Part shown: piece after piece, positions 1-64,000 of the stretch
How the letters are laid out: each line of letters opens with the position of its first letter
Numbering within the stretch: position 1 is the first letter of the stretch
Assembly (NCBI GenBank): GCA_021613535.1
Contig: CP075493.1
Coordinates: 16,244,001-16,308,000, forward strand
DNA: 64,000 nt
Direction of reading: 5' to 3'
Origin: Adineta vaga
Taxonomy: Eukaryota > Animalia > Rotifera
Position numbers and translations under genes: made by a program
Notes under the pieces: generated by a model
What the model was told of the DNA's origin: nothing
Database searches by the model: none
The model's input: the letters and a program-made list of their open reading frames with translations, nothing else

Positions 1-490
1 TCTTTAAGGATAATACACCTTCGACTTGTGGTATCATAGTATAAAGATCTGAAACATCGATTGTACATAATAAAGTCTCTTTTCTTAAATTGATGGTTGA
101 CCATTTTCTTAAATGTTGAACTAGATCAAAACCAGAAGTAACTGTTGTTTTGATAGCCATTTGATCAAATAAGGGTCGTAAGAGATTATCCAAATATTTT
201 GAGATCTTTATTGTGGGATGTTTTAAACCAGATACAATGGGTCGAAGAGGTGTTCCAAGTTTATGACCTTTTGGTAAATAATATAGATGAGCTAATTCAA
301 CTTCATCTGATTTAATACACAATTGCTCATATTGTTTTTGTGTAATGCATTTAGCCAGACGTAAATCAAATAAATATTTATTTGTTTGAATAATAAGGTT
401 TGGTAATGGATCTTCTATACCTAAACATTGATAAGCTTCTGTTCGGTCCATATAAGCATTGGATTCTTTTTCATAATGTTCGGTTGTTCC
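1..490 (-). mobile_element. Penelope-like (Athena-type) retroelement reverse transcriptase, 5'-truncated; runs off the left edge
   Basis: Hand translation of the minus strand is open from 490 to 1: GTTEHYEKESNAYMDRTEAYQCLGIEDPLP...ELAHLYYLPKGHKLGTPLRPIVSGLKHPTIKISKYLDNLLRPLFDQMA...LLCTIDVSDLYTMIPQVEG. LPK.HK...PLRPI and D...LYT.IP are PLE RT motifs. It is absent from the ORF track because it has no stop inside the window. The truncation point abuts TGAGGG/TGTGGG repeats. Confidence 0.9.
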
Positions 491-542
491 CTTGAGGGTG
501 TGGGTGTGGGTTAAGAGTATAGTCTGACTCACACCCACACCC
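491..542. repeat. Inverted telomere-repeat cassette, copy 1 (core TTAAGAGTATAGTCTGACTC)
   Basis: CTTGAGGGTGTGGGTGTGGG-TTAAGAGTATAGTCTGACTC-ACACCCACACCC; the reverse-complement core recurs at ~32055 and ~45255. Confidence 0.9.
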
Positions 543-1542
543 GCTTGAAAATATCCAATATTTCTTAATATCCATGATAAACCCGCTGAACCAATTGATG
601 AACCAATTAAAAATCCAGCACGCATAAAACCATTTAATTTTCCACGTTCTTTTTTTGATATTATTGTTATTGCTTGAGCATCAACACTTGCATCTTGAAT
701 TGAAGCAAATATTGAATGAATAAAAAATGCAATTACTAAAGTTTTTAACGATTTTGTAACAGGATTTTGAACAAATAATAAACCAAATGATGCAAATAAA
801 GCACAAATTTGAGAAAACATTATCCAAGGACGACGACGACCCATTGAAGATGATTGATAACGATCTTTTAGAAAAAAAAAGAATATTGCTTTTTTTAAAA
901 TAAATATTTTATCATAGCAATAAGTGGACCCTATACAAATTGAAGAATCTAATTAAATAAGAAAAGAAAAAACGAATTTGTTATTTTAAATTCAATTTCA
1001 AAATAAATACAAACCCATGGTAAACCAGATAATGATATAAATGTTCCAACTGTTGACGATTTTCCACCTTCAGCTAAACATTTCATATGAAGACAAATTT
1101 TCTTTTACTTTTTTTCAAACTTAATAAAATATCAATAACTAATAAAAACTCTTTCAGTAACGACGTTATAATATTTAATAGGATCATTTAGGTGACAGGG
1201 ATGGATCAAAAGACATTTATCGAAACCTATTGAAGGAAATACAACCTTCTTATTTCATTCTTATTGAGGAAAACATCCGCGAAGGAGCGGTGGTTGTCAA
1301 ACAGTTAGATTCGCCTCAGTTAGGTGGTACATCTTGCGCACTCATATTTAGGGAGATGCGGATCGGATCTAATAAAACGTGGATTTGCAAGTTTCTACTC
1401 GTATTAAATTAGTTGAGAAGTTTAATAAAAGAAAAATAAATATCTGTTAAATAATTTGCAAGTGCTGTTGAAGAAAATCCTGCAGGAATTCCTTGCATAA
1501 TATATAAATAAAAAAATGTGAAATAACGTAATGATTGATTTT
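543..1542 (-). pseudogene. AmpG-like MFS transporter of bacterial type, with introns, decayed and 3'-truncated
   Basis: Exons read ENQSLRYFTFFYLYIMQGIPAGFSSTALANYLT (~1542-1445), AEGGKSSTVGTFISLSGLPW (~1073-1015), ILQFV*GPLI (TAG at 931-933 where Trp is expected) and DRYQSSSMGRRRPWIMFSQ...FASIQDASVDAQAITIISKKERGKLNGFMRAG (~865-543). Two donor sites are non-GT. The gene ends abruptly at the telomeric cassette. Confidence 0.8.
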
Positions 1543-1550
1543 CTGTTAAA

Positions 1551-1955
1551 TTAAAAAAATAGTTTTGTTTTTTTCAATGAAATTAAATTATTAAAATGAG
1601 AATATTTTATTCTATAATTATCATTCAATGAATAACGATAAATCAAATTTGATAATGTTATTAATAAATATTCATTAGATAATAATTCAATTGATTTCCA
1701 TTGATTTTCAAATGAATTTTGTAAATATAAAAATTGTGATGAATTATTTAATGTTATTGTTGTTTCATTAAATTCAAATGAATTTTTATTGGATAATTTA
1801 AAAAATTGTTTAAGAAAAATTTGAAAAGATTTTTCATCATCAATTTGACCATAATTTGTTAAACGTTTTATATGAAAATAACCCAACGATTTTGCTAAAT
1901 TAATTTGTTCATTCGAATTTTCTTTATCTAAATCAATAATTGGTTGACTTGACAT
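1551..1955 (-). CDS. 134-aa ORF resembling a degenerate 2OG-Fe(II) oxygenase N-terminal region; may be the 5' exon of the MFS gene
   Basis: PIIDL...GYFHI resembles DIOX_N and LYLQ....QW resembles the later 2OG-Fe(II) strands. No HxD motif. It lies directly upstream of the MFS exon acceptor. Confidence 0.35.
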   Translation of the reverse strand: MSSQPIIDLDKENSNEQINLAKSLGYFHIKRLTNYGQIDDEKSFQIFLKQFFKLSNKNSFEFNETTITLNNSSQFLYLQNSFENQWKSIELLSNEYLLITLSNLIYRYSLNDNYRIKYSHFNNLISLKKTKLFF

Positions 1956-2116
1956 TGTTTTTAATGTTCTAAATAAAACAGAAAATCTATTTAAATATTA
2001 CTTTTCTAAACATTTTATCACATCTTTATATAAATATTAATAAACGATAATAGAATATACTCTTTAATACTCAAATAATGTTTTATGTAATCGTCTTATG
2101 TTATTTAATGTAAATA

Positions 2117-3078
2117 ACGGGTGTCACAAAATGAATGATCCTCTCAGTATTTTGGTCATAACTTTTTTTCTTTTCGATGTTTTGAGCTGCTTGTTTCACC
2201 GAAAGATGCGCCTTGAAATTCTCCACAAAATCATAATTGAACTCACTTTTATAAAATTTTAGGAAAAGCCATCAAATGAAAAATATTGCAAACATAAAAT
2301 ATATCTAACTTTCAAAGCCAATAACTGTTTCACAAACGATAAGTAATGTTATCTATACGTTTTTTTACGAATAAATTATTCTAAAAGATGCAGCATGAAA
2401 AGTTCTACAAGATTCATCATTAAATTTAGTTTATGCATGTACTTTTTATTTTCAAAACGATGTACAACTATTTTTCGAGTTGACAAGAAGGATCACTTTA
2501 TATACACATTCGAAATTCGTTATTCTTATTTCCTTTTTATTATACCTAATATCTTCTAAGCCAGTAAATCGGAATATATCACAAGATGCGCAATCAAAAG
2601 CTCTACAATTTGTATTACAAGTCATTCTATACGAACACATCAATTTGTTTTAAAATATCCAAAAACCTATGTGACAAAAGCATGATCATTCTTGTAAACT
2701 CGAAAATCAACTGTGCATTATTTTGAAAATAAAAAGTATATGTATAAACTAAATTTAATGATGGATCTTATAGAGCTTTTCACGCTGCATCGTATGATAT
2801 AATGTTAATGAGAGTATATATGCTCGATGATTAAAAATAACATATAAAAAACTAGTCATTCACATGACGTGTTCTCCTTTTGAAAGTTAGATATATTTTA
2901 TGTTTGCAATATTTTTCATTTGATGGTTTTTCCTAAAATTTTATAAAAGTGAGTTCAATTATGATTTTGTAGAGAATTTCAAGGCGCATCTTTCGGTGAA
3001 ACAAGCAGCTCTAAACATCGAAAAGAAAAAAAGTTATGACCAAAATACTGAGAGGATCATTCATTTTGTGACACCCGT
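2117..3078. mobile_element. Non-autonomous Tc1/mariner-type foldback element
   Basis: About 200-bp near-perfect TIRs (ACGGGTGTCACAAAATGAATGATCCTC... / ...GAGGATCATTCATTTTGTGACACCCGT), TA on both flanks, and a second internal inverted pair at ~2385-2458 / ~2720-2790. Confidence 0.88.
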
Positions 3079-4009
3079 TAGAATGACAGAAAAGGAAAAG
3101 AAAATATTATATTATTTATTTTATATATAACAACTATATTCGAAGAAGGTTTTTTCTTTCTTTCGTTCTGTTGAATCGAGCGACTTATGGATATTTCATT
3201 TTCGATGCATTGACTAAAGAATATCAGCGAGAGAGAACGAAAATTTTTCTTTTTCTTTCTGAATAAACAAGTTATGTATACTGTACTGATTAAACTATTG
3301 CCTCGAAATACATTGTAGTTTACACAGTTTGTCTATATAAATAAAGAATGTTAAAAGGAATAAAAGAAATTTATTCTTTTTAATTCAATTGTTTTTGAAT
3401 AAAATAAATCTATTAGAAGTTAAGTTCTGGAAAAAAGTTTACAAAAATATGGTTTCTAGATATTTTTGAAAATTGATAAATGTTATATTTATTTTTTTTA
3501 AAAGATCATTGAAACAAATGAAATATTTAAAGGTTAATAAATATATTATTATCATATTATACAATAGAGTAATGAACAATATTTTATTCACAAATACTCT
3601 TTCTCTCTTCATAACACAATCATTGTCTGACTATAAAAACTCAAGTATACAAAAGAAAATCTAGCATCTAACTGATCAACGATGTCTGTTGCATACTTAA
3701 AAATCTTTTAATTTTTTTTATATGATTCTCCTTCCGATTAATAACAAAACAAGAGTATCTGTCCTAAAAGATAGAAATATGTATATCTGATTACTTGAAT
3801 TCTGAAAGTTACAATATATTTGTTAAAAAGATCAAACGTCTTCGATTATCATTAATTTAAGAGAGTAATCTCGAATGCAACAGAATTCGTTTCAATATGT
3901 TCAATTTCACCTGGATCGAAATCGATAATATAGGAAAAATTTAATACTATACTTAGTCCATATAACTGATCAGACAGTTTTCGTTACGAATGAAAAAAGA
4001 CCAATATGT

Positions 4010-4690
4010 TCATTCAAAATCAATAGATAATGTTTATGATGCTGCGCTTCAACATTCGCTAGTCAACTAGCATGGTCTTGTTGTGCAATCTATAGCTGTA
4101 ATAGAAGTCGAACAAGCACTTCCTGATGAAGTTATTTCCGAGATACTAGTAGTGCATTGCCATATTCGTCATACTATTCCACTATGTCGACCATTAAGTG
4201 AAGTGTTAAATCGTAAAGCATTTACTAGAGCAGTTACGGTAATACCAGATGGATCAATCGAACCATATATATGCATTTTGAAATAAGACGTACAGTTCAA
4301 ACTAGTGGTGAATTCTTGCTATGCTGTATATGCAGATGCTTGATGAACACCAATAGGAAAACTTACGTAATTTTTGAGTATCTGAAAGATGAAAAAAAGA
4401 ATTATTACTACAATTGGAATGATAATAGCTGCTAATACCAATAGACCCAAAAGAATAAATAATTGAATACAAACACATCGTGATATACTGTATCTAATAC
4501 CATTTCATCGATTTATTTGGAATAGATTTGTAACTCACTAACCTCGAACAAAATTTCGATGAAGTAGATGGAATAGTATTGCTGTTGTATGGCTATGTTA
4601 ATTTGGGATATTGAGAATTAGTTTGTAAAGATGATGATGGATCAACTCTTTCGTTAGATTTTTGTTCTTTGGTTTCATCATATTGATTTA
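4010..4690 (-). pseudogene. Pseudogene of a single-pass membrane protein with a Cys-rich extracellular domain
   Basis: TM exon FILLGLLVLAAIIIPIVVII followed by an exon reading ...YGSIDPSGIT.VTALVNALRFN...EITSSGSACST...RPC...TLSIDFE, with several in-frame stops. GT-AG introns are still visible. Confidence 0.55.
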
Positions 4691-5332
4691 TATTTTGATT
4701 GAAATAATAATTATGAACTATACTGAAACATAAATCTTTACGAGTAAAAAAACATCTATAACTGAGTAGTTTCGAGTAAAAGAATTCATATTGTTGGATT
4801 GCTTATTTCAAATCCTGTTGAAACGCAAGAATATTAGTGAAGAGTTGATGATGTTTATCTTTTACAAAAGCCAGAGAATAGTCATCTTGATGATGTGGGA
4901 TGAGGCGAAGAAGAGATATCTACCTCACCCAAAAAAAATTACAAATAAAAAGGTTAATTCTACTTGGTAATTGCATCACAATCATTGTCGACTATTGTTT
5001 GCAATCGTTTTGGATATTCAGCGATGTGACTTTTCGCTATATTTATCTGATTTCCATACTTATTGTAAGTATGTTTATTCATTAATTAGATTCTAAATTT
5101 GTAGATTTCGATATTCAAATGATTTAAGATAAACTAATAATAATTGATTAATTCAAAATGTTTGTTATTTGTAAATCAAAGCTGAAGGAAAAATCCGAAT
5201 AAATAGGAAAAAAGAGAAACGACACGAAAAAGCCCTAGAAAAAAAGAGAATAGAAATAGAACAATATATAGACATATTCAGAGCCTCTTTCAATCATTTG
5301 TCGGTAGTGTGAACCACGGCAACAATAGTATG

Positions 5333-5902
5333 TTACATCTTCCATTCTTCCAACATAAATGAAGTCGGTTCTTTCAGCACCATACAAATAGTTAACATAT
5401 TGAATCTATTGTTCTCTTTAAGTTTAATCACGAAACGCACACTGCTTCGCAGAACCTCATAATTCTTCCCATTGCAATGATGTTTTGCATCGCAATAAAT
5501 GACTAAAATTAATACAAAACCCTCAGCAATACTCAATAGAATAACAACTGTGAGCAGGATTTTCGATGTATCACAGTCATCGTTGCTGTTCATGACGACT
5601 CGTTTAATCATTACTGAACCCATCGTTATCAACAATGGAATACAAACTACAAGAAGGTACAACCATCGACGACGATCTTGAATTTTGCTTCTTTCAATAA
5701 TATTCTTCACAATTTCTGTTTCAGATAAAATACGATTGCAACTAAGACCAAAATGAGCATTCGTGTTAGTTGTAATATTTTCTTGTTGTGATTTTTTTTC
5801 GGGTGTATTGCTCGATGGATTAACTTCAGATGTCTGATCTACAACCGCCTCGGTCAGTTTATCAAGCTTGGACAATGATGTTTCAGTTATTTGTACGTCC
5901 AT
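5333..5902 (-). CDS. Hypothetical 189-aa protein with two predicted TM helices
   Basis: Intronless ORF with hydrophobic segments WLYLLVVCIPLLITMGSVMI and ILLTVVILLSIAEGFVLILVIYC. No family recognised. Confidence 0.55.
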   Translation of the reverse strand: MDVQITETSLSKLDKLTEAVVDQTSEVNPSSNTPEKKSQQENITTNTNAHFGLSCNRILSETEIVKNIIERSKIQDRRRWLYLLVVCIPLLITMGSVMIKRVVMNSNDDCDTSKILLTVVILLSIAEGFVLILVIYCDAKHHCNGKNYEVLRSSVRFVIKLKENNRFNMLTICMVLKEPTSFMLEEWKM

Positions 5903-6853
5903 ATCGTAGTTATAAAAGAAAAAAGATAAGAACGAGCGACGATAATTGTTATGTTATGTTAAAGTTTCACAACAATGATCAAGATTTTAAAAAAACTGCA
6001 TACATTCTCTCGGCATACTATTTTATCTTGCGATAATGATTTTTTCAAAATCATAACTTCTTTGAAAGAAACATTATCAATAATCTTTCAACACAATCAC
6101 CGATGGTTTTCTAAACAACATTAATAATACAATTCTCTTGTATATCATCAAACATCGTTTTATTGACAATAATAAAATCATCATTAACAATGGATTCGTC
6201 CTTGATTTGTTAATTTAACCAATTACAACGTATACCGTTTGAAAGACATGACAATGTTTTCATTATTACCAGTTTCTCATTGAACCTGTGAAAGATGAAG
6301 ACAACTTTTGGTCTACAGTTCAAGATCTCCAGCACACTGAAACATTAGTTTCTGAGTCTTTAAGATAGCAATCTACTATAAGTTTGAAAGCATCTTGAGA
6401 ATGTATGTACGAGTGAAATAGTCTAATCATTACACCCGTAACCTTATTCATAGTACGTCGACATCCATCTGAGAAATTCCTTTTTGACTTTCGACTTTTA
6501 GCCCAACGGCAAGCAAAACACTCTTTTATTTCATATGACTCTCCTTTTAGTCGAAAGAACAAGAGAAAAGAATTGAAACAAAGATTACATTGATAGGAAT
6601 ATCTCGTTTTATTGAACAATCTATTCAAAATAGTTGACAAGCAAGCCAGACCAAACAATTACACAATAAGCTCTTTGAAAACTCTTATCATTGTTGTTTA
6701 ATTGGCAAAAGCTAACAAGCAAATCAATTAAATTAAAACTGTACACATGGAAAAGCGATGAGAGAAGGTCAAAAAAGACAAGATTATCGTAAAGCGCGGA
6801 AAACGATAATATAGACAATAGAAAAAAGAACTTGATGAATCTCAGTCAAAGTA

Positions 6854-9800
6854 TTACAATTCCTGTGGATTATTAAAATTAACAGAGCCGGCGCCTATGC
6901 TTACGATCGAAAATGATCCTACTACATTTTGCTGGTATGTTGTGATAACCAGAATATACTTTATGGCAGTCTGAAGAAGAACTGTGAACATAAACTGTTT
7001 ACTACCACCGCTATTATCATCTGCTGCAAATCGATTTAAGCTTGGAGATGTGGAATTGAATGTATTATTGTATATGTATCCATATGTATCCAAAGTGCTA
7101 GAACTTAAAAACATATATGTTCCATTTGTAGAAATGTTAAGTTGAATGGCTTGATAAAAGTATGTTGATGTTGGGCAAGTATCTCTATGGCAAAACCACG
7201 GACTATTCATAGTTAAAGCTGATGAATAGATTGATTCCACTTTGAATGAATTAGCTAGTTACATAAAATGAAATAAAAGGTAATTATTACAAAGTCAGAA
7301 ACAAAAATATCAAATTTTTTTAAGATTCTGTCACTTAAAATGAAAAACTCTAAGAACAATTGCAAGTAATAACAATAGTGTTCATATTAAATAAATAGAA
7401 ATGATCATATCTGAGCTGGATCTCAAACAATAGCATTTGGATTTCGAGGAATCAGAAAATATTAAATTCATTATCGTACCCAAAGCATATGAAAACATAA
7501 CTTAAATTAATTAAAAGACTCTAAAAACGATCAAAAATATCTTCAAACCCATCTGAACTGTTGAAAATTCTATCAACTTTGCGGCTTGAGCACTTACTTG
7601 TTGTATTAACTTGAACAAAACTAATCATACTTTCACCAAATCCAGAAACCGAGAACACTCCTGTTATTTGCCAGTAGAGTGTTGTTACAACTAAAATATA
7701 CTTGGTCTTAGCTTGAAGAACAATTTTCAACATGAATTGGCTATTCCCACCAGAGTTATCATCCGATAACAGTAGATTTCGATCTGTATCTGCAGTATTA
7801 AAAGTGCTATTGTATATGTAGCCAAATGTATCCATGTTACTATTGCAGAGAATAATATAACTTCCTGTCGTTGATATACTGATTTCGATGGCTTGATAAT
7901 AAAAGGTTGGTGACGCAGCACCCGGCCGAGTAAATAACTGACTATATATCGTCAAAGATGATAAATAATTCGACTGGAACATTGAATTGCCTATTGAGAA
8001 AAAACAAAATCTTTACTTTTGATAGCTTAATTATAGAAAAAGTTTAAGGACAGAATTTAGATTTTGAGGATTTTTTTATGCGACTAAAAGTAATACTTGA
8101 ATGCAAACGGAAAACTGTTCAATTGGTATTGGCGATGATTGTAAAAAATATTTTATATTGAAAAATCTATCACCCTTCGTACAACTACAAAAGATCCTTT
8201 TTCGATAAGTATTCTGTTTAAACAAAAAAAAAGATTCTCTTGTATCTTGGAGGACATGGTATCTTGAATTTGACTTAATATAATGCTTACCTGGTGAAAA
8301 ACTGATTGAATCAGGACCGTGTCCAATGAGTGAAAAACTTTGTGTAACGATTTGTTCATATGTTGTTACAACTAAAATATATTTCATCATAGCTTGAAGA
8401 ACAGTTGCAAGCATGAATTGGCTATTGCCACCAGAGTTATCATTCGATACCAGCAGATTTTGATCTGCATCTACAGCATTGAAGGTATTATTGTATATGT
8501 AGCCATATGTGTCCATGGTACTATTGCACAGTATAAGATAGATTCCTGTTGTTGACACACTGATTTCAATAGCTTGATAATATAATGGTGACATGTAGTT
8601 TTGAGAAAGAAAATAAAATAGAGTATTCATAGTTAAAGCAGATGACCAATCCGATTGAACTCCCATATTTGATGAATTGACTAAGCAGTGGAAAACAAAA
8701 ATATTATTTCCACGAATTTAAATAAAGAAAAATGGCAGATGAAAAATCCCGTTTTTTGTTTTCTGACATGTTTATATTTGTAAGAGTGCTCAGTACCTAT
8801 CGATTTATACGTAATACTCTATTGGATAAGATGAAAGCGAGTACTTATGAAATATAAGAGTTTCAGAAGTAGATACAATATTGATAAAGAAATTTGCTGT
8901 CCGTAATATTAAGAACTGAGTTTAAGTTTAGAACTATCGCTTACATGTTCAGAGGATGTGAGCATCAAACGTTAATTGGTGTGGACATAGGCAAAAGAGA
9001 CACTCAGAAGCTTAAGAAATAACGGCCAAGTATTCTTTATAGACTATGATAGACATTCTGATTGAGAGGAAGGACTGAAAAGGATAATTACACAAGTGAA
9101 ACCATCCTAGAAAACAGCAATATATTATTAATATTCATTTATCTAGGAATGATATAAAATCCAGACTATATCAACGTTGGTCTACTCAATCTCCTTTCCT
9201 CTTATTGACTACGGAGTTTAGATAGTGTTTCATACTGGATCTAGCAGAGCCTACAGAGCATGTATTCAGTTAGTACTCGTTACATTAATTCTGACTCAGC
9301 TAAAGAGAAGCTCACTGTTCTAATGATGATGTTCTATTCCATCGCAGTGTTCAGTTCCCATATTGTCCTAACGTAGGAACTGCCCGTGGTGATTAACGAC
9401 TTTATAATTCATACTTTGAAGACATAGAGGAAGCCTCTAGACTGTAACAAACTTATAGGGATTTGTGCTCACGATCTTTGTTTTCTGAGATATTGAATAC
9501 TCAAGTTATAAAACGGTATAATAATTTTGCCTTATATCACAACTACCGAACAAACGAGAAAATGACAAATGTGAATAGTTTTACGCTAGAATAATCACTC
9601 TAATAGCAAATATGTCTCATCTTTTGAAATTCTTTCCATATCCTTGGCATTCACATAAAAATTTTTATCACAAACGTAAAAACCATACAGACACCAGTTT
9701 GATACGAGAGAGAAAAACGCAAGAGGAGAAAATGTTACTTCAATACTCCAAAAATATTCAGGAGTACGGTGGAGTGTAAATAGAGTATTGGAGTACAGCC

Positions 9801-12234
9801 TTTTCCCCCTTGATCATAAGTAACGACAGGAGACTCTGTCATATCGAAGAATGTCGATTCATATTAATTTATTATAACTCAGCTGTCTTCGTTAATAGAA
9901 TTTGGTTAGTTATATCAACTACAGTCTATGACGCCTTTACTATCTTTGATAGTTAAATCGAGAAGTTGAATTTAAGCATTTAACTGTTCCGTAAAATATT
10001 TCAAATGTTGCGGAGAGTGATGATAACAAGAACTGCGCAAGTACGTTATATGGGTATTTTAGACTAGGGATGCGCAGTTTCAGTAAACCATTTCCATATA
10101 AGTCATTCAATCGTCCACCAGAGTACTAACTACAATGATACCGATGATAACGACTCTGTCAAAACATACACGTTTTGTTAGTTGATTCACAGTCAACAAT
10201 TAAAAAAGAGAAACGAGCATACTCCATGGAAGAGTACGATTTAACTAACAAAAAGTACATATTTTAATAGAGTCGATGTGACAGTTTACCACTATTTGCA
10301 TTGACACTGCACACTCCTAGTTTCAAAGGAAACAGGTATACAACTGAATAGCTGAATTCAACTTTTGAGCTTGACACTATCGTAGCATCACCATTTATCA
10401 TATCTACGGTGACAGAGAAGGACGTAAACTTCTATCCCTAAAACTTCAACACTTCTTTTATTAGTTTATGTTTCATAAAATAACTTTTGTGTCACAATGA
10501 TAAATGTGTATCAAATCGATATATGACTATATCTTCATTCTATCGGACAAGAATTCTCTCATAGTGTCAGTTTGTATTTTATAGCTTTTACTTACTTGTT
10601 GAGAAGTTAATCATTGATGGTCCCAGTCCGTTGATTGAAAACTCTCCTAATGTACTTGGCGTATAGGTCGTTACAAATAAAACATACTTTGTCGTTGCTT
10701 GAAGAACAACTGCGAGTATAAATTGTTTATTACTACCGGCGCCGTCATCGTCAAATGACATTAAATTTTGATTTGGAAATGAAATATTAAAACTGTTGTT
10801 ATATATAAAGCCCTGTGTATCCATGGTGCTGTCGGATGAGATAGTATATATTCCTGCTACCGCTACGTTGATTTTAATAGCTTCATAGAAAAATCCTGCG
10901 GCAAACCAGCGACTTTCAGGACGACTATATGTTGAGCCAGATATTGTCAGAGCAGACGAGTAATTTGATTTCACTGTCAATGAAGTGGCTATTTCAGAAA
11001 AAGAAAATGATGAGGGTGAGGCTGTGAAATAAGGAGAAAGCAGAAGAGACGATTTTTATCGGTTATTGGCAATCTTCTTCACGCCCTTATCCACCCTCTT
11101 GCTCTTAAAGCTGTTTAGTTCCTGCATCAATGAAGGTAAAGTGTTGTGAGATTAAATTTTCTTAAAAATTCTTCCTATCAACTAATCAGATTCCACGAAG
11201 ACGTTTCTCTACTGTTTTCAGCACCAATCATAATTAACGATTACATTAATTCAGAGATTATCTATTATTCTCTTTTTGAACTCTTCGAGCAACTATAAGA
11301 GTATGCATGTTTTGTATTAGTTGTAGTCGGAAAAAGCGTTCAAAATGATCTTCATTTAGAAGTTAGATACATCAAAAGCATTTTCGATAAAAACTTTCGG
11401 AATATGTTCTTTTGACAATGTCTTTAGTGATAACTGATAATATTTTGTTAAGAATATTTTTCGTATTGATCTTGAATAGAGTATTAACTTATTCATTGAA
11501 CATAATACATGTTAGTAAAGCTAACTAGCACGAATACATAATGTGCTATAGTTATATGAATGAACTCAGTTATATGTTATACCTGTACTTGTCGAAGTAA
11601 TAGGAGTCGTATCAATTGCAATGCTGTTTGAGTTACCTGTGAATAAAAAACTATGAAATAAATATCATGTATATTATTCACGTGTAAATAATAGAAGAAT
11701 GCAAGAGTCTTTAAATTGCATAATATTACAGTTACTACAGGCTTTACATTGATGATCTTGTTGGTGTTCTTCAATTAGATAGACATGTGACACAATCTAC
11801 TATATACGACAAATGTGAATGAGGGATGAATATAGCATCAAATGATTAAACTATTAAAAAAGAATATTATTATCAATGTTTTATTGGTTGCAGATGTACA
11901 ATAGCAGATTTTGTCGCAAACGTAACGCATGTAAGGATTTATATATTCGAAGTTTCAAAGAATGTTTTAACAATCTTCGTATTCGCTGAGCCTGATAAAA
12001 TTTCAGAATTCTGCATCAATCTCTCGCATAGTTTTTGACAACTATTGGAATGAATCCTTCTTTCGAAAAGACTTCTTCCTATTTTCGATGTTTTCGAAAA
12101 AATAACTAAGAAGACATACCTGATGATGAAGTTTTTTCTTTGATTTTTTGAGTTACATAAATGAATGAAAAAATCAAGATCACTAACATCAACATTGACA
12201 TTGTTATTTCAATGATAGCTTGGGCTACACGCAT
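6854..12234 (-). CDS. Type II membrane protein: TM, Ser/Thr stalk and four tandem PPC/DVUA0089-like beta domains
   Basis: Six exons with GT-AG and phase-1 junctions: 12234-12120 (TM), 11636-11583 (stalk), 10988-10596, 8680-8291, 7990-7598, 7254-6854. Each of the last four encodes YSS.LT...YYQAI.I....G.Y....S.MDTYGYIYN..F......L..DD.SGG..QF.....LQ...KYILVVTT. Confidence 0.85.
9720..9812. mobile_element. Short foldback MITE (intronic)
   Basis: CAAGAGGAGAAAATGTTACTTCAATACTC pairs imperfectly with GAGTATTGGAGTACAGCCTTTTCCCCCTTG. Confidence 0.5.
10064..10320. mobile_element. Degenerate hAT-like MITE (intronic)
   Basis: CTAGGGATGCGCAGTTTCAGT pairs imperfectly with ATTGACACTGCACACTCCTAG. No clear TSD. 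Confidence 0.35.
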
Positions 12235-13429
12235 CGCGTCAACAAATACTTCGTTTAATACAGTGAGTTATATTTCGTAATGTAGTGTTGAAAATATCTA
12301 TAATGATTTTAAATATGAGACATAAAATGAAAAGCAGAAATATATTCTCATTTGATTATTTATTATCATTCCGAGTTCTTTCCGAAGAACTCATTAATGT
12401 ATAATGAAAATACGGTATTTCTTTTGTATAGATAAATATGAAAAAGAAAAAAGAAAAGACTTCCATAATTTGTCCCATCCGTCTCAGTAAATATCATATC
12501 TCTTGTGCTCTTTTAATAGATTTGTCTTCGGGAGTTCTGTCGCAAAAGATTTCTTAGGAAAATGCATTTCTGATAGAAGGCACACCGTCTAATAAAAAGA
12601 AACCCTTAAAAATCTTTCAAAGGTTTCAAAACATATTACATATTCGTACGTCTTTATTTAGGGTTTAGGAATCCATTATGTCGTTTAGAAGACCTTACAG
12701 AAATGGGACGTAGAATTTATGAAGCTAGCGAACTTTCTTTTATGCTCTATTACTCTAGATTTTTGTTTTACAATTTATATTAATAATTTTTCATGAGCCA
12801 GTATGGTACGTTAGCAAAAGTCTATGTATCAACCGCTTCATGTATATCTCCTTTCGTCCTCTGAGTTTTCTTGATTATCTTAGCCCCCGCTAGACATATC
12901 ATATATGGTGGTTTTTATCACCAAGTGTTTAGGAACTTAGTTGTCTCTCAGGAATTTTCATCAAGAATGGCTGAGACGTTCACATACCACTATTACTTTA
13001 TGTACTCACAGTTTTCATTTTGATCCCTAGGATAAAAGACATGTGTGAGGTCGGGCATTGACAACAAGACATATGCTCTATATCAATAACCTTCGGTTCT
13101 TATTTATATTCACATATTCACGCGTAGAACAGATGAAAAAACTATCAAGCAGTGGCGAGGTGATGTAGATATCAGCGGTTAACATCTACATTAAATCCAA
13201 GTGTCAGTTAGAGGTTTGATTCAAAGGATAGATCGCAGAATGTACCATCCGACTGTAGAGATTTTTGTCAACCACTACAAAAGAAGATTAATTCGTTGAT
13301 GCGAAAGATGATAATGATGGTAATGTTTTAGTATCACTTTCAGCGGCAATGAATTTAACAATTGATAAACTAGACAAATATTTAAAATATTTATTGCATT
13401 TTATTTAGAGCATCATACTTGTTTTCTTG

Positions 13430-13669
13430 AGAGCCCGTCGAGTCCAAAAATTTTGGACAGGGGATCGAATTTAGACCCGAACAAGAACTTCTATTATGCT
13501 CACGCTTGTCTGAGTAGCTGTTCTATTTAAAAAGTCGTAATCGTTCTGTTAATGAATGTTGCTGCTCTCGAATCATTTTCATCGATACTAGCGCATTTCT
13601 TGTATTTGTAAGAACATAGAGCTCCTCGGATCTCACAATTTTGGATCCAATCTAGACTCGACGAGCTCT
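13430..13669. mobile_element. hAT-like MITE
   Basis: TIRs AGAGCCCGTCGAGTC / GACTCGACGAGCTCT; the 8-bp flanks TTTTCTTG / ATTTCCTG match at 6 of 8 positions. Confidence 0.55.
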
Positions 13670-14849
13670 ATTTCCTGGTAAAATCTTCAACATAAACTTC
13701 ACTATTTAGCAAAACCAGCAGAACTCTCTTTTTAGGATAATCATAACTCAGCCTACATAAAAAGACAAATCAGTAATGATGATTTTTTTAAACTAACGGA
13801 TGAAGATCATCGTTAAATCCTGATACAATAGAAGAAGTATTGCAGGACAATCATAAGTTATTTTTTATCTAATGACACGATTCATTGGACTTCCACTATA
13901 TGAATCGTACTATACTATATTTAAAGTTTCTATTGATTTACCATAACAATGAATCTTTTGCCCAAATGATTTGATGCGCTCTGTTAACTTTCAAGAAATT
14001 CTTTTTTTAAATTATGTTCAGGACGGATTTTTAATGGGGCTAACGGACCGTATGAGGCACTATAGGAGTTTCCAGGAAACCAATATGACTTTTCCAAAAG
14101 AAAATACGTTTTCAAAACAATGAGTGATTTTTTCAAAGATAGAAATGCGCCTTCTGCAACTGCCTGAACCTGTGATATCTACAACAGTTTCTTGGAACTG
14201 ATAATGATAAAGTTTTCGATATTGGTTTCCTCTCATACCAGATGTCACAAAAAACATACGCACACACGCGTCTATCTCAATGCGGATGTTACGAAAAGCA
14301 CAAACCCTTGTCTCTGTCAATATGGGTGTCATCAGATACCTTTTTGAACACAACTCCTGTGTTTGTGCCACAGTTCCGATTTATTGGAATCCAACTGCCT
14401 ATTAGAAAAACGGGATTACCGGAAGTTCACCAGATACATTTTTTAATGATACTAAGCGCGGTTTCCATATACTATGCAGAATACAATATCCCCTATCCCT
14501 ATGAACGCCTAAAGCTCTATTCGATTTTCGCCAATATACTCACTGGATATCCGCCAATGACTGGTGAAAGTCGAAACTGGCGAAGTTTCGGAATCCCAAA
14601 AAATATTTGGTAGAAAAATGATATTTCAAAAGGAAAATATTTTCAGAAAACTAATTAGCTAACAGTGCACCGATTTTCGAGCAAAATATACCCTTGAACA
14701 AAGTAGGTACGATAATGCCCATTATTCGCATTAAAGATCCATTCTAAACATAAGTTTGTAAAACAGTTTTCTGCAAGCTAATAGTACGCATTAAATCGTT
14801 TACAGAAAGTTTTTTGATGAAATGTTTTCTTTTCCTTAAGTGCATAGCC

Positions 14850-15335
14850 GTTAGAAGAGAGGTTTCATCGAAGAAAGTTACCGATTTATACTTACTTATC
14901 ATATCGAAGAATTCAAGCTGTCATCTTAGAGCATCTATAATGACGATAGATTGCTTCAGTTATTCAAGTGTTTCAGGTTCTTATTCTCAGCAGAGGTAAT
15001 GGAATACTAGATTAGCGAAACCTTCAAATGCCTTCGCATTTCTATGGGTTAGGACTAAAATATCGGAATGCTAAGTGAAGCGATGTTGACATAATCAGAA
15101 TGAAATACATTATTCTCGGTCAGTGTTTTCAATTTGTTTCAGTTAGGAATGTCATATCCTTGTTAAAATCCAATGAAAAGAGAAATTATTTGAAGGTTTT
15201 GCTCGTCTAGTATCCACCTACTTATAATGAAAATAGGAACCGATCTACATGAGAGGTATTCGAAGATTACAGCTTAGATCTTCACTATGTCAGGTACTAC
15301 TCACGAATTTTCTTCGACCAAACCTGTTTTGTCCC
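14850..15335. repeat. Old, degenerate foldback element
   Basis: Nested inverted blocks, for example GAATACTAGATTAGCGAAACCTTCAAAT (~15002) with ATTTGAAGGTTTTGCTCGTCTAGTATCC (~15188), and AAGCTGTCATCTT (~14914) with AAGATTACAGCTT (~15263). Confidence 0.55.
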
Positions 15336-17738
15336 AATTATACACGTAAATAGTAAAAAAATACGCTATAAGAAGGAATTTTCTCTAGAAAAATATTTGG
15401 TTTCCCTTGAATTTACCAAATAACAGAAAAATAGGTAAGAAGAAAAAGCTATAATGGCAATGAGATTTATGCTCGATAGTAGCTGGAAAAACAACGTTGT
15501 GCGATATGCAGCTGGTTACTGGCAAGATTTATTTACATCTATCTTTAACTTTAAACAAAAAGCAAGTGGCAAGCGTAACATAAAAGCAATCTCCTTAACG
15601 ACTTAAAAAACAGTAATGAACAGCAATATATTTAGTGCTACGTATTAGAAAAGAAAAGCGGTAGTCAACGCTTATTTTCTCTTGACAAAAAGAGAGAGAA
15701 AGAGAAAAACCATTCTAGAATAGAATGATTGTTATAAGTATCTTTTGGATAGCAGAAACATTTAAAAGAGCAACCTGGTGTTGAAACAATTGTTTGCTTT
15801 TTCTATATACACAATTGGACAACATATTAGACATATACCAAGAATATTAGCTTATATTGCATGGCAATGGATACCTTTTTCCGCATAAGCAAAGTTAGTA
15901 AACCCCCTATAATAGAAGCCCCTGGAAGATTTAAATATGTGGGAGTTTAATAGATCCAAGATTCTCTTGCGAATATCTGCCTAGATACTTGAAATATGGT
16001 TAAGACTTCTGCGAAAAATAGGGAACAACATTCTTCACCAAATAATATCAGTTGAACAGAGGATCATCGATTAAATATGGGGTGTTTCTCCCAATATTGT
16101 TCACTGCTATTCAACTAGCCGTTTGAAACCAAAGATGTGCGGGCGCACATTTCTGGTTCCTCTCCGATCCCGCTTTTCTCGTCAATTTCTCGACGAGAAA
16201 TCAGGAGCGTCACGATCTGACAAAAATAGAAGGGAAGCGGCTGACTACTTTTTTGAAAAGTTCTAAAAATCATCGAAGTTCTTCTGAAAAACTCGAGAAT
16301 TCTCTTAAAACTTTCGTAGCATGTGTCGAGAAAAACAAGGATACTTTTGACTATCAGATTGGAGAGGATGAATGCATTGCTGGACGCAACTCGTTAATCT
16401 TTTTATGGTGATAAAACGTTAGTCGAAATTCAGATTTACGACATTAGTCCTTCAAATGAGTCACAGTCGTTTGAAGCAATAAAATATCGTTCATCTTTGG
16501 TGATTGATATTATTTATCCTTTGACATATGATGACACTGGCTAAACTCAATGTACATTCTACTGTTGAAGAAAAGGCAAGAATGGAAACATTTTTTGTTA
16601 ATTTCGACCATAAAACAGTTTTTAGTTGTTTCCGAAACTATGATAGTTTATCGTTTTCAAAATTCATCAAATCCTTTTATTTTTCTCTATTGAATTAGCA
16701 GCTAAGGTTCATTATAAAGAGCAATAAAAATTTTAAAAAAACAGATAAGAAATCAGCTTCTAACTGATAGAATAAAAGTAATCAATGTAATTATGAACAT
16801 CCTATTACACTGTGTCGTAAGAAACCATCGGTTCTTTCTGACGATCCTGTGTAGTTCCTCAAAAAACCCTTATTTTTATAGAGTGAAACTGTTTGTTTAT
16901 AACATCAGCTGCCTTGAACCGGTCGTGAGTTTAACATACGCGGGTGAGGGTTTGTGTCTGGATAAAAGTAGCATATTTACGGATCAATTCTCTCTCACCG
17001 TATACAAACTTTTTTACGCTATGGGAAAATGATTAACAAATAGTACTGTTTTCTAAATATACTAGTCATTAAACTCCGTCAGAACAAATACACTGAACTA
17101 ATCCTGTTTCACATTTTCAACCCCACAAGCGATTGCGCTAATAGTTGCTTATGTATATTCTATCGTGATTCGCTCGCTTTCTTCGATTCTATCGAGCTCT
17201 GTTCTGGATGGATCCATGGAGAGTTCGATCAACTCTAGAAAATACACTGATTAAAATGGGTGGGTGTTCCCTATTCATCCCATCCTCATACTTTCAAGAT
17301 TGTGGATATGATGGAATGCACAGAACTAGATCAATCTAAGATAAACAAATCCTCACCGATACGCCAGAGATGTCCATCACGGTAGAAAATTGAAACTTGT
17401 CGCACCCCAACCTAGAAAAATGTTGTAAGTTTTACAACTGAGATTGTTTAGAATTAGTAGAATCATGGTTTTACACATCCAAAAGATGAAATTTTGTTCA
17501 AATGCATGCATTTTCGATTGATCCTCCGCAAAAAACCTACCGCTATCGCGAAAGTTATGTAAAAAATTCGAGTACTGTTGCGCCGCACCGCGACGATAAT
17601 ATGAAAAAGGCCATCACTACCACGCCACCATGGAAATCTCTTTGATACACTTAATAGAGTGACATCGTAATGTGTCACAGTAAAATATTGGAAATTTATT
17701 TTTAGATATAAATATAATAAAACAGTTAGAAGAATAAG

Positions 17739-20700
17739 ATGCTTAAATATTATCGAATCCGTCAGTATATACTGGACCAAAATTTCTACAACACAGAAAC
17801 AAATGATGAACATATTAAGAAAAAGGAACGTCTATCAAGTCGGCTTTATTTAATATTACTTATAATCATTTTGTATGCATATGCTTTTTATATAGCATCA
17901 ACTATTCAAATTACTTCCATTTTTGTTGCTAAACCATCTATAGAACAGTATAAAGAGTTGATCAGACAATATCCCAATACATTAAAATGTTCATGTGAAC
18001 GAATTAGTATTTCATATGGAGAATTTCTTAACATTTTACCTGTTTATCATCCAATTTGTTCGTCGGATTTTGTTAGTCAACAATGGATTGATTATTTATT
18101 TTATGAAAATAGTAGTTATTATTTTCAACTTGATTTTCGTCATAGTGCATCAGCTCAATTTCAAATTCTTCGTGCTTTATGCGAACAAGCAGAACTGATT
18201 GTTAATTATAGCCTCACTCAATTTTATTCCAATCAATTCATCACAAATCAACTCATTTCTATGGAAACATTTAATATTCAAACAAACGCATTTATTGATC
18301 TGTTCAAACGAACCACATCACCATTATTTGTCGACATATTGACTTTGACTCGACGAATATTTCTTGAACAGCTCTTCATTTCAGGAATGGGAACATTTTA
18401 TACTGTTAAATGCTGTCGTAACGGTGATCTTACCAATATAATAATAGATGCAATTTTTTATCATGAAACCAATCATAAATACTTCACTTGTATTTGTATT
18501 GATGCATTTGTTTGTAAACTGCCAGAAGGTATTTATACTAATATAATCAAATATGACTATGCTGGATCTGATCCATCGTACGGTAACATGCCGCAATATT
18601 CAAATACTTACAACGTTAATGCTACATTTCTATTACCTGGTATGTTTGTTGGTTGCACTGCTAGTGAATCGTTATTATTTTCAACACCTGAATGTCTATA
18701 TACAGAAACATGTTTAAATCAAATTGGTTCTTATATTAATTATACATCAATATCAGTTCATTCATTTTCTAAATTAAATGAATCTTTATCTACATCACAA
18801 ATAACTTATGAAACATTAATAAATAATTTATTTGTTCAAAACTGGATTATTAATGAATCTTTTAATGATTATTTTCATCAATGTCAACCATTAAATTGTC
18901 AATATATAAATGAAGTAGGACAAAGCTGGACTTCTATTTTGGCTTTAGTTATTAGTTTGTATGGTGGATTAAGTAGTCTTTTACCATTGATCATTCTAAT
19001 TATCATCAATTTTGTTGCTAAGCGACATCAACATCGCTCACCAACAGTTGACGTCATTTCAGTTAACGGTAGGTTTGATTTATATTTAACTGTTCTAATT
19101 ATAAGAAATATCGATTTAATGAATGGTATAACATGGGTAGTCGTGTTCTACACTTTCTTCATTATTTACTTTAAAATACATACATATGATGGATATACGT
19201 GCAGTCAAATGTATTTGCTTATTTTAAATAATAGGAATGAAGAAAGTCCATGCTGTACATTCTAAAACGACGCTGGACTAATCTTTCGTTCACTTTTTCA
19301 AAAAAAGGATTTATCTTACGCAAGGAATAAAACATGTGATAACAAAGTCTAATCTGTGAAAAGCTCTTCAATTACAGTCGAAAAAGTGATGTTCTTCTTT
19401 ATTTTCAATACTAGCGGAGATAGACGATGTTAGCGTACAACCTTCCAGTTTGAGAACTTCATATGTTAGAAAGGCATAGGGGATACAGCGAGGGTCGTGC
19501 TTGAAATTTTTCATCTATCACCACGACATATCCCGTCGTGCATCTTCGATAGAACAACTTATACTATATAGCATTTCAAAACACCCATTTTCTTATAGTC
19601 ATCGCTATGAAATCCATTCCTTGTCTCAGTCATTCCGTTTCAACTCTGTTTTCGGTTCATTTCGGATCCAAAACGCCTTATATTTCAGGTTAAAGTTCCA
19701 TCCATCGCGAACACGATAAGGTACAGTCGTTCCACAAATATTATGTGGAGAGTGAGCAACTTACTTTTGAATTTCTCTCTCTTTCGTTTAACACAACCGG
19801 ATCAGTACGAAAACGTAGTGATAGATGGAAACTCTGAAGATCGATCAAATAAGTTAATCAAAAGTTGGTCAAATTTCAACCACACCCCGTCTCGCATCCT
19901 ATCTCAACTTTTACTTGTACATACGGTAGTGTCATGGACAGTTTGGTAATCTTAGCTATCACATAACCACATGGGTAAAATGTCACCCAGCCACTTTCTG
20001 TCAACGCCGACTGATATCCCCAACCCTCTCTTCAACCTTCATTGGACCTAAGGAAGTGCTATGGAAACTTTCGGAACGTTAGCTATTATAGGGACTCAAT
20101 CCGTAGCGCAGATACAGACAAATCACAACTCGTTGAGATAATCAGTTGATCAAATGACTTCATAGAAGTCCCTCATCTTCTAATTAAAAACCTACCTTAG
20201 AAGAAGCGAGATGATGGATGCGTTAGAAGCTCCCCGAGAGTTTCTGATATGAGAAAAGGGTTCTGTTATGATTGGCAGAATTGAAAATTCGCTAACTCAA
20301 CTACTAAAACAGTTAGGAGCCCTTGAGTGCTGAGTTACTTAATTTTTACAGTTTTCTTCTTAATTCTGTCACAATGAATAATTAACTTACGTCTTTTGAA
20401 GGCTTAACGCTCTTTTACTAATTTTCATTGTATCGCTTTTTCATATTAAATAGTGTCTATGAAAGCTCGTTGGAATCAATTAATAGAACAAATTGTCAAT
20501 TATCTTAAGAAATTAAATATATATCAGAGCAAATCAAATGATGAACATATCAAACAAAATGAAATATTATCAACAAGAGTTGTTTTTATTGCATTACCAA
20601 TTTTGTTAATTATTTTCGGTATATATTTATCATTAGATAAACAAACTAAAATCATAACTATTGATAATCCAACACAAAATCAATATGAACAGCTTGAAAA

Positions 20701-23700
20701 CAATTCAGTTAATAATCTACAATGTCCATGCAGTCACATATCAATTAAATACAATAAATTTATATCTTTTCAACCAAGGTATCATCAAATATGTTCAAGT
20801 ATATTTGTATCTGAATTGTGGCTCGATAATATATATTGGGCAGGTACTGTTTCCACAGTTTATACTGATTTCAGATATCTATCAAGTTCGTTTTTTAAAT
20901 TTTTATCAATATTATGTGAAGCAGCTGGTGAAACTGTAGTTAACAGCTTAATTATCTTCAATGCTAATGATTATTTAACATCAGAAGTTGTTTCACCTGA
21001 TATCTTTAGTAACGAAGTAACTTCATTCATTGAATTATTCATAACTACAACACAAAGATTATTTCAACTTCGCATAAATTTAATTCGATCGCTTATATCT
21101 GGAAATCAACTGATTAATCTGAGAAGTACAAACAGTATGCTCCAACGTTTTGATGGTAATTATGGTGTAGAATATCATGCAGTTATACGTACACTTAGTT
21201 TATGCTCGTGTGCTACTAATCTGTTATGCAAACAACCAATGCGTTTTACTTCTTCTGTTGAGCAATATTATATATTGGGAATATTTCAAGCTTGTTTTGT
21301 TGTCGATACAGTATTATTCTCAACAACAGAATGTTTTTTTAGCGACGATTGCATTAATAGATTGAAGTCTGCTATGATTCCAACAGCGATCATATATAAA
21401 TATTTAAAAACATTGAATACGTCCACATCAAGTCAATATCAAGCAAATACAACAATCGAAATAATTGCTAATAATTTATTTGTTGATGATTGGAATGTAA
21501 TCTCTTCTTACAGTCACTATTATGAGCAATGTCAACCATCTTATTGTTCATATACTATAGAAGAAAAACCAAGTCAAATATATGTATTAACAAAATTATT
21601 TTCTATATATGGAGGTTTAATGGTTCTTATGAAGATGTCTGTATCAATTCTTATTAATTTTATTAGACGAAAACCAGTACAGACAATAGGTAACATTTCT
21701 GTTTTCATTTTCATTTTATTATAGAGATATAAATGTTAGAAGATAGTGGATTATGAGTCAACTAGCTCGAGTTTTACTATTAGAATAGAGATAATAGGCT
21801 ACATGAATGCAGTAAACATTTTGATTGATCCATGAATTTCTCGATCGATCGAGTGTTGGTTATGTGCTTTTTCGATATGCTTGCGTAATACTGTTTCTAT
21901 TTTAATATCAAGATTCAACATGAGAACTGAATAGAACACAATTGTTATCGCTTTCGATTTGTACAAAATCAGGCTCTACAGCTTTACTTGTTTACTACGT
22001 ATAATACATTTTTATAGACTCTTTAAATCAACGAAATAATCTCTAAACATTTTAAAATATGTTAGATCATTGAGTAACCAATCTACAAAAATGATGTGTA
22101 GTTTTTGTATCATAAGAGATAAATCTCTTAATCATCATGAGACACAGCCAGGATCGATCTATCTTTTCGAGTCTCTTTTATGCATAGATGTTCATGATGA
22201 CGCGGTAGGATGTTTTTCGGATCAACCAAAAACTCATGAATTTGAAGAGAATTTTAATGTTTGTAAGTGTAATACCATGAAACTCCATGGATCTCCTCGA
22301 TTACTAGTGGTTCTAAACAATCTCAGTATAAAACTCACAACATTTTCTAGCAATCATCGCAGTAGCGAAAGCGATCAGTTTTCTGCCGCGATAGACATCT
22401 CTGGTTGTATGTTTTATGTCAACATAGAGAAAACTTCTATCAAGTTTAGTCATGTTACAATATAAACTATATTAGGATTCGTACTCTGCCACATGGTATC
22501 TTCACAGACATAAGATATCATAATGATGAGTATTTTTGAATTGAAAAAAACTGAAATCATAATTCACACGAAATGATTAATAGATTGATATTCTTCTTGA
22601 TAAGTATTAAAGTATCACTAATGTCCATTATAATGATACGTTTTCTTCCATAATTACATTATACATAACTTGTCGGTACATATAAGAATCTTTTCTTCTG
22701 AGAATAAAAATCAAAACTTAATTGAAAGAGTAAAACTTATATCTCCAAAATCAAAACTATCTAAAGTCATAAAAACCCAAACACGATACTATAGAAAATC
22801 CTAATTCTACAACTTTTAGGTGAAATTTGACATTGTAATATAGATTAGTCATGTTTGATAGACCGATGGTAATACCCATCACCAAAAATGACCATCTGTT
22901 CTACTTTCTGTAAGCTACTTAAGATATGAACAATGAAGAGTTTATACAATATACTACAACGTAGATATTTATAATAACTTCGTAGTCAAATAAGAAGATG
23001 ATATGAACTATCGTTCAGCATAGATTTTCACTTTTAATTATATACTAATTATTTTTAGCAATACCATTGAGTAATCGAATTAAGCAAATTTTTCCATTAG
23101 CCAAAAAAAATTTATTAGATTTAAATTTATTTCAAACTTCTTCGACAAATAATCAAATTATTAAAGAACAAATTTATTCAAGTCGATTTTATATAATTAG
23201 TTTAATAATTATTTTTCCTATTCTTCTATCATATGTGCTATTAAATAAAAAAACAGTAACTATTACGATAGAATTACATAGTTTAAATCAATATAATAGT
23301 TTACGAATGAAATATCCAACAACAATTACCTGTCCTTGCACGGATATTTCTATACGTTATGATCGATTTATAGAAGTTAATCCATTTTATCATCAAATAT
23401 GTTCATCTGATTTTGTCAATCAACAATGGTTTGACTATTTATATGATGAAACCAAAATTTACGAGAAAAGTTATCATAGTACGGCTTCGGCCCAATTTCA
23501 AATTCTTTCATCATTATGTAAACAAGCACAAGTGGCTGTAAATAATAGTCTTATACAATTTTATTCAACAAAATTAATTAGTGGTCAATTAATACCTTCG
23601 GATTTATTACAAATTCAAGTTAATACAACCGTTAATTCCTTTAAAAAAGCAATGCCACAAACATTTAAACAAGCATTGAATATGATCAGCAGTCTTATTC

Positions 23701-24332
23701 ATGGTAATACATTTATAACATCATATGAATCAAACTGGAAATTCACTGTATTAGGTACTTATTCAGGTGCACCTATTTATACAAATCCTCAATCGTATGG
23801 CAACTCATGTAGTTGTGCCACTTCATTAAAATGCTCACAAGAAGTAATACTTACTGGTAATTTAAATTCAACATTATCTGGTTTGTTTATTGGTTGTTAT
23901 CCACTTGAATCATTATTGCAATCATCATTAGAATGTTTATATAATCAACAATGTTTGAATTTAATAATAGATTCTTTTCAAAATCAAATATCCAATGGTG
24001 ATGATTTTAAAATACTTAACTTATCTTCATTATTAAAAAGTTCCTATCAGAGAAATGAAACGGTTGAACAAATAGTCGATCGATTATTTGTTGACGAATG
24101 GAATAGCAGTCATTCTTACCAAAATTATTATGAACAATGCCATCCGTCGCAATGTACTTACTCATACATTCAAAATTCTGATCTACTTTATATAATAACA
24201 ACAATTGTGGGTTTATATGGTGGGATAACGATTATATTAAAAATTCTCTCAAAAATGATAATTCATTTTGTTTTCTCGGTGAAAAACCGTGAACAGACAG
24301 TGATTGTACCAATTTCACCATCAACTAATTAA
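17739..24332 (+). CDS. Membrane protein of three tandem [TM1 - Cys-rich ectodomain - TM2] modules, ~1279 aa, 6 TM; candidate concatenated DEG/ENaC/P2X-topology channel
   Basis: Three exons (17739-19068, 20454-21689, 23059-24332) joined by phase-1 GT-AG introns, one module per exon. Shared motifs: R(L/V/F).. TM1, C.C..ISI.Y..F....P.YH.ICSS.FV...W, F..L..LC, C.C...C, (G/A)C......L.S..EC....C, LFV..W.....Y..QC.P..C.Y, then TM2 with (L/I)YGG(L/I). The channel function is inferred. Confidence 0.85.
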
Positions 24333-24726
24333 TATTGAAACAATGCTTTATGTGTTGTATATGCTTCTTCTATATCTTATTATTAAAAAGGACGTATTAA
24401 TAATAAAACAATTGACACGAGTTGACAGTCTTGTCTCTAGTCTTTCTAGGTTTTTGTTTGATCAGGCAAAAAATGCGTTACCAGATAAGATTCTCGTGTA
24501 CTCATATGCTTGTCTGATTCTCTTTCATCCTTATAATTATTGCGTGACTCTTGACTTCTCGAACTGCTTGCCTGATTCTTTTTCTCTTTTTCGCTTTATG
24601 TCTTACATATTTATTTGAAAGAACAATAAATTTGAAAAAAAATCTATTCATATAAAGATCAAGAAAGAAAAATATTGAAGACATTTTATGTACATGAAAA
24701 TTAAAAAAATTGAAAGGATATGGTTG

Positions 24727-24784
24727 TGAGGGTGAGGGTGGATTAGAGCATGTTGCCTTGGCTCTCAGTCACCCATACCATCAA
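24727..24784. repeat. Degenerate telomere-repeat-flanked cassette with a different core
   Basis: TGAGGGTGAGGGTGG-ATTAGAGCATGTTGCCTTGGCTCTCAGTC-ACCCATACCATCAA. Confidence 0.5.
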
Positions 24785-27256
24785 AATTCTATTCTTTTTT
24801 ATGGGATGCACTTAAACAAGCGTATGTATGTCGTAACATGATGACGAAGAAAAGACAAAGTTTTGATAGTGCTATCTTTCTGCGAATCGGTGATAGATGG
24901 AAAAAGAAATTCATTTGGTGTTTTATAACTCACACCTTGATATGTTTACAGCTAAAACTAGTTTTCAGAATGGACGCTTTGTTATTAGAAAAAAATCGAT
25001 TTTACCAATGTAACGCAATGATGCTGTTTTTCAAACCAGAGTTTTCTATACCTATTTTAGAGATATTTCTTGCTACGTAAGGTTAATATAGTGTACTTTC
25101 TGCCATAATTATACAGAATTAGCATTTAATTTGGTACTATTAACCGTTTTAATCTAAAAAATGATCGGTAACAAATTACATAGAGAATATCAACATGTCG
25201 AAGACAAAAGATACTTTTCTATTTTCTTCATAGAAAATTTATTTGAAACATCAAAGCAAGTACATATTTAGAATCAGCACGTAAAGCTGCATTGAATACA
25301 TATGATTAGATTGAAAAATAGGAACGTTGATTTTTTTCGAAATTTTGACAGACATTAAACATTGAAGAAAAAATGCAAAATAACGTCATCGATTTACGAA
25401 AGAATTTGACAAAGTGTGATCTTTCGTAAATAAAAATATATCCAGTAAAAGCCCACAAAAAATTAGCCTTAGGTATGTATTCTGCGAAGAAAACTGTTGG
25501 GTCATATTAGTGAAAAATCAACTATAGTGACTTTTCGTAACGCGATGATAATATAAATATACTCAGAAGGTGACGGCGGATATTTTGAATTCCGAATCCA
25601 AATGAAAGTTCTGGGAGTATGGTGCGAATCTCGGGAGTATGAAAGCCGCCGCTTCCCTCTAAGGTCAGTATCAAAGATGGGCAAGTCAAGTCCAAAACTG
25701 TAAGGTTGAATAGATAAACACCGCGTATAAATAATTGTTTGTATTCCGAACAAACTTCATTAATATGATATATATATATATAATTTGAAATTGAATTTAT
25801 ATCAATAATAGTATTTTGTTCGGATTACTTCGACATGCACAGTAATCAAGATGAAAATAATGATGATAAATGACATTTTGTTGTTTTACTATTCGTGAAA
25901 CAGTAGCGAGTCATTTTTGTCTTTTTGTAATCACGTGCTGTATTTTCATATGAAATATATTTTTAAATGGGACAAATGAGAGTTAGTTTTTGTTTATCGT
26001 TTATTTAGTACCGCCTGATATTTTTACTGGAGCAAAACTTAAACAGTCTTCTATTTTTCGCTTTTCACATCACATTAAATTTCATGTGCATATATGTACC
26101 CTTTGGCACATTTTTCTTACGAAGACAAGATGTACATGTCGCTTTGCTTACAAAACTAAAATATACACATACATTTTGTTTTAGATTGGCATTAGAAACA
26201 CTAATATCCTATGAATACAGTAATTAATCTAGTTCTTGCCAATAAAATATTTGAAATTCATGAATAAGGTGTGAAATCGACAGAATTCATCGTCTTCGAT
26301 GTGCAGCCAACATTGGTTTAACTGGAACCATGACTGATGCGAGTCGGCACATGTTTTCATAGTATTTTTAGCAAATTTATATGGTTTTAGGGGTTTTGGG
26401 TATAAAGGAAGTGACTTTTGGAAAATCGGATGATTGGAGTCGATAGAGCTCATCGATTTATATCTGGAACCAAGGCCATAATCTTTTGGAACAGGTCTCA
26501 AGGCGAATCGCCCACGGATGTTCTCTGAATTCGACGTTTTTTTTATGTTTTTTCGCAGTTTTTTGGGTTTTTGAAGGCTAGGAAAGTGAGTTGTTGAAAA
26601 TTCTTTTTTTGGAATCGATAGAGCTCATCAAGTTCTACTTGGAACCAGTGAGGTCTCAGTTGGAACGCATAGCAAAAGGAACAAATCCTGGAAAAACTCG
26701 ACTCCGTCGCCAAGATATTCTACGTCTCCAGTGGTATACTATTTCATCATTGTTATTGCAATGATTCTGTTAGTTTCGAGGTAGCAATATTGCGTTGTTT
26801 CTATACTTTGCATCACTAACAGCAATTACAATGGTCTTATTTTTACTAGTTTTTTTTTGCATTCAAGTAATATCACATTTATCTCGCTTTACAGCTGGTA
26901 CAAAAACTTAGAAGTGTAATTAAAACAAAGTTTGTTTTGTTACCAGTAGTTTTTTTTCTCTCATATTCTACATTATGTGTTACTTTTATTTAATGTTGTT
27001 ACTTCAGTAGTAACAGGTTTGTGTTTGTAAAAGAATTCGCTAGTCAACATAGAACAGTGCTTTATACACATTTCATGAAGAGAATAAAACTATCGTTACA
27101 TAGGACCTGTGAGAATTAGTAGTGTAATAATTCATATGAAGAAGTATAAGCATCCCATTCGATATGATGAGAATTTATGTATTGAAATTTTGTTGTGTGA
27201 CATTAACATTCTACTCTAAAGGAAAAATGAGTTTTCCCTAACCTATACAAACGGTT

Positions 27257-27425
27257 CTGTAGGATAATACGAAACCTTTGAAGGCTTATATTAAACCCTG
27301 AAAAACCATGATGGTTCAGTGTAAAACCGTGATAATTTCATACGAACCCTAAATGTTTTGCACTGAACCATCACGATTTTTCAGGGTTTAATATAAGCCT
27401 TCAAAGGTTTCGTATTATCCTACAG
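27257..27425. repeat. Near-perfect hairpin, about 70-bp arms and a 27-bp spacer; probable MITE core
   Basis: CTGTAGGATAATACGAAACCTTTGAAGGCTTATATTAAACCCTGAAAAA... and its reverse complement ending ...AGGTTTCGTATTATCCTACAG. Confidence 0.85.
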
Positions 27426-28214
27426 AGCCCTTTTTCAGTCTACGACACTCGAAGAAGGGTTCCGCCGATTCCGATGTTCGCATTTTGGGAATTTTGGCGC
27501 ATTTGGAAACTTTTATTGTTCTAATGAACCGTTGGTGTAGGTGTGGAAAAGTTCATTTCTTCTTGAGAATATTCCTGTTCTTAGAAGATCATTAAAAAGA
27601 TTTAGTGAGGAATGAAACTCATATTATTAGATTTTCTTCTTTCTTCATACGTTATCTCTCATTTCGCCTATTTTTAAAACAAGTAACGCTGGCTGTGCCG
27701 ACTCACTTTACCCCCGACTCTGAAAGGCAGTTATTTTCTCCGTGTACCCTCACCCTCACCCTACCCTTAGCTCCGTTTTTATTCCCATGGAAAATGAGAA
27801 TGGGAAAATAGGCAAAAAGTCATTCGCGTATGACACTCTTACACGCACCGATGGTTTCACCCAGGCCCATACCTTCACCATCTAGGCTTTCCAGAAGACA
27901 AATTTTTTCCAGACAGCGGTGCTCAGGATGACACTTCCGAGCTGTCCGTAGATATCCAAGCGTGATCAACGAAATCACGTTTTTTTTTATATTGGTTACT
28001 TATTATGTAATTAGCAACAAGTCACTGTGTTTGTCTCTCCGTTTTGATCATTTGAACAGCAGCACAGTTATCTAGTTTTTCGCTCATTTCATTCATTCAT
28101 TTATCAATATGATATATTTTTAAATTCTTATATTTTTCTTTATTAAGAATCATTAAAAACTATTGTATTTGTGGTATTCTTGTATTAATTTGGTTTCGGA
28201 TCTAGCAAATAACA

Positions 28215-31200
28215 ATGAACCTTATTGTAAAACTTGGTTTATTCTTTACGGTGTTCATCGTTGTTTTAGTCGCTGTTCTTGTTCCTGTTATTCTTCATTT
28301 TCGACAAAAAAATGATGAGGCTGTATTACCACGTAAGATCTTCGTCATTATTTATGACTATTCATGTTTGTTCGTTCGTAAGAGGAAACAAGAACACAAG
28401 GAAACACTTCAACCGTTAAAACAACTGAAAAGGCTAAGTGTAGAATGTTTGTAAAAAAATAAAAGAGCACTGCTCTTGACATACAGATATTTATACATTT
28501 GTTTGGATGTGAGTGGATGTAGTTTTTATCTTGTGTTCATACGATCAGAATATTTGACATAAAACCTTCGCTTTCATTGGTTGAAATTTCTAAACATTTC
28601 TATGCATTTTTTTAGCTATGACGACCAATACAGGGGTAACATTCAGGTAAGTTTGTGTTGAAATTTATTTTGCCATTACAAATTTCAAGAATTCACAATA
28701 ATGACGTAACAGATTTTGTGTTTTCTCAATTATGGATGCGTTTAATATTTTTTTAAGTTGTCCAATAAATCTGAGATAAGTGTATTGCAACCGACGTGCA
28801 CGCAGTACAAATAGTACACACTAATCGAATTGAAGCTTTTACTACAAATCAGAATGAATATATTTTGAGAAGTTTAATCAAAATTATTTTGTTATTCATA
28901 TTTTAAATAGCTCCTGGAAGAAGTGTGAAGTTAGAGATGTATATGTACCAAGAGTCGGGTCTAGAAATACTTGCACCCTCCTAATTAACACAATAGATGG
29001 GTTTTACATTTCTATCTATGAAAGACTTCACCGGTAAGTTCCTATTTTCGTTCTCCAATTCTGCAACATTGTATAACCTTTTATGATTTGTATTATTCCA
29101 CAAATATCTTTTCTATATCAATTTTTATTTCGTGTTGAACTGGACAAACTGAATATGTTAGTGAGGATAACTGAGTGTTTGATTCATCTCTCACCTACGT
29201 CTGCCTACTTCATATAATGGGGAGTTTGATTTTTCAGCAAATTAATTTGTAGAAAATTAATCTTTTAACAAAAAAAGTCGCTCTACCACTTTACTGATCT
29301 ACGCCTATGAATAAATTCAACGTGGCTTTATATTTGTAAACATTGACCAGGAATTCGTATGCTTCTGAAACTATTTAGTTCTATACCATGACTCCTCAAG
29401 ACGGCTTTTCAAGTGAATAATTCAGTAAGTAACTTAGATGGTTACTGATCATGAGATTACTGTACTCTCTGAACTTTTTACAGCCACTTCATTTTTATTA
29501 TAATTTGCCGCAAAATCAAATTCCCCATGAATTCACCTATAGAGGCGGCGTCAGGACTTTCATTTAGAGGGGACTAAGCCCCCGCCAATCCCCCTTGGCG
29601 CCGCCACTATTCACTGACTCTAATTACTACCGAAATAGCTCTCAATAATTTCCTTACTATTTTTTTCTCAACGCCACACATATTAACTAGAATGTAGTAG
29701 AAAAGGATCCCACGAATAAAACGTGCTCATTTATTTTGTTATTGTGAGAGATTTTATTTTCATTTTCCGCTGGTCTGCAAACTGTAACAAAAAATAACTT
29801 ACATCAGTTGTATGAGCTTGCATTTTTTCGATTGCCACTGTATATGCATAAATTAACTATCATCTTTGGTATTTAAATCGTTCTACTTCTGGCTGTACTA
29901 GCACATCCTGACTATTTTTAAAATATGTTATAAAAACAGCAAGAAATTAGAGATTTGTTGACAGGACATGGACCAAAAACTACTTAGTTGACGTTTGCTT
30001 TTTATTATTCTAATTTATTTACACAGCTCCTCAACTACTTCAAGAACTACAACAAACAATACTATTTCAAGTGGCACAACTGCAACTATAAATCCTTGTG
30101 AGTGAAAAACAACTTTTTATTGACTGTAACAATGCGTCCTTGGTATTAAAAAGTTTGAATTGTCTATGTGAAACGCTAAGATTTACAACATGCACTATAG
30201 AGATATAGAGAGATATCACATTCGACAGAGTAGAACTATTTTTTGTAGCATTCTACATCGATCATTAGTTCTATGAGACAAAGAAAAATATTAAAATACT
30301 GAATAGAACAGCACTATGAATAAAAGATTTGTACGGTAGCTGATTCAGATCTTAGAAAAAAAGAATTTCCGATACAGCCTATCTAGATAATGAATAACGT
30401 ATTATCTTCTTCTTATTTGTATCATTATTAGGTGTATCTGGTAACTTACGTTGGAACACAACAGGAATCACTGTGCTCGATTCATCACAAATATCATCTG
30501 TCAAAGGTATATATATTGACGGCAATAATGCTTTGTATGTTACAGATGCCGATGTCGTATGGAAATTATTGAATAATGCCACAAATGCGACGATTGTAGC
30601 TGGAATCCGTGGATCAGTTGGATGGGACAGTACTCAACTGAATTTTCCTCAAGACGTTTATATTGATAAATATGGTAACATGTATGTGGTCGATACTTTG
30701 AATTATCGCGTACAAAAGTTTGTCAACGGCTCAACCACTGGAATCACTATCGCTGGTATAACTGGATCACAAGGATCTGCAGCAAATCAATTTGCTGTTC
30801 CATTATATTTTACTTTTGATTCAACAGATACATACTTCTATATCATTGATCTTAGCAATAATAATGTTATGCAATATTTGACAAACTCAACCACAGGTGA
30901 CGATGGAACCCGCGTAGCTGGTGGATATGGAGCAGATAATACGAAGACATCATTAAGTGGAGGTAATGGTATTCATTATTTACCGTTGATAAATCCTGAC
31001 TTATTTATAACAACTAATCGCGGACATACAGTGATGCGTTGGACACCTGGGGCTTCTTCGGGTGTTTTTGTTGCTGGTGTGCCTGGTGTAGCAGGTTCCA
31101 ATTCTACACTTTTAAATCAACCGAGAGGTATCCGGATCGATAAATATTTGAACATGTTTGTTGTCGATTTTAGCAACCATAGAGTACAAATGTTTTGTGC

Positions 31201-31357
31201 GAACAATCCAACTGGTATAACGATTGCTGGCACTGGTATTGCAGGCAATAGTGCAATGCAATTAAATACGCCAAGAGTCATAGCATTCGATACATACATG
31301 AATATGTACATTGGTGATGCTGGTAATAACCGTGTTCAAAAATTCCTCAAATACTAA
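28215..31357 (+). CDS. Type II membrane NHL-repeat (beta-propeller) protein with a Thr-rich stalk
   Basis: Phase-consistent exons 28215-28332 (TM), 28616-28646, 30027-30097 (SSTTSRTTT) and 30432-31357. NHL repeats include QLNFPQDVYIDKYGNMYVVDTLNYRVQKF and QLNTPRVIAFDTYMNMYIGDAGNNRVQKF. Confidence 0.9.
29540..29609. mobile_element. 70-bp hAT-like MITE (intronic)
   Basis: TAGAGGCGGCG...CGCCGCCACTA termini; flanks TTCACCTA / TTCACTGA look like a decayed 8-bp TSD. Confidence 0.55.
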
Positions 31358-32009
31358 AAACTTTATAAACGAACAAATATCCTACTAATATTTTTCTTCA
31401 TTTCTTCTGAACAATAGTTTCTGGTACTTATTAACCCTGGTAAGATGAGGATGGATTATTTTTGTCCGTTCTCTTGTGGAGACACACAGGAATTTGAAAA
31501 AAGGTCGATAGCACGAGGGTAAATAAGGTTTTAATTTTACTACCTTTCCTTGATATTTTAGTTCAGGAGAACAATCTTATTAAAGTTTTTTCTTAATTCG
31601 CATGTATCATTTCCGATATAGTTCCTTTCTCTTTCCTCGTTTTATTCACGCACACACATATATATATATATATATCCATGTCATTTATCTTTATTTTCAG
31701 CTTCTGTAATTTGTGTTTTCCGCGTTAAAGATCATTGTTCAATCTGTATTGTAACGCTTTTGTACCCAATAAACTGAACTAACGTTCACCAACTCAAGAT
31801 TAATTTAGAATATCCATCAATACAAAACTTGAATTTACATAGTTTTATTATACTAGTTTTTATAATAACACGAAAATGAGAAGAACTAGAGCTTTCAGCA
31901 CATCAAGTGCCATCGTCAGTAGGTGAATACTGTTATGATGATGTGGATGATGTTGTTACAGCGAGTGATGGTGAACTATAGTTGATTATTACCGAATACG
32001 AAATACAAA

Positions 32010-32104
32010 GGGTGGGATGGGTGTGTGTGAGGGTGTGGGTTTGGGTGTGGGTGTGAGTCAGACTATACTCTTAATCCACAACCACACCCATACCCACCCA
32101 CACC
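32010..32104. repeat. Inverted telomere-repeat cassette, copy 2
   Basis: Degenerate (GGGTGT)n-GAGTCAGACTATACTCTTAA-TCCACAACCACACCCATACCCACCCACACC. Confidence 0.88.
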
Positions 32105-32147
32105 ATGTAGAACGTTTTCTTAAGATTTTATTTCTTCTAAAAGTTTA

Positions 32148-32889
32148 TCAATTAATAATTGATGAATGTTCTCGAGCATCAGTAGCTCTCGGATAATCAG
32201 ATTCATAATCTTGTTTTCGAACATGAATAATATGATTTAATAATGCATCATCCATTGAACCACTCTCACCAATTGTATATCGATGAGCTACTACATTAAC
32301 ATAATAATCCATTACTATTGCATGTGCACCATTTGGTAACATTGGCACTATCAATAATACACCACTAAATAGTGTTATTAATACAGTTGTATTCAATCAT
32401 TTTTCAATTTATTTATTAAATGATACAGTATGCCATTCAATTAGTTCAACATATATACTTGGATAAGTTAGTTTCATAAATTTTTCAATTTTTTCTAAAT
32501 TCACAATGGCACAATGTCTTTTGCTATTCGAATGTGTTCATACAAAAATTGATTTATTCGTTATAATAATATAATGTTTTCGTGGAATAAAATTCGGATT
32601 AAATCCATTATATTTAATTATTTTTGATCTCCAATTATAGAAAAGTGGTTCATGTCCATGATTTTCTTTTATTTTAGCTTTTGAAAAAAGACTTAATTGA
32701 GCTCCAACTATGAAACGATCGAAACAAATATATTTTGTTTGAAAAGATTTCATACAAGTTGTGAATTCTACCATAGATTTTTTTTGTTAATGCAGGTATA
32801 ACATATTGATGATATATTTCAAATAAAGATGTCTTTGGAATATTAGTTAAATTTTCATCAGTAATACTTATTCGTTCCATTGGATACAC
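32148..32889 (-). pseudogene. Glycosyltransferase family 61 (DUF563)-like pseudogene fragment
   Basis: Three collinear short ORFs join through stops and a frameshift: ...HCAIVNLEKIEKFMKLTYPSIYVELIEWHTVSFNK*IEK*LNTTVLITLFSGVLLIVPMLPNGAHAIVMDYY. This resembles the GT61 pattern R.I.N..E...Q......LI..GG......LP.GA.VI. Confidence 0.55.
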
Positions 32890-33572
32890 TCTTGCTCATA
32901 CACACTTGACTCTCACACGTTGATAAATACACAAAATCATTGAATCATTATTTCGAATATTGTTTGTTAGAACTCAAATTCAGTTCAACGTTTCGACTTT
33001 TATGTTTTTCATTTACGTACAATAAAACCTTTCCATTCTAAACACCAACGGACTTTTCAAAATCGTTTATAAGAAGTATATATTGTTTTTATTCATTAAA
33101 CTTCGGTGCTTCTGTACGATCTGTACATATCTTTTCCTTCACCTTCACCTTCACCTTCACCCTGTGCTATGAAAATCGTATTGAAGGACCATTGAGCAAC
33201 AAGCGGTTTACTCTCTCTGTTCAATTCATAATCATTTGTATCTTCCAATTTTCTTTCTCTGGTTGTTTCTCTCTAGATGTCAAACGCGAAACTGTCGATG
33301 AAATGCATCGTTTTAATTCAAAATGTATATTGAAATACAAAGAAATGAATAAAGAAATCTACACACACTCGTGAACAAACTAAACATAATAAGAGTAGAA
33401 CAAACCATATTGAGGGTGGCTGAGAACAGCCGCGGATGTAAATATAAGTATCTATTCTTCATTTTGCCCACCCCTTACACGTACTCAAACGCAAACTTAG
33501 GTTCATTCTTTATTCTTTTTTATTCTGATCTTAATACAGTATGATGATAAAGATGTTACTATATTAGTCACA

Positions 33573-36500
33573 TTATTGATCGAGCTGATTGTTTGTGGTA
33601 GTTATCTTTATTTGTCTACGTTTTGCTAACGATAAAATTAGTTTTTGATAGTTATTTAGTTTGTTCAATTCTTCGTCATTACCAGTGTATAATGTTAAAT
33701 GAGCAGTCCAAAGTTCGTTTGTAGACTTTGTAATAGCGTTCAAAAGGAATATTGTTCCTGGAATGAATAGGACTTCCTCTTCATCTTCAATGTGACTATA
33801 TTGTCGAATATTACCGAATGGTTTTTCGGCATTGAGACACTGGATTTGTGCACTGACGTCGATAATAAACAATATTGATTGCGAAATAGATTTCTGTGTC
33901 CCATCTCCAACGAATATCTTAGCCACTGCTTCTGAAAGTGAAGTAGAAAGAAATGTTTTGATGACAATATATCCATTAATATTTCGCTTCAGTCGATTGA
34001 TTTCCTTCATAGTAACTTGTTGACCTCGATAAACGGTATAACTTTGTGAATGCAATGTATGTCGATCAAAGTCTGTATGTATTCTGTCGAGCTGATGATA
34101 AAGATCCAAAATAAAACATCGAAAATCCAAGACAATTTCAGCATCTTCTGATCGAAGCGCACGATTGAGAAGCCGAAAAAGTATAGAATCTTTTGTGTAC
34201 CATCGAATTGCGTCATCGCTACGATAGTTTGCTTCAAATACATCAAGTTTTTTCAATTCAACTTCATTACCCGCACAATACTGTCGACATCTTTTCAGCA
34301 TCATTTGATCAACTGTATGCGTTCTAGTTGAAATATGACGTAAAATATCCACCAAATGTAATAGAACAACATCAAATCTGTCATTTAAATGTTGCTCCTT
34401 GCGATCGGACATTGTTAATTTTATTATCCATACATCATTATCATCAGAGAAGAAAACTGAATTGACGTGAAACGATGTACCAAACGTGAATAGTGTTTCA
34501 TCTTCGTTTTCATGTTCACTTTCTTTTGCAATCTTTGCAAATATATGAAATTTGGCGTCTTCTTTATTTATTTGAATATCAAACAAAACTGATTCGAAGA
34601 GTGGTCTTTGTGATCCTGCTCCGCTGTTGGCAATCGCCACATCGAGTTTACTTGAAGCGGAGAAAAATGTATTGATTGCTATAACACCGCCTACATTTAA
34701 CTGTATTTTTCTCAACTCATCGGGCTTCATATATTGTCCGCGATAAACGTGCGTATTAGTTGTATTATAACTCTGACTTTGTATTGAGCATAACTTCTTG
34801 AGTCCATTATGAAGATCAGCAATATAAAATCCAAAATCTAATATTGCGTCCACATTGTTTGTGCGAAGTATCCTATTGAGTAAACGATAGACAAATGATT
34901 CACGCGTATACCATCGAAGTGCTGCGTTAGCAGTATAGTCATTTTCAAATTCATCGACCAATTCTAAATGTCTTTCATTATTCTTATTAAATTCACCACA
35001 TGAATTAGCCGCTCTAGAGTATTGCGCTATTCTTTTCTTAGCAGTGCGTGCTTCTGGAGTTGTCTGTACCAGAATATCAAGTAATAAATGGAAACATTTC
35101 GATTGCAATTGTTTGGCATAAATAGTTCGTGTTGTAGCCATATTTATTTGAGTAATCGATTCGAAGATATTAGAATGTTCCTTATTTCCTACTAGCATGT
35201 TCATATCTTGTGTAATTTTTGATATTAAAAGTTTGATGTCATCAAATGTGCCACGTACATTAGAATAATCTGTAATCCATGACGCATGACGATGAGTCCT
35301 GTTTTCTGTGGTTAAAATATAAACGTATGGTATTGAAGATAAATCTTCGATAAAGCCAAAAATAAGTTCAGAAAAATAATCGGATACAATCAAGATCAAT
35401 TTATCATTATTAACTACAGATAAATAATTTTTAAAATCGTTCGTGTCGTTAAAGAATTCTAAATGGCAACTAAGCATTTTTATTTCATGAATCAGCATAT
35501 GTGATTCAACACTGCAATTGAAACGATCAGCTAACAGTATTACTGTTATCTCTTCGATGTCATCTGGTATACTATTTTCATCAGCAAACAGAACCGTACA
35601 AGATTCGTCAAAAAACAAACTAGAGAAGAACAACATTATAAACTATGTATAAATATACGATCTCTTTTCGGACAATCAAAAAATACTTTATAGTATGGTT
35701 CACTGTTTTCTAAGTAATTTAGATCAAATGTCATATAGCACTCAACACTCTCATTATTCTCCTGTAAAATCAGTTAAATATATCATCTCAGAGTATCAGA
35801 TAAACAAAGTTGCTTAGTACTGTAGTAGAGTATGCATTACTTGTGAGTTCCAGCCATTATTCCTGGTCTGTCAACTACTGACATAAAACCGCCCCTTATC
35901 CAATTATTGTACAATCTGTGTGATACTATTGCCTTTTCCATTTCAGAACCTTCATCCTAGTAACAAAAATGTAAGAGTGAACATGTTGATAGTATATATT
36001 ATGATCTTGATTCTTTACCTGAAGTTCGAAATTAGTTGAATTGACATATAATAGTCCAATGGTAGCTAAACCTGTTACACGGAATTCTGCCCTACAGAAG
36101 AAAACGAACAATACATAAAAATAATAGTTGCCAAACTTACTCTATCTACTCACCTATTTTGATAAAGTTGATATCTTCTCTTCCGAATGACGTTAGTTGT
36201 TGATTCTGTCGGTATCTCGGTATTCAGTTCAATCAAGCACACGCTGACAATTTCTTCTTTCTAAATAATATCGATAACTCTTTCGCAATAAATTGAAAAT
36301 TATAAGTGACTAAAAAGTATAATGTCATGCAAACAAAGTTTTAATGCAACTTGCATTATTTAATACATGAATGATTTAATCACCTTATTCTTTGGTTCCT
36401 GCATATTAGATATGATTTGATACTTACAAAATATCTGTTCACATTATATATTTCTATCACCAAACGTTGTTTCGTAGGATATACCTGTGTGAATTTCAAA

Positions 36501-39500
36501 ATAAAGCAGATTTTCCTTCATTGACAGATGGATAATTCAAAATCACTTACTCGAAACAAAAAGCCTTCATTCCATATTGGATCCATTGTATTGATTTCAT
36601 CTCGACTATAAGCTGAATCTATAATTTCATTCCAATCTTGAAATTGATCAGTTCCCCATGTTTGTAAAGAAACTTTAGCGAACAAAGTACTAAGGTTAAG
36701 AGCGCGAAAAATATTTAGTGGCTTTCTCGATTTAGTAATGATATATTCTATCATACCATTCTTTATGAAAAAACGTTTTCTGCTGCAAGAAACTAGCGCC
36801 AAAAATCTTTATATACAATAAATGACTTTCTGTGGTGACTTGTTCGACTCCATATATTTCTTTTATGGGATTAATATGTGTCTAAAAAATATAATTAGTA
36901 TTTATAATTTAATCATATCATATTGGTAATGGATGACGGTGTGGTTATCTGTATGAAGAGAAGAGAATTACCCACATCTCATCCTCCAGATGATTTCCTG
37001 ACTTTTTAAAATATATTGCAGTGTTACATGACGTATTATGATGAACAAATCCTCAAAAATACTTCAGAAAACTTAAGATTATCAAAAAAATTTTAAAGAA
37101 TGCCAAACATCATATACTATTTCAGGAGCAAAATGTCTTTCGTTTTGGACTATCTTTTACACTCTTCCTACTAGATATACGTTTGTTTAGTTATAATACT
37201 TACATTAAGCTTCTCGAGTGCTTCTTCAATATACTTTTGTGCCGAAAAGTCGTCAGCAGAATTCAGTTTCTCAAGTGCTTTGCGATAGTATTCTTTTGCT
37301 AGCCTTTTGTTTTCGAGTTCCAAATTACACTCGTCACCGAATCTTATCAAGCGCATAGCAATTAAGATTAATACGCCTTTTCTTGCCGTCTGAAGATTAT
37401 TGCAGCGAATAATTCCTGGTGAAGTCGACGATGATGTAAGACCGGAGTCTCCACAATGTAGATAGATTTCTTCCTCATTATCGTAAATCATAATTATAGA
37501 CGCTCTTGAATATTCACTCAGCAAGTTAAAAAATGATTCTGATATATTATGAGACATTAAAATTAAATAAGAGTGATTGTCACCTGCGCCTATAATATAA
37601 TCCAAATATTCAGTAACATTTTTCTGCCGCAACCATTTTTTTGGCGATACTATGTCATCAAACAATTCTGCATAAGAATCTTGTGATTGTTCATCTAACC
37701 AAATAAATGAATAATTGATTTGATTCATGACATCTACCGGTAAGCATTTTCTTAAATAGTCATCAAAATCCGGTTCCTTCCCCATAATACTATTGAAAAA
37801 TTTATGGAATCCAGGCAAGGTAAATGACTCTTTTTTAGTCTTCTCCTTTGGTTCATGTTCAGAAGTTGAATTGCGATCTCTATACATCGGTAATGTAACG
37901 ATAATCGCCTGTAAATACAGAAATGATAGAGAACATCAGTCAAAATATAATTATTATCACAAAAATAATAACTGAGAGTTTATCTCACTGATTTTCTGAT
38001 TTTATTCAGTACTTTTATATTTGTATTTTTTTAGTTGAAATTTATAACATGATAGCATAAAATACGTACGTAGTACAAATGTAGCGTTGAGTTGCATATA
38101 AGTTCAACAATTTGTGAGAATACTTATATATTTTAAAGTAACAACTGTGTTTTATGAAGAAAATTTGAAGAGCTTTTTCAAAAATGCAGCTTTGGGTAGA
38201 AACCGATCAACAAAAGAAATATGACTTCTACACAGAAAAGTATCGTTTAAGTGAAAAACTAATTTTCTTTCTATTTTGGGACATACTGATAATCGATTAC
38301 ATAAATTTCTTTACACGAAACTAAAATACAGAATAGTAACTGTCAAGTAATAGTCTTCTTACATTCATTAGCAAATACTTTGATCAAAGGAGATAATGAT
38401 GAATATTCAGTACATCGAAACGCAAAAATAATCGAAATGTCCTTCGAACAGCTTACAATTTCATGAGAAATGAAATATTTCACTAAAATAAATACAGTAC
38501 TTCTTCCTAATAACGACACTGAAATGAAACTTTATTTTGTTTTTATTCGCGTTCATCTATATTATGACCGATTTCAAACAACTTTATATTTGGGGAATCT
38601 TTGGATGGTGCTCTTTCGAATGGTATATTTCCGATCCCTTTTCTCATATATTTTCGTGGAGATATCACCGGTCTACGGTCATGATGTCTTGCTGTCGTTA
38701 TTACGTGCTACTTCCATAATAACGACACTCAGCTATTTTTTTGCCCTAACCCAGGTCGAAAAATCCGAGCCGGATCCGGCCGGAACCAGAACATTCCGGT
38801 CATTTCATGGAAGCAGGGTTCCGACCCGGATATTTTCGAACTTTTCCACTCGCTTCTGACTAACTTCCAGTGAGTTCCAGTCGGAAAACGACTGGAATTC
38901 GCCAGAACAGTCCGAGAAATTCCGATCGGAATACTGCTTCCACTCTCCTTTGTTTTCCGGTTGGAACCGTTTGGAACTAGCTAGAACCGTCCGGAATATC
39001 CTCGGAAAGGCGTGATTTCTAGCAGGTTCCTTTCGGATCCGGAGGCCGGAACGTCCGTCCTGGGAATAACGACACTCAAGCAAAATTTATGCTAAAAGCG
39101 AATTCTTTTCAGAAAAAAGTGTTTTTGACGATTTTTACTCTGAAATTGAGGGTAGATTCCTTAGTCAACTTTGAAGAGCGTCTCAAGTTCTACCTATATC
39201 TAGCGGTTCAGGTCGATTGAATCATATCATAAGAGAATTCTAATATCAACAAAAATCATCTCGGATCAATGGAAAAAATAGGTATCCCTAATAACGACAC
39301 CCAGCAAAATTTTTGCCCTAATTACGACACCAAGCTATTTTTTCTCCCTAATAACGACAGTCAGCTGATTTGGCCGTTGTAACAATTCTAGCTATCTTTT
39401 CGCCCTAATAGCGACACTCAGCTATTTTTTGACCCTAATAACGACAATAAGCCGATTTTCATCATCATGTTGCTTCTCGTTATAGTTGCTGAAGAATCTA

Positions 39501-42500
39501 TCAACTTTTATTAGGGATGTGTCGTTATTAAGGACAAAAATTAGGTGGACGCCGTTATCAGAACGAAAAATCACTTTATTGTCGTTATTAAGGTCAAAAA
39601 ATAGCTGAGTGTCGCTATTAGGGAGAAAAATAGCTTGGTGTCTTAATTAGGGCAAAAATTTTGCTAGGTGTCGTTGTTAGGGATACCTATTTTTTCCATT
39701 GATCCGAGATGATTTTTGTTGATATTGGGATTCTCTTATGAGATGATTCAATCGACCTGAACTGCTAGATATAAGTAGAACTTGCCATCAATTTTTGAGT
39801 GAAAACTGTCAATACACTTTTTTCTGAAAAAAATTCATTTTTGGCATAAATTTTGCTTGAGTGTCGTTATTATGGAAGTAGCACGTAATAACGACAGCAA
39901 GACATCATGACCGTAGACCGGTGATATCTCCACGAAAATATATGAGAAAAGGGATCGGAAATATACCATTCGAAAGAGCACCATCCAAAGATTCCCCAAA
40001 TATAAAGTTGTTTGAAATCGGTCATAATATAGATGAACGCGAATAAAAACAAAATAAAGTTTCATTTCAGTGTCGTTATTAGGGAGAAGTACTGTAACAT
40101 TAAAGATAATCATTAATAAATGGACAAAATCCTTCGATGACTAAAATAACATTTCGGAAAATGAAGCAGAACACATAAATTAATATAACTTCTCAGTTTC
40201 TCTTTTAAGGGACCTTACACAGAAACATACTTTCGTAATATATCAAAGAGCTAGTAGTTCAGTTTCATTTACACATAAGAATAACTAATCTTATGCGCTA
40301 ACGAGAGCGTTGGAATATGTTGAATAGGAAACGAACATATTTGGAGACAAAATTCGAAATGAAACTTTCGTGATTTAATACAATATCACTGTTTCTAATA
40401 CAACACTCACCATAAGTTTATCATAGATTGTTGATTGTAACACTTTATCATGAGAATGTATCTCGAGTAAATCTATTGATTTTTTATAGCAAACCGCTGC
40501 TAAAGTATGTAGTTCTTCACGTAGAGTAACCGCTAAATTGGCAACTTCAATGTAAAATTTAATGGCATCATTTGCCAGTTGTTGACTTAAATCATCTGTA
40601 TTACAATATAGTCCACGTATATTATTCGCAAAGGTCTTCATCCAGTTTGAACGAGAACTAATATCCGTACTAGGACCGTAAATATACGTGTGTAATGAAA
40701 CACATTCTTTGACTTCCAATAAACTGAAAAGTATTTCTGCTGAACTGGCTGAAGTTACTAAAAATAGCACTTTGTGATGATTTTGCGATATATAAGTAAA
40801 GCATTTGACAGCATTCTGATAGACAATCCATGATTGGTAAGTAAAATTTTGGAACACAATATCTACTTCATATACAGAGGTGTCCAGCCATATAAATTGA
40901 AAATCACGGATATTCAAATATTTTTCGATGGAATCATTGTAAGTCGTATTCGAATCAAATTTTAAAGATATGTCAAAAAAGCTCTTATAAAAATTTACAA
41001 ATCCATCATCAACAATTGAGAATTTAATTTCTAGACCATCGCACGAGCTTTCTGATGTAGTACACTTTTTTTTCTGCATAATCAAACCACGATTAGCACT
41101 TGTCCTATGCAATAAAAGGAAATATATGAAGCAGCATAATAATATAAATGGAACTGATATAGTAAATATTCAAATGATTAATATTCAGCAGAAAATTAGC
41201 TTTATGATAATACTATTCAGTGAAGGAATATTACTCTTACTTTTATTACTAACTGATGCTCAGTAAAAGGTATAACTGAGTGAAAAATTAGCTTCCGACT
41301 TTAATTTAGCGATGCAGTATTTGATCATATTACGATTATTGATAAGTGACTTCGCGCCTGCTAAAAACAGTGTATTGATCACGACTATCACGAACTATGG
41401 CCAAGCTAACCGTACTGTGAATTCATTCTTAATATAGTGTATGAGGTAGGGTCACATAGCCTAGAGAGATGGAACATTTTCTTGTCTGTTAGAGGTACAT
41501 TAAAATAAAACTTTTTAACATATATTGTACGAGAATAATGCGTTACTGCTACTGCTTTTGTTATACTACATGTGCAAAGGAACTTTACAATGTCTATAAA
41601 TACTCAGTTTATCAACTAATACGAAGAACAATTTTAGAGCGAGTTAGTTACAATGAGATATCTGAATAACAATATGCACAAATTCATTAGTAAACAATGA
41701 TATCAAAAGTTTTGTAACTTATAAAGAATATCCAACTCTCTCTTTCTGCCAAACTCGTAATTTCACCAACAATAAGCGTCTTTACATACGGTCATAGTGA
41801 ACTTACTCATTATCGTTTGTATAATGACGAACAGCTAATGATAATTGGTCTTGAGTATTGAAAATACCAGCAACTTTGTTATAACTTCTATCATTGATAG
41901 AATTATATGTTACACAGGTTTCGCAGTATAAATAGATTGTAGCAATTGATGGTATTTCATAAATTAGTGGTATGATTGTTCCACTAAATATGTCTGATAC
42001 AATAATAAGCACTGTTTCATCTTCTAATGATGAGATGTAATCGATGCACATATCTGCATCATCAAACACTTCCATTTCTTTTACTTGTTCTTTGATTCTA
42101 GTAATTATTGATTTTTCTTGCTCATTATGTGTGCTTTTCCCAAACCAAACGACAATAGAAAAAAATCTGCTAGCTGTCCTGAGAGAAAATTAAAATTCAT
42201 TCGCTTTATGATGAAGAGAAATCCAGTTCAGAAAATATTCACAAATCAAAATAGATTTGTTTTATTCATTTCAATGGATAGTGTGATTAGGTGCATCATG
42301 CATCTTTCTTGAGGATAGATTATAACCATCACCGAAAATTGTTGTGCTCGAAAACTACGTTGAAATCACAGACTGTCGAAATAGACATCTCCGAACTTTT
42401 CTTAATGATTAACACCTCGGATACCCTTTTTATCAACCATTCGTTTTGGTTATCATTATGCTTGCTCTCATTTGTATTCACACATGAATATATAAACAGA

Positions 42501-43287
42501 TATAGAGAATGTACGCTATTAAAGACGTGTATCGACCGTTTATACTATTAAAATGCAAATAATCAAACATATATGTCATCGATGATTGGTCAGTCGAAAG
42601 TCCTATCCTCTGAATGTATATTGACACAAGTAGTTTGACCGAAAGCATGTATCACAGAAATGCATATCGACAACCTGCATTTTGACGACAATGGTTTATA
42701 CTGTTTTAGAAATCTGTAAAAGCTAACAAAATATAAATGGCTATCTAGAGCCTCAGATTCTACCAAAGACACCCTCAATAAAACTGTTCGTAATAGTAAA
42801 TGTCTGATCATATAATGGAAATCCCTTTCATACGGTCATAGTGAACTTACTTATTATCTATCGTACAACCATTAATAGCTGTTATTAGTTGACCTTCAGT
42901 ACTGCAAATACCAGCAACTTTATTATGATTTTCATCATTCATATTTTCATAGACCAAACAGATTTCGCAGTATAAATAGATTGCAGCAATTGATGGTATT
43001 TCATAAATTAGTGGTATGATTGTTCCACTAAATATGTCTGATACAATAATAAGCACTGTTTCATCTTCTAATGATAAGATGTAATCGATGCACACATCTA
43101 TATAATCAAACACTTTCATTTCTTTCACTTGTTCTTTGATTCCACTAATTATTGAATTTTCTTGCTCATTATTTGGATCCTTTCCTAGCCAGACAGCAGT
43201 GACGTGTTTGCATAGCATATCTTTGCTTGTATAAGGCTGGTCAGAAGTTGTTGTTAAGATGTTTTCTATATTCATGATATCGTTATC
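33573..43287 (-). CDS. Multidomain protein: four receiver-like domains (two followed by TPR-like helices), a NEDD4-type C2 domain, a fifth receiver-like domain and two R-S-E class ADP-ribosyltransferase domains; 5' end uncertain
   Basis: Phase-consistent exons: ~43287-42851, 42178-41807, 41104-40411, 37908-37204, 36881-~36757, ~36688-36551, ~36484-36428, ~36260-36154, ~36091-36019, ~35761-35688, 35619-33573. ART1: WYTRESFVYRLLN, VYRGQ, FFSASS, HENEDETLF. ART2: WYTKDSILFRLLN, VYRGQ, FLSTS, IEDEEEVLF. C2: EIYG....ESHLLYIKI...DPIWNEGFLFRV.P..QRLVIEIYN..R...RVTG. Confidence 0.8.
38495..40094. mobile_element. Non-autonomous pogo/Tc1-type foldback element in an intron of the ART gene
   Basis: TA-CAGTACTTCT...AGAAGTACTG-TA; about 235-bp near-identical TIRs, further internal inverted blocks, and many TAATAACGACAC-like motifs. 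Confidence 0.9.
38750..39064. mobile_element. Nested non-autonomous CMC/EnSpm-type element, 315 bp
   Basis: CCCAGG...CCTGGG termini with a 2-bp AA duplication that splits a host CCCTAATAACGACAC motif; interior rich in CCGG/CGGA. Confidence 0.75.
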
Positions 43288-43641
43288 TAAAACTATAAAA
43301 CTCAAAAAAATAAAAAAGTCGAATTATAGAATTCAATGGAATACTCATACTCAAGATGAAAAGATACATAATTACACGTCATGCTAAATTCGATGCCTGA
43401 ACTTACATATTGACTATAACATATACATATAAATCTTTCTATATTGAGAACTTAATTGGATGAAGTTAAATGTCTTCTTCTTAGAATATTCACAGTTTCG
43501 TTGTCAAAATCTTGAATAATATCATAGCCATTCAAATAAGACCTAGGTTTTTGATGAAATCACGAGTAGGGATATAGACATGATTGAAGATATATTTCAA
43601 AGGGTGTGTGTTTGCAATGTGTATAGTCATCTATTGCTATC

Positions 43642-43767
43642 CCATGATGAACAATCTGACCGTCGAATCCTGTCGGAAAAATAATCAGTTTTCATCGAAA
43701 AGTTGTTGGATTCCGACTACTTCTGATGGATTCCTGGGGGATTCGATGGGGAAAGTTTGATCTGGGA
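43642..43767. mobile_element. Degenerate CCC...GGG mini-element
   Basis: CCCATGATGAACAATC / GAAAGTTTGATCTGGG imperfect termini with GGATTC/GAATCC internal motifs. Confidence 0.35.
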
Positions 43768-43775
43768 ATACCAAG

Positions 43776-44723
43776 TTTTTGTTTCCTCGACTGTAAGGAG
43801 GGTCATATGAAAAAAAATAGTTTGTCTGTCTGTCTGTCTGTTTGTGTCAGGATCAAAGGTCAAAAAAACATTTTTTTTATAATGATCGCAAACGTTGAAA
43901 ACTCATAGTAGGATGGGGCTAGGTCCAGTGAGAGTGAGTTGAGGGCGGGGGTGTTGGATGAGATCGTTTTTATAGAAAAAGTTATTATTTTGTTTTCGGA
44001 GGTTACTGTAGATTTCAGCAGTAACATTTGAGTGGTTTTCTCCTATGGTAAGTTGGCGGATCAATTCGTTGCACCGTTTGGTCTGACTAAAAATACCTGT
44101 TCTCCACAGTCGAGGGTTGAGTGAGTCGGCACGACGAGCGTTACTTGTGAGTATGTACGCGTATGACCTTGAGGTTACCGTATAAGGCAGGTTTACTACG
44201 TAGTATTGCCGACTCCTTCAGAACTGAGTCGAAATGAGGTGTAAGGGATAGATGGATTAGTTTGGGTTAAAACGATGAAATCGAACCGATGATATTGCCG
44301 CAATTTATGTACCAATGATACCTGGCAATGTTTCAGTGATCTAGCTATCTGAAGACATTTCGACCGCAAAGTATTATTAACGAAAAAAAGAAGATCATTT
44401 TAACTCACTGTGATAGAAAGACCAGATAAATTATATAAAGAAACAACTATGTTAATCTGTCGTCTACAAAATTTGATATGTGCTTATCAGTAGTTAAGAT
44501 TATATTATAAGCTTTTAACAAAAAAAATATTTTTTATCTCAAATTATTTCACAAAAAGACCGAACAGTATTTTTGAATGTTTCGATTTAAACAAAGAGAT
44601 CTGTATTGCTTATTTCTACACATCTCCTAGAACAATTCTGCTAACATGAGTAGATGCCAAAAATACTTATGTCCTTCTCACAGTCGGAAGTTACGTGAGT
44701 CGAAACGATGAACGTTAATTGTT
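43776..44723 (+). mobile_element. Helentron-associated non-autonomous element (DINE-1/HINE-like) with two 3' ends
   Basis: T-rich start, subterminal IR CCTCGACTGTAAGGAG (43785) pairing with CTCCACAGTCGAGG (44102), (GTCT)n microsatellite at ~43822-43845, a short 3' stem GTCGGCACGAC and an ACTTGT end. A second diverged 3' end lies at ~44676-44723. Confidence 0.65.
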
Positions 44724-45242
44724 GTTGAAAATTTCTTTACGTTGTTACCTTCATTAGGCAATGACATTTGAGAACAACAATGCATTGTTTGTTAGTGTGT
44801 GGATGTGGTAAATCTATCAGCTTTTTAACTACAGCTCAACATAGTAAGTATATGATAAGAAAAATATACGTGTATTTCTCCAACAAAAAAAACACGTTTT
44901 GCTTCTTCCGATATTTGTAACAGAACAGAAGAAGATTTTTTACTCCATTCATGCCGTCTATTTATTATGCACTTACCTCCGTCTTAACAAAGGTAAAATG
45001 GCATGAAATATTTCTAGTTTTGTTCTGTCGCATCCGCACATACTCTTTAAAAACAATCTTGTTTCGACTAATCACCAGTTTGGAAATGATTACACAGTTT
45101 TTGAGGAAATATTAAGTTCAAAATCGGGGCACATCAATCTCGAGATTCTATTGGCTAGTTTGAAACCAACTGTAGCCAAGCTTTCATGAAAACGAATATC
45201 GGCCGATGATTATGGTGGGATGAGTTAAACACATTACGACAT

Positions 45243-45288
45243 GAGTGTGGGTGTGAGTCAGACTATACTCTTAACCCACACCCTCAAG
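45243..45288. repeat. Inverted telomere-repeat cassette, copy 3
   Basis: GAGTGTGGGTGT-GAGTCAGACTATACTCTTAA-CCCACACCCTCAAG; same core and CCCTCAAG end as copy 1. Confidence 0.9.
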
Positions 45289-45765
45289 ATCTGGATCAGA
45301 TTTCTTCACGATTACATGGGATTATCCAAGACTTCTTCGAGATTACCCCGTTATCCACCATGAGTGCACCATAATCACACCGTAATCCACCATAACTCAC
45401 CATGATTCAGCATCATCTTATCACCCACCGAGATTACCAATTTTTTTTCTGATTTCCATTGCAAAAGTGCCACTTGTATTTATAGATGATTGTCCGCAAA
45501 ACAAAACGGTCAATGGATGGTGACCAAAATCTGGATTGTTGCATTCGAAGATTATTGAAGTTGAACGACTGATTTTGGATTTGGTTTATGAAAAGAGTCA
45601 CTTATATATATAGCTGATCGTGGATTTCACGATTAAAGGATTTCGAAGATTCCATTAAATTTCCTAGGATTACACCTGTATTTCTTTGAGATTCGACTAG
45701 ATCACCTAGCTTTCTTCAAGATTATCCAGGATTACCTAGGATTTGTTCAAGCTTCCACTACTATA

Positions 45766-46323
45766 CAGGGTGTTAAATAACCATTACGCCCCTCCTTCCC
45801 AACCTAAAGAGAAGATAGTACTCCCAACAATTTTATGCCAAATGAAAGCTCGTGAAAAACTGCATCTAGGGATGTGGTTAGAGAAAGTACAGTTTGTAAA
45901 ATTATTACGATACTAGGTTCGACACATGAATTTGTCATACATCACAGTCTCGATTATGTCAAAAAACTGTTGTGCCACTCACTAACTTAAGCTCTGAATC
46001 ATGGATACTTCAGTTTATTGACGATATTAAATGTTGAAAAACACATTTAATAAAAACTTGAAACAATGAAAAGTACAACCTATGAACAGGCAATTCGAAT
46101 ATATAAAAGATTATTTGTACTATTTCTATTCACATGAGGCTGTGTTCTGTATGACAAACTCATGTGTCGAACCTAGTATCGTAATAATTTTACAAACTGT
46201 ACTTTCTCTAACCACATCCCTAGATGCAGTTTTTCACCAGCTTTCATTTGGCATAAAATTGTTGGGAGTACTATCTTCTCTTTAGGTTGGGAAGGAGGGG
46301 CGTAATGGTTATTTAACACCCTG
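45766..46323. mobile_element. Tc1/mariner-type MITE
   Basis: TA-CAGGGTGTTAAATAACC...GGTTATTTAACACCCTG-TA; about 170-bp near-perfect TIRs. Confidence 0.9.
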
Positions 46324-47042
46324 TATATAAATATATTCATTTTATCTTATGAAACTATTTTAGATATTTATGACTTTTTCAATTGTCTCGAAAAGAACAA
46401 ACTCAAGCTTAAGTTATTAATTATCATCCTACTCCAAGAATAAAATCAGTTTTAAAATTCGATGATGATTCAGAAATAGAATGCAACTAGAGAAAAGATA
46501 GTCCGTTCTTCGGTTATAGGTAAAGATATAAAGTAAATGATTAACATGTAAAGAGCCTTTATCCAAATTCGATGAACTTGAAAGAAATTCTCAGTGCAAA
46601 ATATGTTTAATAATTATAAATAGAATACAAAGAAATAAAAACAACCATCAGAATCCAAGGAACTGAGTAAATTTAATCAATTCAAAGGTTCATTCTATTT
46701 CTCACATCTCTCTACATGTTCCGGATGAAAAAGTTTTAGAAAATGATTATTCGAAAACATTGTATATATTCTTTCGAAGCATACAAATTATAGATCTGAT
46801 TACTCTTAAGTATATTATGAACAATTCAATAAAATTCTTCAATAAATACATCGTATTCCGTTTGACTAGATGAATTTATTTCAATAATACGATATTAAAT
46901 GGTTTATGTAGAAAGAACTAATAAAGCAATCGAGTAAAATATTCATTATAGAAATATATAGTACAACAACAACAACAACAACAACAAATAAAATAAAAGC
47001 AAAAAACAAATACAAAATGATCTGATAGATGTCAATTGATTA

Positions 47043-50000
47043 TTATTCGATAATATTCAAAAATATCTCATAAAATCCACTGGATTCATTAACATCGATG
47101 ATATCTTCACGCCCATCAGTATTAAAATCTCCGATAGCAATCCAACCATTTCCATTAGTAATTCTTGTTAAAAATGCTATCTGTAATTGAAAATTTCCAT
47201 TCCCATCTCCAATTAATATGTTTACTTGATGAGACGTTCGACCAAAACCGATATCAAGAAAGCCATCGTTATTGAAATCTTTGACAAATAATTTATAGTT
47301 TGATATATCTCCTATATCATATTTCTTATTTTTACCTAAAGTTCCATTACCATAACCAAACATAACGATAATATAATTTCTTTCTTCATAAGAAATAACA
47401 ACATCTGATAGTTTGTCATTATTAAAGTCACCTATAGCAAAACTCTCTGGAGTATGAAGGCCTCCACTGATAGAAGTCTTTTGTTCTTGAAATGTTCCAT
47501 TACCGTATCCCAGAAAGATACCAATATTTTTATCATACTGATTTAAAACAGCAATATCTGGATAATTATCATTATTAAAATCAGTAACGGCAATGCTTAA
47601 TGGATAACTATTTATACCAGTACTATATCTCTCATATTTTGAAAATTTTCCGTCACACGATCCAGAAAATATATTAACGAAATTATTCCTATCACAAAAA
47701 GCAGTAGCAGTTGTCCAAACGATATCTAAGCATGGATCACCATTTAAATCAACTGAAATGACTTCTGTGGTTCCGGAGGATGTGGGTTGGTAAAAACTAT
47801 GTTGAAAACGGCCAAAACCATCTCCGAGTTTTACCGTCAATCCACCAAATTCACGAAAACCAATTAGATCGACTCGATTATCATTGTTAAAATCACCAGC
47901 AATAATTTGTATCAAATCATTATAAAAACCATAGGACATAAATTCTGTTCTAAATGTTCCATTACCATTTCCAAAGTACAAAGACACAATGTCTTTGCCT
48001 TCATTGAGAAAGGCGAGATCCATTCGATTATCACCATTAAAATCAGCAACAACGCGTTCTTTTTTCATATACAAAGGAATTTTCACACTATTTACTGGTT
48101 GAAATTTTAACTGATTTGGTGATTCTTAGAAATGAACAGAAACAAAAAATAATATACTTATTTCTTAAATCAAACTTATTTTGAAGAGATCTGTATCAAT
48201 ACGATATTGGGGTATTAGTATTGGTATTGTTACATCCCTATCCTTAATTTCAGGGACGTATAGTAAGGGGGATCCGTGGAGCGTACTGCCCCTCTGTTTT
48301 GGGAAAATTTTGGCGGTGCCCCCTGCTTAATTTAAAATTGATTAAAAATGAGTAAGGTAGTCGAAGAGTACCGATGATTATGTCAGAATATGTCCAGATA
48401 CTTTCAAAACTAGAAAATTTTTTCGAAAAAAATTAAATACTTTGTATTTTTGTTCATTGAAAAGATGATTGTTAAAAATAGGAATCATTTCTCATGACTT
48501 ACTGTATTGAGTTGTCGTTGTCGTTAATATATTTGTTACTAAAGTTGTATTGAAGCTAGTTGCCATAATTATCGTTGAAGTTGCTAAAGAATTTCAAGAC
48601 ATATATTGAAAGTGATTAAAAATATGAGATTCATATTTCTTTAGATGAATAGTATTTTTTTGAAAGAATTTATATTATTCGACATACTAGTTTATGTATT
48701 TTTAGTTTTCATTGTGATCCAAACCGTCAGTTAGTCGCGAGTCTTTTTCTACATAGTTTTTTCATTTCTAACTGAAGACATAATTTTTAAATCTTAAAAA
48801 TCTATCAGATTTTATAGTCATAATCACACCTCGTGAAATTTTTTTATAAGCGTGTGTTGAAGTCATTGGTACTACTCAGTTTTGTTTAGTTTTCGCGTTT
48901 GAATTTAACTTCGAGATCTTCATAAATCATATTTTAATATATTAGAAAAAGGTCTTTTGATGAAAATTAGCGTTCTGATGATTTTTTCTGAAGAAATGAT
49001 AAAAAATTCGATAAAAAAATGTTCGTCAAACGAAAAGCCGATTGTCAAGAAGCAATGATGATCGAAAACTATGATAGAAAGTCAAAGATATACATGTAGA
49101 TTCTTATTATATAATCGTTTAGTCTTTGTAAATTAAAAGATGAAAAACTAAATAAAAGAAAATCGATAAAATGACGATCCTACTTGTTATTGTTGTCTTG
49201 TTTTTTTGTCGAATAATATAAATAGAAAATATAATTAGATTTGTTATTATTAATAACAATGTTAAACATAAGAAAATTTTCTTAAAAGAACATCGATTCA
49301 ATGTTGTGCTACAGAAGAAACAAAATATATTTTTCATAGCAATGAAATTAAATCAGACGTACTACAATGGCACATTATCATTTGATGTTAATTCTGTATT
49401 TGAAAGAGAAGATAAAATATTTGTATTAGTAGGTATTGTTTCAACTAAACGTATAGGATGAATTGTATTTCTTTTATTCTTTTGATATCGATATATTTTG
49501 AATATATTTTGAATAATTTTCGGACTAATCCATCGAAGAACAATTGATAGACCGGATTGAATACTAAGTAAAATAGTTATTATATAAATTAAATTAAATT
49601 TTTCAATATAAGTATAAGAACATGATAAAGGAGAACATTGTTCATAATAAGATGTATAATTCATTGTTGTATTCCATTGTTCAATAAATAAATTATTAAT
49701 AAATTCATCAATAGTTGTATCAACTGAATATCGACTACTATTTAGTTTTACAAGTGCATCAAGAGAATTTGTTGTTGAATTGGTTTGATTGATTGTATTC
49801 ATATATTGTTGAATAGTATTAATACATGATTGATTATAAAAACATTCAAGTGTTGATAAACGAAAGGATTCACTTGGTAAACATCCTATTTTTAAACCTT
49901 CAATTAAAATAGTTTCCTTTGATGACTTGTTTTTATTAAACATAGCTTGACTTGTACAATTAGAATATAATCCACATGAACAAGTATTATTATTATAAAT

Positions 50001-53000
50001 CACAGGTTCACTAGGTATATAATAACCAGCATGTAGAATCATATATTGAAAATTACTTCCATAAGTTGATATAATAGCATTTCCATGATTGATATTTCGA
50101 ATTAATAAAAGAAGACGCGTAAATGTTGTTGGAGCAGTTGATTGTTTTTGTTGAATTGTTAAATTAAGACGTTTATGAAAATTTGTTTCGGATAAAAGTT
50201 CAGAAGTTGTAAATAATGAAAAACGAAATTGTTGAACAGTAATATTTACTATTTGACTAGAAAGTTGACATAATCCTTGAAGAAATTGTAAATGAGCAGA
50301 AAGGAAACGACGATAATCTTTCTCAGGTAATAAATTAGTTGGAATAGAACCACCTGTCAGTTTACTTCGTCCTTCATTCGAAGTGAATGGACTTGAACAA
50401 ATCTAAAATCAATAAAAAATGAAGCTATATAACTTTAAAGATTTGTTTTTGAATATTTCCAAAAAAGTTAATTTACTGATCCACACTCTTATTCATAGAC
50501 TTTATAAAGTTGTGCATTTATTTTATTATTTTTCCTTACTTGATGAAATTTTGCTTCCGTTTTGACAAATCTTTCGTATGGTGATGCAACTGATGAACAG
50601 ATACATTTTAATTCGTCTCCATATTTTTGATAAAGTTCATTATGTTTATCAAAACCTGGTTTCTCAAATGTTTTTGTGTGTCTTGTAGATTGAACACCAT
50701 TATAAATAGCGAGAATAATGAGACCAATGATAAACAAAATAAGATATAGACGAGTAGCCCATATTCCGAGATGTTTAATTGTTGTTCGATCAATATTATT
50801 ACCAAAATCACGTACATTGAAAATATTCAATTCTTTCAAAATTTTGTATAAAAGTGTGATCAGTTTCTGAACAGTTGCTTTGATTCGAATAAAGCATGAT
50901 AAATGAACTATTTATAATAAAAGAAATTTTATATTTTTTTTAAATACCAATAAACCAATTGTTATGACTCTCATTATATTAGAAAACAACTCGAAGAACA
51001 GCATCTTTTTTGAAACATGGGTAGTGAAATCTAGGAATAAAAGACTGATTTTTCTTTCTCTATAGAGATAGCAAATAAGTGTGCAATGTGTGATTTTTCG
51101 GGTCAAATAAAGTGAGCTGAGGGTGGGTGTGGGTGTGAGTGAAGAAGATGTACCTACACCCACCCACACCCACACCCACACCCACACCCACACCCACACC
51201 CTCACCCTCAAGATGGTACTAAAGAACAAAAGATATTCGTAACTACTCTAATTAAATTCTTAAAACCAAAAACTCTATTGACGATTATTTGTAAATACTG
51301 ATCTTTTTCATCCGTACAACCTTATCAATAGTGAATCATTTTTATTTTATATCAAGAGGGACTTGTTATACTATATAAATAGAACCAAGAATTACTTTGC
51401 TGTTGTTGTTGTTGTTGTTGTTCTTTTTTATTAATCTTTATGGATAAAAAGAAAACAAACTTGACTAGTTGAGGCACAACAAGCCGCAATACGATAATCA
51501 ATCCACCGATCATTGATATAAATTTGATTAAGACTTCACTGAATTTTGGACGAATTTTAATTAAGTAAGTACAACGAGTTGGTGAACATGATTTATAAAA
51601 CAGATCATATGAAAAAGATGAATTCCATTGTTCAATAAAAACATTTTTGATAATTGTTAAGATTGTTGTATTTGGAGGAAAACGACTTATTTCACCCATG
51701 TAAACATTTTTTGAGTTAAAACGCGTTTCAACTGCGTAGCGAACGCGTCTAATTTGAAGCAATTGAGCGCGTTTATGCGCGTCCCTGGTGAAACAATCGA
51801 GGCCCCTAGATGCAACCCAATAACAATTGCGTTTACACGCATCTGCTACAAAACTGCGTCCAGACGCGAACCAAATGAAAGTGCGTTTAGACGCCTCGAT
51901 TGTTTCACCACAGACGCAGCTGTAATCTGTGACGCTGCTAGACGCAGTTACGACATGAACTGTGATAAAAAATAAAACCGCGTCTAGACGCCCCGATCGT
52001 TTCACCAGGGACGCAGCTGTGACCTGAAACGCTACTAGACGCAGTTAAAACTTGAACTGCGCCTAAACGCGAATTCGAAACAGATTGCGTCTAGGTTCAA
52101 CCGAGATGACAGACGCAATCGAATGCAGTTTGTAATAAAAGTGCGTCTAGATGCGTTTGATCAGGTTTTTCAAAATTTGAAAAAATATATCATAATCCGT
52201 CTCAGTTTTGATCTGAGTCGCCATCGATGACCCCTAGCGATGGTCTTTACCTTATTATAGGCCAACGGAATGATGATATATTGATTTATCTAGAATGATA
52301 TGAGAGAGATTTGAACAAGTGAACAAGCGATTTAGAAGCAAGTGTACATACCGTTCAGTCACATGTGACTGCAATCGTTATCATATAGAAGAGAAAGTCT
52401 ATGTGAAATTTGAATCCATTTCTATGTGATTACATCAATTATTCGGATAGTTCTACCGTGAATAATATTTAAGCTATTATTATTCATATTTAAAAAATAA
52501 AAATAAAATAAACTATATTTTTTTTAATTAAAATTTTTTCATTTATCGAAATTATTCTACAGAATGGATATTTTTAGACTTAAATTACATCATTTATTTT
52601 CTAAAATCATTATTTTAACGTTTTTGTATCAAATATTCTTTGTTTTTCATTTTTTTATCCAGTAATATAAGCAATAAAAATTCCTTTTTAATTATTATAC
52701 AAAAACAAAACCAATTGAATTGAAGCATGTATCTGAAAAATTAGCACTAAAAATTCCAGTTATGATCAAAACAAAATTAAATATTTTGATCGAATTAAGA
52801 TCTATCGATCAATATTCGATTTGACCGTTTTCAAAATATGTTTTTGTTATATTGACGACGAGAATATTTTATTTCGTGTATTATTTTGTTATCTAAATTT
52901 AAAATATAAAAAATATTTTCAATTAATATTTCCATCATTACAAACTAATTTATATCTTTTGAATTTCAGCACATAATCTATTTTTATGATTTATAAAGAA

Positions 53001-56000
53001 ATAAAATCTCTTTGATTCATACTTCTATTATATTTACAAAGAAAAAATATTTCTTGAAAATTTATGGAAGTTCAGATTTTTATTGAATTTTATTCAAAGT
53101 ACTTTCCATCAAAAATATATTTATTCATTTAATATATGTTTAAGATTTTTTTCTTTGTTACGAATTTCGATCCAAAGTTTTTGGGATTCGAAAAATATTC
53201 AGATAAGATTTAAAATGTAAAAAATTCGTTAAAAGAGAGGAAATTTCTATTTATTCATATTTTTTAAAAATAAAACAACTGTTTTGATAAATAAGAACTT
53301 CACGGCAAAGCAACGCCACCTATAAAAAATTGTAGCATTTACTTGAAAAAAGAGCATGATCGCTTTATTTGAAGATTCTTTCATAATATTTATCAAAATC
53401 AAAACTAAAAACATGAATTCGTTTAGCAAAATAATCTTCCAATAAAATTATTGGTTTTTTGTTTTTATCTCAAACAGGATACAAACGTTTGTTATTTCAG
53501 AAAACCATTTAGATTTAAATGCATTTTAAAGGAAATCTTCTTTTAATTTAGATATTTTTATCAATAAAAAGCAAATTCTTATAACTTGAGGTGATTTTCA
53601 AAGAATTTATTTCAAGATCTATTATTAAAAAATGTCCATTAATTACTTTTGTTTATTTATAGATGGAACGGCAGCATTCTCGACGAAATTCTACTTCAAG
53701 TGTTCATTCACAATCAAATTCGGCAAATATTCAATGTTCAGAACAACATACCCATGCTGTTGTTCGACGAGAAAAAGATGACAAAGTTATTCTTGTTCCA
53801 TTGAATAATTTTATCAATTTTGGTAAAACTGTAAAAGTCAATGAGATTGCTACGTACAAAGGAAGTGCCGATTCTCGAAAATCGGATCGAGGAAAGGTCT
53901 TAATTTTTGGTTAGTTTTTGAACATGAAATATTTTTATCAATAATGGTTTTGTTCTCTTTTTTCTTCAGGTACTGAAGATCTTTGTGTCGAACAGCTGCA
54001 AGTTTTACAAGAAGAAATTATCGAAGAACCATCACCAGAAAAACAAATAAGTAAACATCTCAGTTTTGCATATTTTCTCTCTTAAGTTCTTATTTTAAAA
54101 GCAAATGAAATCTTTTATTGTTTACTTGATAATTATGATAAAAAACAATTTCTATTCATCATATATAGAACATACGAATTCATCGATGGCAAATTCGAAT
54201 AATATTCATCACGAAGAACATATTATCAATACGAAAAAGAAACCGAGCAAGTTTTTATATCTATAACTCATAGTAAATTTCAATTCATATTTCTTTATTT
54301 TTTTAGATGATAAATTCCACGAAGAAGATAAAGAAAATCATGCAGTAAATCACTCAACAGGATCCAAGCGTTCATCAAAATTGAATGGTAAGTTTTCGTA
54401 TTTATAATGAATAAATAAAAAATATTGATATAAAGTTTGACTTAAGGATTGTTTGCAGGAATATCCCAAGAAAAAAGATTTCTATAATTCTTTTATGTAG
54501 CATAGTTATTTTTAAACTAAATTTAATAAAGAAAGTCTTTAACATTCAATAGATGTTTCATATGATTAATAAAAAAATTAATATCAGAAATAAATGTAAA
54601 TATATATTCCATGATTTCAAAAATCAATTGTTTTCTATCAACTTAGTTCGGTTTTAAATTTACCATTAATTTTGTTTCTATTTATAGAAATTGATGATGA
54701 TCGATCAAGAACGTTACCAACAAAAAAGATCAATTCAACTAATATTCTCGCTAGTAATAAATCTTCAACATGCCAGGTGAAAAAGCCAGTGCAAGTGAAA
54801 CGAAAATTATTCCATAATAGTGATGAAGATAATGATATTGAAGAATTATCAACAAATAAAAATACCTTTGATGAAGGTGAGCAAATAACGATTGTTCTTC
54901 AATAGGTTTCGTTCGTTAACCATATATAAGCAAGAATAGGATGCAACTTATGAACCTTTTTTATTTTAGTTAGTATGTAGAAATATGTGAAAAAGGGAGG
55001 AGAAATATTTGATAACTTTCTATACTTCTCTTTAATAAAAAATAATACACATGTCTGTTAATTATTGTATCATTTTAGAAGATGAAGATTCTGGTATTCC
55101 AATTTCTTCCACAAAACAAAAATCAAAAAAGGTTCCTTCTCATGATTCACCAGTTATAGAAGAAACACGAACTAATAATCTTCAAAATTCTCGTAAGAGT
55201 TTAACACCAAAAGTTTTCTCAAATGAAACACAATCCAAACAAGTTGATAAATCAGTCAATCGTGATAGTAGTATGTATATTACTTTTTTTATATATTATC
55301 GTGGTATTTACATTTATTTTTATAGATACAGATGATACTAGTTCTTCTGATGAAGATAATGATGAAGAAAATATTTCTGACTTTGTTTCTAAAACGAAAT
55401 ACAACAAATTACAAAGAAAATTACAAAAAGAAAAGAACAAAGTTTTGGTACTTGAAAAACGAATTTCATACTATAAGAAAAACTACATGCGTATGTATCT
55501 AATAAATTATGTTTTGTACGATAAAGAAAAGCCGTTTTTGATCTTTTACTTTTTGAAATTCTATTCTTTGAAGAAAACTAATGCAAAAGATAATTAAATA
55601 ATTATCGTTCTCACTCTCATATAGATCATCTTAGTATTGTTCTTGATACGCATATAATTTCTTTCATAATATTTTCTTTGAGAAGAAATTTATTTTAATA
55701 TTTATCTGTTTTAGCTTTACCTGATGGTGGTGCTCGTGCATATTTCTTAAAAGTGGCCAAGCTTCTTAGTTCAACATTAAATGCAGCTGATGTATATGAA
55801 CATGCTAAACGTATAAACAACATTAATCCCAATACACTTCTTGGGTGTATTCGAGATACTGGTACACATACTACCCGAAATATTATAAATAAATTATTTA
55901 CACCTGATGAATTGATTAGTAAAGCTGGACCAGAAGCTGTTTCAAAATTATTGCGAAAGAACATTCGTAGTAAGTCTTATATATATATATATATATATTG

Positions 56001-59000
56001 GCACAGACAATTTCTACTAGAAAAAAAAAGAATTGAATGTGATCTATTCGAATAGTTCATGTTTATTGGAGTCATACAATAAAGGAAATATATGCATCTT
56101 GCGAATAGCCATATTATTTGTTCGTAATCAATATTATAGTAGTAAAAATTCAATAATTTAAATACGAATGTTTATTATTAATGATTCATATTATGTATCT
56201 ATAAGAATTTGTTTGTATCAGCATATTTCTTTTAATTTAGATTTTGTTGAAGCTCATCATGGTCCATTTAGTAATGATCGTCCATTTAATGAAGCAATCA
56301 ATGGTGTGTTTCGTCAGGCAAAAGAAGATAAAGATGGCAATGAAGGTTCAATTAAACCAATTTCAAAGAAACGAAAAAGTACTGGTAAACAATTAACAAT
56401 TGATAATATGATTTCATCCAAGAAATCAAAATCAAATAATACGAATAAAACAACAACGATGACAAATAGTACACAGTCACTTAGTGATGATGATTGAAGT
56501 TGAAGATATCTTCTTTAAAAAAATTTTCTTAACTGTTCTTTCTTTTTTTTTACGTTGTTGTTTCTTAGGACATATAATAATCAATTATATATACATATTC
56601 ATGAAGAAAAAAGGATATAGATAGGTTATTTTTTATATTACTCTAGATGAGTTCTCGATCAACCAAATGGCGTAATCGACAACGCATCGAAAGTCTTTTC
56701 AATGAAGAACCACCGATATTGAATTTATCGTCAGATTCAATCGATAATGAGTATACTAATCGACTAATTTGATATTTTTCTCTTGAATATGACATTCTAT
56801 TTTTCTTTTAGGTTAAGTCAATCTTTTTGTCAAGATACCAGTTCATCAAAACAAGAACTCTTGAACGACAATCAAAATATCAATCATGATATTAACAAAC
56901 AGTCTTCTTCTCCCTCTTCTTCAATGAATCTTCAAGATTTTCTTGAATCACTTGGAATTAATACAGATGATGATAATTCTGGTACCATTCAAATTGATCC
57001 AGATGTTGAAGATGAAGAAGAAATGCAAAAACATGAATTTCTTGATCTGTAAGTGTTTATTATTGGTATTTATAGTATGGATAATCTTTTAAATAATTTA
57101 ATTTGATACTTTATCTTGATAAAATACAGCTTACTTGATAATCATACAGATCTTTTTTTCAAACATATTTATAAAATTTCACATGTGTTTATTTATTAGT
57201 TTTTTCTATAATCTTTTCTTTTTTTTCGAAAGATCTGCTGAACCATCGATTCATGAAGTTGCTGCTGTTCTTAATGTGCTGAAAGCCAGACATAATTTAT
57301 CAAACCGTTGTTTGGATCATATTTGTCAACTGATGCAATCATTAAAAGCTCAAAACGTGCCTAAAAGTTCATCTCATATCAAACGTATTCTTTTACCAAC
57401 ATTAACAATTGATAATACACGACCTTTATATTTTTGTTCTAAATGCAATAAATTATCAAGTAATGAAAAAAATTGTACCAATGTCAAATGTGATGACAAT
57501 AAAGAATTTACTACAAGACCACCTGTTTTTGTTCGTATGCCTTTAAAATCTCAAATACAAGATGTACTGTCACGATTTTCGTCACATTATTTTCAACAGC
57601 AATCTAGTTCCAATTTACCTAATTCGTCAAATATTACTGAAGGTTCATTTTACAAGAAAATTGTTGAACAAGAAGGTGAAAATTTTATTTCATTGGTGAT
57701 GAATGTTGATGGAATTGAAATTTCGAAAAGTTCGAAATCTTCTTTATGGGTTATTACCTTCATTATTAATGAATTAAAGAAATCAGATAGATTTCAAATG
57801 CAAAATGTTCTTGTTGGTGGTATTGGAGCAGGTTTATCAAAGCCATCGCGCGAAGAAATGGCTGCCTATTTACAACCGATCATTAATGAATTGCTATCAT
57901 TAGAAAATGAACGTCGGTATCGAATGAACGATGGAAATTATTTATCTCTTAAAGTATTTTTAATTGCTGGTTCTTTGGACAAGCCTGCACAGGCACTTGT
58001 ACAAAATCTTACTGAAGTAAATGGAGCATATGGTTGTGGTAAATGTTTAATTAAAGGTATGATTAATTGCAGTTGCATAGATATTTATTTAATATTATTA
58101 TTAACAAATATAATTAGAAGTATTTGTTTTTCTTTTCTTTTCGTTTCTAACAGGTATTACAGTACCAATAAAACCGGAGTCTATTAACAAAATTCGTGTA
58201 TTTCCTATTCGAAAACAAGATGTTCAACCAAAACTTAGGAATAATTTTACTTATGATATTAAAATGGCTATACCAGAAAGATTTCGTCCCACAGAAAAAA
58301 CAGCTCGTCGTGATTACATGTGTGGTTATATGGGTGAATGTTGTCTACGAGATTTACGGTTTTTCGATGTTGGTCGTTGTTTTGTATTTGATACTCTTCA
58401 TAATCTTTATAGAGGCTCATTTGTAAGTATCTATCAGAAACATCTACTACCAACATATGTTAAAATCATATGTCTATATATCTTTATTCTTTTTTATATT
58501 ACTAGTTAGTAAACTTTCATATGATCTCGTATATTTAGAGCAGAATACTTGATTTATGGCTTGATTCGGAATATCGACGTGAACCATGGTCGTTACGATC
58601 AAAAATTAACCTCGTTGATGTTTCTTTATCTATACATAAATTTCCATCAACTACGTGTCGGATACCAAGAACAATTCTTAAGTACAAACAATTTAAAGCA
58701 AATGAATTAAGATGTCTTATTCTATTCGGATTTTCAACATTTTGTATGTATTTACCGAAGAAATATAGTCGACATTTTTTAATACTTGTTTTAATTGCAC
58801 ATATTTGTGAATCCAAGATAATTACCGCGGAACAATTGTTACACTTGAAAATGTTGACAAATGAATTTATTTATCAATTTCCATTGCTTTATGGTGATCG
58901 ACAAAATGTTATGTCAATACATACGATTATGCATTTAGCTGAATCAGTTAGAGATTTTGGTGGTGTATACAACTATTCCACTTTCAATTTTGAAAGTTAT

Positions 59001-62000
59001 CTAGGTGAGTGAAATGAATTATAAAATATATAAAACATCAAAGGAAAAATTTCGATAATTGTAATCAACGTCAGTTACTTATCTGAGAGAAAAAAATCGA
59101 TCATAAAGAAATAGCGCTAAATATTATTGTCTGATTACATTAATCATATAATGATACTACTTACCTATTCGATACATATATTTATAGAAATGAAGCTTTT
59201 TAAAAGAAGTGCTCATATTGGCATATACATTCTCATCGTATGTATTTTTAATACAAGATAGTCAAACTGAAAATTTGTTTTATTCTTTTGTTGAATCCAA
59301 CTAATTAAATACTTACATCTCATATCTGCATATACTTTTACATGGTTTCTTTTTCCGTGAAGCTTTATAATAAGTTTCTCTGTTTATCTATTCTCCTATG
59401 TGAATATGATTCAATGAATAATCGCGTTGAGACGCATTTGCATTACTTGTATTGATCGCATACAAACGCGCTTTGATTTATCATCGCGTCTAAGTGCGTT
59501 TAAAACTGTGAATAACAGCGTCTAAACGCAGTTTTATAAGAAGTCTCATTCATACGCATTTGATCTGTTTTTCCGAGACGCGGTGGTGTACGATTTTGAT
59601 AACAATCGCGCTCGGGTGCGTTCGAGAATTTGATAAATATGCGTCTTGATGCGGTTGTATATATGATCGCGTATAGACGCATTCCAAAAACTTATATAAG
59701 CAGCGTATAAACGCGAGTTTATCGGGCCGCGCGTCCAAGTGCGTTTAAAGATTTCGGATCTACGCATATAGACGCAGTTTAAAAACCAGCCGCACGTAGA
59801 CGCATCGTAAACGGTTTCACAAATTGCGTCCAAACACCGTCTTGTCTATAAGCGCGTCGAGATGCGTTTGAAAGCCTTTTCAACTGCGTCTAGGCACCAT
59901 GAAATACAAAATCGCGGATATACGCGAAGAATATTATTTTGATCTTTGCGTCTAAACGCGCTTGTAAATAAATACGCGTTTACGCGCGGCAAAATCGAGT
60001 TTTAGCTGCGTTTAAATGCGTTTCCAAAATCCAAACGCAGCTGAATGCGTCTATGGTGCGTCTCCTGTTTACATGGGCAGAATTATAAACAAGAGGATGA
60101 ACATGAAACCATGATGAATATTCAACATTATAAAGATATGTTTGTTTACTATAATTCATTATTATTGATAAACAATTTGTATCTGAATAGTAACATTCAA
60201 GTGTTGAAAGTAGTAGTGATTCAGTAGCTGTACACCCTGCATATGATCCTGGCACTGTATAATGTTGGATGTATTTTGGTTCATCTGTCCAACCACAATC
60301 AACATCATATATATGAAGTGGAATTCGACAGTGAATATCAAAACCACAAATACATGTTAATGATTTATTGTTAGCATCACGAGGTCCAGTTAACATAAAA
60401 TGTAACTAAAAATAAAACTCAATACCAATTAATAATAAAATTACTTTTGAAACATTGATTAGAGTCTATTATATGTATTTAAAAATAAATCTGTTTCATA
60501 TCATTACTTCTAGTCGAGAGTATTCTCGAGATGGATTTTCTTCTTCAAATCGTTTACCATAACCACTAAATGGTCCCGAATATGGTAAATCAGTTCGCAT
60601 AAGAAGTCGTTCTGTGTCAGTAAGAAGAGTAAACGAATCATTTGTTGATTGAAAAAAAGCATCAAGTGTTGCATTGATTTGTAAATTAAAATCAATTTTA
60701 GATAAAATATTTGAAACAATAAATAATTTCGAAAGAAAATGATTCGAAGATTCTTCAACTATTTTTTGAGCCAATTTACAAAAATAAGATAATAAAGAAA
60801 ATTTTGCAAAAGCTCGATTACGCCAATCTGGAATACGATGTCCAGTTTTAATATATTTTAATAATGTAATCCATTCATCTTTAATAAAATCACTCGAACA
60901 TACTTGATGAAATATTGGAGATAATCTAATAAAACTTTGATAAGGTATTACCATACTTGAACATGAACATTGAAGTGTATTTGAATGTTTTATATATAAT
61001 TTATCATATGTATCTAATAATGGATTTAATTCTTCTATTGTAACAAATTCAGTATTAATTGATGTAAAAAGAACAAGAATAAGACATGAATCTTAAATAA
61101 ATAAACAAGAAATCGACTAGTTTTATCTCTAAATAAATCTATTTTCTAATATATTTAATAATGGAAATAGATATTTACTTGTCAATAGAATTAAATAGAC
61201 AATTGTAATAATCTTTTGTTTTTTTATATCATTTTCTGTTCGTTTTGTCAAATTCTTAAATAAATTTAATTGTTTTATATATTGAACAAATTTATATAAA
61301 TAAATCATTTGAAAAACTAAAAAAATCAAAAACTATAAATATTAAATTTTGTTTAATGAAATTAAATAAATACTATGAAAAATATTTGAATTTCTTCGAT
61401 GATATTTCATTTTCCAATAAATATTAATTAAAAATAAAACAATTAAACGCAATATAATTGTAAGACCGCCATAAAGACCCATAAATAGAATAATAACATA
61501 AGAAAAATGAAATGATTGAGATATTTTATATGTACAAATTAAAGGAAAACATTCATTAAAATATTTTGAATAATTTATTTCTGTGATTAACCATTCATCA
61601 ATAAAAAGATTAGATAAATGATCTATTACAGAAATATTTTCTTTTTTTGAATTTAAATCGAGTGGTTTTAAAAATGTCTAAATAGAATAAAAGAAAGAAG
61701 ATTTTCTTATATGATATAAATATTTTATACATACTCGATTAATATTTGGAAATTTTATTGATAATAATTCCAGACATTTCATATCGTATAAACAATCAAG
61801 TGTACTTTGAAGAATAGCTTCAAGAGGAGTACATGCTGTATAAAATCCATTAACTAATGATTCATTTGAAGATGGTTTTGTCCATTTTTGACGAATTTTA
61901 TATTGTGAATCATTAAAAATAGAAAGAAAACCAACTAAACTTGTTGGGTTTGAGTTACTACAACCCAAAATTACTTCAGTTGTAGAACCATCAAATTTTT

Positions 62001-63109
62001 TTTCTGTATATGATATTTCATTACTATGGAATTTCGTGTCACCAACAATATATTTATCAAGCATAAATAAAAGATTTGTATTAAGAGCAGAAATTAAGAC
62101 ATTTGCTTGAATTGTAGTTCGAAGATAATTTAGAAATAGAGTTATTTGAGAAGATGCATTATTTTTAAAGAATTCAACAGTTGCATTTACTTTTTGTTGA
62201 ACTTGTGTTTCAAGAAGAAGATCATTGTAGATAAATTCATCATGATATAAATCTTCTAATCTTTGAGAGATAACATCTTGAGATATTAAACAAAAAGTGG
62301 ATAAAAGTTGAAACTAAATCAATGATAAAAGTTGATTTAAATTTAAAGATTTATTTCAACTAAATTTACTTGAGAACTAGCTGTTGATCGAAAATCACCT
62401 GTTCCATATTTACTTGCATCTTCGAAATATAATTCTTCAATCCATTGTTGACTAATGAAATGACTTGAACAAACAGGATGATAGTTGATCGTACTGGAAA
62501 CAAAATTTTTCAAAGGTATTGATATTGTTGAACATGGGCACGAGAGAGTGTCACTATATTTATGATAAAGTTCAGCGAAACTATCGACAGATATTTTGTC
62601 AGTATGAATTATTCGAGAATTTGATGTCATCAGAGTAGCCAAGGAAAGAATATAAAGAGATCCTAGAAAGTAATACATAAATTTATTATGACATAAAAAT
62701 GTTATTTTAGTAGTTTTCTAAAAAAAACTCTGTATCAGAGATGAATGAGTCGCGGTGTAACAGCGCCCCATCTGTACCTCTTTTATTATCCCATCGATCT
62801 TTGATTTATATAATTTTCAAGATATTTTTTACTATTGATCAAAATTTTTGATATAATTTGCCTCTTTCAATATTTATGTATAATGACTTATTAATAAATT
62901 TATATTTTAAATATGATCAACGATATTCTTTGTGACTTACCAATGAGAAGTAGTACATATAACCAAGTTGCATATTTTTGTTGCTTGAGAATAATTGCTG
63001 GATCATTTTGTTCATCATTGTCATCATTATATTCATTTTCTTCACGCATAAAAATATTGTAATTACATATTTTTTCATAAAATCTATGAGCCAGTTTTTT
63101 AAGATTCAT
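47043..63109 (-). CDS. Three [TM - Cys-rich ectodomain - TM] modules plus a seventh TM, Thr-rich stalk and FG-GAP/VCBS repeat propeller; interrupted by a transposon in module 2
   Basis: Exons ~63109-62941, 62662-62370, 62313-61735, 61677-61373 (module 1, FMGLYGGL); ~61316-61179, ~61091-60508, 60405-60080 plus 51694-51396 (module 2, ISMIGGL); 50907-50540, 50403-49363 (module 3); ~49308-49185 (TM); ~48584-48503 (stalk); ~48125-47043 (DFNGDNRMDL, DFNNDNYPDI, DFNNDGFLDI repeats). Frames are open apart from the insertion. Confidence 0.8.
48251..48325. mobile_element. 75-bp hAT-type MITE (intronic)
   Basis: CAGGG...CCCTG termini flanked by a perfect 8-bp TSD, CTTAATTT. Confidence 0.85.
51116..51212. 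repeat. Inverted telomere-repeat cassette with an alternative core (intronic)
   Basis: GCTGAGGGTGGGTGTGGGTGTGAGT-GAAGAAGATGTACCT-ACACCCACC(CACACC)n-CTCACCCTCAAG; same CCCTCAAG end as copies 1 and 3. Confidence 0.85.
53663..56497 (+). CDS. Transposon accessory protein (multi-exon) with acidic low-complexity regions, a coiled coil and a BEN-like domain
   Basis: GT-AG exons lie inside ORFs 53663, 54672, 55051, 55223, 55753 and 56168. Coiled coil KYNKLQRKLQKEKNKVLVLEKRI. BEN-like segment TRNIINKLFTPDEL...RKNIR.FVEAHH......FNEAINGVFRQ. Confidence 0.65.
56647..59012 (+). CDS. EnSpm/CACTA transposase (Transposase_21/Tnp2-like), spliced
   Basis: Exons ~56647-56750, 56812-57048, 57233-58056, 58153-58422, 58539-59004 splice in frame. 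Motifs: CSKC...CTNVKC, MNVDG, SLW, DKPAQ, NGAYGCGKC, DTLHN, FKANE, HLAESVRDFG, FNFESYLG. Confidence 0.9.

Positions 63110-64000: not shown

What the first reader, a model, noticed from the sequence alone, without database searches (positions are those of the whole stretch)
17739..24332. Single-chain pseudo-trimer: exactly three concatenated 2-TM/Cys-rich modules, a candidate new DEG/ENaC/P2X-like channel family
Seen: three phase-1 exons each encode a ~420-aa module with a short N-terminal segment, TM1, a large ectodomain with conserved cysteines, and TM2 carrying YGG(L/I). The distant paralog at 47043-63109 also has exactly three modules. Known: DEG/ENaC/ASIC and P2X channels are trimers of 2-TM subunits with Cys-rich ectodomains. 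Loose local echoes: KYPTTITCPC versus ENaC FPAVTICN after TM1, C.P..C.Y versus C..PC...Y, and a Gly-rich TM2. Inference: the three subunits of a trimeric channel or receptor are fused into one polypeptide, which fixes the stoichiometry. I cannot assign these proteins to a named family.
Basis: partly seen in the sequence, partly recalled or inferred. Interest (0 to 1): 0.9.

Follow-up and report, generated by a model that had tools for sequence, protein, structure and literature searches.

The report
Three-module six-TM rotifer surface protein
This is an intact Adineta vaga gene for a six-transmembrane protein made of three tandem copies of a 2-TM, cysteine-rich module; it belongs to a huge bdelloid-only family with almost always three modules and a fold matching no solved structure, and it is not a relative of ENaC/ASIC or P2X.

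Summary
Window 17739-24332 (+) carries three paralogous ~420-aa modules (about 33% identical) joined by two phase-1 GT..AG introns. The joined product is the public 1279-aa 'hypothetical protein I4U23_005324 [Adineta vaga]'.

Single-chain fusion is proven in paralogs, which have uninterrupted two- and three-module reading frames. The number three is not free: none of the 150 best database proteins exceeds three modules. A. vaga clusters fill to 31 triplets, 17 doublets, 27 singles and none larger (partial sample).

AlphaFold2 gives one module pLDDT 94 (pTM 0.81) and a three-module homolog pTM 0.80, so the modules pack into one body. A three-ectodomain complex test gave only weak support (0.49, best control 0.11).

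The ENaC/ASIC/P2X link fails. There is no Pfam or PDB sequence match, and no Foldseek or VIA fold match beyond the TM hairpin.

The family has roughly 1000-1300 candidate modules per genome and is named only in bdelloids. It evolves fast (dN/dS 0.4-0.6), sits towards chromosome ends, and is often fused to FG-GAP/NHL propellers. I read it as a pseudo-trimeric surface recognition protein. Channel activity is untested, and no RNA evidence was found. First readers noted the same architecture on two other pieces of this genome.

The parts
17739..19068 (+). Exon 1 = module 1 (residues 1-443 plus the first base of codon 444). TM1 is about 17850-17906 and TM2 (LYGGL) about 18936-19007.
   Evidence: ORF and translation; donor G|GTAGGT at 19069; HMM hit E 1.7e-118; identical to P0048 1-443; hydropathy
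19069..20453 (+). Intron 1, phase 1, GT..AG, 1385 bp. It is swollen by an old dispersed repeat at about 19410-20120.
   Evidence: Sequence; over 50 genomic copies at 65-81% identity matching query positions about 330-1040
20454..21689 (+). Exon 2 = module 2 (residues 444-856 plus the first base of codon 857). TM3 is about 20579-20635 and TM4 (IYGGL) about 21599-21661.
   Evidence: HMM hit E 9e-125; hydropathy
21690..23058 (+). Intron 2, phase 1, GT..AG, 1369 bp. Its first ~200 bp and last ~30 bp are homologous to the 353-bp intron at the same position in paralog I4U23_004999; the middle is inserted DNA.
   Evidence: Sequence; matches at C1:15118578-15118784 (78%) and C1:15118477-15118507 (94%)
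23059..24332 (+). Exon 3 = module 3 (residues 857-1279 plus stop). There is no Met before TM5. TM5 is about 23184-23240 and TM6 (LYGGI) about 24180-24278.
   Evidence: HMM hit E 3.6e-143; AF2 model of this module pLDDT 94.3, pTM 0.81

Best explanation
The locus is one intact gene, Adineta vaga I4U23_005324. It has three exons and two phase-1 introns that were enlarged by repeat insertions. It encodes a 1279-aa, six-TM, N-in membrane glycoprotein.

The protein consists of three tandem paralogous modules. Each module runs: short cytosolic amphipathic helix with an LNLF motif, TM1, a ~330-aa ectodomain with 12 conserved cysteines, then TM2 with a GLxGGL motif.

The gene belongs to a bdelloid-restricted, hugely expanded family in which whole three-module genes duplicate and three modules is the ceiling. 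The three modules are predicted to pack into one compact body, which makes a single-chain pseudo-heterotrimer. The ectodomain is an alpha/beta fold with a long helical hairpin and has no detectable relative among solved structures.

Inferred function: a cell-surface recognition protein (sensor, receptor or adhesion). Diversified, indel-rich distal loops would bind external ligands. The conserved membrane-proximal core and six-helix TM bundle would anchor the protein and possibly transmit the signal.

Shown here: gene structure, family, the three-module rule, topology, and absence of known homologs. Inferred: the packing geometry and the function. It is not a member of DEG/ENaC/ASIC or P2X.
For: - Gene model: the phase-1 GT..AG junctions and the lack of a start codon in exon 3. 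The identical public 1279-aa protein.
- Conservation of the whole gene: full-length three-module orthologs and paralogs at 56-73% identity in A. vaga, A. steineri and A. ricciae. Intron 2 is homologous to a paralog's intron.
- Fusion proven: uninterrupted frames of 845, 1260 and 1369 aa spanning modules in paralogs. A 1228-aa three-module protein recurs on many metagenome contigs.
- The rule of three, in proteins: the top 150 of 3702 representatives are ranked by summed score, which favours more modules. They hold at most 3 module-equivalents (76 with 3, 73 with 2, none with 4 or more).
- The rule of three, in the genome: 154 A. vaga modules form 31 triplets, 17 doublets, 27 singles and nothing larger. 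A Rotaria locus annotated as two genes holds exactly three modules.
- Orthologous module positions: 74 of 90 modules have as nearest neighbour the same position in another protein. Position changes on the tree number 19, against about 44 when shuffled.
- Topology: six TMs and the positive-inside rule.
- Fold: single module pLDDT 94.3, pTM 0.81. Three-module homolog pLDDT 86.3, pTM 0.80.
- Ectodomain complex: ipSAE 0.49 against a best control of 0.11, rated weak support.
- No known relatives.
- Recognition role: C-terminal FG-GAP and NHL propellers in 9 of the 10 long members tested. dN/dS is 0.42-0.63. The most variable, indel-rich region is module residues 215-279. 86% of modules lie in the outer quarters of their chromosomes.
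Against: - No transcript evidence. Assembled contigs of four runs guessed to be RNA do not cover the gene.
- I could not inspect model coordinates, so three-fold symmetry and the identity of the central helices are unknown.
- The complex test is only 'weak support'. It used ESMFold2 without alignments and ectodomains without TMs.
- The full-length model is of an A. ricciae homolog about 31% identical to the window's protein, because the window's protein exceeds the 1200-aa limit.
- The ectodomain was never folded and searched on its own, so a remote fold match could have been missed.
- One Didymodactylos locus has only two modules.
- dN/dS near 0.5 is also compatible with relaxed constraint.
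- The functional assignment rests on family-level patterns, not on any assay.
Confidence: 0.6

Rival explanations
1. Functional version of the reader's idea. The protein is a single-chain pseudo-trimeric ligand- or stimulus-gated ion channel. The three TM2 helices line a pore, as in ASIC/ENaC and P2X trimers, but the protein evolved independently of those families.
For: - It has 3 x 2 TMs in one chain with strictly three modules and a compact predicted assembly.
- The cytosolic parts are too short (16-62 aa) to hold a signalling domain, which suits an ionotropic mechanism.
- The TM helices, the pre-TM1 residues (N21, T40) and a TM2 glycine (G387) are among the best-conserved positions.
- The family size resembles that of chemoreceptor families.
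Against: - There is no homology to any channel by sequence or fold.
- No pore could be examined.
- The TM helices lack conserved charged or selectivity-type residues, and GxxGG-like motifs also serve plain helix packing.
- The recurrent fusion to adhesion-type propellers does not require a channel.
Confidence: 0.2
2. Three separate tandem single-module genes, or independently transcribed modules, rather than one spliced gene.
For: - The gaps between modules are about 1.4 kb, which I take from general knowledge to be long for bdelloid introns.
- Module 2 has an in-frame ATG at 20459.
- Database entries of 400-600 aa exist.
- No RNA data settle the question.
Against: - Module 3 has no Met before its first TM, and both junctions are frame-preserving GT..AG.
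- Paralogs have gaps of 50-150 bp, or no gap at all with continuous ORFs.
- The long gaps are explained by repeat insertions into short ancestral introns.
- The linker peptides are conserved in orthologs.
- A Rotaria case annotated as two genes is really three modules.
Confidence: 0.04
3. A passive structural or protective surface glycoprotein, for example a glycocalyx, egg or desiccation-related coat component. It would have no sensing role, and its diversification would be neutral.
For: - It has large disulfide-rich, N-glycosylated ectodomains and minimal cytosolic parts.
- dN/dS is about 0.5.
- The family is restricted to bdelloids.
Against: - The module count is strictly conserved and module positions are orthologous.
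- The conserved TM and juxtamembrane motifs suggest more than an anchor.
- Several hundred diverged paralogs are unusual for a structural role.
Confidence: 0.12
4. This particular copy is a silent or decaying paralog. The family is real but this gene is not functional.
For: - No RNA contigs cover it.
- Both introns carry repeat insertions.
- It sits in a region with transposon insertions.
Against: - It has 1279 codons without a stop or frameshift, with intact splice sites.
- dN/dS is below 1 in all three modules against two paralogs.
- All 12 cysteines per module are kept.
Confidence: 0.04

Closest known systems
DEG/ENaC/ASIC channels (Pfam ASC, PF00858)
   Same: Per-module topology: intracellular ends, two TMs and a large Cys-rich extracellular loop. 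The functional unit contains three such units.
   Different: There is no profile match and no fold match. The ectodomain is built around a long helical hairpin plus beta-sheets. The three units are covalently fused and have diverged to about 33% identity. Conduction is untested.
P2X receptors (PF00864)
   Same: They are trimers of 2-TM subunits with disulfide-rich ectodomains and a conserved pre-TM1 motif.
   Different: There is no sequence or fold match and no ATP-site evidence. This protein is a single chain.
Mitochondrial carrier family (SLC25, PF00153)
   Same: The architectural principle is the same: three tandem 2-TM repeats in one chain give a six-helix, pseudo-three-fold bundle (general knowledge).
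   Different: Carrier repeats are about 100 aa with no ectodomains, sit in the inner mitochondrial membrane and are unrelated in sequence. Here each repeat carries a 330-aa extracellular domain.
Concatenated-subunit channels (four-repeat Nav/Cav, two-repeat TPC and K2P)
   Same: Subunits of an oligomer are fused into one polypeptide, which fixes stoichiometry and lets the repeats diverge (general knowledge).
   Different: These are different folds built on 6-TM or 2P units. The only Foldseek rows to Nav/Cav have E of 0.5 or more and TM-scores near 0.05, which is noise.
Polysaccharide co-polymerases (Wzz, PF02706)
   Same: They have an N- and a C-terminal TM flanking an alpha/beta domain with a long helical hairpin, and they act as oligomers.
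   Different: The match is only TM-score 0.29 over 210 residues, with no Pfam hit. They are bacterial and periplasmic and have no cysteine framework.

Membership tests
DEG/ENaC/ASIC (PF00858) | Sequence-profile match to the ASC family | tested here: not met
   No Pfam family at E<=1 for modules 2 and 3, and only a sub-threshold DUF5866 hit for module 1. The 126-sequence module profile finds no PDB chain at E<=10.
DEG/ENaC/ASIC (PF00858) | Ectodomain fold shared with ASIC1/ENaC structures | tested here: not met
DEG/ENaC/ASIC (PF00858) | Two TMs with cytosolic ends and a large Cys-rich extracellular loop | tested here: met
   Hydropathy, K/R distribution, and Cys and N-glycosylation sequon distribution; AF2 secondary structure.
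DEG/ENaC/ASIC (PF00858) | Three-fold assembly with a TM2-lined pore; amiloride-sensitive cation current | tested here: inconclusive
   A compact three-module model has pTM 0.80. The three-ectodomain complex scored 0.49 against a best control of 0.11, rated weak. Currents are not testable with these tools.
P2X (PF00864) | Profile match and the P2X ectodomain fold | tested here: not met
Unnamed bdelloid three-module 2-TM/Cys-rich family | Each module matches the family profile over its full length and keeps the 12-Cys framework plus the CPC, HQxCSS, ECFYNQxC, CxPxxCxY and GLxGGL motifs | tested here: met
   E 1e-118 to 1e-143 per module; conserved columns.
Unnamed bdelloid three-module 2-TM/Cys-rich family | Three modules per polypeptide | tested here: met
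   P0048 has three stretches.
Mitochondrial carrier (PF00153) | Mito_carr repeat signature | tested here: not met
   No Pfam hit. This is an architectural analogy only.
Wzz / polysaccharide co-polymerase (PF02706) | Pfam Wzz match or a convincing fold match | tested here: not met
   No Pfam hit. The Atlas TM-score is 0.29.

The most novel reading that the evidence does not exclude
The family is a previously unrecognised class of ionotropic surface receptors. Each would be a natural single-chain concatenated 'trimer' of 2-TM subunits with a new ectodomain fold, expanded to several hundred genes as the main chemosensory or non-self-recognition repertoire of bdelloid rotifers.
Probability: 0.15. 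Interest if true: 0.9.

Novelty: categorically new. Interest (0 to 1): 0.63.

Why it matters
By a loose candidate count, roughly 1000-1300 modules may belong to one undescribed membrane-protein family. That is about 340-450 genes and on the order of 1% of the A. vaga genome. The family has a confidently predicted fold with no match among solved structures, and a strictly conserved three-module, six-TM architecture.

If the modules form a pseudo-trimer, this would be a natural example of fixing trimer stoichiometry by gene fusion. Three ectodomains could then diverge within one receptor. As far as I know, that design has not been described for 2-TM/large-ectodomain proteins.

The family is an obvious candidate for how asexual, desiccation-tolerant bdelloids sense chemicals, surfaces, microbes or each other. 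It also offers a tractable target for structure determination and electrophysiology.

Tried and rejected
**Homology searches that found nothing**
- Pfam on the three modules found nothing usable.
- The module profile against PDB sequences gave 0 hits at E<=10.
- Foldseek of the single-module model against PDB and BFVD, and of the three-module model against PDB, gave nothing at E<=0.001.
- VIA-align wide gave only short helical matches of at most 98 aligned residues, none covering the ectodomain.
- The ESM Atlas searches by structure and by features returned only rotifer clusters. The weak Wzz, sCache-like, CSS-motif and ciliate Y80K_N rows had TM-scores of 0.3 or less or a feature score of 0.78, so I rejected them as kin. 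PF27811 is not in the local Pfam copy.

**RNA evidence**
- No listed holder of the stretch is an RNA run.
- Four runs guessed to be RNA were laid on 5,701 bases. They gave only 18-40-base chance matches and no joints. This is uninformative and is not evidence of silence.

**Complex test**
- The three-ectodomain test gave 'weak support'. I report it as such and do not count it as a pass.

**Genome census**
- The plan was to fetch 114 ten-kb stretches.
- I replaced it with three partial top-100 searches, so doublets and singles are probably incomplete triplets.

**Literature**
- No description of the family was found.

**Spliced model**
Exons were searched separately by reference. The joined 1279-aa protein was used only as the database's own record, P0048.

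**Size limit**
- The window's own protein could not be folded whole because the limit is 1200 aa.


Full report
**1. What is in the sequence**

Window 17739-24332 (+) holds three long open frames. Their products align end to end at 33-34% identity with 79 invariant columns, including 12 cysteines per module.

- Exon 1 ends at 19068 (donor G|GTAGGT). An AG at 20452-53 opens exon 2 at 20454.
- Exon 2 ends at 21689 (donor G|GTAACA). An AG at 23057-58 opens exon 3 at 23059.
- Both introns are phase 1, and the split codons read Val and Ala.
- In each downstream exon the frame is closed by a TAA a few codons upstream of the acceptor.
- Module 3 has no methionine before its first TM helix, so it cannot be translated on its own.

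I searched the exons separately by reference and did not join them myself. The exhaustive HMMER search returned a public 1279-aa protein, P0048, with three matched stretches. Its sequence is exactly the three exons joined at these sites. It is NCBI 'hypothetical protein I4U23_005324 [Adineta vaga]' on an 18.1-Mb contig. The window is G000:C1:16244001-16308000 of a 100.8-Mb, six-contig genome.

**2. One gene or three?**

No transcript evidence could be obtained. No listed holder of the stretch is on record as RNA. Laying four runs guessed to be RNA on 5,701 bases gave only chance matches of 18-40 bases. That says nothing either way.

The comparative evidence is strong, however:
- The closest A. 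vaga paralogs are also same-strand triplets with gaps of only 50-430 bp.
- Several paralogs have no gap at all, with uninterrupted frames of 845, 846, 847, 1260 and 1369 aa spanning modules.
- I read the 845-aa frame on C5 directly. TM2 of one module runs through about 16 residues into the 'LINLNLFQ' helix and TM1 of the next.
- A 1228-aa three-module protein recurs on many independent metagenome contigs.
- Full-length three-module proteins at 56-73% identity and 97-100% coverage exist in A. vaga, A. steineri and A. ricciae. Their linker peptides align with those of the window's protein.

The unusual 1.4-kb introns are secondary. Intron 1 contains an old dispersed repeat with more than 50 copies at 65-81% identity. 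Intron 2 shares its first ~200 bp (78%) and last ~30 bp (94%) with the 353-bp intron at the same place in paralog I4U23_004999. The extra DNA lies in between.

**3. Is 'three' a rule?**

In the database, the profile finds 3702 cluster representatives. The 150 best are ranked by summed score, which favours proteins with more modules. Re-cutting them with the module HMM gives 76 with about three module-equivalents, 73 with about two, and none with four or more. The few '4-7 stretch' rows are fragmented hits that sum to three modules or fewer.

In the A. vaga genome the first look finds 1016-1339 candidate module matches, of which only about 100 are scored per search. Merging three searches gives 154 distinct modules. 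On one strand they form 31 triplets, 17 doublets and 27 singles, and no cluster is larger than three even when 6-kb gaps are allowed. Doublets and singles turned into triplets as searches were added. The median gap inside triplets is 205 bp.

Two outside loci were checked:
- A Rotaria locus annotated as two genes holds exactly three tandem modules.
- A Didymodactylos locus holds only two modules on a 16-kb contig. The rule may therefore not be universal across Bdelloidea.

A tree of 90 modules from 30 complete proteins was also built. In it, 74 modules have as nearest neighbour the module at the same position in another protein. The position label changes 19 times on the tree, against about 44 for shuffled labels. 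Whole three-module genes therefore duplicate, and the modules keep position-specific identities. Deep position clades were not resolved.

**4. Topology and structure**

Hydropathy gives six TM segments. The N-terminus, the two inter-module linkers and the tail are K/R-rich (0.12-0.22 per residue) and free of cysteine. The three long loops are K/R-poor and carry all the cysteines and nearly all the N-glycosylation sequons. The protein is therefore N-in with three ectodomains.

AlphaFold2 on module 3 with a 126-sequence alignment gives mean pLDDT 94.3 and pTM 0.81. The elements in order are:
- a cytosolic helix;
- a long TM1 helix;
- a mixed alpha/beta region;
- two helices of 32 and 36 residues forming a hairpin;
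- a beta-sheet region;
- a second alpha/beta region;
- a long TM2 helix.

The window's own protein is too long for the tool (1279 aa against a 1200-aa limit). I therefore folded residues 9-1208 of the 1208-aa three-module A. ricciae homolog P0061, which is about 31% identical, using 54 full-length sequences. The result was mean pLDDT 86.3 and pTM 0.80. A pTM that high for three 400-residue modules implies a confidently defined mutual arrangement rather than beads on a string. I could not obtain coordinates, so a three-fold axis and a TM2-lined pore remain unseen.

A complex test used the three ectodomains of P0048 as separate chains (ESMFold2, no alignments). It scored 0.49, against a best control of 0.11, and the verdict was 'weak support'.
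- The mark was reached by 51 of 78 solved complexes and 2 of 108 mismatched pairs.
- At 0.60 or under it was reached by only 5 of those 78 solved complexes, and by all 4 mismatches that passed.
- The runs agree in at least 88% of their contacts, and the partner's pLDDT is at least 79.

**5. Comparison with known families**

Nothing known matches:
- Pfam gives no hit.
- The family profile finds no PDB chain at E<=10.
- Foldseek finds nothing at E<=0.001 in PDB or BFVD for the module, or in PDB for the three-module model.
- No ASIC, ENaC or P2X chain appears in any of these lists.
- The ESM Atlas returns only rotifer clusters above TM 0.5. The next rows (Wzz 0.29, ciliate Y80K_N 0.27, sCache-like 0.21) are not significant.

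One caveat applies. The ectodomain was not folded and searched alone, as the tool advises before a fold is called new.

The DEG/ENaC/P2X reading therefore fails as a statement of kinship. Per-module topology and a unit of three are shared by analogy only. The nearest architectural analogies are the mitochondrial carriers (three 2-TM repeats in one chain) and the concatenated-subunit channels (Nav/Cav, TPC, K2P). I recall both from general knowledge.

**6. Clues to function**

- All named relatives come from bdelloids: Adineta, Rotaria and Didymodactylos.
- Ten long members of 1700-2240 aa were tested. Nine carry three modules followed by FG-GAP repeats, and one of those also has NHL repeats. 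The window's second locus has the same layout. These propellers are typical extracellular binding domains.
- The module next to the propeller defines a subfamily of at least 58 loci.
- Against two A. vaga paralogs, dN/dS is 0.42-0.63 at dS 0.25-0.39 in all three modules. This is purifying selection, but fast evolution.
- Across the family, the TM helices and membrane-proximal motifs are the most conserved parts. Module residues 215-279 are the most variable and indel-rich.
- On the three chromosomes of known length, 107 of 124 modules lie in the outer quarters.
- The cytosolic parts are too short for a signalling domain, yet they keep near-invariant residues (N21 in LNLF, T40 before TM1).

**7. 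Verdict**

The 'single-chain, exactly three modules' reading is well supported. The compact pseudo-trimer is moderately supported. Kinship with ENaC/ASIC/P2X is rejected.

My best reading (confidence 0.6) is a pseudo-heterotrimeric surface recognition protein from a very large, fast-evolving, bdelloid-specific family with a fold unlike any solved structure. The idea that it gates ions is open (about 0.2) and directly testable.

The gene models are already public as 'hypothetical protein', but I found no description of the family. First readers of this scan noted the same architecture on two other pieces of this genome and at the second locus of this window. Those notes are unchecked and are not independent evidence.

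Noticed in passing
window 19410-20120 (inside intron 1): An old dispersed repeat of about 600-700 bp, with more than 50 copies across all six chromosomes at 65-81% identity. One copy lies just upstream of another family member on C3 (C3:1492869). It was not classified.
   Followed up: partly
window 22202-22404 (intron 2) and 17364-17543 (minus strand, upstream of the gene): A ~200-bp fragment inside intron 2 is repeated in inverted orientation just upstream of exon 1 (68%) and on C5:2506152 (77%). The 131-aa ORF at 22070-22465 inside the intron has no Pfam match.
   Followed up: partly
window 49467-63106 (minus strand) and 47043-48086: A second family gene with about three module-equivalents split by small introns, followed by an FG-GAP propeller ORF (E 4e-43). 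The middle module appears interrupted by about 8 kb that carries a plus-strand 350-aa transposase-like ORF at 57135-58187 (DUF1258 5e-14, Transposase_21 7e-5).
   Followed up: partly
G000, for example C1:16556011, C2:15671571, C3:3608061: The module adjacent to the FG-GAP propeller defines a distinct subfamily. At least 58 loci are 44-68% identical to it, one per locus. This suggests dozens of propeller-fused three-module genes.
   Followed up: no
L032 (Rotaria sp. Silwood2, CAJNUA010001298.1) 6968-13443: Three tandem modules on one strand are annotated as two genes of 444 and 594 aa. Public gene models probably split this family often, so single- and two-module database entries are unreliable.
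   Followed up: partly
L031 (Didymodactylos carnosus, CAJNOK010002939.1) 5985-11064: Only two tandem modules sit on a 16-kb contig, annotated as separate genes of 441 and 534 aa. No third module appears even at permissive thresholds. This is a possible exception to the three-module rule in another bdelloid genus.
   Followed up: partly
P0199 and P0201 (A. steineri orthologs), alignment A5 around P0048 residues 833-858: Both gene models lack most of TM4 and the following linker. This would break the membrane topology, so it is probably a mis-predicted intron rather than biology.
   Followed up: no

Follow-up and report, generated by a model that had tools for sequence, protein, structure and literature searches.

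A locus at positions 47,043 to 63,109 of the window, the 64,000-nucleotide stretch of Adineta vaga DNA analysed here, is very probably a transposon-broken copy of a large bdelloid-only family in which three tandem modules, seven transmembrane (TM) helices, a stalk and an FG-GAP propeller are joined in one chain, and which likely serves as a diversified recognition or adhesion receptor. The locus is one copy of this family on chromosome piece C1, and its matches are I4U23_ proteins. The intact family protein would be a seven-pass membrane protein that begins with the three modules, in each of which two TM helices flank a Cys-rich, N-glycosylated ectodomain of about 320 residues. The modules would be followed by a cytosolic linker rich in Lys and Arg and by TM7, which would return the chain to the outside. 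There, a flexible Thr/Ser-rich stalk, probably O-glycosylated, would bear a C-terminal seven-bladed FG-GAP propeller. The locus itself, being a damaged copy, carries little weight, and the family is more interesting. At least 46 A. vaga loci have this plan of seven TM helices, three ectodomains, stalk and propeller, which is common to A. steineri, A. ricciae and Rotaria. The parts of the locus, and two further features of the window, are as follows.

62900..63109, minus strand: putative first coding exon (N-terminus), an open reading frame (ORF) with an ATWLYVLLLIG stretch that resembles WATRLY, the motif found before the TM helices of the modules
61345..62714, minus strand: module 1, comprising TM1, a Cys-rich ectodomain and TM2 and interrupted by short introns; tblastn with P0004, P0056 and P0033
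60080..61089, minus strand: N-terminal part of module 2 (TM3 and ectodomain), up to the transposon; tblastn
51695..60077, plus strand: DNA transposon of 8,383 bp, within the module 2 exon
51424..51692, minus strand: C-terminal part of module 2 (FIEQWN...CSP..C.Y motif, TM4); tblastn
50537..50890, minus strand: first exon of module 3 (cytosolic linker, TM5, start of the ectodomain); tblastn, within P0113 (I4U23_005331)
49363..50402, minus strand: main exon of module 3 (Cys-rich ectodomain, TM6, Lys/Arg-rich cytosolic linker); tblastn
49309..49362, minus strand: predicted 54-nt phase-2 intron, GTACGT...TTCTGTAG, with an in-frame TAG (49364-49362) straddling its donor
49184..49308, minus strand: TM7 exon (RCSFKK, hydrophobic helix of 22 residues, RQKNK); homologous segment in 14/14 paralogs
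48503..48583, minus strand: Thr/Ser-rich stalk exon
47043..48124, minus strand: FG-GAP exon, predicted seven-bladed beta-propeller, with stop codon TAA at 47045-47043
30473-31357, plus strand: NHL exon (Pfam NHL, E 1.2e-11)
28215-28454, plus strand: TM-bearing ORF, 2 kb upstream of the NHL exon

The three tandem modules lie on one strand and in order, each with its pair of TM helices and the Cys pattern conserved in the family. The assignment of the first exon is tentative. The pieces of module 1 recur, with their order kept, in 14 paralog loci. By tblastn, the N-terminal part of module 2 has 45% identity to residues 7-318 of P0056, while its C-terminal part and the stop-free main exon of module 3 have identities of 52-58% and 56-57%, respectively, to P0004 and P0056. 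In the paralog L031, the two parts of module 2 adjoin. TM5 corresponds to residues 136-154 of P0113, and the N-glycosylation sequons of module 3 all fall between TM5 and TM6 (11/11).

The initial annotation had placed a 54-nt phase-2 intron, a seventh TM helix, a Thr-rich stalk and FG-GAP repeats after module 3, and these sequence features are real and lie where it had put them. The GT(ACGT)...(TTCTGT)AG interval runs from 49362 to 49309; splicing it out preserves the frame, and it agrees with the introns of the paralogs in both site and phase. Exon 49308-49184 has a single strongly hydrophobic segment of 19-22 residues (Kyte-Doolittle 2.75), which is preceded by the family motif RCSFK, and exon 48583-48503 is rich in Thr and Ser. 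A contig from an independent DNA run, covering 47017-50287, has the same letters throughout, the TAG among them. In this copy, the join of module 3 to TM7 would thus require an intron that overlaps an apparent stop codon, and we infer this splice from the sequence. The next splice, from the TM7 exon onward, is also only inferred, because the donor of that exon, GTAGGA, is weak. The other two introns of the tail, of 600 and 378 nt, are long for the A. vaga genome; examined as repeats, they proved not to be repeats.

The coding sequence is interrupted by the 8,383-bp element in the module 2 exon, and the remaining exons are all open, with no stops or frameshifts besides this insertion. The element has perfect 12-bp terminal inverted repeats (CCCATGTAAACA), subterminal repeats that resemble GCGTCTAGACGC, and a TG target duplication at 60079-60078 and 51694-51693. 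Its transposase ORFs are on the plus strand; ORF 57135-58187 matches Pfam DUF1258 with an E-value of 5e-14 and 52.8 bits (cut-off 33.1), and Transposase_21 with an E-value of 7e-5 and 22.6 bits, below the cut-off of 28.6. The insertion is a candidate member of the CACTA/Mirage/Chapaev-type cut-and-paste transposons, which are marked by terminal inverted repeats, a target duplication of 2-3 bp and a transposase of Transposase_21 type. At least eight other copies of its right subterminus, 81-87% identical, end at 51695/51694, and on the other side the DNA similarity to the paralogs L031 and L032 stops at 60080. In L032, only 6 nt separate the flanks of the insertion site, and removal of the element with one TG left behind restores the frame. 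Two other placements of the ends, a 10-bp terminal repeat with no target duplication and a CATG target duplication, which would shift the frame, were rejected, since other copies of the element put the end at 51695 and this gives the 12-bp repeats and the TG duplication. The copy was hit by an 8.4-kb cut-and-paste transposon, and recently so, as suggested by the open state of the other exons and the retained invariant residues of the propeller. As assembled, it cannot encode the full-length protein and could yield at best a truncated product.

The FG-GAP exon (48124-47046) matches Pfam FG-GAP_3 (PF13517) in six stretches with an E-value of 3.8e-43 and 146.3 bits, and FG-GAP (PF01839) with an E-value of 3.6e-17 and 62.3 bits; the curated cut-offs are 26.9 and 22.1 bits, respectively. 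The repeats had been counted as about six, but the D[FL]NxDxxxD motif occurs seven times, at exon residues 27, 77, 125, 181, 232, 282 and 332, with a spacing of about 50 residues. A Ca2+-type loop motif, DxNxDxxxD, occurs in 7/7 blades as predicted Ca2+ loops, and the Asp columns of these loops are invariant across 41 tails. In an AlphaFold2 model made from 41 sequences (pLDDT 90.4, pTM 0.90, 28 strands), the exon models as seven four-stranded blades that close a ring. The chain ends 7 residues past blade 7, and the TM helix precedes the propeller. This copy has kept all the invariant and nearly invariant columns of the family, and it lacks both of the family-conserved cysteines, one N-terminal and one C-terminal in the propeller. 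The same pair is lost together in L032 and retained in L031, the sister of the present copy, which makes it look like the loss of a disulfide pair and not like random decay, although the absence of both residues in itself fits decay as well as compensated change.

These observations bear on whether the whole locus, instead of being an insertion allele or a functional gene that was hit recently, is a decaying pseudogene with an irrelevant tail, which we consider rather unlikely. The position of the transposon within a coding exon, the missing cysteines, the long tail introns and the weak TM7 donor would all agree with decay, as would the in-frame stops in several paralog propellers. The RNA data point the same way: no RNA run contains the words of this locus, no RNA contig covers it, and three probable RNA runs yielded only fragments of 20-30 nt of FG-GAP motif, which come from paralogs. 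Against decay stand the exons that are free of stops and frameshifts apart from the insertion, the perfect terminal repeats and intact target duplication of the element, the invariant and nearly invariant columns kept in the propeller, and the paired pattern of Cys loss and retention in L032 and L031.

The initial annotation had proposed that the modules and the tail form one gene, and at the level of the family this holds in paralog ORFs, a shared intron, public models and a genome survey. In the 14 closest A. vaga paralog loci, which were fetched for comparison, modules 1, 2 and 3 and the propeller follow one another in the same order on one strand (14/14), and a locus of A. steineri has the same order. 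Five paralogs (L032, L033, L037, L038 and L039) run from module 3 into TM7 with neither stop nor intron; among them, L033:7600-9942 is a single ORF of 781 amino acids from module 3 through TM7, stalk and propeller, whose sole remaining tail intron is 51 nt long and in frame. The L033 locus is at C6:13474496-13476445 and the L032 locus at C2:15670072-15672107. L036 is also open from module 3 to TM7, through an in-frame stretch of 54 nt (18 codons) that the public model P0002 splices out, at the intron site of the window copy. Phase-2 introns of 44-61 nt occupy the same site in L031, L034, L035, L042 and L044. Fused public models exist for A. vaga (P0002), A. steineri (P0004 and P0006), A. ricciae (P0033) and Rotaria (P0011). 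In the genome survey, which compared the coordinates of module 3 loci with those of propellers of this subtype in A. vaga, a propeller of this kind follows on the same strand, 0.3-3.5 kb further down, in 46 of the 63 closely related module 3 loci, and 45 of the 46 propellers lie directly behind a module 3. The continuous paralog ORFs, the shared position and phase of the intron, the fused models from four species and these 45/46 propellers show that module 3, TM7, stalk and propeller are one gene in the family. The fusion is thus real in the family, as judged from sequence, and predicted for this copy.

It is accordingly improbable that the TAG (49364-49362) closes the module gene and that the stalk and FG-GAP part, or a type II TM7-stalk-FG-GAP protein starting from an ATG at 49337, is a separate gene. 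The public annotation does split the locus exactly there: I4U23_005331 (P0113) ends at the TAG, and I4U23_005330 (P0121) starts with an ATG inside the stalk exon and splices 48503/48124. An ORF that covers TM7 starts from the ATG at 49337, within the proposed intron; the spliced RNA was not found in the RNA runs searched; and, with the upstream part broken, an independent transcript of the tail could exist. However, P0121 has no TM helix or signal peptide and yet codes for a glycosylatable propeller with Ca2+ loops, while the start ATG of P0113 was created by the terminal repeat of the transposon, so both give the impression of models salvaged from a broken gene. A conserved start codon before TM7 is, moreover, absent from the paralogs, five of which have a single frame from module 3 into TM7, and nearly all propellers of this type stand behind a module 3. 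Public annotations often split these genes at the intron that overlaps the stop codon, and counts of FG-GAP or NHL domain "expansion" in bdelloids therefore mask the true architecture. A corrected gene set and one expression or binding experiment would open up a lineage-specific receptor family.

The tail had also been read as a type II receptor unit captured by this gene. No free-standing copy of this propeller subtype was found in A. vaga, and the fusion is common to Adineta and Rotaria; a single old fusion followed by expansion is therefore favoured over a local capture. The NHL gene of the window, to which the tail had been likened, is there, with the NHL exon and the TM-bearing ORF upstream of it. 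For NHL tails, the coordinate search met a family that is too large (902 candidates, 126 of them scored).

The arrangement of module 3 and the tail was examined in an AlphaFold model of the Rotaria protein P0011 (892 residues). The TM7 segment is a helix (residues 446-482), the stalk is disordered with a pLDDT of about 30, and the linker is disordered as well, with a pTM of 0.50 for the model. The claim that the propeller sits beside the ectodomains as a built-in sensor was not borne out, as docking is not predicted; the disordered linker and stalk and the pTM point to a loose tether with no fixed contact between propeller and module. The modules match no Pfam family, the ASC and P2X receptor models included, at E-values of up to 1 for the exons or 0.01 for the whole module. 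Their nearest protein-atlas clusters are rotifer-only and unnamed, and no relative of the modules was found outside rotifers. The description of the modules as a channel-like trimer thus finds no ENaC or P2X signal. We do not think that they form a single-chain, pseudo-trimeric ion channel of ENaC/ASIC/P2X-like topology with the propeller as its built-in Ca2+ or ligand sensor, a reading with little probability: every module has a topology of two TM helices and a Cys-rich ectodomain, three modules recur in the 14/14 paralog loci and in A. steineri, and every blade has its Ca2+-type loop, but the missing Pfam matches, the unnamed clusters, the loose tether and a copy number and divergence more typical of recognition receptors speak against it.

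Most likely, the family would act as diversified receptors for recognition or adhesion at the cell surface, in which the tethered propeller would depend on Ca2+ to bind its ligand, perhaps a glycan. Resemblance in fold (TM-scores 0.54-0.68, 14-21% identity) is the sole ground for this function. More speculatively, the family may be an undescribed, bdelloid-only receptor class with dozens of divergent copies, in which one chain bears three pseudo-symmetric Cys-rich ectodomains and a propeller, FG-GAP or NHL, that is freely tethered and exchangeable. It might serve glycan or non-self recognition in immunity or in the sensing of food or substrate; a role as a single-chain pseudo-trimeric channel gated by a ligand is less likely. 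No description of this architecture was found in the literature searched.

Among solved structures, the nearest relatives are the Streptomyces UmbA4 (PDB 9oee), the Psathyrella velutina lectin PVL (2bwm/4up4) and CRTAC1, followed by integrin alpha. FG-GAP lectin propellers are the best matches by sequence (profile E 1e-18 to 1e-16), and by fold PVL and UmbA4 again come first (TM 0.54-0.63), with ITFG2 in KICSTOR likewise among the top hits. PVL (2bwm/2bwr/4up4) and UmbA4 have a seven-bladed FG-GAP propeller as found here, and by analogy the rotifer propeller perhaps binds glycans; however, these lectins are either soluble or part of toxins, lack a membrane anchor and are only about 20% identical to it. 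The integrin alpha head (alphaV, alpha6) is likewise a seven-bladed cell-surface FG-GAP propeller with Ca2+ loops of DxDxDGxxD type. Integrins, however, are type I proteins with thigh and calf domains, a beta partner and Ca2+ loops in some blades only, while the rotifer propeller is C-terminal, comes after a TM helix and shows the loop motif in 7/7 blades; thigh and calf domains are absent, and no type I TM helix follows the propeller at the C-terminus. The vertebrate proteins FAM234A/B (ITFG3) and ITFG1/ITFG2 also place one FG-GAP propeller on a membrane or scaffold protein, and FAM234A has a type II orientation in the membrane, as the TM7-propeller unit does. These proteins lack multi-pass Cys-rich modules, and the Pfam FAM234 propeller model scores 13.5 bits against the exon (cut-off 26.4). 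The tail-less bdelloid three-module proteins with six TM helices (window 17739-24332; P0056) have the same module family, order and Cys pattern. They end in the cytosol past TM6, whereas the FG-GAP subfamily adds TM7, stalk and propeller, and in a further subfamily (P0101, P0115) the added TM7 and stalk are followed by a propeller of NHL type instead.

The locus lies within 63109-47043 in AT-rich, eukaryotic DNA, whose protein matches are Adineta vaga entries with I4U23_ locus tags. Its parts are collinear on the minus strand, in the order module 1, module 2, module 3, TM7, stalk and FG-GAP propeller. Each module consists of a transmembrane (TM) helix, a Cys-rich ectodomain and a second TM helix, and TM7 is the helix that follows module 3. 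The modules were delimited from ORFs and protein matches.

62714-61345, minus strand: module 1
61089-60080 and 51692-51424, minus strand: module 2
51695-60077, transposase ORFs on the plus strand: DNA transposon of 8,383 bp with terminal repeats and a target duplication
50890-50537 and 50402-49363, minus strand: module 3
49308-49184, minus strand: short hydrophobic exon (TM7)
48583-48503, minus strand: Thr/Ser-rich exon (stalk)
48124-47043, minus strand: FG-GAP exon (Pfam FG-GAP_3, E 3.8e-43)

The initial annotation placed a TM helix, a stalk and about six FG-GAP repeats after module 3. These features are present, but the repeats number seven. The exon has seven D[FL]NxDxxxD motifs, spaced by about 50 residues, and its AlphaFold model, made with an alignment of 41 tails, comprises 28 strands that form seven blades (pLDDT 90.4, pTM 0.90).

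Many relatives of the FG-GAP exon are found in the A. vaga genome, and we compared 10 kb around each of the 14 closest. Modules 1, 2 and 3 are located directly upstream of the propeller, on the same strand, in all 14 paralog loci. In locus L033, segment 7600-9942 is a single ORF of 781 amino acids that comprises module 3, TM7, stalk and propeller; its one remaining tail intron (51 nt, GTAAGT..AG) is in frame and has no stops. The module 3 frame continues directly into TM7 in L032, L037, L038 and L039. In L036 it is open through an in-frame stretch of 54 nt, which the public model P0002 (I4U23_016576) splices out; 18 codons are thus removed at the intron site, giving a module-TM7-stalk-propeller protein. 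Five other paralogs (L031, L034, L035, L042 and L044) have a phase-2 intron of 44-61 nt at the site of the window's intron, with a donor that is mostly GTATGT. Fused public models also exist in A. steineri, A. ricciae and Rotaria, and in A. steineri the gene call that precedes P0006, at a distance of only 329 nt, contains modules 1 and 2. The many models of about 850 amino acids with one module plus tail are split predictions. With continuous ORFs, a shared intron site and fused public models, the proposal that module 3, TM7, stalk and propeller form one gene is upheld for the family, and the fusion is real at this level. The family is uncharacterised, though it is in public catalogues.

The public model of L033 (G000:C6:13466501-13476500), I4U23_031511 (P0001), is marked partial and spans only 51% of the 781-residue ORF, so intact fused genes are also truncated in annotation. 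In several paralog tails the propeller exon is interrupted by in-frame stops or by a gap of about 230 nt (L031, 8972-9206; L037, one TGA). The interruptions reflect either additional introns or pseudogenes, and they suggest that the family includes a fair share of damaged copies.

At the window's own junction, the module 3 frame terminates in a TAG at 49364-49362. An independent DNA run gave a contig over 47017-50287 identical to the window, which excludes an assembly error as the source of the TAG. The sequence fits the predicted 54-nt phase-2 intron: interval 49362-49309, GTACGT...TTCTGTAG, keeps the frame, coincides with the site of the paralog introns, and is followed by the family motif RCSFK and a hydrophobic helix of 22 residues. 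None of the RNA runs searched contained the locus, and three probable RNA runs yielded nothing beyond short paralog fragments. For the window's copy, homology gives the splice good support, but it is unproven.

This member of the family is broken by a transposon. The element is bounded by perfect terminal inverted repeats of 12 bp, CCCATGTAAACA, and flanked by a TG target duplication; GCGTCTAGACGC-like repeats are subterminal. Its plus-strand ORF 57135-58187 matches Pfam DUF1258 (E 5e-14), with a weak match to Transposase_21. At least eight further genomic copies of the right subterminus, 81-87% identical, end at 51695/51694; three right-end copies on C1 (17614703, 17629635 and 17644567) are about 14.9 kb apart. 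Paralog DNA matching both flanks has just 6 nt between them, and once the element and one TG are taken out, the frame is open again and aligns to family proteins with no gap. The insertion looks recent, because the remaining exons are all open and every invariant propeller residue is retained. The two public genes in this region are salvage from the remainder. I4U23_005331 (P0113) ends at the TAG, and its start ATG (51697-51699) is made by the terminal inverted repeat; the model is therefore a chimera, part transposon end and part host exon. The coding sequence of I4U23_005330 (P0121) begins with an ATG inside the stalk exon and includes the 48503/48124 splice; its product lacks both a TM helix and a signal peptide.

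The intron between modules 2 and 3 exceeds that of the sister paralog L031 by about 380 nt. It contains an inverted telomeric-repeat structure (51113-51216) with a (GGGTGT)n-type arm, a 19-nt core, GAGTGAAGAAGATGTACCT, and a longer (CACCCA)n-type arm; the "telomere staple" at 491-542 has an equal build with another core.

In A. vaga, 63 module 3 loci match that of the window at E 1e-41 or better. Of these, 46 are followed on their own strand, after 0.3-3.5 kb, by a propeller of the window's subtype. Seen from the propeller side, 45 of the 46 single-propeller loci of the subtype stand behind a module 3, the exception being C3:18091913, and this coordinate survey found no free-standing copy. The free-standing type II FG-GAP proteins known in bdelloids (P0216, P0222) have longer, different repeat arrays. 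Capture of a type II receptor unit was first proposed; the lack of a free-standing copy of the subtype and a fusion common to Adineta and Rotaria speak against a recent one. The picture is one old fusion, common to both, and then expansion. An alternative tail is the NHL propeller (P0101, P0115). The window has an NHL exon at 30473-31357 on the plus strand (Pfam NHL, E 1.2e-11), with a TM-bearing ORF (28215-28454) 2 kb upstream; both lie on the strand of the first three-module gene and 4-6 kb beyond its downstream end, and may be either free-standing or a remote tail of it. A separate class in the genome, distinct from the single-propeller tails, consists of FG-GAP proteins that are each encoded by one very long ORF, with open frames of 1399-1814 amino acids (e.g. 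C3:3045686, C1:787875, C5:2200644), and in which many propeller repeats stand in tandem.

The 11 N-glycosylation sequons of module 3 are all located between TM5 and TM6. Since the six module helices leave the chain cytosolic and TM7 brings it out again, stalk and propeller are placed outside the cell. The AlphaFold model of the Rotaria homologue P0011 (51-sequence alignment) is confident for module and propeller, with TM7 at 446-482, while disorder is seen in the linker (399-449) and the stalk (476-515), and pTM is 0.50. The model predicts a propeller on a loose tether, with no docking; the channel and sensor ideas of the initial annotation are speculation. Nearly all tails have a Cys at the start (C-x-L-K-F) and at the end (L-L-N-x-C) of the propeller. 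Both are absent from the window and, independently, from L032, and present in L031; we read them as a putative ring-closing disulfide pair, lost together.

No Pfam family was found for the modules, and their nearest protein-atlas clusters are unnamed and rotifer-only. The literature search returned no account of this architecture, only the expansion of FG-GAP and NHL families in A. vaga (PMC3846280). In a sequence profile search, the solved proteins nearest to the propeller are lectin-type FG-GAP propellers (E 1e-18 to 6e-9), namely Streptomyces UmbA (9oee, 8w20) and three lectins of fungi, PVL, PAL and AAL2. CRTAC1 ranks behind these, followed by integrin alpha (E 8e-8 to about 3e-4). A fold search gives a concordant picture and adds ITFG2.
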